This document shows, one piece after another, positions 1 to 64,000 of a stretch of DNA of 64,000 nucleotides. This stretch comes from Beijerinckiaceae bacterium (GTDB taxonomy: Bacteria > Pseudomonadota > Alphaproteobacteria > Rhizobiales > Beijerinckiaceae). Positions within the stretch are counted from its first letter, which is position 1; each line of letters begins with the position of its first letter. The DNA lies in NCBI GenBank assembly GCA_035949255.1, contig DASZIL010000151.1, positions 9,218 through 73,217 of the forward strand, given 5' to 3'. Both the position numbers and the translations under genes were made by a program. The notes under the pieces were generated by a model that was not told where the DNA came from, did not search any database, and was given only the letters and a program-made list of their open reading frames with translations.

Positions 1-896
1 GGCTCGGCCACCTGAAAGATGCGGCCCGGTGTGGATTTGCGGCCGCGAACGCGCACGCCGCTCGGACGCATGCCGAGGAATTTGCCGGCCTGATGCTCGG
101 AAAGCACGCCGGTGATGTGGTCGTCCACCACGATCACCTCGTCGACTTCTCCATGCCATTGGCGCGCGAAGATGCCGATCGTCGCCGAGCCGCAGCCGAC
201 GCGCATGCGCTCTTCCTTGACCCCGTTGACGATCGGCGCGGCGCCGGCCTGGAGAACGACGCTGGCGCCGCCGTCGATCGTCATTTCCACGGCTTCGCAA
301 TTGCATAGCGCGAGGAGCGCGTCGCAAGTGACATTGCCCTCCGCCTTGCTGCCGCCGGTGAGGTGGCGCACCCCGCCGAGCGCAAGCATCTGGGAGCCAT
401 ATTCGGCGGTGGTGACATGGCCGACCTGCTCACCGCGAACGCGCACGGGCGCCGATTCCGGACCGAGGTGACGGTCCGTATCGATCTTCGCCTTGACGCC
501 GCAATAGCTGAAGATGCCCTCCGTCACGACGGTGACCGTGTCGACGCCTTCATAGTCTCCGGAGACGATGAAAGGCGCGGGCTTGTAGTCGGGATAGGTG
601 GTTCCGGCCCCGATGCCGGTGATCAAGGCGTCCTCCTGCAGCAGCAGGCCGCCATCCCAATCGGCAGCGGCATCAAGAAAAGGCCGCACGCTCCCACCCT
701 CGGCAGCGACGCGCCGCGTCAGCACGATCGGATCGGTGCGCACGAGGCGCCCGTCCTCATTGGCATACCGCGAGCAGGCACCCGCCCTCCCCGGCCGGAT
801 GCGGCAGAGAACCGGGCAGGCGTGGCAGCGCACGATGCCTTCATCGCCTTCCTCGCGGGCGCCGAATTTCTCGGTCTGGTCGCGGAACGCGTTCAT
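1..896 (-). CDS. hnr: 6-hydroxynicotinate reductase (3' end beyond window)
   Basis: Not in the ORF track because it has no stop in the window. Manual translation from ATG at 896 gives MNAFRDQ...CHACPVLCRIRPGRAGACSRYAN...GIGAGTTYPDYKPAPFIVS...TEGIFSYCGVK...RMRVGCGSATIG, motifs I recognise from Hnr. It starts 3 nt after the molybdoenzyme stop (TGA-AGG-ATG). Confidence 0.85.
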   Translation of the reverse strand, partial: MNAFRDQTEKFGAREEGDEGIVRCHACPVLCRIRPGRAGACSRYANEDGRLVRTDPIVLTRRVAAEGGSVRPFLDAAADWDGGLLLQEDALITGIGAGTTYPDYKPAPFIVSGDYEGVDTVTVVTEGIFSYCGVKAKIDTDRHLGPESAPVRVRGEQVGHVTTAEYGSQMLALGGVRHLTGGSKAEGNVTCDALLALCNCEAVEMTIDGGASVVLQAGAAPIVNGVKEERMRVGCGSATIGIFARQWHGEVDEVIVVDDHITGVLSEHQAGKFLGMRPSGVRVRGRKSTPGRIFQVAE

Positions 897-899
897 CCT

Positions 900-3740
900 T
901 CAGATCTCCAACGCGACGCCGGCGGCTTCGAGCGCCGCGCGGACACGGTGCGGGAGCGCCGGAATCTCACGGATCGAGACGCCGGTCGCATGGCGGATCG
1001 CGCCGAGGATGGCGGGCGCCGCGGGGACGAGGGCCGGCTCTCCGACGCCCTTGGCGCCAAAGGGGCCAAGCGGCTCCGGAGACTCGACGAGGATGATGTC
1101 GATCGGGGGAACATCGCCGAAGCTCGGGATAAGATAATCGTGCAGGTTCTCGGTCCGCCCGGGGACGTATTCTTCCATGAGCGCTAGCCCGATGCCTTGC
1201 GCGATCCCGCCATGGATTTGGCCTTCGACCAAGGTCGGGTTGATGGCCCGCCCGACGTCATGGGCCGCGACGAAATGGTCGAGCCGCACCGTGCCCAAGC
1301 CCATGTCGACGTCGAGCGCCACGATCTGGGCCGCAAAGCCGTAGGTCGCGTAAGGCACGCCCTGCCCCTTCACGTCGAGAGGCTCGGTCGGCGGGTCGAA
1401 ATCCCCCACGCCTTCGAAGACGACGCCGTCGTGGCCGCTCGGCCAGGAGGCAAGATCGATGACCGAGCTTTCGCCCTTCACATCGACCGTGAGACGCGAG
1501 CCTTGAAGTGAAAGTCGCGCGTCCGGCCCGGCATTGGTGTGCCGCAAGATTTCCGCCCGCAAGGCAAGCGCCGCATTCTCGGCGGCCTTGCCGGAGACGA
1601 AGGTCTGGCGCGAGGCCGAGGATTTGCCGGCGTCGGCCGTCCGGTCGGTGTCTCCGCTGACGAGCGTGAAGACTGTGACCGGCAATCCGAGAGCGTCGGC
1701 GGCGATCTGCGTCAGCACCGTCGTCGAGCCTTGCCCGATGTCGACCGCGCCGTTGAAGAAGGTGAGCTTTCCTTCACGGGTCACGGTGAGGCGCATGCGC
1801 GAAGGGTTCGAAAGCGCGGTATTGCCGATCCCGTACCACATGCAGGCGATGCCGACGCCGCGGCGCATGACGGCGCGCTTCGCGTTGAGCGTCCGAGCCT
1901 CATCGAGCATCCGTTTCCAATTCGGGCGCAGCGCCTCGAGACAGCGATCGAGGCCGACGCTTGCTTGCAATACTTGCCCGGTCGCCGTCTCGTCCGCCAC
2001 CCGCAAGGCGTTGAGCAACCGGAATTCGAGCCGGTCGAGCCCGCATTTCTCGGCGAGCTCGTCATAGAGCGCTTCATGGGCGATCGCGGCCTGCGGCACG
2101 CCAAAACCGCGAAAGGCGCCGGCGATCGGCCCGTTACTGTAGATGGCGCGCGCACGATTGAGCACATTCGGCACCCGATAAGGCCCTGTCCCGTGCACCG
2201 GCACCCGCCCCGCGACGGTCGGCCCCCATGACGCATAGGCGCCCGTGTCGAAATCCGCCTCCATGGCATAAGCGGTGATCCGCCCTTCGGCATCGCAAGC
2301 AGCGCGTGCCGAAATGGCGGAGGGATGGCGCTTCGTCGTCGCGGCCATGGATTCGGGGCGTGTGTAGACCGAGCGGACAGGCACGCCCATCTGCCAGGCC
2401 GCGATGGCGAGCATGGGCTGCAAGGAGACATCGAGCTTGCCCCCGAAGCCTCCCCCGCATGCCGAGGGAACGATCCGAACATCGCCGGGCTCGACGCCGA
2501 GAACGCGCGCGACCTCGTCGCGGCTCATGTAAGGGGCTTGGGTCGAGGCAAAGACCTCGACGCGATCGCCGACGCGCCGCGCGAAGCCAGCCTCGGGCTC
2601 GATATAGGCGTGCTCGACGAAGCCCGTCGAGAACACACCTTCCGCCACATGGGCCGAACCATGAAAAGCGCTATCGACGTCTCCCTTCTCGACCCAGCCG
2701 CGCACGAGCACATTGTCCGGGCGTGAGACATGCACCGCATGGGCATTGGGCGAGAGCGCGGCTTCGAGCCCGATGAGCGCCTCGAGCGGCTCCCAGCGGA
2801 TCGGAAAGCGGGCGACATCGAAGCCGTCGATCGCGGCGCGCTCGCCGATGATGGCCGCCACGGCCTCCCCACGGTATCGCGTCTCGCCTTCAGCGAACAC
2901 GGGCTGATCCTTCATATCGGGAAAGATGCCGAAGGAATTCTCGCCCGGCACATCCGCGGCGGTGAGCACGCGGAAAATCCCCGGCTCGTTCGACACGAAG
3001 GCGCCAAGATCGCCGATGCTGAAGCGTGCGCGCGCATGAGGCGAGCGAATGGCCCGGAGCCAGAGCGCGTCTTGCGGAGCCTTGTCCGCACCATAGGTCT
3101 CGCTGCCGTCGAGCTTGGGAAGGCCGTCGAGGCGCGCCACCCTGGCCCCAACCGCGACGGCGCTTGTCGCCGGACGCGTCTCGTACGCCGTAGCGACCGC
3201 CGGCGAGGCGTCTCCATCTCCTGTCGGCAAGAGGACATCTTCCGCCAGCCCTTCATCGGGCTCGAGGAAGCGTTGAGCGTCGAGCACGGCCTCGCAAATC
3301 TTGAGATAGCCCGTGCAACGGCACAGCACGCCGCCGAGCGCGGCCTCGATCATGGGGAGGCTCAGCTTCTCGACACGGCGCAAGAGATCGAGCGAAGCCA
3401 TCAACATGCCGGGGGTGCAGATGCCGCATTGGGCGGCGCCGTGATGATGAAACGAGCGCTGCAGCGCCCGCCCGATCGGATCGTTCGCGATGCCCTCGAT
3501 GGTCTGCACCCGCCTGCCCTCGAGCTGCGCCGCCGCAACGAGGCAGGCGCAGGCCTGCTCCTCGTCGATGAGCACGGTGCAGGCGCCGCAATCGCCGGCG
3601 TCGCAGCCGACCTTGGTGCCGGTGAGGCCGAGCTCCTCGCGCAGCAGGCGCGACAAACGCATATCGGGACGCGCGGCGACCTCGACCTTCTTGTCGTTGA
3701 CGGTGAGCACGACCGCGCCCGTGAATTCTTCAGGCGTCAT
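900..3740 (-). CDS. Xanthine dehydrogenase family molybdoenzyme with N-terminal 2x[2Fe-2S] domain fused to the Mo-binding subunit; probable nicotinate dehydrogenase S+L
   Basis: GTKVGCDAGDCGACTV, QCGICTPG and LCRCTGY Fe-S motifs; GGGFGGK, AFRGFG.PQ and KGVGE Moco motifs. Substrate inferred from the adjacent hnr. Confidence 0.85.
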   Translation of the reverse strand: MTPEEFTGAVVLTVNDKKVEVAARPDMRLSRLLREELGLTGTKVGCDAGDCGACTVLIDEEQACACLVAAAQLEGRRVQTIEGIANDPIGRALQRSFHHHGAAQCGICTPGMLMASLDLLRRVEKLSLPMIEAALGGVLCRCTGYLKICEAVLDAQRFLEPDEGLAEDVLLPTGDGDASPAVATAYETRPATSAVAVGARVARLDGLPKLDGSETYGADKAPQDALWLRAIRSPHARARFSIGDLGAFVSNEPGIFRVLTAADVPGENSFGIFPDMKDQPVFAEGETRYRGEAVAAIIGERAAIDGFDVARFPIRWEPLEALIGLEAALSPNAHAVHVSRPDNVLVRGWVEKGDVDSAFHGSAHVAEGVFSTGFVEHAYIEPEAGFARRVGDRVEVFASTQAPYMSRDEVARVLGVEPGDVRIVPSACGGGFGGKLDVSLQPMLAIAAWQMGVPVRSVYTRPESMAATTKRHPSAISARAACDAEGRITAYAMEADFDTGAYASWGPTVAGRVPVHGTGPYRVPNVLNRARAIYSNGPIAGAFRGFGVPQAAIAHEALYDELAEKCGLDRLEFRLLNALRVADETATGQVLQASVGLDRCLEALRPNWKRMLDEARTLNAKRAVMRRGVGIACMWYGIGNTALSNPSRMRLTVTREGKLTFFNGAVDIGQGSTTVLTQIAADALGLPVTVFTLVSGDTDRTADAGKSSASRQTFVSGKAAENAALALRAEILRHTNAGPDARLSLQGSRLTVDVKGESSVIDLASWPSGHDGVVFEGVGDFDPPTEPLDVKGQGVPYATYGFAAQIVALDVDMGLGTVRLDHFVAAHDVGRAINPTLVEGQIHGGIAQGIGLALMEEYVPGRTENLHDYLIPSFGDVPPIDIILVESPEPLGPFGAKGVGEPALVPAAPAILGAIRHATGVSIREIPALPHRVRAALEAAGVALEI

Positions 3741-4642
3741 GCCGCGACCCTCCCGGCTCGCGGCTCAATGAAAGCGGCGAGCGCGCGCCGCACCAGGATA
3801 CGCGCGGCGTCCCGCCGATAATGCGCGCTGGCGCGCACATCATCGAGCGGCGCCAAGACCGAAAACAGCCCAGGCGTGACACGCTCGAGAAGCGAGAGGT
3901 CAAGCCTCTCTCCGCGCAGCTCCGCTTCGAGCGCGGCGAGGCGCGTGGGCACGGCCGATGCGGCCCCGACCGTGATGCGGATATCGGCAATGCTTCCGTC
4001 CGCGGCCTCATCGAGGAGCATGGCGACCGATACGATCGAGATCACGAGATGGGAGCGCGCGCCGAGCTTCAAGAAAAGCGAGCGCGAAGTCGCGTGATGG
4101 GCCGGAACGCGGATCGCGACGACGAGCTCGTCGCCGGCAAGATCGGTGTGTCGGTTTCCGCGAATGAAGGTCGCGAGCGGCAGGCGACGCTCGCCGCGCA
4201 CAGAGGCGATCTCGACCTCCGCATCGAGCGCCAGCAAGGGGGGCACACCATCCGCCGCCGGAGAGGCGTTGACGATATTGCCGCCGAGCGTCCCGCGATT
4301 TTGGATCTGCAAGCCTCCGATCTGAAGCGCGGCTCGTTTGAGCGCATCGAAGGCGGCGGGCAGCCGCGTCGCAACGATATCGGTCCAGCTCGTGGCGGCG
4401 CCGATCGAAAGCGCCCGCCCGTCCCGCCGCATGCCCTTGAGTTCCGGGATCTGCGTGATGTCGAGGAAATCGCGTGGGAAACTCTCGAGCCAAGCCTGTT
4501 TGCCGGCCCGCGTCGGGTAGATGTCGGTGCCGCCCGCGAGGACCGTGAGCGGATGAGCCGAGCGGCCCTTGCCGGAACGGGCAGCCTGCGCAAGCGTCGT
4601 GAGCGCCGACTTCAACGAGGCTGGACGCAGATAGATCGGCAT
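3737..4642 (-). CDS. FAD-binding (medium) subunit of xanthine dehydrogenase family enzyme
   Basis: LAGGTD, IQNRGTLGGNIVNASPAADG and DDVRASAHYR motifs; 4-nt overlap with the Mo subunit gene. Confidence 0.9.
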   Translation of the reverse strand: MPIYLRPASLKSALTTLAQAARSGKGRSAHPLTVLAGGTDIYPTRAGKQAWLESFPRDFLDITQIPELKGMRRDGRALSIGAATSWTDIVATRLPAAFDALKRAALQIGGLQIQNRGTLGGNIVNASPAADGVPPLLALDAEVEIASVRGERRLPLATFIRGNRHTDLAGDELVVAIRVPAHHATSRSLFLKLGARSHLVISIVSVAMLLDEAADGSIADIRITVGAASAVPTRLAALEAELRGERLDLSLLERVTPGLFSVLAPLDDVRASAHYRRDAARILVRRALAAFIEPRAGRVAA

Positions 4643-4751
4643 CGCCTCATGCTCCCGTCCTGGCCGTTTCTTCCGCCATCGAAACCAGCCCTATCCGAAG
4701 GCATCTCGGGAAAGTTGCTCTCGAGCCTTTCGCGTCTTGTGCCTCCCGGCC

Positions 4752-5828
<1,077 letters not shown>

Positions 5829-5850
5829 TCAATCTCCATCCGGGTCGAAA

Positions 5851-5868
5851 TCATTCGTATACGAATGA
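5851..5868. promoter_or_regulatory. Perfect 18-bp palindrome, candidate operator
   Basis: TCATTCGTATACGAATGA is its own reverse complement and lies 26-43 nt upstream of the FNR start codon. Confidence 0.6.
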
Positions 5869-6083
5869 ATAGCAAATCCTCGAACTGCCTGCAATGACCC
5901 GTAGATAAGGCTTGTGCGCGATGGAGGGAAGCTCGGACATGGGCAGCAAGGCGCGCATCCGAGGCATGAGAGCTACGGTACGCATAATCGTCGCCCAAAT
6001 CGGAGCGGGTCATGCCGTCGAGGAAATTCTGGCCGACGACTCTTAGCTTGAGCGAAGACGTCATGCTGGCGCTACGCCATGCC

Positions 6084-6111
6084 GCGTGGCGTGGCGTGGC
6101 GTGGCGTGGCG
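6084..6111. repeat. (GCGTG)5 pentanucleotide tandem repeat
   Basis: Five perfect GCGTG units plus GCG in the marR-FNR intergenic region. Confidence 0.9.
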
Positions 6112-6237
6112 AGCCGAGGCGGACGCGTTGTGTATTGTCATTGCGAACTGAAGGATAAGATGGGCGGTTCTTGAACGAATCCGCATGCCAACAGCTTTTT
6201 CAGCCTGGGAAGGCGCCACCCCGCCCGAGCATCAGGG

Positions 6238-6666
6238 CTACACGATCCTGCCCAACAGCGAGATGAGGCGGCGCTGCTCGCTCGGTGATAGCGGGGCGAG
6301 GGTCGCCGTGGTCGCTGCGCGCGCCTTGTCGATGAGGCGCGCGACAAGCGCTAGCCCCTCCCCGCTCAGGCGAAGGCGGACGCGCCGCTTATCGATAGGG
6401 TCCTGGGCGCGCTCGATGAGGCCGCGCTCGATGAGGCGCGTCACCACGCCCTTCGTCGTCGCCGGGTCCATTCCGGTGAGCCTGCCGAGATGGTTTTGCG
6501 AGAGCTCTTTGGATTCACCGAGCTTGACGAGGGCGGCGAACTGGGTCGGGGTCGGCCCGTCCTCGCCCATCTCCGCAATGAAGATCGCGACGTGGCGCTG
6601 ATGCGCGCGGCGCAGCAAATGGCCGATCTGCGCCTCGAGCCGATAGGTTTCGGAACGAGGCGGCAT
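6238..6666 (-). CDS. MarR family regulator, NicR/BpsR-like
   Basis: LEAQIGHLLRRAHQRHVAIF N-terminal helix, SQNHLGRLTGMDPATTKGVVTRL HTH and DPIDKRR wing. Confidence 0.85.
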   Translation of the reverse strand: MPPRSETYRLEAQIGHLLRRAHQRHVAIFIAEMGEDGPTPTQFAALVKLGESKELSQNHLGRLTGMDPATTKGVVTRLIERGLIERAQDPIDKRRVRLRLSGEGLALVARLIDKARAATTATLAPLSPSEQRRLISLLGRIV

Positions 6667-6669
6667 CGC

Positions 6670-7968
6670 CTACATCCGGCTCGGCAAATAGGTCGCGATG
6701 ATCGGGAGCGCGATCAGGATCACGAGGCGAAGCATGTCGGCGATGATGAACGGAATGACGCCCTTGAAGATAGTTGCGAATTTCACGTCCTTCACGACGC
6801 TCTTGATGACGAAGACGTTCATGCCGACCGGAGGGTGGATGAGGCCGAGCTCGACCGTCATCACGATGATCACCCCGAACCAGATGGGATCGAAGCCAAG
6901 CGACGTCACCACCGGGAAGATGATGGGCACGGTGAGGATGATCATCGCCATGGCGTCCATCAGGCAGCCGAGCACGAGATACATGAGCATGATCAGCGCG
7001 AGCACGCCGTAAGGGCCAAGCCCAAGACCCGTCATGAACTCGGTGACCTTTTGCGGCACCTGCGTGACGGTGAGAAAATAGCCGAAGAGGAGTGCGCCGA
7101 TCAGCACGGTGAACACGGCGGCGGCCGTGCGCGTCGCTTGCAACAGCGAGGCGCGGATTTCGGCACGCGAGAGCCGCCCGCGCGCGACGCCGAGGAGGAA
7201 GGCGCCTCCGGCCCCGACGCCGCCCGCCTCGGTGGGCGTGAAAATTCCCCCGTAAAGCCCACCGACGACGAAGACGAACAACAGTAGGGGCGCCCAGACA
7301 TCGCGCAACCCCGCGAGGCGTTCCCGCCACTCGCTCTTCGGCCCGGCCGGAAGAAATCCCGGACGCACAGCGCCGATCACGCCGATCGTCGCAATGTGCA
7401 TCGAGATGGCGAGAAGCCCTGGCAATATTCCGGCGACGAAGAGCTTGCCGATGTCTTGCTGGGTGATGATGCCGTAAACGGCTAGCACGGTCGAGGGCGG
7501 CAGCATGGCACCGAGCGTGCCGCCGGCGGCGATCACCCCCGTGGCGAAGGATTGCGGATAGCCGTAGCGGCGCATCTCGGGATAGGCGACGGAGGAGAAG
7601 GTCGCGGCAGTCGCCACGGAGGAGCCGGAAATCGCGGCAAACCCCGCGCAGGCCGCGATCGTCGCGACCCCGAGCCCACCCTTGCGATGGCCGACGAATG
7701 TGTTCGCCGCACGGAATAATTCGCTGCTGATGCCCGAAGTCGAGACGAACGCGCCCATCAGCAGGAACATCGGGATCACGCCGAAGGTGTAGTCAGTGAC
7801 GGTGCGCATCGAGGTTTGGCCGATGAGCTTCAAGGCGGGTCCCGAACCGACGAGATAGCCAAATCCGGTAACGCCGACGAGCCCCATGGCCATGCCGACC
7901 GGGACGCGAAGCAGCATGAGCGCGAAAAGAACGATGAAGCCAATGACGGCTACGCTGTCGGCGCTCAT
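6670..7968 (-). CDS. dctM: TRAP transporter large permease
   Basis: Highly hydrophobic; SGSSVATAA, GGTLGAMLPPS, FTPTEAG and LIHPPVGMNVFV motifs. Confidence 0.95.
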   Translation of the reverse strand: MSADSVAVIGFIVLFALMLLRVPVGMAMGLVGVTGFGYLVGSGPALKLIGQTSMRTVTDYTFGVIPMFLLMGAFVSTSGISSELFRAANTFVGHRKGGLGVATIAACAGFAAISGSSVATAATFSSVAYPEMRRYGYPQSFATGVIAAGGTLGAMLPPSTVLAVYGIITQQDIGKLFVAGILPGLLAISMHIATIGVIGAVRPGFLPAGPKSEWRERLAGLRDVWAPLLLFVFVVGGLYGGIFTPTEAGGVGAGGAFLLGVARGRLSRAEIRASLLQATRTAAAVFTVLIGALLFGYFLTVTQVPQKVTEFMTGLGLGPYGVLALIMLMYLVLGCLMDAMAMIILTVPIIFPVVTSLGFDPIWFGVIIVMTVELGLIHPPVGMNVFVIKSVVKDVKFATIFKGVIPFIIADMLRLVILIALPIIATYLPSRM

Positions 7969-8035
7969 GGGCGAAGGGCCCGTTCATCTAGATAGGTCAG
8001 GGGCTTGCCCGCAAGGGGGACACACGTGCAGAGGG

Positions 8036-8605
8036 TCATTCGACGGGCTTCAACGGCACGCGGCTGAAGCTGCCGGGCTGGAAGATCAGGCGCCATGTCC
8101 TGATCGCGATCAGGAGAACGGCCGATACATCCCCCACCCAGGCGACCGCGAAGAACGGCCAGGTCGGCAGATGCAGATCATAGGTGAGCACATTATCGGC
8201 TCGCGTCTGCGCTACCTTGTCGAACAACGTCGCCGTCTGCACCGTCACCACGAACAGAAGAACGAGGGTGGCGAAGATGTCGATGGCTCGTTGATATTTC
8301 GGGGAGGCCGCCGACCAGACGAGATCGACCGTGATATGCGTGCCGCGATAGCTCGTCGCCGCGATGCCCCAGAAGATCAGGATCCCGAGCAGCAACCGGC
8401 CGAAATCATAGCTGTCGGGGATCGAGGTCGAGAAGAATTTCCGCAACAGCACCGAGATGAAGGTATCGGCGGCGACAAGGCCGACGAAGATCGCGGCGAG
8501 AAGCTCGATGCCGTCGATGAAACGATCCATGAGGCCACGCGGGGGTGCGCTCGCGGCCGCCGCGTCGACGGACTTCTCGTCAGAGAGGGGCCGCGGTCCC
8601 GCCAT
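8036..8605 (-). CDS. dctQ: TRAP transporter small permease
   Basis: Four TM segments, HITVDL motif; lies between dctP and dctM. Confidence 0.9.
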   Translation of the reverse strand: MAGPRPLSDEKSVDAAAASAPPRGLMDRFIDGIELLAAIFVGLVAADTFISVLLRKFFSTSIPDSYDFGRLLLGILIFWGIAATSYRGTHITVDLVWSAASPKYQRAIDIFATLVLLFVVTVQTATLFDKVAQTRADNVLTYDLHLPTWPFFAVAWVGDVSAVLLIAIRTWRLIFQPGSFSRVPLKPVE

Positions 8606-8641
8606 GGCTCGTCCGGATCGAGGACGCTTGACGCGAGCGCT

Positions 8642-9670
8642 CTAATAACCGGCCTTGTATTTTTCGAGCGTCGCCGTGAGATCGGCGAAAGCCTTGTCGG
8701 GATCAACTCCGGCCTTCTTCGCGCCTTCGGCCCATTTCGCCTTCAAGGGCTCGGTCGCTTTTCTCCAGGCGTCCACCTGCTCGCTTGTGAGCTGATAGAC
8801 GTCATGGCCAGCCTCGGCCCTCACCCTGTCTCGTCCGGCATGCTCGAAATCGGCCCAGGGGCTCGCGAAACGCTGCGCCCACTCGGTGCTGCAATGATCG
8901 TCGATCACCTTCTTTTGCGCGGGCGACATGTCGTCATAGGTCTTCTTGTTCATCACCCACACGAAGTCCGAGACATAGAGCGGCGCGTCCATGTGGAATT
9001 TCACCACCTTGTCGATGCCGAAGAGCACGAGCGAACCCCAGGGAAATGTGATCGCGTCGGCAACGCCGCGCTCGAGCGCATCGCGCGATTCGGGCGCGGA
9101 GGCTTGCACATTGGTGCCGCCGAGCGAGACGACCAAGGCGCCGATCGTGGCATTGGCCGGCCTGACCTTCAAGCCGCTGATGTCGGAAGGAAGGAGGATT
9201 TTCTTGTGAGCGTGGATGCCGCTGGGGTCATGCACGAAGGCGAAACAATAGTGCACATCCTTCATCTCTTGGGCCGCATAGGGACGATACCAGGCGTCGA
9301 GCGCGGCCGAGCCGGTATGAGCGTCCGAGATGAGGAAGGGCAATTCTCCCGCTGCGATAACGGGGAAACGGCCCGGCTGATAGCCGGGGTTGACGTAGGA
9401 GAAGTCGGCAATGCCGTCACGCGCCATGTCGTAATGGTCGAATGCCTTCCCCAATTGCTCGGAAGGAAAGACGAGGTAGTTGATCGAGCCGTTGGATGCC
9501 TTCTTCACATCCTCGGCCCAATCCTGGATCGCCTTCTGCAGCGGGTGTGAGGCCGGCACCCAATGGGAAAGCTTGAGCGTCACCGGCTTGTCCTGCGCCC
9601 AAGCGGGCACGGCCGAAGCGGGCACGGCCGCGACGAGCAGGGCCGCCATGGCGGCTGCAAATGTCTTCAT
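8642..9670 (-). CDS. dctP: TRAP transporter substrate-binding protein (aromatic-acid type)
   Basis: Signal peptide MKTFAAAMAALLVAAVPASA, LKLSHWVPASHP, YQPGRFP and GLKVRP. Start set to the ATG at 9670, which has a well-spaced GGAGG; the track start is further upstream. Confidence 0.9.
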   Translation of the reverse strand: MKTFAAAMAALLVAAVPASAVPAWAQDKPVTLKLSHWVPASHPLQKAIQDWAEDVKKASNGSINYLVFPSEQLGKAFDHYDMARDGIADFSYVNPGYQPGRFPVIAAGELPFLISDAHTGSAALDAWYRPYAAQEMKDVHYCFAFVHDPSGIHAHKKILLPSDISGLKVRPANATIGALVVSLGGTNVQASAPESRDALERGVADAITFPWGSLVLFGIDKVVKFHMDAPLYVSDFVWVMNKKTYDDMSPAQKKVIDDHCSTEWAQRFASPWADFEHAGRDRVRAEAGHDVYQLTSEQVDAWRKATEPLKAKWAEGAKKAGVDPDKAFADLTATLEKYKAGY

Positions 9671-9846
9671 TGGCCTCATCCTCCCTCGGTCGCGCCGTCC
9701 TTTGTCGCATCTTGGCGCGCCGGCTTTTGCCGGAGATTTCTCGTATCGGCAGCAAGCGCGCGGCGTCAAGCTCGGCGCCTTCAGGAGAGGCCCTGCCATC
9801 GTCGTTCCACTCACTCTCGCGGGCTTGTTCTCGTGCTTTCGCAACC

Positions 9847-11031
9847 TCATTTCACGTAAGGCATGCCGACGTAATTCTCGGCGAGGCTTTGCGCCGCCGC
9901 GCGCGAGCTCACGACATAGTCGAGCTGCGAGCGCTGGAGCTTCTGGCCGAAGCCGTCCTCATCGGGAAATTTGTGCAGCATCGAGGTCATGAACCAGGAA
10001 AAATGCTCGGCGCGCCACACCCGTTGCAGGCAGGTCGCCGAATAGCCGTCGAGGAGATCGGTCCGGTTCTCACGGTAAAAAGCGCTGAGCGCCTCTGACA
10101 GGACACGCACATCGGCGACGGCGAGGTTCATGCCCTTGGCCCCCGTCGGCGGCACGATATGGGCGGCATCGCCCGCGAGGAACAGCCGGCCGTGACGCAT
10201 CGGCTCGGTAACGAAGCTGCGCATGCCCGTGACGCCCTTCTCCAGCACCGTGCCTTCATGGACCGTGTCGCCCGCGGCGGTGCGCAGCCGCCGGTGCAGC
10301 TCTTCCCAAATGCGGGCATCCGGCCAAAGCTCGAGATTCTCATCGGGCCGGCATTGCAGATAAAGCCGCGCGACCTCATGCGAGCGCATGCTCGAGAGAG
10401 CAAAGCCCCGAGGGTGGTTGACGTAGATCACCTCTTCGGATGCCGGCTCCGCCTTCGCAAGGATGCCGAGCCAGGCGAAGGGATAGACGCGATCGTAAAC
10501 CGTAATCGAGCCTTGCGGAATGGACGGCCGGCAGATGCCGTGAAATCCATCGCAGCCCGCGATGAAGTCGCAGGCGATTTCGCCTTGCTCTCCCGCCCGT
10601 GTGAAGGTGATGCGCGCCCGCTCGTCCTCGAAATCGTGAACGGCGGCATTCTCGGCCTCGAACAGGATCGCGCCCTTGTCCTCGAGACGCTGCGCGATCA
10701 GATCCTTCACCACCTCCTGCTGGCCGTAGACGGTGATCACCTTGCCGCCCGTCAGTTCCTTGAGATCAAGGCGGTGGCGATGCTCGCCGATCTGGATCTG
10801 GATGCCCTCATGCACGAGGCCTTCTCGTCGAAGCCGGGTATCGAGGCCGGCTTCGCGCAAGATGTCGACGCTGCCCTGCTCGAGCACGCCCGCGCGCACG
10901 CGATTCTCGACGTAGGCGCGGCTTCGTGCCTCGACCACGATCGAGTCGATGCCGTGAAGGTGCAAGAGATGCGACAGCAGCAATCCCGCCGGCCCCGCTC
11001 CGACGATGCCGACTTGTGTGCGTTCGCGCAT
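9847..11031 (-). CDS. pobA: 4-hydroxybenzoate 3-monooxygenase
   Basis: RVRAGVLEQG, YGQQEV, DFIAGCDGFHG, GDAAHIVPPTGAKGMNLA and AENYVG motifs. Confidence 0.92.
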   Translation of the reverse strand: MRERTQVGIVGAGPAGLLLSHLLHLHGIDSIVVEARSRAYVENRVRAGVLEQGSVDILREAGLDTRLRREGLVHEGIQIQIGEHRHRLDLKELTGGKVITVYGQQEVVKDLIAQRLEDKGAILFEAENAAVHDFEDERARITFTRAGEQGEIACDFIAGCDGFHGICRPSIPQGSITVYDRVYPFAWLGILAKAEPASEEVIYVNHPRGFALSSMRSHEVARLYLQCRPDENLELWPDARIWEELHRRLRTAAGDTVHEGTVLEKGVTGMRSFVTEPMRHGRLFLAGDAAHIVPPTGAKGMNLAVADVRVLSEALSAFYRENRTDLLDGYSATCLQRVWRAEHFSWFMTSMLHKFPDEDGFGQKLQRSQLDYVVSSRAAAQSLAENYVGMPYVK

Positions 11032-11266
11032 TCGTTTCCCTCCTGCCGCTTCTCGCGTCAGGTAGAATGAATTTTCAGCCTTGCATCAAGCGGGTGGTTG
11101 GATGGTAGGAAGGCGGTCATCGAAGCGTCAAGGCGCTGCGCGCATCGCGAGACGAGCCGGGGATGACAGTCAAGGAACGACCGGTATTGAATCCAATTCG
11201 CCCGCTTGACGGCGCGCACCGACGCGCCATAGTCCAATTCCTCGCGGAGAAAACGCGGTTGCCGAC

Positions 11267-11878
11267 ATGAAAGTTAAGGTTTTGTTGATTGCGCTGGCCG
11301 TAGCCGCGGTGAGCGGCTGCGTGCCGGTCCTCCAATCGGGCCTGCCCGACCCGAAGCTCACCGAGCGCGACAAGCTGATGATGGCGCGTGCCGAACCCGA
11401 CGAATGGAGCATCCCCGATGTCCGCAGCAAGGTCCGGTATTCGACACATGAGATGCCGGGCACGATCGTCGTCGATACCGGCAGCCGACATCTATATTAC
11501 GTTCTGCCCCGCGGCGAAGCGATCGAATATCGGATTGCGACCGGCGCCGAGGCTTATGGCTGGACCGGCCGGGCCGTGGTTGGTCAGATGAAGGAATGGC
11601 CGACCTGGATGCCGACCGCATCGATTATGGAGCGTTGGCCACAGTTCAAAGTCTATCTTAAGCACGGCCCGCTGGAGGGCCGGTGGGACAATCCGCTCGG
11701 CGCCCGCGCGCTCTATCTCTTTCAGGGCGATCATGACACGCTCTATCGCATCCACGGCACCAACGAGCCCGCCGAGATCGGCCAAGCCGTGTCATCCGGT
11801 TGCATCCGCATGCGCAACTTCGATGCGATCGACCTCTATCAGCGGGTGCATATCGGCACTCCGGTCGTGGTGATCTAG
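11267..11878 (+). CDS. L,D-transpeptidase (YkuD family) lipoprotein
   Basis: Lipobox VSGC; NPLGARALYL, YRIHGTNEP and VSSGCIRM catalytic motif. Confidence 0.92.
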   Translation: MKVKVLLIALAVAAVSGCVPVLQSGLPDPKLTERDKLMMARAEPDEWSIPDVRSKVRYSTHEMPGTIVVDTGSRHLYYVLPRGEAIEYRIATGAEAYGWTGRAVVGQMKEWPTWMPTASIMERWPQFKVYLKHGPLEGRWDNPLGARALYLFQGDHDTLYRIHGTNEPAEIGQAVSSGCIRMRNFDAIDLYQRVHIGTPVVVI

Positions 11879-12085
11879 ACTAATCGCGTAGATCTCGCGA
11901 CCTTACACCTGACCCGGATCTCGATGGAAGAGTGGTCGGCGGAACCGCGTATTTCGGCTCCAAGATTTCCTTGGTCGGACGACCGCTTCGCCGCGCAGCG
12001 TGAGACTCGCCGAAACCCGTTCTCCTTCATAAGATTACGATCGGCGTGTAGTTTGTCATTGGGTGCCGCCTGGAGGGCTTATCGA

Positions 12086-12565
12086 ATGCTTGGCCGCCTC
12101 ATCCTTTCGCTCGTAGGTGTTGCTCTTTCAATTTTGATTGGCTCAGCCGCTCAGGCCGCTCTTTTGATCGAAATAGACAAGTCAACGCAGCAGATGACCG
12201 TCACGCTCAATGACGAGCGGCTTTACACCTGGCCTGTGTCGACCGGAACCGAAGAGTATGACACACCAACCGGCAGCTTCGCGCCATTCCGTATGGAAAT
12301 CGACCATCGCAGCGACGAATGGGACAATGCGCCAATGCCCTATTCGATCTTCTTCACGGATACCGGGGTCGCCGTGCATGGCACCTACGAGCGACGGTCC
12401 CTAGGGCGTGCCGTATCACATGGCTGCGTGCGGTTGTCGGTCAAAAATGCTGCCACGCTGTGGAAGCTCGTCAAACAGGAGAAAATGGCGAATACCTCGA
12501 TCATGGTGAGCGGAGACGTTTCAGATGAGGGTCCGTCCAGGGAAACGCGTTCTCCTCTTTACTGA
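12086..12565 (+). CDS. L,D-transpeptidase (YkuD family), second copy
   Basis: Signal peptide MLGRLILS...AQAA; WPVSTG, MPYSIFF, AVHGT and SHGCVRL. Start set to the ATG at 12086. Confidence 0.88.
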   Translation: MLGRLILSLVGVALSILIGSAAQAALLIEIDKSTQQMTVTLNDERLYTWPVSTGTEEYDTPTGSFAPFRMEIDHRSDEWDNAPMPYSIFFTDTGVAVHGTYERRSLGRAVSHGCVRLSVKNAATLWKLVKQEKMANTSIMVSGDVSDEGPSRETRSPLY

Positions 12566-12855
12566 AACGCGCGCGCCGCCAGCCGCTCAAGCAAGAGCCC
12601 GACCTTCTCCTCGCTACCGCTTACATGCCCTAAGTTAGGAGCATCCGCGTCGAACCCTTCAACCGTCCATTTTGGCATAAGCCAAATCCTCTCTTCGCCA
12701 AGCTACCATGCGAAAAATGGGGGTGGCGAGCACGTTACGATGTGGCATCGAGATCTCGCAAGACATTGCGATGCTGTCTTATTGACGAGACGTGAGACCC
12801 TAATGAGATCAAAACAGATGGCAGTGTACAAGAACTGGCCCCATTGGTGGCTATC

Positions 12856-13932
12856 ATGAAGAGCTATCGCATCGCCGCGATCGGTGGTGACGGCATTGGT
12901 CCCGAGGTCATCGCGGCGGGCCTCGAAGCCCTCGAGGTTTGCGCCAAGCGCGATGGGGGGTTTCGTTTCGACGTCAAGAACTTCGACTGGGGCTCCGACC
13001 GTTACAAGCGCCATGGCTTGCTGATGCCGGCAGGTGGGGTCGATGAGCTTCGCGTCTTCGATGCCATCTATTTCGGCGCGGTCGGCGCGCCGGACGTGCC
13101 GGATCACGTCACGCTCTGGGGCTTGCGGCTCGCCATCTGTCAGGGCCTCGACCAATACGCCAATGTGCGCCCGACACGTATCCTTCCCGGCATCACCGGG
13201 CCGCTACGAAATGTTTCGGCAAAAGACCTTGATTGGGTCATCGTGCGCGAGAATTCCGAGGGGGAATATGCGGGCCAGGGTGGCCGTTCGCATAAGGGCT
13301 TGCCCGAGGAAGTCGCGACGGAGGTCGCGATCTTCACCCGCGCGGGCGTCGCACGCATCATGCGCTTTGCCTTCGCGCTCGCGAGCTCACGCCCGCGAAA
13401 GCATCTCACCGTGGTAACGAAATCGAATGCCCAACGCCATGGGATGGTGCTTTGGGACGAGATCGCGGCCGAGGTCGCGGCGGATTTCCCCGATGTCGCC
13501 ATGGACAAGATGCTCGTCGACGCGATGACGATGCGCATGGTGCTGAAGCCGGAAACGCTCGACACCATCGTCGCCACCAATCTGCACGCCGATATCCTCT
13601 CAGATCTCGCGGCGGCACTCGCGGGATCGCTTGGCATCGCGCCGACCGCAAACCTCAACCCGGAGCGCAAATTCCCGTCGATGTTCGAGCCGATCCATGG
13701 CTCGGCCTTCGATATCGTCGGCAAGGGCATCGCCAACCCTATCGGCACCTTCTGGACCGGCGTGATGATGCTCGACCATCTCGGCGAGCCGCGCGCGGCC
13801 GAAAGGCTGATGCGCGCCATCGAGCGCGTGACGGCAGACCCCGCCACGCACACGCCCGACCTCGGCGGCAAGGCGACGACGCGTAAGGTCACCGATGCCG
13901 TCATCGCCGCGCTCATGGGCGACAATCTCTAG
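12856..13932 (+). CDS. ttuC: Tartrate dehydrogenase/D-malate dehydrogenase (decarboxylating)
   Basis: GDGIGPEV, PDHVTLWGL, VRENSEGEY, TKSNAQRHGM, NLHADILSDL and MFEPIHGSAFDI. Confidence 0.9.
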   Translation: MKSYRIAAIGGDGIGPEVIAAGLEALEVCAKRDGGFRFDVKNFDWGSDRYKRHGLLMPAGGVDELRVFDAIYFGAVGAPDVPDHVTLWGLRLAICQGLDQYANVRPTRILPGITGPLRNVSAKDLDWVIVRENSEGEYAGQGGRSHKGLPEEVATEVAIFTRAGVARIMRFAFALASSRPRKHLTVVTKSNAQRHGMVLWDEIAAEVAADFPDVAMDKMLVDAMTMRMVLKPETLDTIVATNLHADILSDLAAALAGSLGIAPTANLNPERKFPSMFEPIHGSAFDIVGKGIANPIGTFWTGVMMLDHLGEPRAAERLMRAIERVTADPATHTPDLGGKATTRKVTDAVIAALMGDNL

Positions 13933-14072
13933 CATCGCCGCTCCACTCTCGCGGCGCCCGCCCGCAAGACGGGTGGACGCGCGGAGGAGGTGGCGGCATG
14001 ATCCGCCAGACGCGACTAGGGCTGGCCGTGCCCGATCCCGTGCCGCCCAGGGAGGAAGGCCCGTATGGAGCC

Positions 14073-15197
14073 ATGAATCGTGCGACGAATCCCGCAGCGC
14101 CCGCGGCAGCGCGCGTGAGCCGTTCGGGAAATACCGGGCGCGGCTTCAACGAGCTTCGCCTCGAGGGCGTGCGGCGCGACTTCGGCACGGTCAACGCGCT
14201 TCGTGACCTCACCCTGACCATCTCTCGCGGCCAGTTCGTCGCCCTTCTCGGCCCCTCCGGTTGCGGAAAGTCGACCGCGCTCAACTGCATCGCCGGCCTT
14301 CTTCCCGTCACGGGCGGGAGCATCTTCCTCGACGACAAGCGCATCGACACGATGCGCGCCGAGGAACGAGGCTTCGGCATGGTGTTCCAGAACTACGCAC
14401 TTTTCCCCCATATGACGGTGCGCAAGAACATCGCGTTCGGCCTTCGTATGCGCAGTGTGCCCTCCGCCGAGGTCGAGCGTCGGGTCGAGGACGCGCTGCG
14501 GCTCGTGCGGCTCGCCGAGCATGCCGAGAAGCTTCCGGGGCAATTGTCCGGCGGCCAGCAACAGCGCGTCGCGATCGCGCGAGCCATCGTCATCGAGCCG
14601 CCGCTCGTCCTGATGGACGAGCCGCTCTCCAATCTCGATGCCAAGCTCAGGCTCGAGATGCGCCAGGAGATCCGCCGCATCCACACCCAGCTCGGCTCGA
14701 CGACCATCTATGTCACGCATGACCAGGAAGAGGCGCTGTCGCTTGCCGACCGCATCGTCGTCCTGCGCGACGGCGTGATCCGCCAGGTTGGGACGCCGGC
14801 CGAGCTTTACGGCGCGCCGGCGCATCTCGATGTCGCCGATTTCATGGGCTATCGCAACCGGATCGAGGGAAAGCTTGTGCGCGACGAGGCCGGCCTCGCA
14901 CGCGTCGACATTGATGGCGCCGCGATCCAAGGCTCGTTGCGCGGTGAGCCGAAGGGCGAGCGCGTCGTCGCCGCCATCCGGCCTGACGATCTCGTGCCGC
15001 TACGAGCGGGGCAAAGCGGCATCGCGGCGGTGGTCGAAGCCATCGAATATCGAGGGCGCGAATTCCATGGGCTTGCGCGCACGGCGGCCGGTGCCGAGTT
15101 GCATTTCTCCTCGCCCACGGCGATCGCGCTCGGCGCGACCGTGTCGCTTGCCGCCGATCCCGGGCAGGTGCTGATCTTCGACGCGGAGGACGCGTGA
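14073..15197 (+). CDS. ABC transporter ATP-binding protein (PotA/MalK class, TOBE domain)
   Basis: GPSGCGKST, LSGGQQQRVA, LMDEPLSNLD and YVTHDQEEA. Start set to the ATG after GGAG. Confidence 0.92.
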   Translation: MNRATNPAAPAAARVSRSGNTGRGFNELRLEGVRRDFGTVNALRDLTLTISRGQFVALLGPSGCGKSTALNCIAGLLPVTGGSIFLDDKRIDTMRAEERGFGMVFQNYALFPHMTVRKNIAFGLRMRSVPSAEVERRVEDALRLVRLAEHAEKLPGQLSGGQQQRVAIARAIVIEPPLVLMDEPLSNLDAKLRLEMRQEIRRIHTQLGSTTIYVTHDQEEALSLADRIVVLRDGVIRQVGTPAELYGAPAHLDVADFMGYRNRIEGKLVRDEAGLARVDIDGAAIQGSLRGEPKGERVVAAIRPDDLVPLRAGQSGIAAVVEAIEYRGREFHGLARTAAGAELHFSSPTAIALGATVSLAADPGQVLIFDAEDA

Positions 15198-16105
15198 GCG
15201 CCCTCGCATCCGCCGCGCCGGTCCGGCAACCCAGGCCTTCGCTGCGGCTGCGACTCGCGGCATCCGGCATCGATGGGGTGACGCTCCTTCTTCTCCCTGC
15301 CGCCCTGTTCCTGATCGCGCTCTTCATCTACCCTTTCATCTACGGCTTCGTCCTTTCCTTCGAGCCGAAGCAAGGGGGGATGTTCGCCAATTACCAGCGC
15401 TTCTTCTCCGACCCGTTTTTCGCAAACACGGTCGGCACGACGATGAAGATCGCGCTCCCAGTGACGCTCCTCAATCTCGCGCTCGCGCTCCCGATCGCCT
15501 TTCGGGTGCGGCTCCTTCGCCGCCAGCGGCTGTTGACGACCTTCCTCGTGCTGCCGATCACGCTCGGCACGGTGCTCGTCGCCGAAGGCATGCTGTTCTA
15601 TTTCGGGCCGCAAGGCTGGTTCAACCGGACCTTGATGACGCTCGGCCTCCTCTCGCAGCCGGTGAGGCTCGTGCACAACTATTGGGGCGTGCTGATCTCC
15701 CTCGTGATCACGGGCTTCCCCTTCACCTTCCTTCTCACCCTCTCCTACATCACCGGCATCGATCCTTCGCTCGAGCAGGCGGCGGCGACGCTCGGCGCCA
15801 GGGCCGCCGCGCGCTTCCGCCATATCTTCTGGCCCTTGCTGCTCCCTGGCCTCGCGATCACCTTCTGCCTCTCCTTCGTGCAGGCTTATTCGGTCTTTCC
15901 CTCGGCTGTGCTCGTCGGTGAGCCCGCCGCGGCCACACGGGTGATCTCGATCGCGGCCTATCAATCGGCCTTCGAGGATTATGATTATTCGATGGCTTCG
16001 GCCATCGCCATGATCATGGCAGCGACGCAGCTCGTCGTGGTGCTCATCGTCTTTGCCGGGCGCGCGCTTGTCTATCGCGGCCCTGTCGCTTCCGGCAAAG
16101 GGTGA
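15194..16105 (+). CDS. ABC transporter permease (PotB-like)
   Basis: TM helices, EAA loop LEQAAATLGA; GTGA overlap with the ATPase gene. Confidence 0.9.
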   Translation: MSALASAAPVRQPRPSLRLRLAASGIDGVTLLLLPAALFLIALFIYPFIYGFVLSFEPKQGGMFANYQRFFSDPFFANTVGTTMKIALPVTLLNLALALPIAFRVRLLRRQRLLTTFLVLPITLGTVLVAEGMLFYFGPQGWFNRTLMTLGLLSQPVRLVHNYWGVLISLVITGFPFTFLLTLSYITGIDPSLEQAAATLGARAAARFRHIFWPLLLPGLAITFCLSFVQAYSVFPSAVLVGEPAAATRVISIAAYQSAFEDYDYSMASAIAMIMAATQLVVVLIVFAGRALVYRGPVASGKG

Positions 16106-16126
16106 GCGAGATGAGAAGCGCCTGAC

Positions 16127-16957
16127 ATGAACCGCTCGCTCACCGAACGGCTCTGGGCGACGGCGCTCTGGCTCCTCGTCGCTTTCTTCATCCTCAACCT
16201 CATCGCACTCATCGCAACCGTCATCACCTCGTCCTTCGCGACGAGGTGGCTCGGGACCTGGTTTCCCGCGGATTTCACGACGCGCTGGTATTTTTCCGCC
16301 TGGGACGAGTTCCAGCTCGGCGACGTCCTCACCGTGACCTTCGAGGTGGTGCTCGCGGTCGTGGCGCTCGCAGGCCTCCTCGGCGTGCCGGCCGCCTATG
16401 CGCTGGCGAGGCGGGATTTTCCGGGCAAGAAGCTCGTGATGCTGCTCTTCCTCTTGCCTCTTCTCGTGCCGCCGATCACCTACGGCATCCCGATGGCGAC
16501 CGTGCTCTACAGGACCGGGCTCGGCGGCACCATGGCTGGTGTCATTCTCGCCAATCTCGTGCCGACGGTTCCCTTCGTCATCCTCGTCATGATCCCCTTC
16601 ATCGAGCAGATTGATCCGCGCATCGAGGCGGCCGCGCGGGTCTTCGGCGCCGGCACCTTGCGCCTCTTCATCCATGTGCTCTTGCCGATCCTGATGCCTG
16701 GCGTGCTCGCAGCCCTCCTCCTCGTCCTGGTGCGCACCATCGGCATGTTCGAGCTGACGTTTCTCACGGCCGGCCCGACGAGCCAGACCCTCGTCGTCGC
16801 CCTTTATTATGCGGTGTTCGCCGCCGGCGTGCGCGCCGTGCAATCGATCGACGCCATGGCGGTGATCTACATGGCGACGACGCTCGTATGGCTCCTCATC
16901 GCGCTTCGCTTCGTCAACCCGACGCAGATCGTGGCGCGGGCGAAGCAGACGCGCTGA
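16127..16957 (+). CDS. ABC transporter permease (PotC-like)
   Basis: TM helices, EAA loop IEAAARVFGA. Confidence 0.9.
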   Translation: MNRSLTERLWATALWLLVAFFILNLIALIATVITSSFATRWLGTWFPADFTTRWYFSAWDEFQLGDVLTVTFEVVLAVVALAGLLGVPAAYALARRDFPGKKLVMLLFLLPLLVPPITYGIPMATVLYRTGLGGTMAGVILANLVPTVPFVILVMIPFIEQIDPRIEAAARVFGAGTLRLFIHVLLPILMPGVLAALLLVLVRTIGMFELTFLTAGPTSQTLVVALYYAVFAAGVRAVQSIDAMAVIYMATTLVWLLIALRFVNPTQIVARAKQTR

Positions 16958-17585
16958 GCTTGCGCCGGCGCAGCGCACGGGCAGCCCCGACGCACAGGTA
17001 GCCCGCCGCAAGGAAGGCCACGAGCAAGAAGATGCCGTTTACCGCAAGACGCGAATAGCCGAGCGCCGCGGCATCGAGAAACGAATAAGGATAGCTCCCG
17101 ATGAGCACGCCGCGCATGAGGACGTAGAGAAAATAGGCGACCGGAAAGCTGAGCCAATAGACCGGATCGATCCAGCGCAAATCGCCTTTCGGCACGAAGG
17201 CGATCCAATAGAGAAGGTAGAGCGGCGGCAGGACGTCGTGCAACAACTTGTCCGCGATGCCCGAAGGCATCCAATAGGGACGCAAGATGGTCGAGTAGAT
17301 GATGCCGACCATGGCGATATAGACGAGGACGGCCGAGCGCGTTCCCGACCGGGCCAGGAAACCGCGCGAGGCTGGGCGAAGACAGGCGATGGTGAGCACG
17401 AGCGCGACGAGGATATTGGTCAATACGGTGAAGAAGCCGAAATAGACGATGAACCCATGCGCCACGGAAAAGCCGCGAGCGAGCGAAAAACCCATCGCAA
17501 GGCGAAGCTGCAGACCGAGCGCCAGCCATCCGAGCGCGGCTCCGGCACCCGCAAGAACCCGCTCCGCCGCCGAAGCCTTGCCCAT
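16914..17585 (-). CDS. Integral membrane protein, Pr6Pr/FAR-17a-AIG1-like family
   Basis: YFGFFTVLTNILV, LLHDVLP, WLSFPVAYFLY and YPYSFLD motifs; 44-nt tail overlap with the convergent permease. Confidence 0.7.
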   Translation of the reverse strand: MGKASAAERVLAGAGAALGWLALGLQLRLAMGFSLARGFSVAHGFIVYFGFFTVLTNILVALVLTIACLRPASRGFLARSGTRSAVLVYIAMVGIIYSTILRPYWMPSGIADKLLHDVLPPLYLLYWIAFVPKGDLRWIDPVYWLSFPVAYFLYVLMRGVLIGSYPYSFLDAAALGYSRLAVNGIFLLVAFLAAGYLCVGAARALRRRKLSASASPAPRSASG

Positions 17586-17681
17586 GATCAGATCACCTTT
17601 CTCGATGTTACGCGGAAGGCTATCGGCGCCCATCGGAAGACTTGAATGGATAAGCGACGAGCGTGACGCTTTTTCGACCCT

Positions 17682-18632
17682 TCATGGGTCATGTGAGGTG
17701 CGGGCGAGCAAATCCTCGACTTCCTCTCGCCTTGGCGCGGACGCGGCGGAGCCTGGTTTCGTCACGCAAAGCGCGCCGCAAGCCGAAGCGAAGCGCGCGG
17801 CCTCCATGAGGTCCTTGCCTTCGCCGAGCGCGACCGCGAGCCCGGCGTTGAAACAGTCCCCTGCGGCGACCGTGCTGACGGGGGTGACCGCCAAGGGAGG
17901 GACGAAGCCCCCCGCTTCGCCGTTCTCCCCGGCTTTCGAGCGCGACACGAAGGCGCCGCGCGCACCCAAGGTCACGATCGCCGCGCGCACTCCCCTCGCG
18001 ACGAGCTCGCGCGCGGCGCGACCTGCCTCCTCAACCGTGCCCGGCCGAAAGCCGAGAAGCGCCTCCGCTTCGGTTTCATTCGGCGTGATGACATCGATGA
18101 GCGGGTAAAGCGCGTCCGGCAAAGGCCCCGACGGAGCCGGCGCCGGATCGAGGACCACGATCACGCCGCGCTCTCGTGCCGCGCGCGCCGCCTCGAGGCA
18201 GGCCGCGACCGGTATCTCGAGCTGGAGCATCAGGACCTTGGCGCGCTCGAGCGCCCGCAGCCCCTCGCGCAGCTCCTGTGCGCCAAGGCGCATATTGGCG
18301 CCCGGGATGACCGTAATGGCGTTTCGCCCCTGCGCATCGACGCCGATGATGGCAAGCCCGGTCGCGTGCTCCGCGTCTCTTGTGGAGTGGCGTGTGGAGA
18401 CGCCGAATTCGGCGAGGCGCCGCAAGGCGCGCTCACCGAAGGCGTCGTCGCCAATCCGCCCCACGAATTCCACCTTGGCGCCCAGACGGGACGCGGCCGC
18501 GGCCTGATTCGCTCCCTTGCCGCCGAGCTCCATCGCATAGCTCTCGCCCATCACGGTTTCACCGATGCGCGGCAGCGCCTCGCCATAGCTCGTGATGTCC
18601 GTATTGATGCTGCCAACCACCAGCACGCTCAT
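17682..18632 (-). CDS. rbsK: Ribokinase (PfkB family)
   Basis: VVGSINTD, GGKGANQA, QLEIP, PNETEA and STVAAGDCFN. Confidence 0.88.
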   Translation of the reverse strand: MSVLVVGSINTDITSYGEALPRIGETVMGESYAMELGGKGANQAAAASRLGAKVEFVGRIGDDAFGERALRRLAEFGVSTRHSTRDAEHATGLAIIGVDAQGRNAITVIPGANMRLGAQELREGLRALERAKVLMLQLEIPVAACLEAARAARERGVIVVLDPAPAPSGPLPDALYPLIDVITPNETEAEALLGFRPGTVEEAGRAARELVARGVRAAIVTLGARGAFVSRSKAGENGEAGGFVPPLAVTPVSTVAAGDCFNAGLAVALGEGKDLMEAARFASACGALCVTKPGSAASAPRREEVEDLLARTSHDP

Positions 18633-18884
18633 TTAAGGGCTCCGGGATCTCATGGGGCCTATTTTTGCGCCCCTCGGACGCGATCAAATTACCGTGTGTT
18701 CCGGCAGGATAGGCGCGATCTTATTCCAAAGGACGAGGAATCTTGACGAAATTCGATCTTGCCGTCCGGGTTGAACGCACTACAGTCTCGGCTGAGAAGG
18801 CGCTCGCAGCCTAAGCGAATGCCCCGAGCCTTTCGCTCGCGGACATTCTCTTGGCGGCATCGAAAATAATTCCGGGAGGAAGCG

Positions 18885-20147
18885 ATGAAGCATACCGATT
18901 GGCGCGTCTTTCGCGCACACCTGATGAAAGCCACGCTCTTTTTGGGCGCGGCTGTTCTCGCCTCTGCGGTCGGTTCGGCCGCGCAGGCGCAAAGCAAGGA
19001 CCCGATCCGCATCGGCGTGATCTCGGAGGCGCAATCGGTCGCGGGCTCGTCGATTCCGCTCGGCGCGCAGCTCGCCGCCGACGAGATCAACGCGGCCGGC
19101 GGCGTCGACGGACGCAAGATCGAGATCGTCTCTTACGACAACCATTCTTCCTCGGCCGAATCGGTGCGCGCCTTCCAGCGCGCCGTGAACGAGGATCACG
19201 TGAACGCGGTGATCGCGAGCTACATCAGCGAGGTCGTGCTGGCGCTCGAGCCGTGGGCGGCACGCCTGAAGACCGTGATGATCACGCCCGGTGCGGCTTC
19301 CGACGTCATCACCCAGAATATCGCGAAGGATTACGAGCACAATAAATACACCTTCCACGGCTACCTCACCTCGACCGCCATCGCCCAATCTGTGTGCGAC
19401 GCCGCCAAGGATCTTCTCGTCAAGGATCTGAAGATGAAAACGGCGGTGATCATGAGCGAGGACGCGGCGTGGACGACGCCGCTCGACGTGAGCTACGAAA
19501 AATGCCTCCCCGAGATCGGGATGAAAGTGCTCGATCACATCCGCTTTTCTCCTGACACGACCGATTTCACCCCGATCTTCAACAAGATCGAGGGGGAGAA
19601 GCCCGATGTCATGATCACGGGCATCTCGCATGTCGGCACCCAGCCGACGGTGCAATGGAAGAGCCAGCAGGTGCCGATCGCGATGCTCGGCGTCTCTTCG
19701 CAAGCGACGAACTCGACCTTCTGGAAGGACACGAACGGCGCGACCGAAGGCGTGCTCTTCAACGCGGTCTCCGGCCCCGATGTCGCGGTGACGCCCAAGA
19801 CCTTGCCTTTCGTGAGCGCCTTCCAGAAGCGCTTCGGCAATTTCCCGTCCTATTGCGGCTACACCGCCTATGACGAGGTCTATTATCTCGCCGACGCCAT
19901 TCATCGGGCCGGCACGACGGATTCCGACAAGCTCGTCGACGCCTTGGAGAAGACGGATTGGGTCGGCACCATCGGGCGCATCCAGTTCCTCGGGAAGGAC
20001 ACCCCCTACCCCCACGCGCTGAAGGTGGGCGAGGGCACGATCACCGGATTGATGCTGCAATGGCAGGACGGCAAGCAGGTCAATCTGTGGCCGCGTGAGG
20101 TTGCGAACGGGAAGTTGAAGTTCCCGCCCTTCATCAAGACCAACTGA
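18885..20147 (+). CDS. LivK-like (branched-chain amino acid class) ABC substrate-binding protein
   Basis: Signal peptide, AADEINAAGGVDGRKIEIV and type I periplasmic-binding fold features. Confidence 0.88.
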   Translation: MKHTDWRVFRAHLMKATLFLGAAVLASAVGSAAQAQSKDPIRIGVISEAQSVAGSSIPLGAQLAADEINAAGGVDGRKIEIVSYDNHSSSAESVRAFQRAVNEDHVNAVIASYISEVVLALEPWAARLKTVMITPGAASDVITQNIAKDYEHNKYTFHGYLTSTAIAQSVCDAAKDLLVKDLKMKTAVIMSEDAAWTTPLDVSYEKCLPEIGMKVLDHIRFSPDTTDFTPIFNKIEGEKPDVMITGISHVGTQPTVQWKSQQVPIAMLGVSSQATNSTFWKDTNGATEGVLFNAVSGPDVAVTPKTLPFVSAFQKRFGNFPSYCGYTAYDEVYYLADAIHRAGTTDSDKLVDALEKTDWVGTIGRIQFLGKDTPYPHALKVGEGTITGLMLQWQDGKQVNLWPREVANGKLKFPPFIKTN

Positions 20148-20161
20148 CCGACCCCATCGAG

Positions 20162-20200
20162 AAGGCCCCCGACCGACAGTTCGGGGGCCTTTCGCTTGTT
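20162..20200 (+). terminator. Stem-loop after the binding-protein gene (partial terminator or mRNA stabiliser)
   Basis: AAGGCCCCCGA/TCGGGGGCCTT perfect 11-bp stem with an 8-nt loop, followed by a T-rich tract. Confidence 0.7.
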
Positions 20201-20240
20201 TCGCCGAAACGGATTGCGAGCCACGCTCGGACCCTGATCA

Positions 20241-21116
20241 ATGCTCTTTTGGCAAATTCTCATCGACGGCTTCGCCATCAGCGCGCTTTACGCGCTCGGC
20301 GCCACCGGCTTCACCTTGATATTCGGGGTGTCGGGCGTGCTCAACCTCTCCCATGGTGCGCTCATGGTCGCGGCCGTTGTCGCCGCCTGGGTCGCTGGCG
20401 GCGACCTCGGCGTCGGCAGCTATCTCGGCGCGAGCATCGGCGTGCTCGTCGGGCTCGCCTTGACCATGCTTACCTATTTCGTGGTGGTGCGCCCGCTCCA
20501 GCAATCGCGCAAGATCCGAGAGCAGGAAAAGGAGATCTTCATTCTCACGGCGACCTTGCTCTGGGGCATCATGATCCAGGAGCTCATCGCCTATCTCTAC
20601 ACCAACAACGCCAAGACGGTGCTGCCGATCGTCGAGGGCGTGGTGATGATCGTGGGCGTGCGCACGCCGGCGAATGAAATCTTCACCGCCGTGATCTGCT
20701 GGCTGGTGATCGGGCTGTTGTGGCTCCTCGTCAATCGCACGCGGGCCGGCAAGGCGGTGCTCGCCGCGTCGATGAACGCGCGCGGCGTCACGCTGCTCGG
20801 CATCGAGCTTTCCTACGTCTATATCGCCGTGTGGGCGATCTACGGCGTGCTCGTCGGCATCGCTGGCGTGCTGCTCGGCATGTTCCTCGGCGTTTCCTCC
20901 TATAGCGTCGGGCCGCTGACGGCGAGTGCCTTTTCGATCGTCGTCCTTGGCGGCCTCGGCAGCGTCTCGGGCTCCCTTATCGCCGCCTATGTGGTCGGCT
21001 ATCTCGAGACGATGACCGCCTATCTCGTCTCGCCCGCTTATCGGACGATCCCGGCGCTTCTACTCCTCGTCTTCGTCATGTATGTGCGCCCCCGCGGCCT
21101 CCTCGGACGGCGCTAG
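20241..21116 (+). CDS. LivH-like ABC permease
   Basis: ALGATGFTLIFGVSGVLNLSHG and VVLGGLGSVSG motifs. Confidence 0.9.
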   Translation: MLFWQILIDGFAISALYALGATGFTLIFGVSGVLNLSHGALMVAAVVAAWVAGGDLGVGSYLGASIGVLVGLALTMLTYFVVVRPLQQSRKIREQEKEIFILTATLLWGIMIQELIAYLYTNNAKTVLPIVEGVVMIVGVRTPANEIFTAVICWLVIGLLWLLVNRTRAGKAVLAASMNARGVTLLGIELSYVYIAVWAIYGVLVGIAGVLLGMFLGVSSYSVGPLTASAFSIVVLGGLGSVSGSLIAAYVVGYLETMTAYLVSPAYRTIPALLLLVFVMYVRPRGLLGRR

Positions 21117-21247
21117 GCTTCATGCGCAGCCGCTTCCGCAAGGCTCAAACCAAGGCGGCGCTCTCGTGTCGAGTGTCCGCAAGCGGGCCTCGCGCTTGCC
21201 GAAGCCGTCGACTTGCGATCGGCCGATCCCTGCCCGCGACAGCGAGC

Positions 21248-22972
21248 TCACGACTTATCGCGCGCCTCACCCCCGGTGATCTCGACGACGAGATTGTCGT
21301 TGTGAACGCGGCCGTATTCATCGATCGCGCGCACCTTCAAACAATGGGTTCCAGTTCCGAGATCGGCCGGCAACCGCGCCACGAAAATATGCGAGCAAGG
21401 CTCGGCCTTCACCCAGGGTTTTTTCGTCGCCTGGTTGCGCGCGTAAACCTCCTCGACGAAGGGATCGGGGCGCACATCGCGGGTCATCGAGATGGCCGAC
21501 CCGTTGCCGATTCGGTACTCGACCGTCGAGCGCGGGCCGCCGTCGAAAAGGTTCACCACGACCTCGGTCGCGTAGACATTCTCTTGCGCGATCGGCGAAC
21601 CGAGCAACTGGCCCATGCGAAAATCGCGATAGACCTCCTTTCGGTCGCGATGGAATCCGCTATCGAGCACGATGCGCATCTGGCGAGAGCTCGGCTCGTT
21701 CGCAGCTTGGAACCGCGTCGTGTAGCGGTTGCCCTCGACGCTCAGGATGTGGAAACCGTTCGGCGTGCCGTCGCGGCTGTCGGCAACCGCAATGCCGCGA
21801 TGATCATAAGGGCCGCTCCACCAGGAGCCGCAAACGGCGGTCATGACGTGATGGTGATGTGGGGCTCCCCCGGCGAAGCCGTCCCCGGCCCCGAAATAAT
21901 GATGCTCGGTCGTATTCGTGTGGCCGGAGAGCGAAACCGTGTTCGGGCGTCCCGACAACAGCTCGAGGAGCGCGGCCGTGTTCACCGTCGAGATCACCGG
22001 ATCCTTCGGGCCGAGATGGGTGCGCAGCGGAATATGCATGCACACGACGAGGAGCTTGTCGGTCGGCACCTCTTTCAAGAGATTGCCGATGAAGCTGAGC
22101 TGCCTCTCGTCGAAGCGTCCTTCGTATTTGCCGCCCTCTTTGGGATTTGCGGGGTCCCCGCCGAGGTAATCGACGTTGTCGAGCATCAGGAAGACCGCCC
22201 CGCCGTATTCGAAGGCGTAGTAGTTGGGTCCGAAGATCCGCTTGAAGGTTTCGCGAGAGAGAGAGCGGTCTCGCGCCTCGAAGTTGAGGTCGTGATTGCC
22301 CCCGATGCTGTACCACGGAAGGCCGATCTGGCCGATGATGCGGTTATAGCGGCCGTAAAGGGAGAGATCATCGAACATCAGATCGCCCGTGGTGATGCCG
22401 AAGGCAGCCTTCATGCCGACGACGCCGTTGACGATGGCGTCACGGATGAAGCTCACCTCCACATCGCTTTCGGGCTGCGGATCGGCGAACATGATGACAT
22501 CGAAGCTCGAGGCTTCCTCGGATTTCCTCAAAGGGAAATCGACCGATGCCGGAAGCGGACCCGTCGGGTCGATGCCGCGAAAATGCAGATTGAGCTCGGC
22601 GGGCGAGCCCTTCGGCTGATGGATGTAGAAGAAGCGTGGCAGATTGTTCTCATCGACGGGCACCGCATAACCCGTTGGCTTGATCACGAAGACCACCATG
22701 CCCTCTTCGATCGGCAAGGCGAAACGGCCTTCCCCGTCGGTCTTGGCGATCTCTCGTCCGTTCGAGACGAGCACGCCAGCGATCCCCGGGTCGCCCGGCT
22801 GCCTGTGGCCGGCGTGCGAACGGTCCTCGAAGACGATACCCGTCACCATCTCGCCGTTCGCCGCAACGCTTGGGGCTCCAGGCCACGTCGCCGCGGCAAG
22901 CGCGAGCGCTGTCGCTCCCGTGCCCTTCACAACCTCGCGACGCGAGACGCCAAGCTCGTTCTTGTCGGTCAT
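21248..22972 (-). CDS. Tat-exported calcineurin-like metallophosphoesterase with N- and C-terminal accessory domains
   Basis: Start MTDKNELGVSRREVVKG (twin-Arg); ADPQ, TGDL, GGNHD and MHIP motifs, with a variant GHTN. The track ORF is over-extended upstream into livM. Confidence 0.85.
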   Translation of the reverse strand: MTDKNELGVSRREVVKGTGATALALAAATWPGAPSVAANGEMVTGIVFEDRSHAGHRQPGDPGIAGVLVSNGREIAKTDGEGRFALPIEEGMVVFVIKPTGYAVPVDENNLPRFFYIHQPKGSPAELNLHFRGIDPTGPLPASVDFPLRKSEEASSFDVIMFADPQPESDVEVSFIRDAIVNGVVGMKAAFGITTGDLMFDDLSLYGRYNRIIGQIGLPWYSIGGNHDLNFEARDRSLSRETFKRIFGPNYYAFEYGGAVFLMLDNVDYLGGDPANPKEGGKYEGRFDERQLSFIGNLLKEVPTDKLLVVCMHIPLRTHLGPKDPVISTVNTAALLELLSGRPNTVSLSGHTNTTEHHYFGAGDGFAGGAPHHHHVMTAVCGSWWSGPYDHRGIAVADSRDGTPNGFHILSVEGNRYTTRFQAANEPSSRQMRIVLDSGFHRDRKEVYRDFRMGQLLGSPIAQENVYATEVVVNLFDGGPRSTVEYRIGNGSAISMTRDVRPDPFVEEVYARNQATKKPWVKAEPCSHIFVARLPADLGTGTHCLKVRAIDEYGRVHNDNLVVEITGGEARDKS

Positions 22973-23065
22973 GCTTCTCTCCTTCCGCTCCCCGGCCCCG
23001 CGGATGCGAGCGATCTCTATGCGACTTCTACCAAAGGTCGATGACATGAAGAGAGGTACCTCCTC

Positions 23066-24013
23066 GTGAAACCGGCAGCCACCCTTGCGGCGCGCGTCCT
23101 GTCGTCGCGCACCTTGTGGATCAGCCTCATCGTGGTCGCGCTCGCCTCGACGCTGCCGCTCTATGTGTCCGGATACATCCTCGGCCTTTTGACCATCGCC
23201 TATTATTTCGGCGTGTTCTCGATGGCCTGGGATCTCCTCTTCGGCTTCGCCAATGAGGTGAATTTCGGCCCGACCTTCCTGATCGGCCTTGGCGCCTATA
23301 CGGCCGGCATTCTCGACAATCTCTACCAGCCGCCGATCTTCATCTGCCTCATCGCCGGCGCGATCGCCGCCGTCACGGGAGGCATCGTGCTGGCGCTGCC
23401 GGCCTTGCGGGTGCGCGGCCCGTATTTCGGCCTCACCACTCTCGTCGCCGTGCTCATGCTGCAGAACTTCGTGGTCGTCGCGGCGGGCCTGACGGGCGGC
23501 GAGATCGGCCTCACCGTGCCCGACGTGATCTCGACCGACGACAAGGTGAATTACTGGATCGCGCTCGGCTTCATGACGGTGAGCGGGCTCATCCTTTACG
23601 GGCTCGCACGCTCGCCCGTCGGCCTCATCCTGCAGGCGAGCGGCCAGGACGCCGTGCAGGCCGGCGCTCTCGGCTTCAACGTCACGAAACACAAGCTCGC
23701 CGCCTTCATCATCAGCGCCTTCTTCTCGGGCCTCGCCGGCGCCTTGCTCGTCTTCTACCTCGGGGCTGCTTCCGTCGGCACGTTCATCGACGTGACGGTC
23801 GGCGTGCAGGTGATCATCGGCGCGGTGCTCGGCGGCAGACGCACGATAATCGGCGCGGTACTCGGTGCCGTATTCCTGATCGGAGCCAATGAGGCGCTGC
23901 GCCCGCTCGGTGATCTTTCGACCTTCATCGTCTCCGCGATGGCGCTCGTCGTCGTTTTGTTGTTCCCGAGCGGCCTTCTCGGACTTTTAACGCGCACCAA
24001 GGAAGCCGTATGA
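23066..24013 (+). CDS. LivM-like ABC permease
   Basis: AWDLLFGFANEVNFG, LRVRGPYFGLTTL, KHKLAAF and LGGRRTIIG. Confidence 0.9.
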   Translation: MKPAATLAARVLSSRTLWISLIVVALASTLPLYVSGYILGLLTIAYYFGVFSMAWDLLFGFANEVNFGPTFLIGLGAYTAGILDNLYQPPIFICLIAGAIAAVTGGIVLALPALRVRGPYFGLTTLVAVLMLQNFVVVAAGLTGGEIGLTVPDVISTDDKVNYWIALGFMTVSGLILYGLARSPVGLILQASGQDAVQAGALGFNVTKHKLAAFIISAFFSGLAGALLVFYLGAASVGTFIDVTVGVQVIIGAVLGGRRTIIGAVLGAVFLIGANEALRPLGDLSTFIVSAMALVVVLLFPSGLLGLLTRTKEAV

Positions 24014-25488
24014 ACGCGTTGGCCAATAACGCCCACCTCGAGGTGACGGGCCTGACCAAGCGCTTCGGCGGCCTGGTCGCGGTCAAGGATATCGGCTTTT
24101 CCGTCAAGGGCGGGGAAATCCTCGGCCTCATCGGACCCAATGGTTCCGGCAAATCGACGGTGATGAAGCTGATCATGGGGATCGAGCGGCCCGACGCCGG
24201 CTCGGTGCGCATCAAGGGCGTCGAGGTGGCGGGCTGGCCCTCGCATCGGATCGCCCGCTTGGGCGCCGGCATGGTTTTCCAGCATTCGCGCCCGCTGCAT
24301 CGGCAAACCGTGCTCGAGAACATCACGCTCGCGCTCTTGCCCGACAAGCTCGGCCGCCTCTTCCCGGATCCGGAAAGCGAGGCGCGGGCGCGGGCGATCG
24401 CCGAACGCGTCGGCCTTGCCCATGTGCTCGACCGACGCCCCGCGACCTTGCCCTTCGCCGACCTTCGCAAGATGGAGATCGCCAAGGCCATCGCACGCGA
24501 CCCGCAGGTCGTGCTCGTGGACGAGCCCTTCGCGGGGCTCACCTCGCGCGAGACCGCGGCATTCTCGCGACTCGTCACCGATCTGCGCGACGATGGACGC
24601 GCCGTGCTCCTCGTCGATCACAATGTGAAGAGCGTCGCCGCGCTCGTCGACCGCGTCTTCGCCATGTATGTGGGCGAGCGCATCGCCGAGGGTAGCGCCG
24701 AGGAAGTGATGCGCGACGAGACCGTACGCCGCGTCTACCTCGGCGGCAGCATCGAGACCGCGGCTCGGCCGGAATCCTCCTTTCGCGACACCACCCCTTT
24801 CCTCGAGGTGGAAAACCTCAACGTCCTTTACGGGAAGGCGCAAGCGCTCGAGAACGTCTCGATCCATGTGCATCAGGGCGAATTCGTCTCGGTCGTCGGC
24901 CTCAACGGGGCGGGAAAGACCACCTTGTTCAACGCCATCTCGGGTCTTCTTCCCTATTCGGGCGAGATCCGCCGCGAGGGCAAGGCGCTCGGCGGCTTCA
25001 CCCCCGCGACGATCGCGCGCGGCGGCATCGTGCAGTGCCCGGAGGGCCGCGAGCTCTTCGCCGATATGACGGTGCGCGAGAATCTCGATCTCGGCGGGCA
25101 GCATGCGGCACCCGAGGAGAGCAAGGAGCGCATGGAATGGCTCTTCGACCTCTTCCCGATCCTGGCGCAGCGGCAGGGCCAGACGGCGGGCACGCTTTCA
25201 GGCGGAGAGCAGCAGATGCTCACCATCGCGCGCGCGCTGATGATGAAGCCGCAACTCCTTATCCTCGATGAGCCGACGCTCGGGCTCGCGCCGGTGATCC
25301 TCGAGCAATTGTCGAAGGCGCTCGAGCGCCTGCGCCAGACGACACCGATCACCGTGCTGCTCGGCGAGCAAAACGTCACCTTCGCCTTGCCGCATGCCGA
25401 TCGGGTTTACGTGCTCGAGCACGCCCGCATCGTCTGGGAGGGCGATCCAAGCCGTTTCGCCGCCGAGGCGGGCACCGGATATTTGTGA
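24010..25488 (+). CDS. Fused LivG-LivF double ABC ATPase
   Basis: Two Walker A motifs (GPNGSGKS, GLNGAGKT) and two Walker B motifs (LVDEP, ILDEP); ATGA overlap with livM. Confidence 0.9.
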   Translation: MNALANNAHLEVTGLTKRFGGLVAVKDIGFSVKGGEILGLIGPNGSGKSTVMKLIMGIERPDAGSVRIKGVEVAGWPSHRIARLGAGMVFQHSRPLHRQTVLENITLALLPDKLGRLFPDPESEARARAIAERVGLAHVLDRRPATLPFADLRKMEIAKAIARDPQVVLVDEPFAGLTSRETAAFSRLVTDLRDDGRAVLLVDHNVKSVAALVDRVFAMYVGERIAEGSAEEVMRDETVRRVYLGGSIETAARPESSFRDTTPFLEVENLNVLYGKAQALENVSIHVHQGEFVSVVGLNGAGKTTLFNAISGLLPYSGEIRREGKALGGFTPATIARGGIVQCPEGRELFADMTVRENLDLGGQHAAPEESKERMEWLFDLFPILAQRQGQTAGTLSGGEQQMLTIARALMMKPQLLILDEPTLGLAPVILEQLSKALERLRQTTPITVLLGEQNVTFALPHADRVYVLEHARIVWEGDPSRFAAEAGTGYL

Positions 25489-25710
25489 GGGCGCGCTGAA
25501 GGGCGGGCACCGGGTTCGGCGTGCTGCAAGGCCTTGGCGCCAAGCCGCTTCGGGGATCGCCTTCAGCGCGTTCACCCAATCTTGACTTGACGGTCTCGCG
25601 GGTTGGTGCCGTAAACCCGCCAGAAATATCAAGTTTCTGCACGGTTTGTGGTAAAATCCTAAGCCTGGGGAGTAACCTTACGCTCCCTCGCGTCGAAAAG
25701 CCTTCAAAGC

Positions 25711-27852
25711 ATGAAACACCCCTGGCTCAAGCTTCATCTCTCGCTCGCGCTCTTTCTCTTCGGCGCGCAAGCGGCGCTTGCGCTCGAAAGCACGAAGGTG
25801 AAGACGCCGCATGCCGAGGTGACGCTCGTCTCCGAAGTGGACGCCGTCGAGCCCGGCAAGCCCTTCCGACTTGGCCTTCATTTCGCGCTCGCCAAGGGTT
25901 GGCACATCTATTGGGTGAACCCGGGAGAAGCCGGCGAGCCTCCCCATCTCGACCTCGCCTTGCCGCAAGGCGCCACGGCCTCGGGCTTCGCCTGGCCCAC
26001 CCCGCTTCGCATCCCCGAAGGCCCGGCGATGACCTATTCCTACATCGGGGATGTGACCTTGCCCTTGACGGTGACGCCCGCGGCTTCGGGCGCGCCTTCG
26101 TCCTTTCCCGTCAAAGCCAAGGCGAGCTGGCTCATTTGCGAGAACATCTGTGTCCCCGAGGAAGGAGAATTCAGGCTGGACCTTCCGGTCGGCGCAGTCT
26201 CGACGCCTTCGCCGCAGGCGCCGCTCTTTGCCGCCGCGGATGAGCGGATACCTCAGCCCTCCCCTTTCGCGGCCAAGCTCTCTGCCGATGGCGTCTTATC
26301 GCTGAAGGGAGATGGGATATCGCCAAGCTCCGTGCGCGACGCCTGGTTCTTCCCTGAGAAATGGGACGTGATCGATGATGCCGCGCCTCAAAAGCTCGAC
26401 GTCGGGGACGGAAATCTGTCCCTTTCGCTCAAACCCGCGAAGAGCTTCGATCCGAAGGCTTCCTTGCCGGGCGTATTGGTCCTCAGGGACGAGGGCGGCG
26501 CCGAGCGTTTCCTTCAGATCGGAGATAGGCCTCGAGAGGCAAGCGCTCTCGCCTCTCCTGCCGTCCCGGCGAAGATCGATCGACAGCCCGCCGCGACGGC
26601 GAGCTCGGCACCCGGCGAGGACGCCGATATCGGCGTCCTCACGATGCTGGCTTTCGCCTTTCTCGGCGGGCTCATCCTCAACCTGATGCCTTGCGTCTTC
26701 CCGATACTGGCGATCAAGGCCGTCGCGGTCGCGAAGCTTTCGGGCCATGAACGCGGCTCGGTGCGCACGCACGCCCTCTCCTACACGCTCGGCGTGCTCT
26801 TCGCCTTCGCCGGGCTTGGCATCTCGCTCCTCGCCTTCCGGACGGCCGGCTCTTTCGCCGGATGGGGCTTCCAATTCCAATCGCCGGTTTTCGTCGCCGC
26901 CATGGCCTTCCTCTTCACTCTCGTGGGCTTGAACCTTTCAGGCGTGTTCGAGATCGGCGGCAGCTTCTTCAACGCAGGCGGAAGTTTCGCGGCGCGTGGC
27001 GGGTCCATGGGCAGTTTCTTCACCGGGCTTCTCGCCGTGCTCGTGGCGACGCCTTGCACGGCTCCCTTCATGGGAGCGGCGATCGCGGCGGCCGTGACGG
27101 CGCCACCGGTCGCGATGATCGCCGTCTTCCTGATGATGGGGCTCGGCCTTGCCGCGCCTTACGCACTCATCGGTTTCGTGCCCGGTCTCGCACGCCTCTT
27201 GCCGAAGCCAGGCCCGTGGATGCTGATCTTGCGCCAGGCGCTCGCCTTCCCGATGTACGGCGCCTCGGCATGGCTCGTCTGGGTGATCAGCCAACAGGCG
27301 GGCTCCGACGGCGTCCTCGCGACGGTGACGGGGATCGTCCTCCTCGGCTTCGCTTCGTGGATCATCGGCGTGACGCAGATGCGCGAGGGGCGCCCGCTTT
27401 TCTTCGGCCGGGCGCTCGCAGGGCTCGCGGCGCTCGGCGCGCTCTTCATTCTTTACGATGTGATGACCGCGCCGAAACCCCCGGCTGCCGCCACGGTCGC
27501 GACAGGGGGAGAAAATCCTTATTCCGCCTCGCGCCTCGCGGCGCTTCGCGCCGAAGGGCGCCCGGTCTTCGTCAACATGACCGCCGCCTGGTGCGTCACC
27601 TGCCTCGTCAACGAACGCATCGCCCTTTCCTCGGACGCCGTGAAGCGGGCGTTCGCGGAGCGCAATGTCGCTTACCTCAAGGGCGATTGGACGCGCGCCG
27701 ATCCGGCGATCTCCGATTTCCTGCGCGAGCATGGGCGTGACGGCGTGCCGCTCTACGTGCTCTTTCCGCCGAAGGGGGGAGATGGGGTTGTCCTGCCGCA
27801 AGTGCTCACCGCAAGCGCGGTGCTCGAGGTTCTCGACCGCTTCGGAAGCTGA
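25711..27852 (+). CDS. dsbD: Protein-disulfide reductase, DsbD family
   Basis: Signal peptide, N-terminal WHIYW/CENIC domain, NLMPCVFP and ATPCTAP TM cysteines, C-terminal thioredoxin WCVTC. Confidence 0.9.
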   Translation: MKHPWLKLHLSLALFLFGAQAALALESTKVKTPHAEVTLVSEVDAVEPGKPFRLGLHFALAKGWHIYWVNPGEAGEPPHLDLALPQGATASGFAWPTPLRIPEGPAMTYSYIGDVTLPLTVTPAASGAPSSFPVKAKASWLICENICVPEEGEFRLDLPVGAVSTPSPQAPLFAAADERIPQPSPFAAKLSADGVLSLKGDGISPSSVRDAWFFPEKWDVIDDAAPQKLDVGDGNLSLSLKPAKSFDPKASLPGVLVLRDEGGAERFLQIGDRPREASALASPAVPAKIDRQPAATASSAPGEDADIGVLTMLAFAFLGGLILNLMPCVFPILAIKAVAVAKLSGHERGSVRTHALSYTLGVLFAFAGLGISLLAFRTAGSFAGWGFQFQSPVFVAAMAFLFTLVGLNLSGVFEIGGSFFNAGGSFAARGGSMGSFFTGLLAVLVATPCTAPFMGAAIAAAVTAPPVAMIAVFLMMGLGLAAPYALIGFVPGLARLLPKPGPWMLILRQALAFPMYGASAWLVWVISQQAGSDGVLATVTGIVLLGFASWIIGVTQMREGRPLFFGRALAGLAALGALFILYDVMTAPKPPAAATVATGGENPYSASRLAALRAEGRPVFVNMTAAWCVTCLVNERIALSSDAVKRAFAERNVAYLKGDWTRADPAISDFLREHGRDGVPLYVLFPPKGGDGVVLPQVLTASAVLEVLDRFGS

Positions 27853-27893
27853 ACGAAAATGACCGTTCCGGCGCTCGCAACGCAACGCGAAAA

Positions 27894-28541
27894 CTATCGA
27901 GCGTAACAGCGCAACCTTTTGCCCGGCAGCAGGTCATAGGGAGCTCGCCAATTGGGGAGGCCCGCGATTCTCTTCAGCCAGCCGTGGATTGCCGGGTGGG
28001 TCGCGGCGAAATCGTAGCCGCTTTCCTCCTTCGGAAATGATAGATAGCCGTGCATGGAAATATCCGCCACGGTCGGTCGGCTGCTCGCAACAAATGGGCG
28101 AAGCTGCAAGTGCCGATCGAGAATCCCAAGAACGTCGTCGAGCCGCTTGCCCAAGAAAGCGAGGACGTTTGGATCGGGGGACGGCGTAAAAGCACGCAGA
28201 AACCGGTAAGTCGCCATGTAGCTGGTAAGCTTGTGATTGTCCCAGAAGAGCCAACGCAAGATTTCGAAACGCTCATCATCGTCCTTGCCTTGATATTGGC
28301 CAAACCGTTCCGCCAGCCGCAGCAATATAGGTCCGGTTTGGGTAAGACGAACGCCAGAGTCCTCCAACACCGGAATTTCGCCCATCTCGTTGACGCTCTC
28401 GCGCCATTGCGCTGTCCGCGTAACACCACCGCCAAAATCGGTCCAAACCGGCTCGAATTCCTGACCGCAAAGCGTAAGCATGAGGGCGAGCTTGTAGCTG
28501 TTTCCGGACTCTGGAAAATAGTGCAATCGATAGGCAGACAT
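27894..28541 (-). CDS. Glutathione S-transferase family protein
   Basis: SGNSYK, NEMGEIPVL, LTQTGPIL and PTVADISM motifs; AT-richer than its neighbours. Confidence 0.9.
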   Translation of the reverse strand: MSAYRLHYFPESGNSYKLALMLTLCGQEFEPVWTDFGGGVTRTAQWRESVNEMGEIPVLEDSGVRLTQTGPILLRLAERFGQYQGKDDDERFEILRWLFWDNHKLTSYMATYRFLRAFTPSPDPNVLAFLGKRLDDVLGILDRHLQLRPFVASSRPTVADISMHGYLSFPKEESGYDFAATHPAIHGWLKRIAGLPNWRAPYDLLPGKRLRCYAR

Positions 28542-28680
28542 TTTCGATACTCACGCCCCAAACCCGATGCGTAGCTTTTGGGAAGGGCTCGAAGTACGCA
28601 AGTCACGATCGGATTACATCGCCCTCGCAAGCCGCGCCGGTTGAGCCCAATGCATAGGACCAAACCCGAGGAGACGCGAA

Positions 28681-29817
28681 ATGAATAATGCGGCCGAGCT
28701 TCTGAAGGAGCTGGTGTCGATCAATTCGGTCAATCCCGATCTTGTCCCGGGCGCCGCGGGGGAAATCGAGATCGCGGCCTTCTGCGCACAATGGCTCGAA
28801 GCGCGTGGTTTTGATGTACATCGCCTCGAGGAACGCAAGGGGCGCCCCTCCATTGTCGGCGTAGCCAAGGGGCGGGGCGGCGGCCGCTCACTGATGTTCA
28901 ACGGCCACATCGATACGGTGACCCTCGCGGGCTATGACGGTGACCCGCTCCTGCCGAAGGTAGAGGGCGGGAAGATCCATGGCCGCGGCGCCTTCGACAT
29001 GAAGAGCGGGGTCGCGGCCATGATGGTCGCGGCGGCGAAGGCCGCGAAACAAGGGCTTTCAGGCGACATCCTCGTCGCCTGCGTGGCGGATGAGGAATAC
29101 GCGAGCCTCGGCACGGCGGAAGTAGCGCGCCATTTCAAGGCCGATGCCGCCGTCGTCACTGAGCCTAGCCATCTCGAGCTCACGCTCGCGCATAAGGGAT
29201 TCGTCTGGTTCGACGTGATCGTCGAAGGGCGCGCGGCGCACGGGTCGCGGCCGGACATCGGCATCGATGCGATCACCAAGGCCGGCCATTTCCTCGTGGC
29301 GCTCGAGGCGCATGGCCAAAAGCTGCTCGCTGGAAAAGGCCATCCGGTGCTGCGCACCGGATCGGTGCATGCCTCGATCATCAAGGGCGGAGAGGAATTG
29401 TCGAGCTATCCCGCGACCTGCCGCATTTCGATCGAGCGGCGCACGATCCCCGAAGAGACGGGCGACAGCGTCGAAGAAGAGCTCAACGCCATCCTCCATG
29501 GCATCGCGCGCAAGGTCCCCGATTTCCGCTATTCGCTGGAACGAGGCCTTAATCGCGTGCCCTTCGAGGCCAAGACCGACGAACCCATCGTCGCCTGTGT
29601 TCGCAAGCATGCGACCAAGGCGCTCGGTCACACGCCGAAAATTCGCGGCGAGCCTTTCTGGACCGATTGCGCCATCCTCAAGGAGGCCGGCATCCCCTCT
29701 CTCCTCTTCGGCGCGGATGGAGCGGGTGCCCATGCTGCGACCGAATGGGCCTCGATCGAAAGCGTCGAAACGCTCGCGCGCATTCTCGAGCACACCGCCG
29801 TCGAATTCTGCGCTTGA
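28681..29817 (+). CDS. M20 family ArgE/DapE-like deacylase
   Basis: FNGHIDTV, GRGAFDMKSG, ADEEYAS, VTEP, GRAAHGS and WTDCA. Confidence 0.88.
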   Translation: MNNAAELLKELVSINSVNPDLVPGAAGEIEIAAFCAQWLEARGFDVHRLEERKGRPSIVGVAKGRGGGRSLMFNGHIDTVTLAGYDGDPLLPKVEGGKIHGRGAFDMKSGVAAMMVAAAKAAKQGLSGDILVACVADEEYASLGTAEVARHFKADAAVVTEPSHLELTLAHKGFVWFDVIVEGRAAHGSRPDIGIDAITKAGHFLVALEAHGQKLLAGKGHPVLRTGSVHASIIKGGEELSSYPATCRISIERRTIPEETGDSVEEELNAILHGIARKVPDFRYSLERGLNRVPFEAKTDEPIVACVRKHATKALGHTPKIRGEPFWTDCAILKEAGIPSLLFGADGAGAHAATEWASIESVETLARILEHTAVEFCA

Positions 29818-29869
29818 GAGGCGCGTGGTCCGGTGCCGACGCTACGGTTGCGCCGGCATCGACTATCTT

Positions 29870-30202
29870 TCAGTCGACCACGAACAGCTTGGCCCCCGTC
29901 CGGGTCGAGGAGCGATGCGGCGCGTCGCCGAAATCGGAGACTTGATAACTCATGCCGGCGGTGAGCTTGAAGCTGCGCCCATCCTTGAGCTCGGTGTCGA
30001 GCTCGCCCTCGACCACGTAAAGGATATGGCCGCGATCGCACCAATGATCGGCGAGATAGCCCGGCGAATATTCGACGACCCTCACTCGGATGTCGCCGAT
30101 GTCGAGCGTGCGCCAGATCGCCTTGCCCGTCGTGCCGGCATGTTCCGTTGCCGGCACCGAGCTCCAATCCGTCGGCGTAAAGGCGAGCGATGGAATTTTC
30201 AA
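29870..30202 (-). CDS. DHCW-motif cupin protein
   Basis: MKIPSLAFTPTDWS...YLADHWCDRGHILYVVEG...HRSSTRTGAKLFVVD. The TTG start overlaps the peroxiredoxin stop (TTGA). Confidence 0.85.
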   Translation of the reverse strand: MKIPSLAFTPTDWSSVPATEHAGTTGKAIWRTLDIGDIRVRVVEYSPGYLADHWCDRGHILYVVEGELDTELKDGRSFKLTAGMSYQVSDFGDAPHRSSTRTGAKLFVVD

Positions 30203-30684
30203 AGCTGCTTCAGCAACGCGGCGGCGCCCGACAGGTCCGCCTTGCCTGGCGCATCCTCGATGTTGAGCGACTTCACGACACCATCCTCGACCAGCATGGA
30301 ATAGCGCTTCGAGCGCGTGCCGAGGCCGAAGCCCGAGCCGTCCATCGAGAGGCCGAGCGCCTTGGCGAAGTCGCCATTGCCATCCGCGAGGAACTCGATC
30401 TTGCCTTGGCCGCCCGTGGCCTTTGCCCATGCGTCCATGACGAAGACGTCGTTGACGCCGGTCACCGCGATCGCATTGACGCCCTTCGCCTTGATCGCAT
30501 CCGCGTTGGCGAGGAAACCCGGCAAATGGTTCTTGTGACAGGTCGGCGTGAAGGCACCCGGAACCGCGAAAAGGACGACCTTGCGTCCCTTGAAAACGTC
30601 GTCCGTGGTCTTGGCGGCGGGGCCATCCGCGGTCATCACGCGGAAGGTCGCTTGAGGCAGGCTGTCGCCAACGGCAATGGTCAT
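30199..30684 (-). CDS. Peroxiredoxin (Prx5 subfamily)
   Basis: FAVPGAFTPTC, VNDVFVMDAW, ADGNG and RSKRYSM motifs. Confidence 0.92.
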   Translation of the reverse strand: MTIAVGDSLPQATFRVMTADGPAAKTTDDVFKGRKVVLFAVPGAFTPTCHKNHLPGFLANADAIKAKGVNAIAVTGVNDVFVMDAWAKATGGQGKIEFLADGNGDFAKALGLSMDGSGFGLGTRSKRYSMLVEDGVVKSLNIEDAPGKADLSGAAALLKQL

Positions 30685-30879
30685 GAGAATTCTCCCAAAC
30701 CCGGCGCGGGTCGATCCCGGCTCGGCTTGGCGCGGACTTAGCGCGGTGGGCCGCGAGTGTCGAGACTTGAAGGCGAATTCGAGATGGCCGGGCTCTTCGC
30801 CACCTTCACCGACCGATGCGCTGCCGTTCCCCGGCGACGCGCATGCCGCGCGTCACGCGGCCTGGAGGTTGCGCGAAGC

Positions 30880-32106
30880 TCAGGCTTGGGTGAGCGGCGA
30901 AGATTCAGGCGCGCGCCGCGCCTCGTCCTCGATGCCGAGGATTCCCTCGGCCACGAGTTCCTCGATCAGCTTGCGCTCATAGCCGAGCTCGGCCGCAATC
31001 GCCGCGCTATGCTCGCCAAGACGGGGAACATCGAGGTGCCGGCCGAGACGCCGTCCCGCCATCTCGAGCGGCAACGCGGGAATGTCGATCTTGTTGCCCC
31101 TTTGCGTCGTCACCTCGATCATGGCGCCGGGCGTCGCAAGATGCGGGTCCTCGAAAAGATCCTCGGGCTTCGTGATCGGCGCGAAAGGAAGCCGCGCCTT
31201 CTCGAACGCGTCGACGATCTCGGCTCGCGTGAAGCGCAGGAACAATTCCCTCAAGATCGGCAAGAGCCGATCGCGCGACGCGACGCGCTGCGCGTTGGTC
31301 GAGAGCGTCACATCGGCGAAAAGCTCCGGCAGCTCGAAAACCCGGCAGAAGATCGCCCATTGCGTATCGGTGACGACGCCGAGGAAAATCTGCTCGCCAT
31401 CCTTCGTGTCGAACACGTCATAGATGCCCCAGGCTGTCATCCTCGCGGGCATGGGCGGGGCGGGTTTTCCGGTCACGGCGAATTGCGCCATGTGCTGGGC
31501 GACGAGAAAGACGTTGTTCTCGAACAAGGCGCTGCGTACCAATTGGCCTTTGCCGGTGTGGGCGCGCTCATGGAGCGCCGCGAGAATGCCGATCGCGGCG
31601 AACATCCCGCCCATGATGTCATTGACGGAGGTGCCGGCGCGCAGCGGCCTTCCCGGCGGGCCGGTCATATAGGCGAGGCCGCCCATCATCTGCACCACCT
31701 CGTCGAGCGCGGCACGGTTCTCGTAAGGGCCCGAGAGAAAGCCCTTGAGCGAGCAATAGATGAGGCCGGGATTTTCTGCCTTCAGCGCCTCATAGCCGAG
31801 GCCGAGCGCTTCGAGCCCGCCGGGGCGGAAATTCTCGGTCACCACATCGGCGCGCGCGATCAGCCGCTTGGCGAGCGCAAGCCCTTTCTCGGCCTTGAGA
31901 TCGAGCACGAGGCTCTTCTTGTTGCGATTGAAGGTGGCGAAAAAACCCGCGCCCGCCCCGACGAGGCGGCGCGTATTGTCCCCTTGCGGAGAGGGCTCGA
32001 CCTTGATGACTTCGGCGCCGAGATCGCCGAGCACGAGGCCGCAGCTCGGCCCCATCACCATATGAGAGAACTCGACGACACGAATGCCGGAAAGCGGTCC
32101 AGTCAC
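30880..32106 (-). CDS. CaiB/BaiF (family III) CoA-transferase
   Basis: LSGIRVVEFSHMVMGP, GAEVIKVE, NRNKKS, ENFRPG and PRLGEHS. Confidence 0.9.
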   Translation of the reverse strand: MTGPLSGIRVVEFSHMVMGPSCGLVLGDLGAEVIKVEPSPQGDNTRRLVGAGAGFFATFNRNKKSLVLDLKAEKGLALAKRLIARADVVTENFRPGGLEALGLGYEALKAENPGLIYCSLKGFLSGPYENRAALDEVVQMMGGLAYMTGPPGRPLRAGTSVNDIMGGMFAAIGILAALHERAHTGKGQLVRSALFENNVFLVAQHMAQFAVTGKPAPPMPARMTAWGIYDVFDTKDGEQIFLGVVTDTQWAIFCRVFELPELFADVTLSTNAQRVASRDRLLPILRELFLRFTRAEIVDAFEKARLPFAPITKPEDLFEDPHLATPGAMIEVTTQRGNKIDIPALPLEMAGRRLGRHLDVPRLGEHSAAIAAELGYERKLIEELVAEGILGIEDEARRAPESSPLTQA

Positions 32107-32431
32107 CGGAAGAATCCTCTCGCGTCGGGAGGGTTGCCGAGCAGGACCGCCAAACTCTTGCCCGTCCTTTCGCGCCCTCTCGCATCCGTCATCTGTTGAG
32201 TTCCTCGACGCTCGAAATTGACGACAGCCTCGCGTCCGTCATCGCCCATGCGGACCAGCGTTCCGGCGAAGCGAAGGTTAGTAAAACCGCCAAGCCCTGT
32301 CACCTCAAAGGCCCCCGTGGCAGGGGCCGCGATGCCGACGGTCGTTGCCGCTGGCGAGGAACTCTTCGACGCGAGAGCGCCGAGCTCGCATTTCCTGGAT
32401 CGCGCAGCTGCGGACTGCGGGCGCCTGCCGC

Positions 32432-32536
32432 CTAGAGCATGTTGGCCTTAAGTGGAATCGCCATCATGCTCTAAGTTATTAGTGGAGCATGATCTTTTCG
32501 GAAAAATGGTTTCCATTTTTCCGGATCAAGCTCTAG
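32432..32536. repeat. RIME/Bru-RS-like ~105-bp palindromic intergenic element, copy 1
   Basis: CTAGAGCATG...GCCATCATGCTCT...GAGCATGATCTTTTCGGAAAA...TTTTTCCGGATCAAGCTCTAG: two hairpins with CTAG ends. The right CTAG supplies the cpdR stop codon. Confidence 0.85.
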
Positions 32537-32892
32537 GCGGCGAGAAGCTTTTGCACTTCCGTCACGAGATCGCGCAAATGGAAGGGCTTCGAGAGCACCT
32601 TCGCATCCTTGGGCGCGTGGTTGTCGGGATTGAGCGCGACCGCGGCAAAACCGGTGATGAACATGACCTTCATGTCCGGGTCGAGCTCCGTCGCCTTGCG
32701 GGCGAGCTCGATGCCGTCCATCTCCGGCATCACGATATCGGTGAGGAGGAGCTCGAACGGCTCCTCGCGCAGCCGGTCATAGGCCGAGCGGCCATTATCG
32801 TAGGACACGACCTCATAACCTGCGTTTTCGAGCGCCCGCACCAGAAAGCGACGCATGTCGTTGTCGTCTTCCGCGAGAATGATCTTATGCAT
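32533..32892 (-). CDS. cpdR: Single-domain response regulator CpdR
   Basis: KIILAEDDNDMRRFL, LLLTDIVMPEMDGIELA, FITGFAAVALN and SKPFHLRDL; conserved divergent position next to N-formylglutamate amidohydrolase. Confidence 0.9.
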   Translation of the reverse strand: MHKIILAEDDNDMRRFLVRALENAGYEVVSYDNGRSAYDRLREEPFELLLTDIVMPEMDGIELARKATELDPDMKVMFITGFAAVALNPDNHAPKDAKVLSKPFHLRDLVTEVQKLLAA

Positions 32893-33064
32893 GTCGGTGG
32901 GGCTCGGTCGCAGGTCGGCTCTCACAAATCATAAGCCATGGCCCACGTAAAGGACTCATGAAATTTCCGCGAAGCTCGTTGAATGAACGATGGACAAGCG
33001 GCGCGATGCGCAGCAAACTCCTAGCCCCTGACGAGACGAGCTGCGGGAGCCCGAAATCCGAAAG

Positions 33065-33943
33065 ATGACCGCGCGGACCCACGAACCTGCCTTTGAGATC
33101 GTTGAGCCGAAAGAGCTCGTCTGTCCGATCGTCTTCTCATCTCCCCATTCCGGCCGATTTTATCCCGAACCCTTCCTGAGCGCCGCGCGCCTCACCCCTT
33201 TCGAGCTGCGCCGCTCGGAAGATGCTTTCGTCGATCTCCTCCTCAAGCCCGCGGCCGAGAGCGGGGTTCCGCTCATCCATGCCCGTTATCCGCGTGCCTA
33301 TCTCGACGTCAACCGCGAACCCTATGAGCTCGACCCCCGCCTGCTCGAAGGTCCGATCCCTGGTTTCGCCAACACGCGGTCGATGCGCGTGGCGGCCGGC
33401 CTCGGCGCCATTCCGCGAATCGTCGCCGATGGCCAGGACATCTACCGGCGACGTTTGCCCGTCACCGAGGCTTTCGAGCGCATCGAGGCCCTGCATAAAC
33501 CTTTCCACACCGGACTGCGGCGGCTCCTTCAGCGCGCGCGAACCCGTTTCGGCATCGCCCTTTTGGTCGATTGGCATTCGATGCCTTCAGGAGAGGCCTC
33601 GGGAGGTCGAACTACCCCCGACTTCGTCCTCGGCGACCGATTTGCGACGAGCTGCACACCGCAAATCGTCGATGCGGTCGAGGCGCTGTTGCGGCGCAAG
33701 GGGTTTACCGTCTCGCGCAACAAACCTTACGCGGGCGGTTACATCACGGAAAGCTACGGCCATCCGGCACAAGGCACGCATGCGCTGCAGATTGAAGCAT
33801 GCCGCGCTCTCTACATGGACGAGCGGACCTTGATCCCGACCGCGAAGTTCAAAGGCCTTTCGCAGCATTTCGTCGATATCGCCAATCTCTTGCGCGACAC
33901 CATGCTCGGACCCGAACGAGCCGCCAGGATCGCCGCTGAATGA
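33065..33943 (+). CDS. N-formylglutamate amidohydrolase
   Basis: SSPHSG, RSEDAFVD, DVNREPYELD, DWHSMPS, DFVLGDR, PYAGGYIT and QIE motifs. Confidence 0.88.
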   Translation: MTARTHEPAFEIVEPKELVCPIVFSSPHSGRFYPEPFLSAARLTPFELRRSEDAFVDLLLKPAAESGVPLIHARYPRAYLDVNREPYELDPRLLEGPIPGFANTRSMRVAAGLGAIPRIVADGQDIYRRRLPVTEAFERIEALHKPFHTGLRRLLQRARTRFGIALLVDWHSMPSGEASGGRTTPDFVLGDRFATSCTPQIVDAVEALLRRKGFTVSRNKPYAGGYITESYGHPAQGTHALQIEACRALYMDERTLIPTAKFKGLSQHFVDIANLLRDTMLGPERAARIAAE

Positions 33944-33984
33944 CAAAATGCGGCGTCGGGGCACCTGATAGATGCCGTCGAGCC

Positions 33985-34050
33985 AAAAAAGAGGCCGCCA
34001 AGCGAGCTTGGCGGCCCAAGTCTAGGGAGGAAACGCCCAAGGAGGGCAGC
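33985..34050 (-). ncRNA. mmgR: MmgR/suhB (alpha-r8 family) small RNA
   Basis: Minus strand reads GCCC-TCCTT-GGGC hairpin, single-stranded TTTCCTCCCT anti-SD decamer, then GGCCGCCAAG/CTTGGCGGCC terminator plus T6. TTGTGCA lies upstream at 34073-34079. The position between the amidohydrolase and the IMPase-family gene matches known synteny. The 5' end is inferred. Confidence 0.75.
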
Positions 34051-34294
34051 AACCCGAGAAATCAGGTTGCGATGCACAAGTTAATCGTTGCGTCGCACAA
34101 AATCAAGGGACGCGGCAATTTTTCCAGCACCGGCGGCCGAAACTCATAACTCCTTGAAGCAACGAGCGGTTTTCCCCGCTTTTTCGGGGCAGAGGACAGA
34201 CGTGCGCCGGAGGTCTTGTGGAAAACAGCCAAAGGCGGCATCACGCTTGAGGCTCGGCGCTTGCGGCGAGAAGATCCGTCAAAGGTAAGTGTTC

Positions 34295-35077
34295 ATGACT
34301 GCGGTCGATTTCGCCTCCTTCGTCGAAACCCTCGCCACCCATTCGGGCGATGCCATCTTGCCCTTCTTCCGCACCAGCCTCGCCGCTCTCGACAAATCGG
34401 CCGATGGGGCATTTGACCCCGTGACCGAGGCGGATCGTGCCGGTGAAGTCGCCATGCGGCGCTTGATCAACGCGAATTTTCCTTCCCATGGCATCATCGG
34501 AGAAGAATTCGGCGCCGAGCGGCGCGAGGCCGAATATGTCTGGGTTCTCGATCCGATCGATGGCACCAAGGCCTTCATCTGCGGCCTTCCGATCTGGGGG
34601 ACCTTGATCGGCCTCACCCATAAGGGCCGTCCGGTCTACGGGATGATGAACCAGCCTTTCTCGCGCGAGCGCTTCAGCGGCGACGGGAAGGCCGCGCGCT
34701 ATGAGGGGCCGGCGGGCCGGCGCACGCTGCGCGTGCGCTCCTGCCCGAGTGTCGCCGAGGCCGTGATCTCGACCACGCATCCGGGCATGATGGCGCCTGC
34801 CGAAAGGCAGCGCTACGACCGCCTCGAGACGCGTGCCAAGCTCTCGCGCTATGGCGGAGATTGCTATGCTTACGCCATGCTGGCGGCCGGCCATATCGAT
34901 CTCGTGGTCGAAGCGGGGCTCAATCCTTATGACATCGTCGCCATCATCCCCATCGTGCAAGGTGCCGGGGGTGTGATCACGTCCTGGAGCGGAGAGGATG
35001 CCTCGGGCGGAGGCGCCATCATCGCCGCGGGCGACAAGCGCGTGCATGAGGAGGCGCTCGCCATCCTCAACTCTTAG
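34295..35077 (+). CDS. hisN: Histidinol-phosphate phosphatase (inositol monophosphatase family)
   Basis: DPVTEAD, GEEFG, WVLDPIDGT, YGGDCYAY and PYDIVAIIP. Confidence 0.88.
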   Translation: MTAVDFASFVETLATHSGDAILPFFRTSLAALDKSADGAFDPVTEADRAGEVAMRRLINANFPSHGIIGEEFGAERREAEYVWVLDPIDGTKAFICGLPIWGTLIGLTHKGRPVYGMMNQPFSRERFSGDGKAARYEGPAGRRTLRVRSCPSVAEAVISTTHPGMMAPAERQRYDRLETRAKLSRYGGDCYAYAMLAAGHIDLVVEAGLNPYDIVAIIPIVQGAGGVITSWSGEDASGGGAIIAAGDKRVHEEALAILNS

Positions 35078-35179
35078 AGCATGATGGCCTTAAGTGGAAT
35101 CGCCATCATGCTCTAAGTTATTAGTGAAGCATAATCTTTTCGGAAAAATGGGTTTCCATTTTTCCGGATCATGCTCTGA
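35074..35179. repeat. RIME/Bru-RS-like element, copy 2
   Basis: Near-identical to 32432-32536, with a perfect 13-bp stem AGAGCATGATGGC/GCCATCATGCTCT. It begins at the hisN TAG. Confidence 0.85.
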
Positions 35180-35191
35180 GGCCGCGCACCG

Positions 35192-36178
35192 TCACACCGA
35201 GACGGTCGTCGTCTCCGTCTCCTGGGATGAAAGCTCGCCGCCAGGGAGGAAGGCATCGATCGCGGCGAGCGCCTGGTCGCGAAAGAAATCGCTTTCCATC
35301 AGCAATTCATGGCGTGCGCCGACGATGACGATGGCCGAACCCGTCTTCAGCCGCGATGCGAAGCGCTCCGTGGCTTGCATGGAAACCACGCGCTCATCAC
35401 CGCTCGCGACGACGAGGAGTGGCGTCGCGATCCGGCGGGGAAAATTCGGATCCGAGAGAGCGCGCATCATATGGCAGGCGGAAGCGGTCCAATCGACGGT
35501 CGGAGCGCCGACCCCGAGATCGGGCGCGACAGACAGGATTGCCGCATTGCGCTCATAACGGGCGCGATCCGTGGACAGGCGATTGTTCTCGAAGGGCATT
35601 GAAATGATCGAGGCAGATCCGCCGCCCGGAATGAAGCAGCGCCCCAAGCCGAAGCCTGAAAGCGTGGTGGCGAGCGCGGCCGTATACTGAGGCGCGATTG
35701 TCGGCGAGAAGCCGATCATCGGTGAGGTCAGCGCGGCGCGCAGTGCCGGCGTTTGCCCGCGTCCGAGGCGCGCCAGAAATACCGCCGCGCCCATGGAATG
35801 AGCGACGACGAACCAGGGCTTGGGGCTCGACCCCGCCCCCATCTCGGCGAAGACCGCATCGAGATCGAGGTAATAATCCGAGATTCGGCGCACATGCCCT
35901 TTCCTCGGATTGCGCAGCAGCCGCTCCGATCCCCCCTGCCCTCGCCAATCGAAGCTGATGACGTCGAAGCCGCGCGCACGGAAATGGCCGACCGTCTCGA
36001 AATATTTCTCGATGAATTCGGCGCGGCCTTGCAGGAGAAGCACCGTGCCTTGAATCGGCATCGCGGATGTCGGCCATTGCGCGACACGAAGCGCAACGCC
36101 ATCCGCGGTGCGGATGCTGAGGCATTTCGCCTGCGCGGGGACGGGGTTATCGGGCGTGCCGACAAGATCGTTTCTCAT
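35192..36178 (-). CDS. Alpha/beta hydrolase, lysophospholipase L2-like
   Basis: GRAEFIEKY, FDWRGQGGS, AHSMGA nucleophile elbow and GARHEL. Start set to MRNDL at 36178. Confidence 0.85.
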   Translation of the reverse strand: MRNDLVGTPDNPVPAQAKCLSIRTADGVALRVAQWPTSAMPIQGTVLLLQGRAEFIEKYFETVGHFRARGFDVISFDWRGQGGSERLLRNPRKGHVRRISDYYLDLDAVFAEMGAGSSPKPWFVVAHSMGAAVFLARLGRGQTPALRAALTSPMIGFSPTIAPQYTAALATTLSGFGLGRCFIPGGGSASIISMPFENNRLSTDRARYERNAAILSVAPDLGVGAPTVDWTASACHMMRALSDPNFPRRIATPLLVVASGDERVVSMQATERFASRLKTGSAIVIVGARHELLMESDFFRDQALAAIDAFLPGGELSSQETETTTVSV

Positions 36179-36262
36179 TGAAGCGAGCCCAGCGATAAAC
36201 CTCGACAAAATTAGGCCGAAGCCCGGTCCGAGGCAAAGCCTGGACAAGCCCGAGCGCGAGCC

Positions 36263-37204
36263 TCAGAGCTTGCGCCGGCCGAAATCGGGCTCCGCCGTTT
36301 CCTGCCCTTGGCTCACGATGCCGCGCCTTATGGCGCGCGTGCGCGAGAAGAGATCGAAAAGCTTGTCTCCCTCCCCCCAGCGGATGGCGCGCGCGAGCGC
36401 CGAAAGATCCTCGTTGAAGCGCGCCAACACCTCGAGGACGGCATCCTTGTTGTGCAAGAACACGTCGCGCCACATCGTGGGGTCGGACGCCGCGATGCGC
36501 GTGAAGTCGCGAAATCCGCCGGCCGAGAATTTGATCACCTCGGATTGGGTGACGGATTGAAGGTCATCGGCAGTGCCGACGATATTATAGGCGATGAGAT
36601 GGGGCAGATGGCTCGTCACCGCGAGCACAAGATCGTGGTGATCGGCGGACATGATCTCGACGTTCGAGCCCATGCCCTCCCAGAAGGCCTGAATTCGGGC
36701 AACCGCATCGTCGTCCGTGCCTTCAGGCGGCGTCAAAATGCACCAGCGGTTGACGAAGAGCGAAGGAAAGCCCGCGGCGGGCCCTGAATTCTCGGTCCCG
36801 GCAACCGGATGAGCAGGCACGAAACGGGCGTGCGCGGGCAGATGCTCGAGCACCGATTTGATGACGGCGCTCTTCACTGAGCCGACGTCCGTCACGATCG
36901 CCCCCTGTCGAAGGTGAGGCGCGATCTCCGCGGCGACCGCGCCGCAGGCGCCGACTGGCACGCAGATGACCACCGCATCGGCGTCGCGAACGCTCTCGGC
37001 AAAGCTCGAGGCGATCTCGTCGCCGAGGCGGAGCGATGCCGCCTCGCGGCGGACCTCCTCGGAGATGTCGAAGAGCACGACGCGCCGCGCGAGCGCAAAC
37101 CGGCGAGCCGCCAGCGCGATCGAGGAGCCGATGAGCCCGATGCCGACGATTGCTACTCGGTCGAAAGGCAAGGCTTCGCCAGGTTGGCGCAAAGCTTCAG
37201 CCAC
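36263..37204 (-). CDS. tyrA: Prephenate/arogenate (cyclohexadienyl) dehydrogenase
   Basis: [35 protein letters not shown] and [13 protein letters not shown]. Confidence 0.92.
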
Positions 37205-38318
37205 GGGCCGGCGCGGCCCCGCGAAGGAACTTCTCGAGCGTCGCCACCACCTTGTGATTGGCTTCCTCCGAACCGATGGTCAAGCGCAGCGCGTTCGGCA
37301 GGTTATACGCGCCGAGCGTGCGCAAGATGAGCCCGTGCCGCGCGAGATAGGCATCGGCATCCTTGGCGGTCTTGCCTGGCTCCGTCGCGAAATGGATCAG
37401 CAGGAAATTGCCGACGCTCGGCGTGACCGTGAGCCCGAGCGCCGTGATCTTCGAGGTGAGCCAGGCGAGCCAGCGATCATTATGCGCGAGCGCGGCCGCG
37501 ATATGGGCATCATCCGTTATGGCCGCGGCGCCGGCAGCGATCGCGGCGCCGTTCACATTGAAGGCGCTGCGGATGCGGTTGAGCGCATCCACGACATGGG
37601 CTGGCCCGTAAAGCCAGCCGATACGCAGATTGGCGAGGCCGAAAATCTTCGAGAAGGTGCGCGTCATCACCACATTGTCGCTCGTCGAGACGAGCTCGAG
37701 GCCCGAAGCATAATCATTGCGCCGCACATACTCGGCATAAGCCGCGTCGAGCACGAGGAGGACATGCGGGGGCAGGCCCGCGTGCAATCGCTTGACCTCG
37801 CTGAAGGCAATATAGGTCCCGGTCGGGTTGTTCGGATTGGCAAGGAAGACGATTCTGGTGCGCAGCGTGACAGCCTTGAGGAGAGCGTCGACATCCGTCT
37901 GGAAATCGCGCTCCTTGGCGATGACCGGCTTGCCTCCCGCGGCACGGATCGCGATGGGGTAGACAAGGAAGCCGTATTCGCTCATCACCCCCTCGTCACC
38001 AGGCCCGATATAGGCGTTGGCGAGAAGGCTCAACAGCTCGTCTGACCCCGAGCCGCACAGGATGCGCTCCGCATCGAGGCCGTATTTCGCCGCGATCGCC
38101 TCGCGCAGCTTCGTCGAAAGGCCGTCGGGGTAGAACTCGAGCCCTTGCACCGCCGCTTTGAAGGCCTCGATCGCCTTCGGCGAAGGACCGAGCGGGGTCT
38201 CGTTCGAGGAGAGCTTGTAGATCTTCTCGACGCCTTCGGCCGTGCTCTTGCCGGGCACATAGGCCTCGATGTCGAGCACGCCCGGGCGGGGCTGAGGGCG
38301 AGACGAGGCGGCAAGCAT
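37197..38318 (-). CDS. hisC: Histidinol-phosphate aminotransferase
   Basis: [27 protein letters not shown] and [16 protein letters not shown]. Confidence 0.95.
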
Positions 38319-38733
38319 AAAGCAAATCCCACATGGCGGCGAAGCGTGGCGTTAAACACGCCTGTGCCGCTCAAGGTCAAGGCCAAAGCCTGTAATTCTC
38401 GCCGTCCACGGCTATCCATGGCCGCGTCCATGTCCGTCCGTGGCCCCGCGCCGCCGCTCCCTTCCATTCAGAGCCTCCCCATCCGGCCGCCGTCTCCGGA
38501 TGGGGTCGCCCATCCAAGCCTGCTGTAACGAATTGGGTTTTCGCCTGCGTATAGCCTTCCAAGAAATCCGTTCGAATGTGAAATTTTCGGCAAATTGGCG
38601 CGTGGCAAAAAACCGAATTGAGCGCTCCTCGAGGATATATGGATCATTCCAGGGACAGTAAGCGGGCACCGGCCGTCTTGCGGTCACAGGAACGCGCCAT
38701 GCTCGTCCGCACACTCCAGAGCGGAGGAGAACC

Positions 38734-39423
38734 ATGACCTCCGAACCCGTCGAGCCGAGAAATGTCCTGGTCCATCCCGGCATGGTGCGCATCACCCATT
38801 GGATCAATGCGGCCGCCATCCTTATCATGATCGGCTCGGGCTGGCGCATCTACAACAACGTGCCGATCTTTCCCGCGATCGAATTTCCCCTTTGGGCGAC
38901 GCTAGGGGGTGATCCCGATCTCACCTACGCCCGCAACAGCGATGTCGGCTTCTCGAACGCGCTGCTCTGGCATCTCGCGGGAATATGGCTTTTCACTGTG
39001 AACGGCCTGGTCTACCTCGTCTACGGCATCCTTTCGGGGCGACTCTTCCGCAAGCTCTTTCCGATCCGCCCGCGAGAGGTCCGGGAGACGATTGTCGACG
39101 CGCTTCGCTTCAAGCTCGCCCATGATGACCTTACGATCTACAACGGCGTGCAAAAGCTTCTCTATCTCGGCGTCATCGCGGCGATGATTCTTGCGGCGAT
39201 CTCCGGCCTTTCACTCTGGAAGCCGGTGCAGTTCCAAGTCCTGATCACCCTCTTCCAGGGGTTCCAGGGGGCAAGGCTCGTGCATTTCCTATGCATGTCG
39301 GCGATCGTGCTCTTTCTCTTCGTGCATGTAACGCTCGCGCTCCTCGTCCCGCGCACGCTCGTGGCGATGCTCACGGGACGGATTCGCGCGCCTTCCCCGA
39401 CTTCACTCGAACCGGCGGAGTGA
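38734..39423 (+). CDS. Cytochrome b (Ni-hydrogenase/thiosulfate reductase b-type) membrane subunit
   Basis: VRITHWIN, LLWHLAG, YNGVQK and ARLVHF...LFVHV heme histidines. Confidence 0.85.
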   Translation: MTSEPVEPRNVLVHPGMVRITHWINAAAILIMIGSGWRIYNNVPIFPAIEFPLWATLGGDPDLTYARNSDVGFSNALLWHLAGIWLFTVNGLVYLVYGILSGRLFRKLFPIRPREVRETIVDALRFKLAHDDLTIYNGVQKLLYLGVIAAMILAAISGLSLWKPVQFQVLITLFQGFQGARLVHFLCMSAIVLFLFVHVTLALLVPRTLVAMLTGRIRAPSPTSLEPAE

Positions 39424-39427
39424 AGCG

Positions 39428-40219
39428 ATGAGCAAGCGGTTCCTTTCACACTCCCTCTTTCGGCCCGCGCGAGGCGTCGATCAATCCGTGCTCGCCGAGA
39501 ACGAGCCTCTCGTCCGATCTCTCGAGCGGCGCCTGTTCCTGCGTCAGGGCCTCAGCCTCGGCGCGCTGACCTTGCTTACCGGCTGCGACATCTCGAACAA
39601 GGAAAGCGTGCAGGCGGTGCTCAAGGGCTTTTCGCACTGGAACGACCGGGTGCAGGCGTGGCTCTTCGATCCGACGAAGCTCGCGCCGACTTTCTCGGAG
39701 GCCGAGGTGATGAAGCCGCCGCGCTTCAACGCCTTCTACAGCATCGACGAGGTGAAGCCGGTCGATGCCGCGACGTGGAAGCTCGAGGTCGGCGGGCTCG
39801 TCAAGGACAAGCGGCCCTGGACGCTCGATCGCATCAACGCCCTGCCGAAAGTCTCACAGATCACCCGTCATGTTTGTGTCGAGGGCTGGGACTATATCGG
39901 CAAATGGAGCGGTGTGGGTCTCAGTCGATTCCTGCAAACCATCGAGGCCGATCTCACGGCCAAATACGTCGCTTTCGAATGCGCCGATGATTATTCGGGA
40001 TCAATCGACATGGCGAGCGCCTTGCATCCGCAGACTCAGCTCACGACCCATTATGCCGATGAGCCGATCGGCGACCCCTATGGTTTCCCCTTGCGGCTTC
40101 GGGTTGCCACCAAGCTCGGTTTCAAGATGCCGAAATGGATCACCTCCATCGAGGTCACCAATGAATATCCGGGCGGTTATTGGGAAGATCGCGACTACAA
40201 CTGGTTTAGCGGATTATGA
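39428..40219 (+). CDS. Sulfite-oxidase family molybdopterin oxidoreductase (MsrP/YuiH-like), Tat-exported
   Basis: RRLFL twin-Arg with LTGC, HVCVEGW Mo-ligand Cys, GFPLRL and KLGFKMPKW. Confidence 0.85.
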   Translation: MSKRFLSHSLFRPARGVDQSVLAENEPLVRSLERRLFLRQGLSLGALTLLTGCDISNKESVQAVLKGFSHWNDRVQAWLFDPTKLAPTFSEAEVMKPPRFNAFYSIDEVKPVDAATWKLEVGGLVKDKRPWTLDRINALPKVSQITRHVCVEGWDYIGKWSGVGLSRFLQTIEADLTAKYVAFECADDYSGSIDMASALHPQTQLTTHYADEPIGDPYGFPLRLRVATKLGFKMPKWITSIEVTNEYPGGYWEDRDYNWFSGL

Positions 40220-40366
40220 AGTCTAATTCCGAGGAGCTCCGCCCGCTCATATCCCGCGGATTGCGAGAACAATCGGCCTGTGCGAAGTGCGGGAGGCTAA
40301 GATTCGCACCATGCCCATCTTGACACAAAATCCGAGCCGGGGCGCGCCGTACAGGGAAAGCCGTCT

Positions 40367-41140
40367 ATGAAGACCACCGCTGTCGACCCAAGCTCGCCTT
40401 GCGGCATTGCCGTCATGGCGAAAGCCTCCATCCCCGGCCGCACCAAGACGCGCCTCGTGCCGCCGCTCACCTTCGAGGAGGCTGCCGCTCTCAACACCGT
40501 CTTCCTCAAGGACGCCTTTGCCAATATCGCGGAAGCTTCGCGCGTCACGCCGATTCGCGGCTTTGCGGCCTATGGCTCCATCGGCGAGGAATCTTTCTTC
40601 GAAGATCTTGCCGAGACGCCGCCGGGCCTGATCCCGGCGGCGTTCCCGAATTTCGGCGAATGCCTTTTTGCCGGCATCGAAGGCGTGCTGGCGGCCGGTT
40701 GCTCCTCGGCCTGCGTGCTCAATGCCGACACGCCGGATTTGCCGACCGAACATCTCGTGAGTATCGCGCGCGAGCTTGCCGGCGGCCGTGATCGGGTGGT
40801 GATCGGCCCGGCCGATGACGGCGGCTATTATATTCTCGGCATCGCGAGGCCCCATCGACGCCTGTTCGCCGACATCGACTGGAGCACGGAGCGGGTGTTC
40901 GCCCAGACGCTCGCACGCGCGAAGGAACTCCATCTCGAGGTCGTCACCTTGCCGATGTGGAGCGATATCGACGATGCACAAACGCTTCGGCGCTTCGCGA
41001 GCCGCGGTGACGCCGCGAAGGGCGGAGCGCGACCCTTCGCGGCGCCCCATAGCCATGCGCATTTGCGAAAGAGGCTCCGCGCAAGCGACCTTGCCCGGCG
41101 CCTTGCGCCCGCTTCCGGCATCCAGGTCGACGCCGCGTGA
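40367..41140 (+). CDS. DUF2064/TIGR04282-type transferase (CofC/MobA-like nucleotidyltransferase fold)
   Basis: MAKASIPGRTKTRL, NADTPDLP, IGPADDGGYY, DIDWST and DID motifs. Confidence 0.82.
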   Translation: MKTTAVDPSSPCGIAVMAKASIPGRTKTRLVPPLTFEEAAALNTVFLKDAFANIAEASRVTPIRGFAAYGSIGEESFFEDLAETPPGLIPAAFPNFGECLFAGIEGVLAAGCSSACVLNADTPDLPTEHLVSIARELAGGRDRVVIGPADDGGYYILGIARPHRRLFADIDWSTERVFAQTLARAKELHLEVVTLPMWSDIDDAQTLRRFASRGDAAKGGARPFAAPHSHAHLRKRLRASDLARRLAPASGIQVDAA

Positions 41141-42471
41141 AGCTCGAGGCGAAGGGCGGCACGCTCCAATCCATGCGGGGGCTATGCGGTTGCGCCGTCG
41201 CGCTCATCGGCTTGGCGCTCATCGCGCGCCATGCGCAATGGCTCGATGATTTTAATCTCTTCGTCCCGACGGTTTGGGCACAATGCCTCGTCTACGCGCT
41301 CAGCGCCTTTTTATTGCTGCAGCGATGGCCCTCGGCCGGCGATGGCCGCATCCTATTGGCGGTCATCCTTTGCGTCGCGGTGATCTTGCGCCTCATCGCG
41401 TTCGAGACCCCGCCGAATTTCCTCTCGACCGATGTCTATCGCTATGTCTGGGACGGGAGGGTGCAGGGCGCTGGCATCAACCCTTATCTTTACATTCCCT
41501 CCGACCCGGCGGTGGCTTCGCTTCGCGACGATGCGATCTACCCTCATATCAACCGGCTTTATTCGGCGCCGACGATCTATCCGCCTTTCGCGCAAATGGC
41601 GTTCTTCGCCATCACGCGCTTCGCCGAGAGCGTCAATTCGATGCGGCTCGCCATGCTGGGATTCGAGGCGATCGCCGTTCTTGCGCTTGCGGTGCTGCTG
41701 AAGCGCCAGCGCCTGCCCGTGCATCGCCTCGCGCTTTACCTTTGGCATCCTCTCCCGATCTGGGAATTCGCTTGCGGCGCCCATGTCGACGCGGTCGTGC
41801 TCGCGATGTCGCTTCTCGCCATCATCGCCGCGATGTCGAATAGGCGAAGCCTTTCGGGTGCGTTGCTCGCCGCCGCGGCGCTCACGAAATTCCTTCCCGT
41901 CGCCATCGCGCCCGCTCTCTATCGACGTTGGGATTGGCGCATGCCGGCAGCCTTCCTCGTCGTGGTCGTCTGCTCCTACGCGCTCTATTTAAGCGCTGGG
42001 TCGAAAGTGCTCGGCTTCCTCGAAAGCTACGCCGCGGAGGAAGGCATGACGCAAGGCCAAGGCGTGTTCATCGCCATGCTCTTGCAGGACATCGGGCTCG
42101 CGCCGCTGCCGGCGTTGCTAGGCTTTGCCGCCATCGCCTCGGCGGTGCTCGGAACGATGGTGATCCGGGCCCTTTCACGAAATCGTGACATGGAGGCGAT
42201 GCCGGCGCTCGCGGGAGGATTGGCGATCGCGACCCTCGTGCTGATTTCGCCCCATTACTCCTGGTATTTCTGCTGGCTCGTGCCGTTCATCTGTTTTCTG
42301 CCGAGAGCGTCCCTGATCTGCCTGACCTCGACCGTGTTTTATCTTTACCTTACGGATGAGCCCTTCAGCCTCTTGACGGACCTCTTGATCTACGCTCCCG
42401 CACTCGCGCTGTTCGTTTTCGAGCAGCGCCGGTTTTTCGTGCCGCTCCTGCAACAAGGATCGATCCCGTGA
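41137..42471 (+). CDS. Polytopic GT-C fold glycosyltransferase (GT87/DUF2029-like)
   Basis: LSTDVYRYVWDGRVQGAGINPY, TIYPPFAQ, WHPLPIWE...HVD, TKF and HYSWY; about 11 TM segments; GTGA overlap. Confidence 0.8.
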   Translation: MKLEAKGGTLQSMRGLCGCAVALIGLALIARHAQWLDDFNLFVPTVWAQCLVYALSAFLLLQRWPSAGDGRILLAVILCVAVILRLIAFETPPNFLSTDVYRYVWDGRVQGAGINPYLYIPSDPAVASLRDDAIYPHINRLYSAPTIYPPFAQMAFFAITRFAESVNSMRLAMLGFEAIAVLALAVLLKRQRLPVHRLALYLWHPLPIWEFACGAHVDAVVLAMSLLAIIAAMSNRRSLSGALLAAAALTKFLPVAIAPALYRRWDWRMPAAFLVVVVCSYALYLSAGSKVLGFLESYAAEEGMTQGQGVFIAMLLQDIGLAPLPALLGFAAIASAVLGTMVIRALSRNRDMEAMPALAGGLAIATLVLISPHYSWYFCWLVPFICFLPRASLICLTSTVFYLYLTDEPFSLLTDLLIYAPALALFVFEQRRFFVPLLQQGSIP

Positions 42472-43526
42472 CTGTCCAACCGCGCTTCCCCGACGTCAGC
42501 CGCCGTTATTTCGAGGAGGTCTCGCAAGAACGCGAGGCCCATGCCGCGAAGGACCCGGTCTGCCTCTATCTCGAGGTGACGAACCGCTGCAACCTGCCAT
42601 GCACCACTTGCCCGCGGACGTTCGAGGAGCTGGAGCCGGAGAAGGACATGGCCTGGGACATGTTCACCTCGATCGTCGACCAGTTCCAAAGCGTGAAGCG
42701 CGTTGTCCTGCATGGTGTCGGCGAGCCGATGATGGTGAAGGATTTGCCGCGCATGGTGTCCTACCTCAAGGCGCGTGGCGTCTACGTCCTGTTCAACACC
42801 AACGGCACTCTGCTCAAGACGAAGAAGAGCCGCGAGCTTATCGAGGCCGGCCTCGACGAATTGCGCGTCTCGCTCGACGCCGCCGAGGCCGGCGCCTACG
42901 CCAAGATTCGCGGCCGCGACATGTTCGATGCCATCGTGCGCAACCTCAAGGGCTTCCTCGGTCTCAAGCAGGAGATGGGCGTCGAACACCCGCGCGTCTC
43001 GCTCTGGTTGACGGGGCTGAAGGAGACGATCGAGCAGCTTCCCGCCTTTATCGACGTCGCGCATCAGATCGGGGTGAAGGAGGTGCATCTGCAGCGCCTC
43101 GTCTATTTCCCCGAAGGCCAGGGAATGGCGCGCCCCTCTTCCTCGCTTTTCGAAAGCATCGATACTGCCGAGCGCGTTTACATTGACCGCGCCAAGGCGC
43201 GGGCGCAGGAGCTCGGCGTGTTCTTCGATGCCTCGGGCGCGTCCGAGCCCGAGGAGAGCCTCACGCGAGATATCAACGGCAAGCCCTGGTCGATGTGCCG
43301 CAGGCCCTGGTCGTTGATGTATTTCACGGCCCATGGCCGGGCCCTCCCTTGCTGCATCGCGCCCTTCTCCATGCACGGCTATGACAGCTTCACGCTTGGC
43401 GATGCGAAGACGCAATCGCTCGCCGAAATCTGGAACGGGCCGGCCTACCGCCAATTCCGCGAGGAACTCTTGAGCGAGAAGCCGCCTTCGGCCTGCGCCA
43501 ATTGCGGCCTGCGTTGGAGCTTGTGA
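42468..43526 (+). CDS. Radical SAM protein with C-terminal twitch/SPASM domain
   Basis: CNLPCTTC, HGVGEP and NTNG; auxiliary-cluster cysteines CRRPW, PCC and CANC; GTGA overlap. Confidence 0.92.
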   Translation: MTVQPRFPDVSRRYFEEVSQEREAHAAKDPVCLYLEVTNRCNLPCTTCPRTFEELEPEKDMAWDMFTSIVDQFQSVKRVVLHGVGEPMMVKDLPRMVSYLKARGVYVLFNTNGTLLKTKKSRELIEAGLDELRVSLDAAEAGAYAKIRGRDMFDAIVRNLKGFLGLKQEMGVEHPRVSLWLTGLKETIEQLPAFIDVAHQIGVKEVHLQRLVYFPEGQGMARPSSSLFESIDTAERVYIDRAKARAQELGVFFDASGASEPEESLTRDINGKPWSMCRRPWSLMYFTAHGRALPCCIAPFSMHGYDSFTLGDAKTQSLAEIWNGPAYRQFREELLSEKPPSACANCGLRWSL

Positions 43527-44347
43527 GCGAGACGGCAAGAATGGCGCTGACGCCCGGCATGGCTTTACCGATTTCCGACCGCGATCGGCCGGGTGGCGCG
43601 CCTTCTCGTGAGCCCGTGGAAGCACAAAAGCGCATCGCGCTCGTCATCCCCACGCTCAACGAGGAGGAGGCGATCGGGCCCCTCCTCGCGCGTTTGCCTT
43701 CGGGCGTTGTCGATAAGGTCATCATCGCCGACGGCGGCAGCACCGACAGGACGCTCGAGCGCGCCCGTGAAATGGGCGCAACCGCGATCGAGGCCGGGCG
43801 TGGCTATGGGCGCGCATGCTGGCGAGGCGCGCTCGCGGCTGGAGATGATTGCGCGATCGTGGCGTTCATGGACGGCGACGGCGCGGACAAGCCCGAGCTC
43901 ATCTCGCGCCTCATCGGGCCGATCATGAAGGGGGAAGCCGATTTCGTCATCGGCTCCCGGCTGCGGGGAACGCGCGTTAAGGGAAGCATGTCCGCCCATC
44001 AGATCATCGCCGGTCTCGCGCTCGGATATGCGATGCGGCTTTCCCATGGCGTTCGCTACACCGACATGTGCGCTTTTCGCGCGATCCGCCGCTCGAGCTT
44101 GATGGCGCTTGGCATGCGCGAGATGACCTATGGCTGGAATATCGAGATGCAGATGCGGGCCGCGGCCGCGCAGCTGCGCATTCTCGAATTGCCCGTCGAT
44201 TACGGCTTGCGCGAAGGCGGCGTCTCGAAGGTCGCCGGCAGCCTGCGCGGCACGCTGCGCGCGAGCACGCGCATCATCGCGACTTTCCTTCGCGTTTGGC
44301 GCGAAACGAGGACGGCTCAGCCAAAAGGCGACGCTCGGGACGGCTGA
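43523..44347 (+). CDS. GT2 glycosyltransferase, DPM1-like (polyprenyl-phosphate sugar synthase type)
   Basis: IPTLNEE, ADGGSTD, GYGRAC, MDGDG, GSR, YTDMCAFRAI and SKV. The GTG at 43523 overlaps the radical SAM stop (GTGA). Confidence 0.88.
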   Translation: MSETARMALTPGMALPISDRDRPGGAPSREPVEAQKRIALVIPTLNEEEAIGPLLARLPSGVVDKVIIADGGSTDRTLERAREMGATAIEAGRGYGRACWRGALAAGDDCAIVAFMDGDGADKPELISRLIGPIMKGEADFVIGSRLRGTRVKGSMSAHQIIAGLALGYAMRLSHGVRYTDMCAFRAIRRSSLMALGMREMTYGWNIEMQMRAAAAQLRILELPVDYGLREGGVSKVAGSLRGTLRASTRIIATFLRVWRETRTAQPKGDARDG

Positions 44348-44381
44348 GTGAGCTTCCCGAGATGTGCCCCTTGGGGCCGGC

Positions 44382-45161
44382 TCACACCCGCCGCTCGACC
44401 ATCATCTTCTTGATCTCGGCGATGGCCTTCGCCGGGTTGAGGCCCTTGGGGCAGGTCTGCGCACAATTCATGATGGTGTGGCAGCGGTAGAGGCGGAAAG
44501 GGTCTTCGAGATGATCGAGCCTTTCGCCCGTCGCCTCGTCGCGTGAATCGATCAGCCAGCGATAGGCCTGAAGCAGCGCGGCCGGGCCGAGATAGCGCTC
44601 GCCGTTCCACCAATAGCTCGGGCATGAGGTCGAGCAGCAGGCGCAGAGGATGCATTCGTAAAGCCCATCGAGCTTGGCGCGATCGGCTTCGGACTGGCGC
44701 CACTCCTTCTCGGGCTCACGCGTTTGCGTCTGCAGCCAAGGCTCGATCGAGGCGTGTTGCGCGTAAAAAGTCGTCATGTCCGGCACGAGGTCCTTGACCA
44801 CGGCCATATGCGGCAAGGGATAGATCTTGATCGGGTGCTTCACCTCGTCCATGCCGCGCGTGCAGGCGAGCGTGTTGCCGCCATCGATATTCATCGCGCA
44901 AGAGCCACAAATGCCTTCGCGGCAAGAGCGGCGAAAGGTGAGCGTCGGGTCGATCTTCGATTTGATCCAGATGAGCCCGTCGAGGATCATCGGGCCGCAA
45001 TCGCCGCGATCGACGAAATAAGTTTCGACGCGCGGATTGGCGCCCGTGTCGGGATCGTAGCGATAAATGCGAAACTCGGTGACCGATTTTGCACCTTGCG
45101 GCCTAGGCCAGATCTTGCCGGCCGTGATCTTAGAGTTCTTGGGAAGTGCGAATTCAACCAT
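44382..45161 (-). CDS. sdhB: Succinate dehydrogenase iron-sulfur subunit
   Basis: [22 protein letters not shown] and [12 protein letters not shown]. Confidence 0.97.
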
Positions 45162-45251
45162 TGATGATTTCAATCCCGAATAAGCCCCGTATCGCGGTTC
45201 GAACCGAAGCTCGCCACCCGATACCCTGGATCATTTTCTGTCGGATATTCC

Positions 45252-47096
45252 TCAATACACCCTGGCCTTCGGCTCGATATAGGCGATGTCGTTCGAGAGC
45301 GTGAAGCTGTGCACCGGGCGATAGTCGATTTTCACCTCGCGCTTCTCCGGGTCGATCCAGGAAAGCGTGTGCTTCATCCATTGCTTGTCGTCGCGATCGG
45401 GGAAATCTTCACGCGCATGCGCGCCGCGGCTTTCCGTCCGGTTGAGCGCCGAGTCCATGGTGACGACGGCCTGGACGACGAGGTTGTCGAGCTCGAGCGT
45501 CTCGACGAGGTCGGAGTTCCAGATCAGCGATCGATCGGTGACGTTGATATCGTCGATACCTTTCCACACATCGTGGATGAGCTTGTGGCCTTCCTCCAGC
45601 ACCTCCCCGGTGCGGAACACCGCGCAATTCGATTGCATCACCCGTTGCATCTTGTCGCGCAACTGCGCGGTCGGCGTGCCTCCCTTGGCATGGCGGAAGC
45701 GGTCGAGCCGCGTGAGCGCGAGCTCACCCGCGTCGGCGGGAAGCTCCGGCTGTGATTCGCCAGCATGGAGCAGCTCGGCGCAGCGCAGACCCGCGGCGCG
45801 CCCGAAGACGACGAGATCGATGAGCGAGTTCGAGCCGAGGCGGTTTGCGCCATGCACCGAGACGCAAGCGGCCTCCCCGATCGCCATCAGGCCCCGCACG
45901 ACCGCGTCGTCGTCGGCACCCTTCTTGGTGAGCACCTCGGCGTGGTACGAGGTCGGCACGCCGCCCATGTTGTAGTGGACGGTCGGCAGCACCGGGATCG
46001 GCTCCTTGGTGAGATCGACGCCGGCGAAAATCTTCGCGCTCTCGGAAATGCCCGGAAGGCGCTCATGCAGCACCTTCGGATCGAGGTGGTCGAGGTGAAG
46101 GAAAATATGATCCTTCTTGGCGCCGACGCCTCGGCCTTCCCGGATCTCGATCGTCATTGAACGTGAGACGACGTCGCGCGACGCGAGGTCCTTGGCCGAG
46201 GGCGCGTAACGCTCCATGAAGCGCTCGCCTTCGGAATTCGTGAGATAACCGCCCTCCCCTCGCGCCCCTTCGGTGATCAAACAACCAGCGCCGTAAATGC
46301 CGGTCGGATGAAATTGCACGAATTCCATGTCCTGGAGCGGCAAGCCGGCGCGCAGCGCCATGGCGCTGCCGTCGCCCGTGCAGGTATGGGCGGAAGTCGC
46401 GGAGAAATAGGCGCGGCCATAGCCGCCGGTCGCGAGCACGGTCATCTTCGCGCGGAAGCGGTGGAGAGTGCCGTCGTCGAGCTTCAGCGCCACGACGCCT
46501 CGGCAGCGGCCTTCCTGATCCATGATCAGGTCGATGGCGAAATATTCGATGAAGAACTGGCTTCGCTCCTTCACCGCCTGGCCGTAGAGCGTGTGCAAGA
46601 TCGCGTGGCCGGTGCGGTCGGCGGCGGCGCAAGTGCGCTGCGCCTGGCCGCCATGGCCGTAATCCTTGGTCATGCCGCCGAACGGGCGCTGAAAAATCCG
46701 GCCATCTTCCGTGCGCGAGAAGGGCACGCCCCAATGCTCGAGCTCGTAGACGGCGGCCGGCGCGTTGCGCACCAGATATTCGATCGCGTCCTGGTCGCCC
46801 AGCCAGTCCGACCCTTTCACCGTGTCGTACATATGCCAGCGCCAATCGTCGGGATGCATATTGCCGAGCGCGGCCGAGATGCCGCCTTGCGCCGCGACCG
46901 TGTGCGAACGCGTCGGGAAGACCTTGGTGATGCAGGCGGTCTTGAGTCCGGCTTCGGCGCATCCGACCGTCGCGCGCAAGCCTGCCCCTCCGGCGCCGAC
47001 GACCACCACATCGAACGCATGATCCGTGATCGCATAGGCCTTGCCGTTCTGCGCGGGGGCCGTTCCGTTCGCCTTGCCGTTCATCGCCATGGTCAT
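45252..47096 (-). CDS. sdhA: Succinate dehydrogenase flavoprotein subunit
   Basis: [19 protein letters not shown]-His motif, [16 protein letters not shown] and ESRGAH. Confidence 0.97.
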
Positions 47097-47101
47097 CTTC
47101 C

Positions 47102-47500
47102 TCAAACGAGCCGCGCGAGGCCGATCTTCAGAATCGCATAAACGGCCGAGAGCGCGAAGGCGAAGGCAAAAAAGCTGTTGGCGAGAAGCGCCAACAGCTT
47201 CAATCCCTCGCCATGCACATAATCCTCGATGATCACCTGCATGCCGATGCGCATGTGGACGGCGGCGCTGATCACGCCGGCGAGCAGGATGAGCGAGGCG
47301 AAGGGATGCGAGATGACCCTGATCGCTTCGGCATAGGGCTTGCCGATCAGCATCAACACGATGGTGACAAGGCCGATTGCGAGCACAACGTTGGCAAGGC
47401 CCGTGAGGCGCTGATGCCAGAAATGAGCGGTGCCGCTTTTCGCCGAACCGAGCCCCCTGACACGGGCGAGCGGCGTGCGCATGGTGGAGGTCGTCGTCAT
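47102..47500 (-). CDS. sdhD: Succinate dehydrogenase membrane anchor subunit
   Basis: [16 protein letters not shown] and [13 protein letters not shown]. Confidence 0.95.
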
Positions 47501-47529
47501 GGCGTCACTTTGCTCCCGTCGAGGCCATT

Positions 47530-47925
47530 TCAGTGCCAGGCAAGGGCTACGGCCCAGAGGATGAGGGTCAGCACGGCCGAGCCCGCGAGGTTGGCCCAGG
47601 CGAGCGTATCGCGCGTCCCTGCCTCCATCCCCCTTCCGCTGTCCCAGATGAAGTGCCTGATCCCGCCGAGCATGTGGTGGATAAGCGCGAAGCTGTAGCC
47701 AAAGAGCACGACCCGACCGGGAATGGACCCGAAAACCGCGCTCGCCCTATCGTAAGCGGCCTCACCAGAAGCGGCGGAGAGCAGCAGGAACACGAGCAAA
47801 ACCGTTCCGAAATAGAGCGCGCCGCCAGTGATACGGTGCCCGATCGACATCACCATGGTGATCGGCCAGCGATACACCTGAAGATGGGGGGAAAGCGGGC
47901 GTGAGCGCGTCTGTGTTTCTGTCAT
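47530..47925 (-). CDS. sdhC: Succinate dehydrogenase cytochrome b556 subunit
   Basis: RPLSPHLQVY, SIGHRITG and HHMLGGIRH. Confidence 0.95.
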   Translation of the reverse strand: MTETQTRSRPLSPHLQVYRWPITMVMSIGHRITGGALYFGTVLLVFLLLSAASGEAAYDRASAVFGSIPGRVVLFGYSFALIHHMLGGIRHFIWDSGRGMEAGTRDTLAWANLAGSAVLTLILWAVALAWH

Positions 47926-48104
47926 CGGCCGGAATCCAAAATCCTGGGCACATGGGAGAGGTAATCAAACTTGGCGCGCTGTGCAATGCAGCATGTGCGC
48001 GGCGCGCGAACGTCGGCCATGCGGGGTGAGGCGTCCCCTCCCGCCTTGCCAGGGCTTTCGCACGCGGCCATCATCTTGAACGGTCAAGGAAACAGGAGAT
48101 GATC

Positions 48105-49301
48105 ATGGCGGTCGAGGTGGCCGGCGGCCCGATGAGGGGCAAGCTCGTCCTGCGCAATATTTCCACGCTGTTTTCGGGCGATCTTTCCCATCCCGTTCTC
48201 GATGCCGACACGATCATCGCTGTCGATGGCCGAATCAGCGCGGTCGGCCGGGAAAAGGATCTCGACGCGCACAATCCCGATCTCGTCATCGATGCGAAGG
48301 GATCGGCGCTCGCGCCGGGCTTGATCGACAGCCATTGCCACCCTGCCTTCGGCGATTGGACGCCGCGCCAAAATCAGCTCGGCTGGATCGAAAGCTGCGT
48401 GCATGGCGGGGTCACCACTTTCGTCTCCGCCGGCGAGGTGCATCTTCCCGGAAGGCCGAAGGACCGGCTCGGCGTCAAATCGCTCGCCATCGCGGCCGAG
48501 CGCGCCTTCTCAAATTTCCGCCCGATGGGCGCCAAGGTGCTGGCCGGAGCGCCGGTGCCCGAAAGCATCATGACCGAGGAGGATTATGCCGAGCTCGCCG
48601 AAGCGGGAGTGAAGCGCATCGGCGAGATCGGGCTTGGCACGGTGAACACGGGGCCGGAGGCGAAAAAACATGTCGAATGGGCGCGCAAGCACGGCATCGA
48701 GACCATCATCCACACCGGCGGCCCTTCGATCCCGGGCTCGAACCTGATCAGCCGCGAGATCGTGCTCGAGGCCGACCCCGATGTGATCAGCCACATCAAC
48801 GGCGGGCATACCGCGCTGCCGAAGGGCTGCATTTGCGCCTTGTGCGAACAAGGGCGAGGCGCGATCGAGATCGTCCACAACGGCAATGAGCGAGCGGCCC
48901 TCATCGCGCTCGAAGCGGCCAAGGGCCTCGGCATCATGCACAAGGTGATCCTCGGCACTGACGCGCCGGCGGGCTCTGGCGTGCAGCCGCTTGGCATCTT
49001 GCGCACGCTCGTGTTCCTCTCGAGCTTCGGCGGGCTCAAGGCCGGCGAGGCGATCGCGCTCGCGTCCGGCAATACCGCGAAGATCCGCAACCTCGACGGC
49101 GGCTTGATCGCACCGGGCAGACCTGCGGATTTCGTCTTCATCGATCGCCCGCAGCATTCGGCGGGGAAGACGGTGAGCGAGGCGATCGAGCTCGGCGATA
49201 TCCCCGGCATCGGCATGGTGGTGATCGACGGCAACGTGCGGCTCGCCCGCTCGCGCAACACCCCGCCCGCCGATAAGGTGCCGCGGGTCGTCGAGGGTTG
49301 A
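48105..49301 (+). CDS. ena: Enamidase (amidohydrolase of nicotinate catabolism)
   Basis: Reads directly on the + strand (AGGAG-ATGATC-ATGGCGGTC...GAGGGT-TGA at 49301), although the ORF track labels it '-'. Motifs: PGLIDSHCH, DWTPRQ, SAGEVH, GEIGLG, HTGGPSIPGS, HINGG, HNGN and GTDAPAGSG. Confidence 0.82.
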   Translation: MAVEVAGGPMRGKLVLRNISTLFSGDLSHPVLDADTIIAVDGRISAVGREKDLDAHNPDLVIDAKGSALAPGLIDSHCHPAFGDWTPRQNQLGWIESCVHGGVTTFVSAGEVHLPGRPKDRLGVKSLAIAAERAFSNFRPMGAKVLAGAPVPESIMTEEDYAELAEAGVKRIGEIGLGTVNTGPEAKKHVEWARKHGIETIIHTGGPSIPGSNLISREIVLEADPDVISHINGGHTALPKGCICALCEQGRGAIEIVHNGNERAALIALEAAKGLGIMHKVILGTDAPAGSGVQPLGILRTLVFLSSFGGLKAGEAIALASGNTAKIRNLDGGLIAPGRPADFVFIDRPQHSAGKTVSEAIELGDIPGIGMVVIDGNVRLARSRNTPPADKVPRVVEG

Positions 49302-49307
49302 GGCGGG

Positions 49308-49378
49308 CGATGACCCTCCTCGCTTCGTCGAGGGCGGATCCTCCTCCCCCCGCTCTCCTTCGCAGCGCTTCGGAGAGC
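49308..49378 (+). other. Tandem hairpins with CCUCCUC loops (cuckoo-like RNA structure)
   Basis: CGATGA[CCCTCCTCGCT]TCGTCG, GCGG[ATCCTCCTCCCC]CCGC, then a GCTCTCC/GGAGAGC stem. Confidence 0.35.
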
Positions 49379-49495
49379 TCGGCCGGGGATGATACCGCAC
49401 CTTCCCGCCCGACACCGAGCTTTCCCTGATCGACGAAGCTTCGGCGGCACGCTAAGGACAGCGCGCTTGGAAACATTTGAGGAAGGCACGGATCC

Positions 49496-50254
49496 ATGGC
49501 GTCACAGGAAAAGATCGCGCTCGTGACGGGCGCCAGCAGCGGCGTCGGCCGGGCAACGGCGCATGCGCTGATGAAGGCGGGCTACACGGTCGTGCTGGCC
49601 GGACGTCGCAAGGATGCGCTCGAGGCCACGGCCGCCCAGGGCAAGGCGTTTGGCGGAAAATCCCTCGTGGTGGCCGCCGACGTCACCGATCACGCCTCCG
49701 TCAAGGCGCTCTTCGCCAGGACGAAGGAGGCTTTCGGGCGCCTCGATGTCCTATTCAACAATGCCGGCATCGGCGCGCCGCCCGTCCCGATGGAGGAGCT
49801 CACTTACGAGCAGTGGAAGAAGGTCGTCGACACCAATCTTTCGGGCCCCTTCTTGTGCACGCAAGAAGCGATCAAGATCATGAAGGCGCAATCGCCGCGC
49901 GGCGGCCGCATCATCAACAACGGCTCGATCTCGGCGCATACGCCGCGCCCCAACTCCGCCCCTTACACCTCGACCAAGCACGCCATCACGGGCCTCACGA
50001 AATCGACCGCGCTTGACGGGCGAGCTCACGATATCGCCTGCGGGCAGGTCGACATCGGCAACGCGGCTTCCGAGATGACCGAGCGCATGAAATCAGGCGT
50101 TCCGCAGGCCGATGGTTCGACGAAGGTCGAGCCCGTGATGGCGGCCGAGAATGTCGCAAGCGCGGTGGTTTACATGGCGAGCCTTCCGCCCGACGCGAAT
50201 GTGCTCTTCCTCACGGTGATGGCGACGAAAATGCCCTTCGTTGGGCGGGGATAA
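49496..50254 (+). CDS. Short-chain dehydrogenase/reductase
   Basis: [15 protein letters not shown] and YTSTK catalytic motif. Confidence 0.92.
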
Positions 50255-50405
50255 TCATCTCCTTAGCGAGCCGCCGCCGTGACGGCCGGCGTTGCTCGCA
50301 AGGTGGCCGTCACCCAGCGGCCTGTTCTTGGCTTGGCGTGCGTTTACCCCCTATGGATCAGTGGGGCGCAAGCGCGCCACGCCCCCGATCCACGTGGCGC
50401 GAGCA

Positions 50406-50434
50406 TTGACGTGCGCCCAAGCCTCTTCTATCAC
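50406..50434 (+). promoter_or_regulatory. Sigma70-like promoter of tRNA-Asp
   Basis: TTGACG-N17-TATCAC ending 11 nt before the tRNA. Confidence 0.55.
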
Positions 50435-50445
50435 GCGCACGCTAT

Positions 50446-50522
<77 letters not shown>

Positions 50523-50583
50523 GTGTTTTCAGGCGCTTAGGCATGGATCTTCTTTCACGGTTAGAATCGCCAAGCCGGCGCCG

Positions 50584-51130
50584 TTAAACTTTTGTGCCCC
50601 GTATGGCCGTCCGGCCATCGAGCCTGGCGCGGTCCACCATTCGGATAACAGCACTGTTCACGGGCAAATATGTGCGCTCGCGGGTTGGTGGCGATGGAAT
50701 TGGCCATCTTCGAGCCGATTTGCTCTGCGCTCGCGCCGCCGGCAAGTGCTCCGGTCGCGCCGGAGCGACGAGCATCCATAAGCATGCGCGTGTCGCCTGG
50801 AAAGATTCTGGCACGGACAGCCCGAAAATCGTCTCCCAGCGTGTCCTTGGAATACGCGGCGCGCGAGCGGTTACGGAACAGCGGGGATCCGCAAATCGTT
50901 TCGGGGGTGTTCTTAAGATAGTTGTCCATCAGTCGGCGTGTCCTGGCGCTTAATGTCCCAATTGCAGTCTTGCCGGTCTTCGCCCTCGGTATTCTGAAAC
51001 CATCGGAACATATATGCTCCCTGGCCAGTCGGTGGGCGTCCACGGGGCTGAATCCGGTATCCCAAGCGATTGCGATCACGACGGCAAGGCCGTGATAGCC
51101 CAATCGCCGTGCGGCCTTGATGAGCCGCAC
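50584..51130 (-). pseudogene. Tyrosine integrase remnant (N-terminus missing, frameshifted)
   Basis: AWDTGFSPVD, RAKTG and DARRSGA in one frame; the C-terminal RTYLPVN (catalytic Tyr)...GTKV* lies in another frame (track ORF 50584..50814). Confidence 0.75.
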
Positions 51131-51264
51131 GATCTTAGGCCTGTGACGGCTTAGCGAGTGGCAGGGGCTTTCGAACCGGACTTACACTTGCTCCCCGTTG
51201 CTGTATAGCCGAATAACTGTATTTTGATTGTCCCAGTCGTAAAATTTTTACGCGGGGGGTTAGG

Positions 51265-51378
51265 AGTCCCGCCGCAACCCCACCCCACCCAGCGAACATA
51301 GAGGATGGGGCCTGCCTGGTTTGGATTTGCTTAGGGTGGGGCGGGGGTGCGCTATTGGGGTGAATGTTGGAAATGGAC
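51265..51378. repeat. ~113-bp G/C-run direct repeat, copy 1
   Basis: Shares blocks AGTCCCGC, ACCCCACCCAGC-AACAT, TTGCTTAGGG, GGGCGGGGGT, TTGGGG-GAA-GTTGG and ATGGAC with 53184-53295. Confidence 0.75.
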
Positions 51379-51589
51379 GGATAAGAGCTGCCGATGGTCT
51401 GGCAATCTATCAGTGTCTTACCGCAAAGTTAGACGGAGGAGCCCTCCGCAACTGCAACGACATGCGCTCGCGCCTGCCGCACGATTTCAGCCACCCATGC
51501 AACATCACATCCTGACTAGGCTTCCTCCCTAATGCGCAAACGGCCGCTGGCGGATTCAGAAGGAACATTAGCTAGACTTGGTTTGACCT

Positions 51590-52774
51590 TCACAGAAAAA
51601 GCCCGCCTTCGAGTGAGGCGGGGCAGTCAAGGCGCTTGCGCTCGACACCTAATTCTTCCAACCGGCAAATCTCTCGCCGCTTTGTCAACATAGTCCAGAG
51701 GACTCGGATTGGCTTGGGCCGAAGATCCCAGTAGGAGCCCAGCAGGTAATCGGCCGAATCCGGCTGAAAGGGATGATGCCCAGAGAATGGGTAAAGCGCT
51801 ATCTCTCCGACGTAAATTTGGTCATCGCATTCGTACATATCCACCCTAACATGATCGAGCCCGGCGGCCAGGCGCTCTGCAATCCGGATCATTTCGTCGA
51901 AGTGACGCGGAGGATTGACGGGCTTAGGCGGTGGATGAACAGCCTTCCAGGGAAGCTGCGTCCAATCCAACGTATGATACGAAACCATAGGCATTCGATT
52001 CTTGCCAGACATGGTCACGCTTCGAATCACCTTTACGACTCCATGAAAGACGAAGAATTTGCGCTCGATCGGTGGCAAGCCATTTTTTTGCGACAAGAGT
52101 TGCTCCGCCATCAACCGGCGTGGGACATTGACATACCCAATTTCATTAGTTGTTGATCCGTGGCACGCCTCGAGCCAGGCACGCGCAGTTTGCCGGATGG
52201 CTTGCTGATTCTGTGCGGCTCTATCCTCGACAATGATGGTGTGGGCAGTGCTATGTGTGCTCTTGACAATATAGGGAGGAATAAGTGCCTCGAACGGTAT
52301 GTCGTCAGGAGTATTACCTGTCCAAAGCAAGGGCACGAGATATTGCGGCCCAACCCGCTCGCTGACGAAGTCACGCACTGCCAGCTTGTCGCAGAGAACA
52401 ACATAGAGTGGGTTGAGGTCAAAAAGTTTTCGCCATTGGATTTTCTCAGTGTAACGTACCGGAAAGATTAGCGACGGGTAGAACCCGTGTGCCGCGTGGT
52501 AGGCGCCGCAAATTCGTCGGATGGCGCGCACCCAATCCCATATCCTTGGAAAGAGAACCGAGCACGGCTTTGCCACCGCGATCCTCAGGAAGGATCCGAG
52601 AACTACAATAAATGTACGGTGAGATTCCGTCTGTCTGAGGTCGAACCGGCCGACGGCAAGGAGCCGAGAGGAGGCCCGAGCGCCCGTGACAACCGATGAA
52701 GTCGAGCTGTGGCCGGCGAATGGAGAGGGGCGGACCGCGCGATCACGGTTTGAACGTCTCCCGCCACGCAACAT
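51590..52774 (-). CDS. TupA-like ATP-grasp protein (start uncertain)
   Basis: YTEKIQWRKL, CDKLAVRDFV, YIVKSTH, ERKFFVFHG, DHVRVDMY and VGEIALYP; low GC. Confidence 0.75.
   Translation of the reverse strand: MLRGGRRSNRDRAVRPSPFAGHSSTSSVVTGARASSRLLAVGRFDLRQTESHRTFIVVLGSFLRIAVAKPCSVLFPRIWDWVRAIRRICGAYHAAHGFYPSLIFPVRYTEKIQWRKLFDLNPLYVVLCDKLAVRDFVSERVGPQYLVPLLWTGNTPDDIPFEALIPPYIVKSTHSTAHTIIVEDRAAQNQQAIRQTARAWLEACHGSTTNEIGYVNVPRRLMAEQLLSQKNGLPPIERKFFVFHGVVKVIRSVTMSGKNRMPMVSYHTLDWTQLPWKAVHPPPKPVNPPRHFDEMIRIAERLAAGLDHVRVDMYECDDQIYVGEIALYPFSGHHPFQPDSADYLLGSYWDLRPKPIRVLWTMLTKRREICRLEELGVERKRLDCPASLEGGLFL
51596..51623 (-). terminator. Intrinsic terminator-like hairpin overlapping the end of the ATP-grasp ORF
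   Basis: GCCCGCCT/AGGCGGGC 8-bp stem followed by T5 on the minus strand. Confidence 0.5.
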
Positions 52775-53183
52775 CTACGCACCTACACTTGATTGTTTTT
52801 TATTGCCCGCCCCAGGTTCAAACCTCGCCGACGTGCAAGACAAACTATTCGTCGCCCAACGAGAATTGCATTGGCTAGTTACCAAAACGTTGTGAGCTGG
52901 ACTTGCCAATATTGCTGAATTCAATTCAAATCGATATTGACAAGCCGTTTTTATTAAGAAGGTTAATATTCATGCGATCTCGCCTCGGTCTTTCTCCTTG
53001 CGAAACGCCACGGGCTCAGTAGTTCCAGGGTGCTCTATCGCCTGCGGCGCCTCATGGTCGATGATGGGCTTGGCATCAACTGCAATGACACGCGCTCTCG
53101 CCTCCCGCACAATTTCAGCTAGTCCAGGCCCCTAGCTCAGCCTGTAGCTTCGCATCCTGGCTTGGCTTACCCCACCCACGATC

Positions 53184-53295
53184 AGTCCCGCTGCGACCCA
53201 CCCCACCCAGCAAACATGGGTGGGGGTGGGAGTGCGATTTTGGTATTGCTTAGGGGTGGGCGGGGGTTGCTGTTGGGGCGAACGTTGGGATGGAC
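53184..53295. repeat. ~113-bp G/C-run direct repeat, copy 2
   Basis: Same conserved blocks as 51265-51378, in the same orientation. Confidence 0.75.
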
Positions 53296-53602
53296 CGCAC
53301 ACAACCCGCGCGGAGGCCTGTCACGATGTGAGTGAGTTACCGCCAAGGCCACACTGTTTTGATTCCAAGGCAGGTGATGCGAAAACCAGCCTTTCCGCTC
53401 TCGCTTTCGACGTTTTTCTCTTGTTCGCCTTGCCGACGCATGGACAAGCGCTCTTCGGATGACCCAGGAACCATTTACGCCGGCCGGACTACCTAAGAAG
53501 TATAGCCGGCGAGTTTGAGCCTTCTCCAGGGCGCGCCCCGCGCAATATAACCGAAATAACCGCGATGCCGGAGGCTATTGACGCCAAGCTTCGGAGTTCA
53601 AC

Positions 53603-55036
53603 ATGCGCGTGTGGCCGATGCTTAGAGGCTTGATCGGCGCGATCACGGTATTTACCTGGGGCTTGCTCGCGATAGGCCCAAGTCACAAGGTGAAGGATGG
53701 TGCCGTTGGCGACCTTCACCATGATATTCTCAGCGCCTCGCAACCCCTTTCGCGAAAAACTCTCTCGAAACTCGCCGATGCCAGTGACTCACGTATTGGG
53801 GAGGGGCGGGCGTCGCGCGACTCGAGCCAGCTCGGCTCGGCGCCGGGGCAAGCTCTCAGGAACGATCGTGACGCGACGGCCTTACCCGGAACTTCGCAAG
53901 ACTTGAGCGGCGGCCCTCAGACGAGCGGCAAGGCCGAGCTTGAAAATTCCAGGCCGGAGCGCGCCGACACCTTAAACCCGCCCGAGACGGCAAACCGGGA
54001 CGCCTCCCGGAGTCTCGCAGCCTCTTCGAACCCCGCTCCCGGGGCCGAGATGGCTGGCATTCCACCTTTTGCTCCGCGAGTGACCGTAGATTTAGCAAGC
54101 CGCCCGGAAGATGGGCGGGCGGACGAAGGCGTTGCACGCAAGTCCTTGTCGGCCTCCGACGATGCAGCACAATCGCCGGCGCCAGCCTCTCCTAGCCCGG
54201 ATTCCACAGCACGCGACACAGCTTCGTCCGATGCAAAATCCGTGAACGAAGTCCCGACCATTGCGTCCTTGCTCCCGGAAGCGCCAACGGATTCGCCGCG
54301 CGCCCCGCAAGATTTTGGGGAGCACGAGACTGACAGCTCCGGACCCTTGGCTGACGCATCACGACCGGCGAAGTTACCAACCCCTTTGCCGACAATTCCC
54401 GACTATGGGGACAGAGTTTCGTCCGATGCCACGCACGGCAGTGAAGCTTTGCCAATCGCGCCCTTGCTCTCCGAACTGCCGATCCCCCCGCCCGTCGCTG
54501 CGGCGAAGCCGCAACAGCAATTAACGGGCGGATCCCGGCGTCCCGGCGCGGCTGAGGCCGATGTGGAAAAATCACTCCAGCCGGCGTCGTCGATGAGGGC
54601 TCCGTTCTCATCCGAGGATGGTCAATCAGAGCCGAAAGTTCGGACGACCGTTGCCGGACCGCATTCGAAATCGGCTGTGGGTCGAGCGCACGCTGCGGAC
54701 CCCAAACGAAGCCCAGCAATCGGTTTTGCTCCTCATTCGACGAGAGAGAAGGTGACGGGGACGAGGTTGGATGGGCGGGACCACGCGCCAAAGATTGTTG
54801 CCAGCAAGCGCATGACAGCGAGGACTGGCGAAAGCGGGCGCTCTGGTCGTGCGCCGACCTTCGTGGACGAGAAGAACCGCCCTTTGTCCTCAATACGTAC
54901 GGCGGTGAGTGAAAGCGAGGCGCAGGGGGTGCAATGGCGGCTCTCGCTCAGGCGCCGATGCCCATCGATCATCGCGAGCTCCGACGAATATGACGACGAT
55001 CTCGTTCGGCTATGTCGGCTTTCGGCGGGGCTTTGA
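53603..55036 (+). CDS. Hypothetical protein: N-terminal hydrophobic anchor/signal, long Pro/Ser/Ala-rich disordered region, C-terminal C-x17-C motif
   Basis: [16 protein letters not shown] hydrophobic segment; ends [30 protein letters not shown]. Confidence 0.6.
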
Positions 55037-55106
55037 TGAGTGTCAGCGCGTCAAGGCTGATTTGTCGCCCTTTTTGCAGGAGCTTTGCCGTTCAGGAGAA
55101 TCTCAC

Positions 55107-56045
55107 ATGTCTTGCGTGAAGCCGATGAGAGGAGCGCGGCGCGGCGCGGCAAGCCTTGCGTTCATTGCCGTACTGAGCCTCGGGAGCTACGCGCTTACCA
55201 TAAGCGGCGGCGCCGGTGCGGGTCCAGGAGGAGCGGGAGCGAGCGGCGGCGCGGGTGTGGGAGCTGGAGGCGGCGGCGTCGGCGCGGGGGCTGGTGGTGG
55301 CGTCGGCGGGGTTGGCGCGGGCGCAGGCGTGGGTGTGGGGGCCGGGGGCGGCGGTGTCGGGGCAAGCGCGGGCGCAGGCGTGGGCGGGGCCGGCGCCGGT
55401 GGAGGTGTAGGAGTCGGGGCCGGGGGCGGCGGGGTCGGTGCAAGCGCGGGCGCCGGAGTTGGAGCCGGTGGCGTCGGTGCTGGTGCAGGTGTAGGCGCAG
55501 GAGTGGGCGGCGGCGGGATCGGCGCAAGCGGGGGCGCCGGGGTTGGAGCCGGTGGCGTCGGTGCTGGTGCAGGCGTAGGTGCAGGAGTGGGCGGCGGCGG
55601 GGTTGGCGCAAGCGCGGGCGCCGGGGTTGGAGCCGGCGGCGTCGGTGCTAGTGCGGGCGCAGGTGTTGGTGCAGGGGTCGGCGGCGGGGTTGGCGCCGGC
55701 GCAGGTGTTGGTGCAGGAGTGGGCGGCGGCGGGGTTGGCGCCGGCGCAGGCGTTGGTGCCGGGGTTGGCGGCGTCGGTGCCCACACGGGTCTTGCCGGGG
55801 TGATCGGGGCGATTATTAGTGCCGGCAAAGGCGGAGCCGGTCCAGAGACCGGGCCGGGAGGAACTGCCGGCATCGGCGGCACCAACGGCATGTCGGCCGC
55901 TGTGATTGCGGCGGGTTTGGGCGGCGCTCAAGGGACACAATGGCGGTTGTTGCTCAAGCAACGCTGCCCATCGATCATGGCGCATCCCGCCGAATACGAT
56001 GTGGATCTCTTTCGTCTGTGCCAGCTTGTGGCGCGGTTGCGTTGA
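55107..56045 (+). CDS. Putative exported Gly/Ala/Val-rich repeat protein with C-terminal C-x17-C motif
   Basis: AGGAGA RBS, signal-like [34 protein letters not shown] repeats; ends [30 protein letters not shown]. Confidence 0.72.
55440..55691 (+). repeat. 84-bp (28-codon) tandem repeat within the Gly-rich gene
   Basis: Units beginning GCAAGCG at 55440, 55524 and 55608; the third unit diverges. Confidence 0.8.
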
Positions 56046-56405
56046 CGCTTCAATGCTTAACGCTAGGAGGTTACCTATCGACACCGCGGCAAGAGCTAGC
56101 GCGATGATTATTGCAGCATTATTTGGCGCCAATAGACCATAACCGAAGAAAAGAGCGGCGGCCCAAAATGCGACGATCACGACGAGCTGCCAGGGCACCA
56201 AAGGACCTGCGATCTGCAGAGACAGCAACAGTCGCGACTGTTGCATAGCCGTAGCAAATTGCTGGGCCTTTGCTAGGGCATGCTTCTGCGCTTCCGATTT
56301 AGGCTGGAGTGACGCAAGAACGGCATTGGTGTCGTCCTTTTGCGCCAGCGGACGAGCAACCGTTGTGAACGCCCCCGGATCAACCTGTCGGTGATCGAAA
56401 ATCAC
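56046..56405 (-). pseudogene. Fragment of a DUF4239/bestrophin-like membrane protein
   Basis: LQPKSEAQ...SRLLL...WQLVVIVAFWAAALFFGYGLLAPNN resembles the C-terminal half of DUF4239 proteins. The N-terminal half is absent and the ORF reads on into the antisense of the Gly-rich gene. Confidence 0.45.
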
Positions 56406-56693
56406 TCCTGTTCCCCTTCCCGACCCGTCAGATCAGGGCACCGCTGAAGATAGCGAGGCGCCATTGCGGCCTTGAGCGGCGCCGGATACGGTTACCCCAA
56501 GGGGCACGGGTCATGCCGCACGCCCTGTGGCGAGCTGCGGCCGGCGAAAGATCGGGCCGTGGTGCGTGCGTCGGTGAGCCCAGTTTTGCAACGTCGCGGA
56601 GCCAGGCTCTACCGAGCGCTTGGCGGTCAGGTACGAGGGATCGCGACGCACGAGCGTCACAGGCGCCCCTGCGCGCGGCGCCCTGTAGGGGCC

Positions 56694-58643
56694 ATGCTGG
56701 CGGTGATCGTGGGCGCTGGCGCGTTATGCCCGATCTCCGCAAAGGCCTTGGATCTGTCCTTTCTCGACCCTTTCGGCTTCTTCAGTTCCAAGGAGGAGCC
56801 GCCAAAGCCGAATGCGGCAAGCCTGCCCTACACCATCTCCTTCAAGTTAATCGGCGGCGAGCCTGGTAATGCGGGCGACGTGGAGCAGGCGCTCAAGGAC
56901 GCCTCAAACCTTTACAAGCTGCGCAAGGACGCTCCTCCGGATGGTGATGTGTTGGCACGCCGTGCGGCGTCCGACCTTGCCCCGCTCCTCGATGCACTCT
57001 GGGCCGAGGGCTATTACAACGCCGTCTTGCGCATCCGCATCGGCGATGCCGTGATTAATGTGGCGCAAGAGCCCACTCCCGGTCTCATCAAGGCCGCGGA
57101 AGCGTGGCGCAACCGTGCCCTCGTGCCGGTTGAGGTGGAGGCCGAACTGGGCCCGCTTTTTCGTTTGCGAGATGTGACGCTGTCGCAGGCCGCGCAAACT
57201 GTGCCGGTGCCGCAGCGGATCATCGGGCTCAAACCCGGCGCTCCGGCGCGCGCCGCCGATATCCGTGCGGCGCAGGCGCGCGTCATCGATTTCTACAGGA
57301 CGCAATCCCATCCGCTGGCGAGCTCGCTCAAGCTCGCCGCCACTGTCGATCACGCGAAGGAGGTCATGGACGTCGTCATCGGCGCCGATCCCGGGCCACG
57401 CGCCGGCTTCGGCGAGGTGACGGTAACGGGCACGACCAATGTGCCCGAGGAGGTCGTGCGATCATATATTTATATCGAGCCCGGCGAACCCTATTCGCCG
57501 GAGAAGATCGCGGTAGTCCGCCGCTCGCTCGCCGGCATTCCAGCGATAGGGGGGGTGCGCATCCGCGAGGCAACCACTCTCGACGCGCAGGGCAATCTGC
57601 CGATCATCGTCGATGTCAGTGAGAGGCCGAACCAACTGCTCGGGGTCAATCTTCGCTTTTCCAGCATCGACGGCCCGGACATTCATCCCTATTTTGAGAT
57701 CCGTAACCTCTTCGGCGGGGCTGAGCGGCTGCGCATCGACGCGGACGGTTACCTCGCGCCGCGCATCGACGGGGGCTCCAGCGGCATCGAGCCGCGCGAT
57801 TTTGCTGGCCGCATCGCCATGAGTTTCCTCAAGCCCGCACTCAATGGCAGCCGCTTCGATTTCCTCTTCGACGCGCTCGCCGAACGTCAGCGCGTCGGCA
57901 CGATCCGCTTCGGCGGCTACACGGTGCGCGACGCCTCGGCCACCGCGTCCTTGCGCTACCGCTTTTCGGAATTCCTGTCGGTGCAGGCAGGCGTCACCGG
58001 AGGCTGGGCTCAGTCGAGCGACGTGCTCGGTGAGGCAACCGCGACCTTGATCGGCCTGCCTGTGAGCGTGAAATACGACACGACCGACAACCTCCTCGAC
58101 CCGACGCGCGGCGTGCGCATCTCGGCCCAGCTTACCCCCTATCCGACCTTCCTCGGCTCGACCGTGGGCTTCGTCGATGTCCGAGGCCAAGCCTCGACTT
58201 ATTACGCCCTTGATGAAGATGCCAATTACGTGCTCGCCGGGCGAATCGCGGCAGGCGCGCTGATCGGCGGAGCCTTGCAGGACATCCCCTCGAATTACCG
58301 CTTCTATGCGGGCGGAGGCGGCTCGGTGCGCGGCTTCCGCTATCGCACGCTGTCTCCCATGCTCAACGGCAAGCTCACCGGCGGGCGCACCCTCCTTGAG
58401 GGCTCGCTCGAAGCGCGGATCAAAATCACGCAGACTATTGAGCTCGTGCCTTTCGTCGATGCGGGCGGCGCCTTCGCCACGAGCCCGCCCAATCTCACGC
58501 AGCGAACCGGAATTGGAGCAGGCCTCGGTTTGCGTTATCTCACGGCGATCGGGCCGATCCGGCTCGATCTCGCGACGCCGGTCAATGCCCGCAAGGGCGA
58601 CAAGCCGGTCGTGCTTTATCTTAGTATTGGGCAGGCTTTCTGA
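56694..58643 (+). CDS. tamA: Translocation and assembly module outer-membrane subunit (Omp85 family)
   Basis: Signal peptide, POTRA-like repeats (AEGYYNA, GEPYS), RFYAGGGGSVRGF lid-lock, VPFVDAG, GPIRLDLA and terminal GQAF. Start approximate. Confidence 0.9.
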   Translation: MLAVIVGAGALCPISAKALDLSFLDPFGFFSSKEEPPKPNAASLPYTISFKLIGGEPGNAGDVEQALKDASNLYKLRKDAPPDGDVLARRAASDLAPLLDALWAEGYYNAVLRIRIGDAVINVAQEPTPGLIKAAEAWRNRALVPVEVEAELGPLFRLRDVTLSQAAQTVPVPQRIIGLKPGAPARAADIRAAQARVIDFYRTQSHPLASSLKLAATVDHAKEVMDVVIGADPGPRAGFGEVTVTGTTNVPEEVVRSYIYIEPGEPYSPEKIAVVRRSLAGIPAIGGVRIREATTLDAQGNLPIIVDVSERPNQLLGVNLRFSSIDGPDIHPYFEIRNLFGGAERLRIDADGYLAPRIDGGSSGIEPRDFAGRIAMSFLKPALNGSRFDFLFDALAERQRVGTIRFGGYTVRDASATASLRYRFSEFLSVQAGVTGGWAQSSDVLGEATATLIGLPVSVKYDTTDNLLDPTRGVRISAQLTPYPTFLGSTVGFVDVRGQASTYYALDEDANYVLAGRIAAGALIGGALQDIPSNYRFYAGGGGSVRGFRYRTLSPMLNGKLTGGRTLLEGSLEARIKITQTIELVPFVDAGGAFATSPPNLTQRTGIGAGLGLRYLTAIGPIRLDLATPVNARKGDKPVVLYLSIGQAF

Positions 58644-61600
58644 TGAGACCTTCCCGCACCACCGTTCTCCTCGCTTTCCTCGCCTTCCTGGCTTGCCTGG
58701 CGGGCGGAGCGCTCTCGCTTGGGCCACGCGCCGACGAGGGCGATCAGAGCTATCTCGCGAGCCTCATCTCGCAAGCTCTGTCGACGCCCTCGACGCAGGT
58801 GCGGATCGGCCGGCTCGAGGGCGCCTTGTCTTCGGACGCAACGCTCTATGATCTGAGTATCTCCGACAAGGACGGCGTGTGGCTGAGGCTTGACCGCGCT
58901 CGCCTCGTCTGGACGCGAGCGGCGCTCCTCTCCCGCCGACTCGAGATCGACAAGCTCGAGATCGGCAAACTCGAGATCCAGCGCCACCCGACTCCATCCG
59001 ACGAGCCGGTGCCGCAGGCGAACGCTCCTCTCCTGCCGGAGCTACCTGTCAAAGTGCAGGTCAAGGACTTTTCGCTCGTCGAACTCGCCATCGGCGAACC
59101 GCTGCTCGGCGTCGCGGCGCGCTTCACGGCCTCCGGCACCGCAAATCTCGGGAACCCTGCCCAAGGGCTCGAGCTACGCTTCGATGCGCGCCGGCTCGAC
59201 GCGCCAGGCACTCTCTCGACCCGATTGTCCTTCGTGCCGCAGACCGAGGCGCTATCCCTTGACCTCAAGCTCGACGAGCCGCAAGGAGGGTTTCTCTCAA
59301 AACTTGCAAGACTCCCCGAAGAGCCGCCGGTCAAGCTCGAGCTGTCGGGTCACGGCACGCTCGACGCCTTCGGCGCGGCGCTGCGCTTCGATGCGGGTCC
59401 GACGATCGGCGCCGAGGGCAATGCGCGCCTGGCGCGCGAAGGCGGCGTGCGCCATCTCCTCGTCGACGTCGCCTCGCGCATCGCCGGGCTACTGCCTCCG
59501 CCCGTGGCGCCGGCCTTCGCGGGCGAGACGAAGCTGCAAGGGGACGTGACCTTCGCGGACGCGGGAGCGATCAACCTTGCAGGCTTCTCGATTGCCTCTT
59601 CGGTCGCAAGGCTTGATCTTTCGGGCAGCGTGGATGCCGCCCGCAATCTCGACTTGCGCTTTCGCGCCGGCGCGCTGCCAGCACCCACGGGAACCACCAG
59701 GGCAGGTGAAGTCGAGATTGGCAAGCTCGCCCTCGATGGTGCCGTGAAGGGGCCGCTCGACGGCCCCAGCATCTCGGCTTCGCTCGACCTCGAGGACATG
59801 AGGACGCCACAGCTGCGCCTCGCGAAGCTTACTGCCGATTTCACCGCGATCCCGCGCGGCGACGGCGCCGCGCCAAAGCCAATCGCGCTCGCGGCCAAGG
59901 CCGAAGCGAACGGGGTCGCTCTCACGGACCCGGCGCTCGCGGCCGCGGTCGGCGATCGCTTCAGCTTCACGCTGCACGGCACCACAAGCTCGGACGGCAT
60001 CGGCGATTTCGATCTCATCGAGGCCTCGTTGCGTAGTGCGCAGGTAACCTACACGGGCAGGCTCGGCGCGGCTGAAATCCGCGGCAATCTCTTAGCCGAG
60101 GTGCCGGACCTTTCCCGCTTCAGTGAACTAGCCGGCACAAAGCTCGCCGGCTCCGCCACCCTCAAGGCCAACCTCCAAGGCTCGCCCCGGCAAGGCGATG
60201 CGTCGGCGCAGCTCGATATGGAGGCCGACCACCTCTCCCTGGGTCAGGCCATCGCCGATCGCTTGTTCGGCGGCATGGCCAGAGCCTCCGGCGCGATCCG
60301 CGCACTGCCACGCGGCGCTTACGGTTTCAACTCGCTGCGCTTATCGGGCCGCCATGTGGCGCTCACCCTCGACGGGAGCGCGCGTCCATCTAGCGTTGCG
60401 CTCAGCGCCAAGGCTGAGCTGCCGCGGCTCGCTTACGTGGATGAGCGCCTGACGGGGCGCGCCAACGCGATCGCCAATATCACGGGAAGCTTCGCGCATC
60501 CCGATCTCCATGTGGAGGCGGCGCTCGCTGACGCCACCGGGCTCGGCCGGCCGATACCGCGTTTCGGCATCGTCGCGGATATCCGCAATCTTCGCGACGC
60601 GCTCGATGCACGGGCCAAGCTCGACGGGATCGTCGACGGCAAGGAGGCGAGCGGCAAGCTGCACGTGGCCCGCCTGGCCGATGGGGCTTGGCAGCTCGAT
60701 GGGCTTGCGCTCGGCATCGGCTCAGCCTCGCTTACGGGCGACCTTGGCCTCGATGCTCGCCATCTTGCGAGCGGCCATGTCATATTCGCGGCGCGCAATC
60801 TCGACGACTTGACGCCGCTCCTCCTCACGCGACTCTCCGGCAGCGCCGAAGCGGATGTCAGGCTTGATGCGCAAGGCGGGCGCCAGGACATCACGCTCGC
60901 CGCGCGGGCAACCGAGGTCAAGGCCGCCGCCGTCGTGCTCGGCAAGCTCTCCGGGGACGCGCAGGTCGTCGATCTCTATGGAATCCCCATCGTCAATGCG
61001 GCAATCGGCATCGATCAAGCGGCGATCGCGGGCCAGAGCTTCTCGAGGATCCGGCTCGACGCGAAAGGCAGCACGACGGCGACTGATTTCTCGGCTCAGG
61101 CGAGCGCTCTCGGCTTCGAGCTTTCGACCAAAGGGCGCTTCCTGCCGCAACGACCGATGCGGATCGAGGTCGCTTCCTTCGAGGCGAAACGCGGGGCGCG
61201 CGCCATCGCGCTCACTGCGCCCGCGAGCATCACCTTCGAGGATGATAGCGTCGCCATCGCCAACCTGGCCTTGGCAATGCAAGGGGGCCGGATCAGCCTC
61301 GAAGGCACGGCGGGGCAAAAGCTTGATCTGCGGGTCGCGGCCCGCAGTGTGCCCTTGGCTGCCGCCGACATCTTCGTGCCGGGGCTCGGGCTCTCGGGCA
61401 CGCTCGACGCCAATGCCACAATCGCCGGCACGCCGGACGCTCCCACGGGGCCTTTCCACGCCACCGTGGTGCACCTTTCCACGGCCCAGATGACAGGTGC
61501 CGGCCTGTCGCCGGTCGATGCGAAGCTCGATGGCGAGCTCTCCGATAAGCGCGCCAAGATCGACGGCCGCGTCGACATCCATCGCTATGGTATGATCGAG

Positions 61601-62938
61601 TTCCACGGCGGCCTGCCTTTGTCGACCGCTGGCGCAGTCGATCTTGCCGCGACCGGCCACATCGACGCGGCGATCACCGATCCGCTGCTCGGGCCCGCGG
61701 GGCGTCGGCTCACGGGAGTTGGGGTCATCGACCTTCATGTCAGGGGAGCGGTGACCAAGCCGGAGCTCTCCGGGAAGTTGAGCTTATCGCGCGGCAGCTT
61801 CTCGGACTTCCTCCAAGGCGTTCAGCTCAACGATCTTCAGATCACGCTCTCCGGCAACAAGGATCGACTGGCGATTGAAGAAGCGCGCGCCGCGACTCGC
61901 AATGGGGGCACGCTCCGCGCCACGGGCGATGTCAGGATCGATCCGGCAGCAGGCTTTCCGGGCACGATTCGCATCAGCGGGCAACGGGCCGAACTGCTCT
62001 CCAACCCCTTTGTCACCGCCATCGCCGATCTCGATCTTGCGTTGGCCGGCGCGCTCGCGCGCGATCCTCGCATCGGCGGCCGCATCGACCTCGATACCGT
62101 GACCGTGAGCGTAGCTGAACGCCTTCCCAGCACCATCCGTCCCTTGCCCGATACGCGTCATCTCAATCCTCCGAAGGAGGTCGCGGCACGTCTCGCCGCC
62201 GAGCGCAAAGCGCAGCGCAGCGCAGCCGCGAGGCGGGCTGCGCCTTTCAATGCCTCCCTGGACATCGCCCTCGCCTCGGCCGGCGGCATCCTCGTGCGCG
62301 GGCGCGGGCTTGACGCCGAGCTCGGCGGAAGCATCAAGATCACCGGCACACTCGCCGCTCCTAATGTGGTCGGCGCCTTCGATTTGCGTCACGGCGATCT
62401 CAACATCGTCGGCAACCGGCTCGACTTTACTCGCGGGCACGTGACCTTCAGCGGCGACCTCGTGCCCGAGCTCGATTTCCTCGCCGAGGCGCGCGCCGCC
62501 GATGTGACGGCAATGGTCGGCGTCACGGGCCCTGCATCCGCGCCGCAATTCACCTTCTCGTCCCAGCCGCCACTGCCACAGGACGAAACCCTCTCGCGCA
62601 TTCTGTTTGCCAGGGCCACGGGAACCTTGTCGCCCTTCCAGGCACTTCAGCTCGCCCAGGCCGCCGCGCAATTCTCCTCAGGTGCCGGCAATGGTCCATT
62701 GGGCTCGCTTGGAAGGTCGTTCGGGCTTGGGAGCGGCGATGGCGGCTCAGATGGGCTCCTCGGGCGCCTGCCCAATGCGCTCAGCAAGCGTGTGCGGATT
62801 GGGGTCCAGACCGGGGCGACCGCCGGCGAGACAGGCATCTCGGTCGATGTCGACCTCAGCAAGCATATCCGGCTGCGGGGCGAAGCGGATGCCAATGGCG
62901 AAACCTCAATCGGCATCGGCACCGAGTGGGAGCATTAG
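58643..62938 (+). CDS. tamB: Translocation and assembly module TamB (DUF490)
   Basis: N-terminal TM anchor, 1431 aa beta-taco-like Gly-rich body, RGRGLDAELGG, FSSQPPLPQDETLSRILF and terminal GIGTEWEH; overlaps the tamA stop. Confidence 0.9.
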   Translation: MRPSRTTVLLAFLAFLACLAGGALSLGPRADEGDQSYLASLISQALSTPSTQVRIGRLEGALSSDATLYDLSISDKDGVWLRLDRARLVWTRAALLSRRLEIDKLEIGKLEIQRHPTPSDEPVPQANAPLLPELPVKVQVKDFSLVELAIGEPLLGVAARFTASGTANLGNPAQGLELRFDARRLDAPGTLSTRLSFVPQTEALSLDLKLDEPQGGFLSKLARLPEEPPVKLELSGHGTLDAFGAALRFDAGPTIGAEGNARLAREGGVRHLLVDVASRIAGLLPPPVAPAFAGETKLQGDVTFADAGAINLAGFSIASSVARLDLSGSVDAARNLDLRFRAGALPAPTGTTRAGEVEIGKLALDGAVKGPLDGPSISASLDLEDMRTPQLRLAKLTADFTAIPRGDGAAPKPIALAAKAEANGVALTDPALAAAVGDRFSFTLHGTTSSDGIGDFDLIEASLRSAQVTYTGRLGAAEIRGNLLAEVPDLSRFSELAGTKLAGSATLKANLQGSPRQGDASAQLDMEADHLSLGQAIADRLFGGMARASGAIRALPRGAYGFNSLRLSGRHVALTLDGSARPSSVALSAKAELPRLAYVDERLTGRANAIANITGSFAHPDLHVEAALADATGLGRPIPRFGIVADIRNLRDALDARAKLDGIVDGKEASGKLHVARLADGAWQLDGLALGIGSASLTGDLGLDARHLASGHVIFAARNLDDLTPLLLTRLSGSAEADVRLDAQGGRQDITLAARATEVKAAAVVLGKLSGDAQVVDLYGIPIVNAAIGIDQAAIAGQSFSRIRLDAKGSTTATDFSAQASALGFELSTKGRFLPQRPMRIEVASFEAKRGARAIALTAPASITFEDDSVAIANLALAMQGGRISLEGTAGQKLDLRVAARSVPLAAADIFVPGLGLSGTLDANATIAGTPDAPTGPFHATVVHLSTAQMTGAGLSPVDAKLDGELSDKRAKIDGRVDIHRYGMIEFHGGLPLSTAGAVDLAATGHIDAAITDPLLGPAGRRLTGVGVIDLHVRGAVTKPELSGKLSLSRGSFSDFLQGVQLNDLQITLSGNKDRLAIEEARAATRNGGTLRATGDVRIDPAAGFPGTIRISGQRAELLSNPFVTAIADLDLALAGALARDPRIGGRIDLDTVTVSVAERLPSTIRPLPDTRHLNPPKEVAARLAAERKAQRSAAARRAAPFNASLDIALASAGGILVRGRGLDAELGGSIKITGTLAAPNVVGAFDLRHGDLNIVGNRLDFTRGHVTFSGDLVPELDFLAEARAADVTAMVGVTGPASAPQFTFSSQPPLPQDETLSRILFARATGTLSPFQALQLAQAAAQFSSGAGNGPLGSLGRSFGLGSGDGGSDGLLGRLPNALSKRVRIGVQTGATAGETGISVDVDLSKHIRLRGEADANGETSIGIGTEWEH

Positions 62939-63183
62939 ACGGTCAGCGCGCGTGGCCGTCGATATTCAACGCTGACCATCGGCAAGCCGGGCGAATGATC
63001 CGTCCAAATAACCCAGCCGCAAGATTCAATCGCGCAGCTTTCCCGTTTACGGCTCGGCAGCCACGGCGAACTGGTAGCCCTTGGCTACGACGCGAACCGG
63101 GCCATCCCAACTTAGGCTTGTTTTTGGCAGCCACGCGGCGATCGACATTCGAAACAGCGGCTGATGTTGCTTGACATGTTGGT

Positions 63184-63231
63184 GGCCTGCCACGCCGGAG
63201 GTCGCGGGTTCGCGCCTCGTCACTCGCGCCA
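63184..63231 (+). repeat. att direct repeat (degenerate tRNA-Asp 3' end)
   Basis: GGCCTGCCACGCCGGAGGTCGCGGGTTCGCGCCTCGTCACTCGCGCCA versus 50475-50522; mismatches at 63190, 63213 and 63217. Confidence 0.88.
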
Positions 63232-63328
63232 GCATTCTCAAGCACTTGTCGTAAGTCCTTGCCCTCGTCTTTTCAACGAACGGGCGCCCCACAACCGCCG
63301 AACCGAGCCGTCGCGCCGACCTGTCTCG

Positions 63329-64000
63329 TCACTTACGCCCGAGCAGCTCCTTGGCCGTGGTGACGATCCGCTCAGGCTCGAAGCCGAACTTTTTCTGCAG
63401 TTCCTTGAGCGGCGCGGAGGCCCCGAAGGTCTTCATGCCAATGACCTGACCGAAGGCGCCGACATAGCGCTCCCATCCCAACACCGATCCCTGCTCCACG
63501 GAGATGCGCGCCGTGACCTTGGGCGGCAGCACGCTCTCCCGATAGGATTGCGGCTGATGCTCGAAGATATCCCACGAGGGCATCGAGACCACGCGGGAGC
63601 GGATCCCCTCGGCGACCAGTGTTTCATGAGCCTCAACGATGAGGGAGACCTCGCTTCCCGAAGCGATGAGGATGATTTCAGGCGGTCCGCCCGGCGCCTC
63701 CGCCATGACATAGGCGCCACGAGCGACGCCGGCGGCCGAGGCATATTTGCTGCGATCGAATGTCGGCAAAGCCTGGCGCGACAGTGCGATCACGGCCGGC
63801 TGATGCCGCAGCTGCAGGATATGGCGATAGGCCTCGACGACCTCGTTGGCATCGCCCGGTCGCAGCACGACCAGGCCGGGAATGGCGCGCAGCGAGATCA
63901 GCTGCTCCACCGGCTGATGGGTCGGTCCGTCCTCGCCATCGCCCATGGCGTCATGGGTGAAGACGAAAATGGTCGGGAGCTCCATGAGCGCTGAGAGACG
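63329..64000 (-). CDS. tkt: Transketolase, C-terminal part (5' end beyond window)
   Basis: THDAMGDGEDGPTHQPVEQ, RPGDANE, LSRQ, ASGSEV and FGASAP. Confidence 0.93.
   Translation of the reverse strand, partial: RLSALMELPTIFVFTHDAMGDGEDGPTHQPVEQLISLRAIPGLVVLRPGDANEVVEAYRHILQLRHQPAVIALSRQALPTFDRSKYASAAGVARGAYVMAEAPGGPPEIILIASGSEVSLIVEAHETLVAEGIRSRVVSMPSWDIFEHQPQSYRESVLPPKVTARISVEQGSVLGWERYVGAFGQVIGMKTFGASAPLKELQKKFGFEPERIVTTAKELLGRK

Follow-up and report, generated by a model that had tools for sequence, protein, structure and literature searches.

A single-copy TrxR-type ferredoxin-NADP+ reductase gene heads a putative Hnr-type nicotinate operon in a Beijerinckiaceae bacterium

The upper pathway of nicotinate fermentation in Eubacterium barkeri consists of nicotinate dehydrogenase (NdhFSLM), the ferredoxin-dependent 6-hydroxynicotinate reductase (Hnr, EC 1.3.7.1) and an enamidase. 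This fermentation was reportedly described by Alhapel and colleagues in 2006, and the clostridial Hnr is said to contain one [2Fe-2S] and two [4Fe-4S] clusters. The proteobacterial nicotinate cluster of the hydroxylate-then-reduce type has been known since 2006, and BpsR and NicR are MarR repressors of Bordetella and Pseudomonas putida that respond to 6-hydroxynicotinate (PDB 6PCO/6PCP). An hnr cluster has been described for Azorhizobium caulinodans, Bradyrhizobium and strain SG-6C (Shettigar et al. 2012, PMC3511419). A Bradyrhizobiaceae orthologue shares 42% identity with the Hnr of E. barkeri. Its cluster is also conserved in A. caulinodans, for which the route through 1,4,5,6-tetrahydro-6-oxonicotinate (THON) was biochemically demonstrated; for organisms with orthologous clusters, either the THON route or growth on nicotinate is on record (PMC3511419).

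The window analysed here is a stretch of 64,000 nucleotides from the genome of a Beijerinckiaceae bacterium. All five genes named in the preliminary description (hnr, the fused iron-sulfur and molybdenum subunit, the FAD subunit, the ferredoxin-NADP+ reductase or FNR, and the MarR regulator) occur here in intact form, all read from the minus strand (Table 1). The FAD and fused subunit genes overlap by 4 nt, the stop of the latter is separated from the hnr start by 3 nt, and the 109-nt gap between fnr and ndhF contains neither an operator nor a terminator-like site on the coding strand. The TRAP genes dctPQM encode a candidate importer of nicotinate or 6-hydroxynicotinate; the start of dctP is overlapped by pobA, which scores above the cut-off for 4-hydroxybenzoate 3-monooxygenase. 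The TRAP-marR-fnr arrangement is common to the window and the related locus L003. The enamidase gene is divergent from sdhCDAB and has an SDR gene downstream.

Table 1. Position of the nicotinate-related features in the window (window numbering unless a contig is given).
Feature	Position	Strand	Remarks
hnr, 6-hydroxynicotinate reductase homologue	1..896	-	ATG at 896; 298 of 483 codons inside the window
hnr, whole gene	G000:C151:8662-10113 (read as L002)		extends past the window start by 555 nt
Fused 2x[2Fe-2S] + molybdopterin subunit, xanthine-dehydrogenase family; putative NdhS-L-M fusion	900..3740	-	946 aa
FAD subunit of the hydroxylase, NdhF-like	3737..4642	-	assigned by domains and 3HRD_C match
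TrxR-type ferredoxin-NADP+ reductase (FNR)	4752..5825	-	5YGQ match; first gene of the operon
Perfect 18-bp palindrome TCATTCGTATACGAATGA, putative MarR operator	5851..5868	.	25 nt upstream of the FNR start codon
MarR-family regulator, possibly NicR/BpsR-like	6238..6666	-	2NNN and BpsR matches
TRAP transporter: dctM 6670-7968, dctQ 8036-8605, dctP 8642-9850	6670..9850	-	
Enamidase orthologue, third pathway enzyme	48099..49301	+	2VUN match; 42 kb from the operon
SDR gene	49496-50254		after the enamidase

The fused subunit carries the domains Fer2, Fer2_2, Ald_Xan_dh_C, MoCoBD_1 and MoCoBD_2, and the FAD subunit FAD_binding_5 and CO_deh_flav_C. Comparison with E. barkeri NdhFSLM revealed matches of the Mo enzyme to chains L, M, S and F of nicotinate dehydrogenase (3HRD). 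Chains L (269.6 bits), M (199.3 bits) and S (107.5 bits) sum to 576 bits, the top summed match among solved structures, compared with 358 bits for the best single chain; for the FAD subunit 3HRD_C is the second-best solved relative (96.6 bits). The NCBIfam matches of the Mo subunit are all far under the equivalog cut-offs. Hnr matched no Pfam or NCBIfam model; it has more than 8000 homologues, many of them labelled 6-hydroxynicotinate reductase by the source annotations, and representatives of about 510 aa occur at 35-46% identity. Eight cysteines (24, 27, 31, 41, 132, 191, 235 and 370) are invariant in Hnr. The enamidase matched 2VUN over its full length (E 4.5e-103) and is 66% identical to amidohydrolases of hnr clusters. 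The triad of FAD subunit, fused subunit and Hnr is conserved in some 60 of the 80 related loci, with the same count for the pair of fused subunit and Hnr; the gene for the fused subunit adjoins hnr in 70 loci. The summed 3HRD match, the conserved triad and the enamidase orthologue support the earlier assignment to a reductive, Hnr-type cluster, that is, to an ordinary and already known type of nicotinate (vitamin B3) breakdown as judged by homology.

The palindrome before fnr (34.2 bits) is the top site in the 4.1-Mb genome, in which only three sites reach 16 bits or more; the same scan found no operator at the enamidase gene. Motif scans of related loci and genomes revealed a palindromic operator in nicotinate-gene promoters across relatives. 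Allowing up to two mismatches, the 12-mer core has 35 occurrences across 1.35 Mb of loci versus 11 in shuffles, mostly within about 60 nt upstream of genes for the FAD subunit, hyuA, FNR (in L003) or binding proteins. The operator precedes FNR both in the window and in L003; none was found near FNR in 20 Hnr-bearing genomes with a distant FNR or in three same-family genomes without Hnr. Among solved structures 2NNN is the best match of the MarR regulator (E 7e-33), followed by BpsR (6PCP, E 4e-22; also 6PCO). Orthologues of this regulator flank hnr clusters in many loci, and we infer that it binds the 18-bp palindrome. The marR start (6666) directly follows the dctM stop (6670) and a 412-nt gap separates marR from FNR; by this spacing marR therefore belongs to the upstream pobA-dctPQM unit. 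The regulator is co-directional, as first described, and may be NicR/BpsR-like, but by spacing its place is in that transporter unit.

FNR, a two-Rossmann TrxR-like flavoprotein, matched the ferredoxin-NADP reductase of Rhodopseudomonas palustris (5YGQ) over its full length with high identity in the alignment (E 1e-161), followed by 2ZBW, 3AB1 and 3LZW (E 1e-62 to 1e-76), whereas true thioredoxin reductases scored E 1e-24 or weaker. Its six cysteines form no CxxC motif, and its C-terminal tail is conserved. It is the single copy in the genome. It is an orthologue of a housekeeping gene that 145 of the 201 genomes in the order possess, among them genomes as small as 1.3-1.4 Mb; in the same family FNR occurs in three of four genomes and Hnr in none. 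Co-occurrence of FNR with hnr, which the preliminary description had treated as a test of its proposal, did not emerge within the order: FNR is present in 32 of 48 Hnr-bearing genomes and in 112 of 152 without Hnr. The other 16 of the 48 contain no FNR match at E 1e-60, and Hnr is therefore not dependent on a TrxR-type FNR. Judged on shared contigs, FNR was never closer than 400 kb to hnr in the 48 sampled genomes; of the 32 genomes with both genes, 11 have them on one contig (more than 400 kb apart) and 21 on separate contigs, where adjacency is not formally excluded. The unusual point is that the sole genomic copy of a general NADPH-ferredoxin reductase gene is the first gene of the predicted nicotinate operon. 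It is no spare paralogue; the sole housekeeping copy appears to have been placed at the operon head in the present lineage.

Analysis of the 80 related loci for synteny revealed that the adjacency recurs in several lineages. While hnr clusters are mostly without an adjoining FNR, the two genes are no more than 10 kb apart in seven loci (L003, L004, L005, L007, L011, L019 and L054) against about 0.22 expected. These loci show at least four different gene orders, and their FNRs do not form one clade. In L007 some 12 nt separate FNR from the FAD gene that follows. The order in Bosea sp. Leaf344 is MarR, operator, FNR, [2Fe-2S] ferredoxin, FAD subunit, fused subunit and Hnr, and a second, stand-alone FNR copy lies elsewhere. 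In Pelagibius marinus (L019) the order FNR, [2Fe-2S] ferredoxin and VanA-like Rieske oxygenase is found inside the hnr operon. A non-orthologous parallel is present in genome G041, where a 258-aa PF00175 reductase (Fpr) and the enamidase are divergent and flank a 27.7-bit operator.

What is shown are the identities of the genes by homology, their order, the conservation of the operator and the recurrent FNR or ferredoxin linkage elsewhere, and with these our analysis leans, by somewhat more than even chances, towards an Azorhizobium-type aerobic version of the E. barkeri upper nicotinate pathway. It would be arranged as a single operon (operator-fnr-ndhF-ndhS-L-M-hnr) in which FNR feeds Hnr. 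The catalytic and electron-transfer steps of this scheme, the inducer and the transporter substrate are all predictions. Nicotinate would be imported, probably by the adjacent TRAP system, and hydroxylated at C6 by the Mo enzyme, with electrons leaving via the FAD subunit to NAD(P)+. With NADPH, FNR would reduce a ferredoxin whose gene is located at another genomic site, and the reduced ferredoxin would feed Hnr, an iron-sulfur flavoenzyme, for the conversion of 6-hydroxynicotinate to THON, before ring opening by the enamidase. The MarR-type repressor would occupy the palindrome and be released when a pathway substrate is present. The hydroxylation, FNR and Hnr steps would be jointly redox-neutral, and the operon would therefore encode a closed electron loop.

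FNR is probably the electron supplier for ring reduction because its gene comes first in the operon and is preceded by the control site of the cluster itself. The preliminary description had proposed FNR as a dedicated link from NADPH to Hnr. The operator before FNR, the recurrence in other loci and the Bosea operon with both FNR and ferredoxin support a functional link by comparison; a dedicated, cluster-owned FNR is not supported in the present genome, where the gene is the sole housekeeping copy. That no ferredoxin gene lies near FNR proved correct: the window has none, and candidates are found on contigs C58 and C82. This absence counts against the FNR-Hnr proposal, as does the oddness of placing the only FNR of an organism behind a catabolic repressor. 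In Pelagibius, moreover, FNR and ferredoxin stand directly before the Rieske oxygenase and could in reality serve that enzyme.

This gene order is consistent with an unlikely alternative, namely that FNR, together with a ferredoxin, belongs to the regulon in order to reduce a Rieske-type oxygenase instead of or besides Hnr. The genome encodes the alpha subunit of a GbcA-like Rieske oxygenase on its own (G000:C175:17653-18930), without an adjoining reductase gene; this oxygenase may act on a nicotinate-related substrate, for example by N-demethylation or hydroxylation. Some 110 nt upstream of its gene is the second-best operator-like site of the genome (25.3 bits), although that site is borderline, with about 0.1 expected by chance at this score. 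In genome G061 a homologue (38% identity, E 1e-83) and a PF00175 reductase form a unit that lies within the hnr cluster and is divergent from hyuAB; the divergent gap contains a 28.1-bit operator ahead of two small ORFs that precede the Rieske gene. VanA-like Rieske genes also occur in hnr loci L042, L034, L062 and L059. However, the ndh-hnr operon starts with FNR in the present genome and in L003, L007 and Bosea, and both Rieske queries remained without a homologue in the Bosea locus (L004) and in the 20 kb read at the G041 Fpr gene, which adjoins the enamidase; the roles for Rieske oxygenase and Hnr are also not mutually exclusive.

It is quite improbable that the ndh-hnr module was inserted downstream of a housekeeping FNR and that the palindrome controls this module, with FNR merely co-transcribed and without a specific pathway role. 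Such incidental adjacency would fit a sole-copy, widespread FNR without phyletic association with Hnr, the same-family counts and the distances on shared contigs. It is opposed by the excess of FNR-hnr neighbours over expectation in differing orders and with non-monophyletic FNRs, by the FNR and ferredoxin in the Bosea operon alongside a second FNR copy, by the operator position before FNR with none between FNR and ndhF, and by the recruitment of an unrelated Fpr behind the same operator in G041. We consider it very improbable that the substrate of the paired Mo hydroxylase and Hnr-like enzyme is something else than nicotinate, such as another pyridine or an aromatic carboxylate. The upstream TRAP genes and pobA, with its above-cut-off score and its overlap with dctP, point in that direction together with the low NCBIfam scores of the Mo subunit; the summed similarity to E. 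barkeri nicotinate dehydrogenase, the full-length enamidase orthologue and the orthologous clusters in THON-route or nicotinate-growing organisms (PMC3511419) oppose it. Furthermore, the portion of L003 that was read, which starts just before dctP, yielded no pobA, whereas TRAP-marR-fnr is common to both loci.

The reading in which FNR feeds Hnr may be extended, tentatively and at rather less than even confidence, to aerobes in general. These would run the oxygen-sensitive, ferredoxin-dependent reduction of 6-hydroxynicotinate through a closed loop of Mo hydroxylase, NADPH, FNR, ferredoxin and Hnr, for which unrelated reductases, and sometimes a ferredoxin, were repeatedly and independently brought under the nicotinate repressor. 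If so, the recruited reductases would be of TrxR type (FNR) here and in Bosea, Microvirga and Pelagibius and of plant type (Fpr) in Bradyrhizobium-like genomes, and in the present lineage even the sole cellular FNR gene would have been captured.

The locus resembles the E. barkeri system in having the same three enzyme families in identical chemical order. Unlike in E. barkeri, a single 946-aa protein combines the S, L and M subunits, the enamidase gene is 42 kb away, a TrxR-type FNR is at the operon head, and the host appears aerobic because pobA, sdh and a Rieske oxygenase are present. The eight invariant cysteines of its Hnr may be set against the cluster content reported for the clostridial enzyme. 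With A. caulinodans, Bradyrhizobium and SG-6C the genome shares orthologues of the hydroxylase, Hnr, enamidase, MarR, the UPF0280 and AA_synth helpers and the transporter. Unlike in those clusters, the helper, ABC transporter and enamidase genes are dispersed (C4, C41, C90 and elsewhere on C151), none with an operator; the adjacent ABC transporter is replaced by TRAP, and FNR is the first operon gene. The regulator resembles BpsR and NicR in its MarR fold, its adjoining nicotinate genes and its palindromic operator in promoter regions; it differs in having 2NNN as best solved relative, one strong operator in the genome and a gene within the upstream transporter unit. Like the R. palustris (5YGQ), Bacillus subtilis YumC and Chlorobaculum types, FNR is TrxR-type and lacks CxxC. 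Unlike most orthologues in relatives, which lie elsewhere and without an operator, it stands behind a catabolic operator and is co-oriented with ndh-hnr.

All five genes named in the preliminary description, namely hnr (6-hydroxynicotinate reductase homologue), the fused iron-sulfur and molybdopterin gene (FeS-Mo), the FAD-subunit gene ndhF, fnr (TrxR-type ferredoxin-NADP reductase, FNR) and marR, were found to be intact and co-directional. The source assembly is 4.1 Mb and 94% complete, and the window corresponds to G000:C151:9218-73217. Only the first 298 codons of hnr are visible in the window; a convergent LOG-family gene closes the unit beyond hnr.

Positions of the predicted nicotinate operon and associated genes (window coordinates unless a contig is named)
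Feature	Position	Strand	Remark
pobA	9847-11031	minus	
dctP	8642-9850	minus	
dctQ	8036-8605	minus	
dctM	6670-7968	minus	
marR	6238-6666	minus	412-nt gap to FNR
fnr (TrxR-type flavoprotein)	4752-5825	minus	109-nt gap to FAD subunit
ndhF (FAD subunit)	3737-4642	minus	
Fused 2x[2Fe-2S] + molybdopterin subunit	900-3740	minus	946 aa
hnr	start at 896, ORF leaves window	minus	full gene at 8662-10113 of the contig read L002, 483 aa
Enamidase	48099-49301		
Putative operator palindrome	5851-5868		18 bp, 25 nt ahead of FNR start codon
Rieske oxygenase alpha subunit	G000:C175:17653-18930 (region noted, 17522-18930)		outside window, 425 aa

An 81-aa ORF at 5819-6064 was rejected as a gene because of its low third-position GC and the absence of a homologue. 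The marR-fnr gap (5869-6237) contains a (CGCCA)5 tandem run near 6085-6110, and about 170 nt of it is well conserved with the closest relative, L003, whose gap exceeds it by about 550 nt; the region resembles the remains of a small gene that was lost or has decayed. In the same relative (L003:7129-9980) the fused FeS-Mo gene can be read for only 741 codons, and 600 nt separate it from hnr, possibly through a frameshift or an assembly error. The pobA gene overlaps by 4 nt the start of dctP, which encodes the TRAP binding protein, and its score exceeds the NCBIfam equivalog cut-off for 4-hydroxybenzoate 3-monooxygenase; the aza-analogue of 4-hydroxybenzoate is 6-hydroxynicotinate. The L003 sequence that was read, beginning just before dctP, gave no pobA; the TRAP-marR-fnr arrangement is common to both.

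Analysis of Hnr revealed more than 8000 close homologues, many of which NCBI or JGI annotates as 6-hydroxynicotinate reductase. About 60 of the 80 related genome loci preserve the gene order FAD subunit, FeS-Mo subunit, Hnr, and the recurring neighbours are UPF0280, AA_synth (PF06684), a Liv-type ABC transporter, hydantoinase A/B, an amidohydrolase, a family III CoA-transferase and a MarR regulator. When split chains are summed, the best solved relative of the Mo subunit is the Eubacterium barkeri nicotinate dehydrogenase 3HRD (chain L, 269.6 bits; M, 199.3; S, 107.5; the top single chain scores 358 bits), and the FAD subunit matches 3HRD_C (96.6 bits). The amidohydrolase orthologue of this genome is a full-length match to the E. 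barkeri enamidase 2VUN (E 4.5e-103). A Hnr orthologue from a Bradyrhizobiaceae member shares 42% identity with that of E. barkeri and belongs to a cluster conserved in further Proteobacteria, among them Azorhizobium caulinodans (PMC3511419). Homology, the conserved triad, the enamidase and this literature lead us to assign the cluster to the reductive nicotinate route in its known proteobacterial form, an ordinary and already known assignment; the earlier reading of Ndh followed by Hnr acting on nicotinate agrees with the 3HRD and 2VUN matches and with the triad. Helper genes are dispersed in this genome, with UPF0280 on contig C41, AA_synth on C4 and the ABC transporter on C90. The enamidase gene stands alone (region 44382-50254). 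It diverges from sdhCDAB, and the gene after it encodes a short-chain dehydrogenase that could act on 2-formylglutarate.

Pfam and NCBIfam searches yielded no family for Hnr. Across 54 homologues eight cysteines are invariant, and four of these form an N-terminal CxxCxxxC-x9-C motif. The AlphaFold model is confident (pLDDT 85.6, pTM 0.83); Foldseek searches with it gave no match at E 0.001 or better, and the best VIA-align result (Z 4.0) covers a 63-residue barrel, which does not establish a new fold. Since neither a Pfam/NCBIfam model nor a solved structural relative was found, Hnr is a worthwhile structure target.

For the flavoprotein, of 357 aa, matches were obtained to the ferredoxin-NADP reductase 5YGQ of Rhodopseudomonas palustris (E 1e-161) and to further TrxR-type FNRs (E 1e-62 to 1e-76), compared with E 1e-24 or weaker for genuine thioredoxin reductases; the CxxC motif is absent from its sequence. 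It is the sole such gene in the genome, the next match being 30% identical. FNR and Hnr were both searched in a single set of 200 genomes drawn evenly from the order Rhizobiales. An FNR orthologue, nearly always single-copy and present even at genome sizes of 1.3-1.4 Mb, occurs in 144 of them: 32 of the 48 genomes with Hnr and 112 of the 152 without. In all 11 sampled genomes with both genes on one contig the two lie more than 400 kb apart, and in the other 21 they are on separate contigs. Among four genomes of the same family, FNR is present in three and Hnr in none, and synteny around FNR in these three has nothing in common with the window. In the FNR tree the hnr-adjacent copies do not form one clade and are interspersed with copies from genomes without Hnr or with distant Hnr. 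The reductase had been proposed as a possible dedicated link from NADPH to ferredoxin and Hnr; as a sole copy with orthologues across the order regardless of Hnr, it is the general FNR of the cell and not private to the pathway.

A functional link of its gene to the pathway is nevertheless supported by a putative operator of the MarR-type nicotinate repressor, the perfect palindrome TCATTCGTATACGAATGA, which belongs to a family with a consensus of about ATCGTTCGTATACGAACGAT. The palindrome core occurs 35 times in the loci versus 11 times in shuffles, and in a whole-genome weight-matrix scan no more than three sites reached 16 bits, with the one at fnr scoring highest (34.2 bits). In related hnr loci members of this family are mostly found no more than about 60 nt ahead of the FAD-subunit gene (L039, L059, L062, L067; 120 nt in L047) or 19-129 nt before the FAD match (L056, L060, L063, L066, L073, L076, L080, where the FAD gene had been overlooked or given a wrong start by the crude gene caller). 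Such a site lies upstream of FNR in L003, and in L005 between FNR and a divergent unknown gene. Many hnr clusters have hydantoinase A/B genes directly behind the same operator, with the site upstream of hyuA in L008, L015, L016, L027 and L028; L091 of genome G061 is a further case. No comparable site was found near FNR in 20 Hnr-bearing genomes with distant FNR (best 5.8 bits) or in the three same-family genomes (best 10.5 bits), and no operator was found ahead of the enamidase, AA_synth, UPF0280 and ABC genes of this genome. The fnr-ndhF interval showed neither an operator nor a coding-strand terminator-like site, and the sequence evidence is for a single predicted unit from fnr to ndhF. A consensus promoter and terminator scan gave nothing useful inside the operon; a -35/-10 pair picked by eye before fnr agrees at 3/6 positions per hexamer and is not claimed.

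FNR lies within 10 kb of hnr in seven of the 80 loci (L003, L004, L005, L007, L011, L019, L054), against about 0.22 expected for a single-copy gene; the adjacency recurs. In the 200 genomes the presence of FNR is not associated with that of Hnr. Gene orders differ among these loci. In L007 FNR lies about 12 nt before the FAD gene; in L054 a 51% paralogue lies 5 kb from the FAD-subunit gene and about 8 kb from hnr, a position that may be due to chance. Bosea sp. Leaf344 (L004) has the order MarR, operator, FNR, 105-aa [2Fe-2S] ferredoxin, FAD, FeS-Mo, Hnr, together with a second, stand-alone FNR copy without operator. Both Bosea FNR genes (L004:5098-5877, L118:8373-9091) are partly masked as N runs in the collection, with the result that they show up as an 'unknown 259-aa protein' and failed the coverage filter. 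Pelagibius marinus (L019) carries FNR and a ferredoxin within the operon and a second FNR elsewhere. In genome G041 the corresponding place is taken by a 258-aa PF00175 protein, a reductase unrelated to the TrxR-type FNR. Its gene and that for enamidase diverge, and a 27.7-bit operator separates the two.

It is unlikely that the FNR-hnr adjacency is pure coincidence, because it recurs and because of the Bosea operon. That the Mo enzyme and Hnr act on a substrate other than nicotinate is likewise unlikely, given the enamidase and the similarities to nicotinate dehydrogenase. A different client of FNR, in place of Hnr or additionally, may be a Rieske oxygenase. The second-best operator-like site of this genome (25.3 bits; chance expectation about 0.1) is located about 110 nt upstream of the gene for a lone GbcA-like Rieske alpha subunit on contig C175, which is not flanked by any reductase gene. 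A homologue of 38% identity occurs within the G061 hnr cluster, accompanied by a reductase of its own; this unit and hyuAB diverge, and the gap that separates them holds a 28.1-bit operator. The Pelagibius order is FNR, ferredoxin, Rieske. On these three grounds FNR may serve such an oxygenase. As for Hnr, operator, recurrence and the Bosea operon partly support the proposed link of FNR to the pathway, though not as a private enzyme: FNR is probably co-regulated and functionally coupled to the pathway here, in a minority, lineage-specific arrangement.

From homology and context we infer a four-step mechanism. The Mo enzyme would convert nicotinate to 6-hydroxynicotinate, passing two electrons via the FAD subunit to NAD(P)+; the E. 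barkeri nicotinate dehydrogenase is NADP-dependent. FNR would then pass electrons from NADPH to a ferredoxin, for which this genome offers an adrenodoxin-type candidate on C82 and a 4Fe-4S type on C58, and Hnr would use them for ring reduction. The product, 1,4,5,6-tetrahydro-6-oxonicotinate, would be hydrolysed by the enamidase. The first three reactions would sum to a redox-neutral conversion, which would explain why reductase and hydroxylase are kept in one transcript. Placing a housekeeping redox gene under a catabolic repressor raises the question of how the basal FNR supply is kept. No paper was found on how aerobic Alphaproteobacteria feed this iron-sulfur reductase. Reduced ferredoxin is plentiful in the strict anaerobe from which the reductive nicotinate route is known in detail; this operon and the FNR-ferredoxin-ndh-hnr operon of Bosea name concrete candidate electron donors for Hnr in aerobes.

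Follow-up and report, generated by a model that had tools for sequence, protein, structure and literature searches.

The window analyzed here is a stretch of 64,000 nucleotides from a Beijerinckiaceae bacterium, in which 2 tandem genes, ORF1 and ORF2, lie on the forward strand between a tRNA-Asp gene and the tamA-tamB operon (Table 1). The 2 proteins have unlike bodies and end in a closely similar segment with 2 cysteines, hereafter called the tail.

Table 1. Features around the ORF1-ORF2 pair, with positions given in window coordinates.
Feature	Position	Strand	Description
tRNA-Asp (GTC)	50446..50522	+	ARAGORN; integration site of the island
5.9-kb decayed genomic island	50540..56413		Lies between tRNA-Asp and tamA
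Truncated tyrosine-integrase fragment	50561..51130	-	phrog_1 integrase, E = 2.7e-5
TupA-like ATP-grasp gene	51590..52774	-	PF14305, E = 4.4e-26; island cargo
ORF1	53603..55036	+	477 aa; N-terminal membrane anchor, Pro/Ser/Ala-rich disordered body, C-terminal tail
ORF1 tail domain	54920..55033	+	38 residues
ORF2	55107..56045	+	312 aa; signal peptide, (Gly-Ala/Val)n repeats, C-terminal tail
ORF2 tail domain	55926..56042	+	39 residues
Possible DUF4239/bestrophin-like gene fragment	56040..56405	-	Pfam PF14023, E = 0.0018, under the curated cut-off
tamA	56694..58643	+	Omp85 (E = 1.1e-48) and POTRA; core gene outside the island
tamB	58643..62938	+	PF04357, E = 5.4e-49; core gene, single copy
Degenerate copy of the tRNA-Asp 3' half	63184..63247	+	88% identical to 50475-50538

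Alignment by blastn with the empty sites of 2 close relatives, G004 and G005, in which tamA directly follows tRNA-Asp and no island is present, showed homology ending at position 50539 and restarting at 56414; by this comparison, ORF1 and ORF2 lie on an island inserted at tRNA-Asp before tamA. GC content was 0.53-0.56 at 51-53 kb versus approximately 0.64 elsewhere. The integrase adjoining tRNA-Asp was identified only as a truncated remnant, covering phrog_1 profile positions 278-416 of 611 and having no Pfam match, and tblastn found no copy of the TupA-like ATP-grasp gene near the tail genes of other genomes. No distal direct repeat (attR) was identified at about 56.4 kb. The tRNA remnant downstream of tamB was considered as the attR of the island and rejected: it is also present in the island-less G004 and thus predates the island.

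Hydrophobic segments were seen at the N-terminus of both translations (25 residues in ORF1 and 23 in ORF2), with signal peptides called by eye rather than by SignalP, and the Pfam scan identified no domain in either protein. The 2 tails are identical at 23 of 34 positions, with both Cys retained. Whole-genome tblastn with one tail recovered the other at E = 3.5e-12 and also matched contig C152 (E = 5e-12), which carries a third paralogue; all matches beyond these 3 copies had E > 0.7, so the similarity is far above chance. At the DNA level, the plus frame was the best conserved of the 6 frames between the 2 tails, with 5, 8, and 14 differences at codon positions 1, 2, and 3, respectively, and synonymous changes in 9 of the 20 differing codons. 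The most likely start of ORF2 is the ATG at 55107, which has AGGAG 9 nt upstream, rather than the GTG at 54909, from which ORF2 would overlap ORF1. A terminator and promoter scan over 53.0-56.8 kb gave no informative signal.

Metagenomes and 4 further species of the genus yielded orthologues of ORF1. Their identity was 46-53% over the N-terminus, 19-38% over the body, and 85% over the tail, which supports purifying selection on the tail while the bodies diverge. The ORF2-type layout of signal peptide, Gly-rich body, and tail recurs in more than 30 genomes from many genera. Further, the tandem pair with type-specific tails is kept in G001 (2 copies, on its 2 smaller contigs), G006, G007, and G008; in G006 the reading frames of both genes are broken, which could stem from misassembled repeats or from decay of the genes. 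ORF1 and ORF2 are real genes.

The tail is a conserved domain family without a name, confined to one alphaproteobacterial order. It spans approximately 35 residues with the consensus L-[KR]-R-R-C-P-x-I-L-A-x4-Y-D-D-D-L-V-x-L-C-R. A search with an alignment of 3 tails returned 9 loci, and a profile search of 1.84 billion representative proteins yielded 79 protein clusters, from which 75 tails were compared: C-x17-C was invariant, and positions R-2, R-1, P+1, I+3, Y+10, D+11, L+14, V+15, and L+17 were strongly conserved. Of 401 genomes sampled from this order, 37 (about 9%) carry the tail; no copy turned up in approximately 397 genomes from elsewhere in the class. Methylocapsa sp. S129 and Jiella flava are among the named carriers. 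In all full-length members inspected, the N-terminus is a signal peptide or a membrane anchor, a low-complexity body (Gly-rich, Pro/Ala/Ser-rich, or coiled-coil) follows, and the tail is C-terminal or nearly so, with fewer than 80 residues beyond it. AlphaFold2 predicted the ORF2 tail, from 62 sequences, as a helical hairpin (mean pLDDT 86; helices at residues 5-23 and 30-42, core pLDDT 92-97), with Cys18 and Cys36 placed one per helix at matching heights, as judged from helix positions rather than coordinates. A natural 2-tail protein was modeled at a low overall pLDDT of 59, with no tail-tail packing demonstrated. The host genome encodes 5 DsbA-family proteins.

We found no match to the tail in Pfam or NCBIfam (E <= 0.1 to 10; ORF1, ORF2, isolated tails, and 13 further members), in a PDB sequence-profile search (nothing below E = 0.1), in Foldseek with the predicted hairpin (nothing below E = 7), or in the full-text literature when queried with the motif strings. 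A word-indexed protein search with the ORF2 tail was also empty, one likely reason being that the public gene call put ORF2 on the opposite strand. These results bear out much of the initial annotation, which had described 2 tandem ORFs with N-terminal hydrophobic segments and unlike bodies ending in nearly the same motif, had proposed a conserved module with diverging linkers that would be found fused to varied N-terminal parts, and had put forward no named family for it.

Several known systems share part of this architecture. As in TonB and TolA tethers, ORF1 and the coiled-coil members combine an N-terminal anchor, a long spacer (Pro-rich or Ala/Glu/Lys-rich helical), and a small C-terminal globular module; however, that module is a 35-residue two-Cys hairpin, TonB_C and TolA_C are absent from the tail proteins, and no ExbBD/TolQR-type partner genes occur near the tail genes. 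In spidroins and silk fibroins, a repetitive Gly/Ala core ends in a C-terminal domain that is small, helical, and disulfide-linked, and ORF2-type proteins similarly run from (Gly-X)n or Gly/Ala/Val/Ser repeats into a small helical Cys-bearing terminal domain. The likeness is nevertheless one of architecture: the tail proteins are bacterial and probably periplasmic, the tail is far shorter than the spidroin C-terminal domain of approximately 100 residues, and there is no sequence or fold match. BA14K proteins (PF07886) of Rhizobiales, which are small and exported and carry a low-complexity region followed by a short conserved C-terminal two-Cys segment, resemble the tail proteins, but this identity was ruled out by the Pfam scan, which gave no BA14K match, and by the different motif. 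RTX substrates of type 1 secretion carry GGxGxD nonapeptide repeats and a C-terminal signal and lack an N-terminal signal peptide; this class was rejected, as the proteins here have repeats without Asp, begin with a signal peptide, and gave no HemolysinCabind match. Reading the tail as an outer-membrane-protein beta-signal was likewise considered and rejected.

We put at about even the prospect that ORF1 and ORF2 are exported through Sec to the envelope, that their tail is stapled by a disulfide and serves for docking or oligomerization, and that the island delivered the pair as a cassette without involvement of the TAM; the location in the periplasm, the disulfide bond, and the role of the tail in docking are what we infer. 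The 2 genes would form a conserved cassette encoding largely disordered proteins. ORF1 would be held in the inner membrane by its N-terminal helix, its Pro/Ser/Ala-rich linker reaching into the periplasm, and ORF2 would have its signal peptide cleaved and present a silk-like (Gly-Ala/Val)n body. The hairpin would be the sole folded and selected part of each protein, its invariant Cys pair, one per helix, most likely forming a disulfide in the periplasm. It would most likely dock or oligomerize, tail with tail or with a common envelope partner, and such pairing or binding would position or cross-link the low-complexity bodies.

An unlikely alternative is that the tail serves as a C-terminal signal for sorting or secretion, or as a pro-domain: a putative machinery would recognize it and carry the low-complexity body to the outer membrane or cell surface, or attach it there, and the tail may be cleaved off afterward. 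It would fit the strictly C-terminal placement of the tail on otherwise unrelated bodies, and the charged surface residues (RR, DDD, and R) are conserved beyond the needs of a bare structural hairpin. The PEP-CTERM, GlyGly-CTERM, LPXTG, and T9SS CTD systems likewise mark varied exported proteins with a conserved tag at the C-terminus. However, the tail is predicted as a soluble charged hairpin and lacks the hydrophobic transmembrane helix and basic end of PEP-CTERM- and LPXTG-type tags, and NCBIfam gave no match; the PEP-CTERM class was excluded on these grounds. Clustering of the neighbors of 30 tail genes revealed only within-family synteny with housekeeping genes such as folD, purU, and NAD kinase and no conserved partner gene, whether transporter, sortase-like, or protease, and no exosortase, rhombosortase, or sortase lies near the tail genes. 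Further, in some members the tail is followed by 20-80 more residues or occurs twice, which is unusual for a terminal signal.

That the tail is an amphipathic anchor to membrane or peptidoglycan, rather than a protein-protein docking module, seems rather improbable. Two amphipathic helices with a basic K/R-R-R cluster could attach to acidic lipids or to the cell wall, but the acidic YDDD cluster is conserved to the same degree, and known wall-binding domains, among them LysM, SPOR, and OmpA_C, show no similarity to the tail.

The initial annotation had further placed tamA and tamB in the same island as the 2 ORFs and proposed that this island-borne TAM handles the tail as a sorting or anchoring signal, the whole forming a surface-protein system. 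The arrangement invites this reading: both genes follow the ORFs immediately 3' on the same strand in this window, as had been stated, and the copy of the tRNA-Asp 3' half beyond tamB makes tamAB look island-borne. The second part of the claim, shared residence in the island, did not stand, as the empty sites in G004 and G005, where tRNA-Asp is followed by tamA without the cassette, place tamAB outside, and the distal tRNA remnant is already found in G004. A single copy of tamB was present in every genome examined, including tail-less ones such as G005, and the identity of TamA falls with relatedness (98% to G004 at the syntenic site, then 87%, then 53%), as expected of vertical inheritance. 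By these comparisons, tamAB is a vertically inherited core copy, and it adjoins the cassette only by the chance that the island integrated at the neighboring tRNA gene. ORF2 is also separated from tamA by the convergent ORF fragment and the conserved upstream region of tamA. The tail genes have no conserved linkage to tamAB: neither tamA nor tamB was identified within 10 kb of the tail genes at 15 loci of the genus, the nearest tamB was at least 63 kb from a tail gene or on another contig in 27 further genomes, and none of approximately 45 other tail genes, from about 30 genomes, lay within 60 kb of tamAB. Known TAM substrates (autotransporters and inverse autotransporters) are matched only by the tamAB adjacency in this one genome and differ from the tail proteins, which have no beta-barrel, passenger, or autotransporter domain by Pfam, end in a predicted helical tail, lack the conserved linkage, and adjoin a housekeeping tamAB. 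Handling of the tail proteins by TamAB is therefore very unlikely on the single-copy, vertical tamAB and the missing linkage. In the reading that we favor, the cassette arrived on a small, since decayed island integrating at tRNA-Asp, which happens to lie just upstream of the housekeeping tamAB operon, so the TAM is not part of the system.

We give hardly any credence to the view that the real gene is a 437-aa minus-strand ORF (55092-56405), with ORF2 not a gene and the second tail noncoding or due to chance: JGI metagenome gene calling picked that strand, the repeats are open in several frames, and the DUF4239-like fragment forms the 5' part of this ORF with its weak match, but no such fragment adjoins other tail genes, the product past residue approximately 120 is spurious read-through of the ORF2 repeats with no family match, and it is the plus frame that joins signal peptide, repeats, and tail (104 bits against the family profile) in the architecture recurring across genera, with its best conservation in the tail and an excess of third-position changes.

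The domain thus defined, which has neither name nor structure, is approximately 35 residues long, carries an invariant C-x17-C, and is confidently predicted to form a helical hairpin; it caps exported low-complexity proteins that are otherwise unrelated in make-up. Such proteins are usually passed over as "hypothetical," and gene callers even choose the wrong strand for them. The analysis also removes a tempting but false lead to the TAM. More speculatively, and with rather little confidence, the tail may be an order-specific assembly module carried on a mobile cassette, its disulfide-locked copies pairing, for example, the anchored ORF1 with the silk-like ORF2 and building a periplasmic or surface matrix. 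If true, low-complexity proteins of the (Gly-X)n, Pro/Ala/Ser-rich, and coiled-coil kinds would make up this matrix, which would parallel in bacteria the assembly of silk proteins under the control of their terminal domains. The defined tail provides a handle that makes an envelope role of these proteins testable in cultivated Hyphomicrobiales.

ORF1 and ORF2, the neighboring genes for low-complexity exported proteins, end in a nearly identical domain of about 35 residues, in which 23 of 34 positions are identical and both cysteines are retained, as the initial annotation had reported. This sharing is real and goes beyond chance. The two tails were best conserved in the plus frame among the six frames compared, with 5, 8, and 14 nucleotide differences at codon positions 1, 2, and 3, respectively. 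Searching the whole genome by tblastn, we recovered the sister tail at E = 3.5e-12 and identified, on contig C152, a third tail within a protein of 260 aa that is composed of a signal peptide, a Gly-rich body, and the tail. The third paralogue stands alone, flanked on one side by an AlkZ-like DNA glycosylase gene and on the other by DinB/LysR genes (locus L001, C152 2504-6322). Because these surroundings are kept in the related genomes G004 and G008, the C152 copy is chromosomal and predates the pair carried by the island.

No Pfam or NCBIfam match was found for ORF1, ORF2, the isolated tails, or 13 other members, bearing out the absence of a named family, and members are called hypothetical proteins in every source naming them (named carriers: Jiella flava and Methylocapsa sp. 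S129). A three-tail profile matched 79 clusters among 1.84 billion representative proteins (E <= 1e-3); the C-x17-C spacing was invariant in 75 tails drawn from them, with the consensus L-[KR]-R-R-C-P-x-I-L-A-x4-Y-D-D-D-L-V-x-L-C-R. The tail lies at or near the C-terminus and, as anticipated, follows widely differing bodies of 3 types, namely a membrane anchor with a Pro/Ala/Ser-rich region, a signal peptide with Gly/Ala/Val/Asn-rich repeats, and a membrane anchor with long Ala/Glu/Arg coiled coils; 3 tail subtypes track body type. Some coiled-coil members (metagenome proteins P0019, P0026, P0032, P0043, and P0045) carry a second, degenerate tail (FKRxCxFILQHxEYSRELVxLC, C-x16-C spacing) 60-80 residues past the first. 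Conservation of the tail while the bodies diverge was also confirmed, with ORF1 orthologues 85% identical in the tail, 46-53% in the N-terminal anchor region, and 19-38% in the body. AlphaFold2, using a 62-sequence alignment, predicted a hairpin of two helices (residues 5-23 and 30-42, one Cys per helix; mean pLDDT 86, core above 92), and nothing in the PDB resembled the tail by sequence profile or Foldseek.

At the level of the order, the tail occurred in 37 of 401 genomes (19 of 150 genera), usually in one or two Gly-rich proteins of 200-260 aa with a signal peptide, and it had no match in about 397 genomes of the class outside the order. Within the genus, which comprises uncultured Hyphomicrobiales MAGs, 6 of 9 species carried 2-8 copies each. 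The tail is a genuine, order-restricted, previously undescribed mini-domain. The tandem pair, in which a Gly-rich gene lies about 1 kb downstream of a Pro/Ala/Ser-rich one, also occurs in G001, G006, G007, and G008. Near-identical copies of the pair were found in G001 on its two smaller contigs, C2 and C1 (loci L022 and L023/L024; contigs of 550 kb and 336 kb in a 9.1-Mb genome), with an extra Gly-rich copy on C1, a pattern suggestive of a recent duplication or of movement on plasmid-like replicons. Both genes of the G006 pair have frame breaks that place signal peptide and tail in different frames (locus L031, contig C29, ~9946-12387); the cause is pseudogenisation or else misassembly of the repeats, the MAG being 80% complete.

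The ORF2 body consists of Gly-Ala/Val repeats, with a 17-copy repeat family at 55220-55780 and a GC skew of +0.33. Through these GC-rich repeats, a metagenome annotation in the public record places a gene of 422 aa (locus L101, 11490-12758) on the opposite strand, corresponding to 55092-56405 (minus) of the window, but such a gene is unlikely to be real in place of ORF2, since the plus frame joins a signal peptide to a tail matching with 104 bits and this architecture recurs across genera. Wrong-strand annotation may account for the scarcity of ORF2-type proteins in protein databases.

Features of the tRNA-Asp island and its surroundings (window coordinates)
Feature	Position	Strand	Remarks
Island	50540-56413		5.9 kb inserted; starts beside tRNA-Asp
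Integrase, truncated	island start, beside tRNA		phrog_1, E = 2.7e-5
TupA-like ATP-grasp gene	51590-52774	-	island cargo; lowest-GC part (0.53-0.56)
ORF1	53603-55036	+	477 aa; Pro/Ser/Ala-rich
ORF2	54909-56045 (listed)	+	312 aa; likely start ATG 55107, given AGGAG 9 nt upstream
tamA	56694-58643	+	
tamB	58643-62938	+	
tRNA-Asp 3' half, degenerate copy	63184-63247		beyond tamB

The tamA and tamB genes downstream are authentic, but they are the housekeeping copy rather than island-borne as first proposed. G004 has the order SDR, tRNA-Asp, tamA, tamB, degenerate tRNA-Asp half, and tkt, with proteins 94-98% identical to those of the window and only 51 bp in place of the island, and G005 has the same empty site. 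The island includes a low-GC segment and carries ORF1 and ORF2 along with a weak DUF4239-like fragment as other cargo; its TupA-like gene is unlinked to tail genes in all other genomes compared. The degenerate tRNA-Asp half was ruled out as the island end because island-free G004 already has it downstream of tamB (locus L038, ~13780-13840). Its presence in both genomes implies that the core tamAB of this lineage lies between tRNA-Asp and an old att-like remnant, which may have been left behind by a previous integration, excision, or rearrangement; no tRNA was found in the ~20 kb examined around tamAB in G001 and G006.

We found tamB once per genome in 36 of 36 genomes where it was identified, among them G005, a genome lacking tail genes. 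TamA identity to the window copy declines with relatedness, from 98% in G004 and 87% in G005 and G008 to ~53% in deeper genus members and no more than 56% outside the genus. The predicted linkage of tail genes to tamAB was absent elsewhere: tblastn identified no tamA, tamB, tupA, or integrase within 10 kb of other tail genes, and in 27 further genomes, the closest tamB was at least 63 kb off or on another contig. Given the single housekeeping tamAB, the empty sites, and this lack of linkage, the proposed TAM system finds no support; absence of tamAB linkage among homologues was one of the outcomes that the initial annotation had named as refuting it.

The N-terminal hydrophobic segments noted in ORF1 and ORF2 recur as signal peptides or anchors throughout the tail family, and through them, the proteins would be exported by Sec. 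The tail would then form a periplasmic hairpin, probably disulfide-stapled, as the sole folded and selected part of the protein; the genome encodes five DsbA-family proteins. No dedicated machinery was found in the neighborhood of the tail genes. From the putative Sec export, the probable stapled hairpin, and this neighborhood, we infer that the tail serves for docking or oligomerisation and so positions the low-complexity envelope proteins. A sorting signal for some further machinery is possible, as is a membrane or wall anchor; sorting and anchoring had both been put forward in the initial annotation. Confidence was low for the predicted structure of a natural protein carrying two tails. The layout of ORF1 is similar to that of a TonB/TolA-style tether, and ORF2 is reminiscent of a silk-like secreted protein. 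The finding is a well-defined domain without an assigned function on neglected low-complexity envelope proteins, rather than a new machine.
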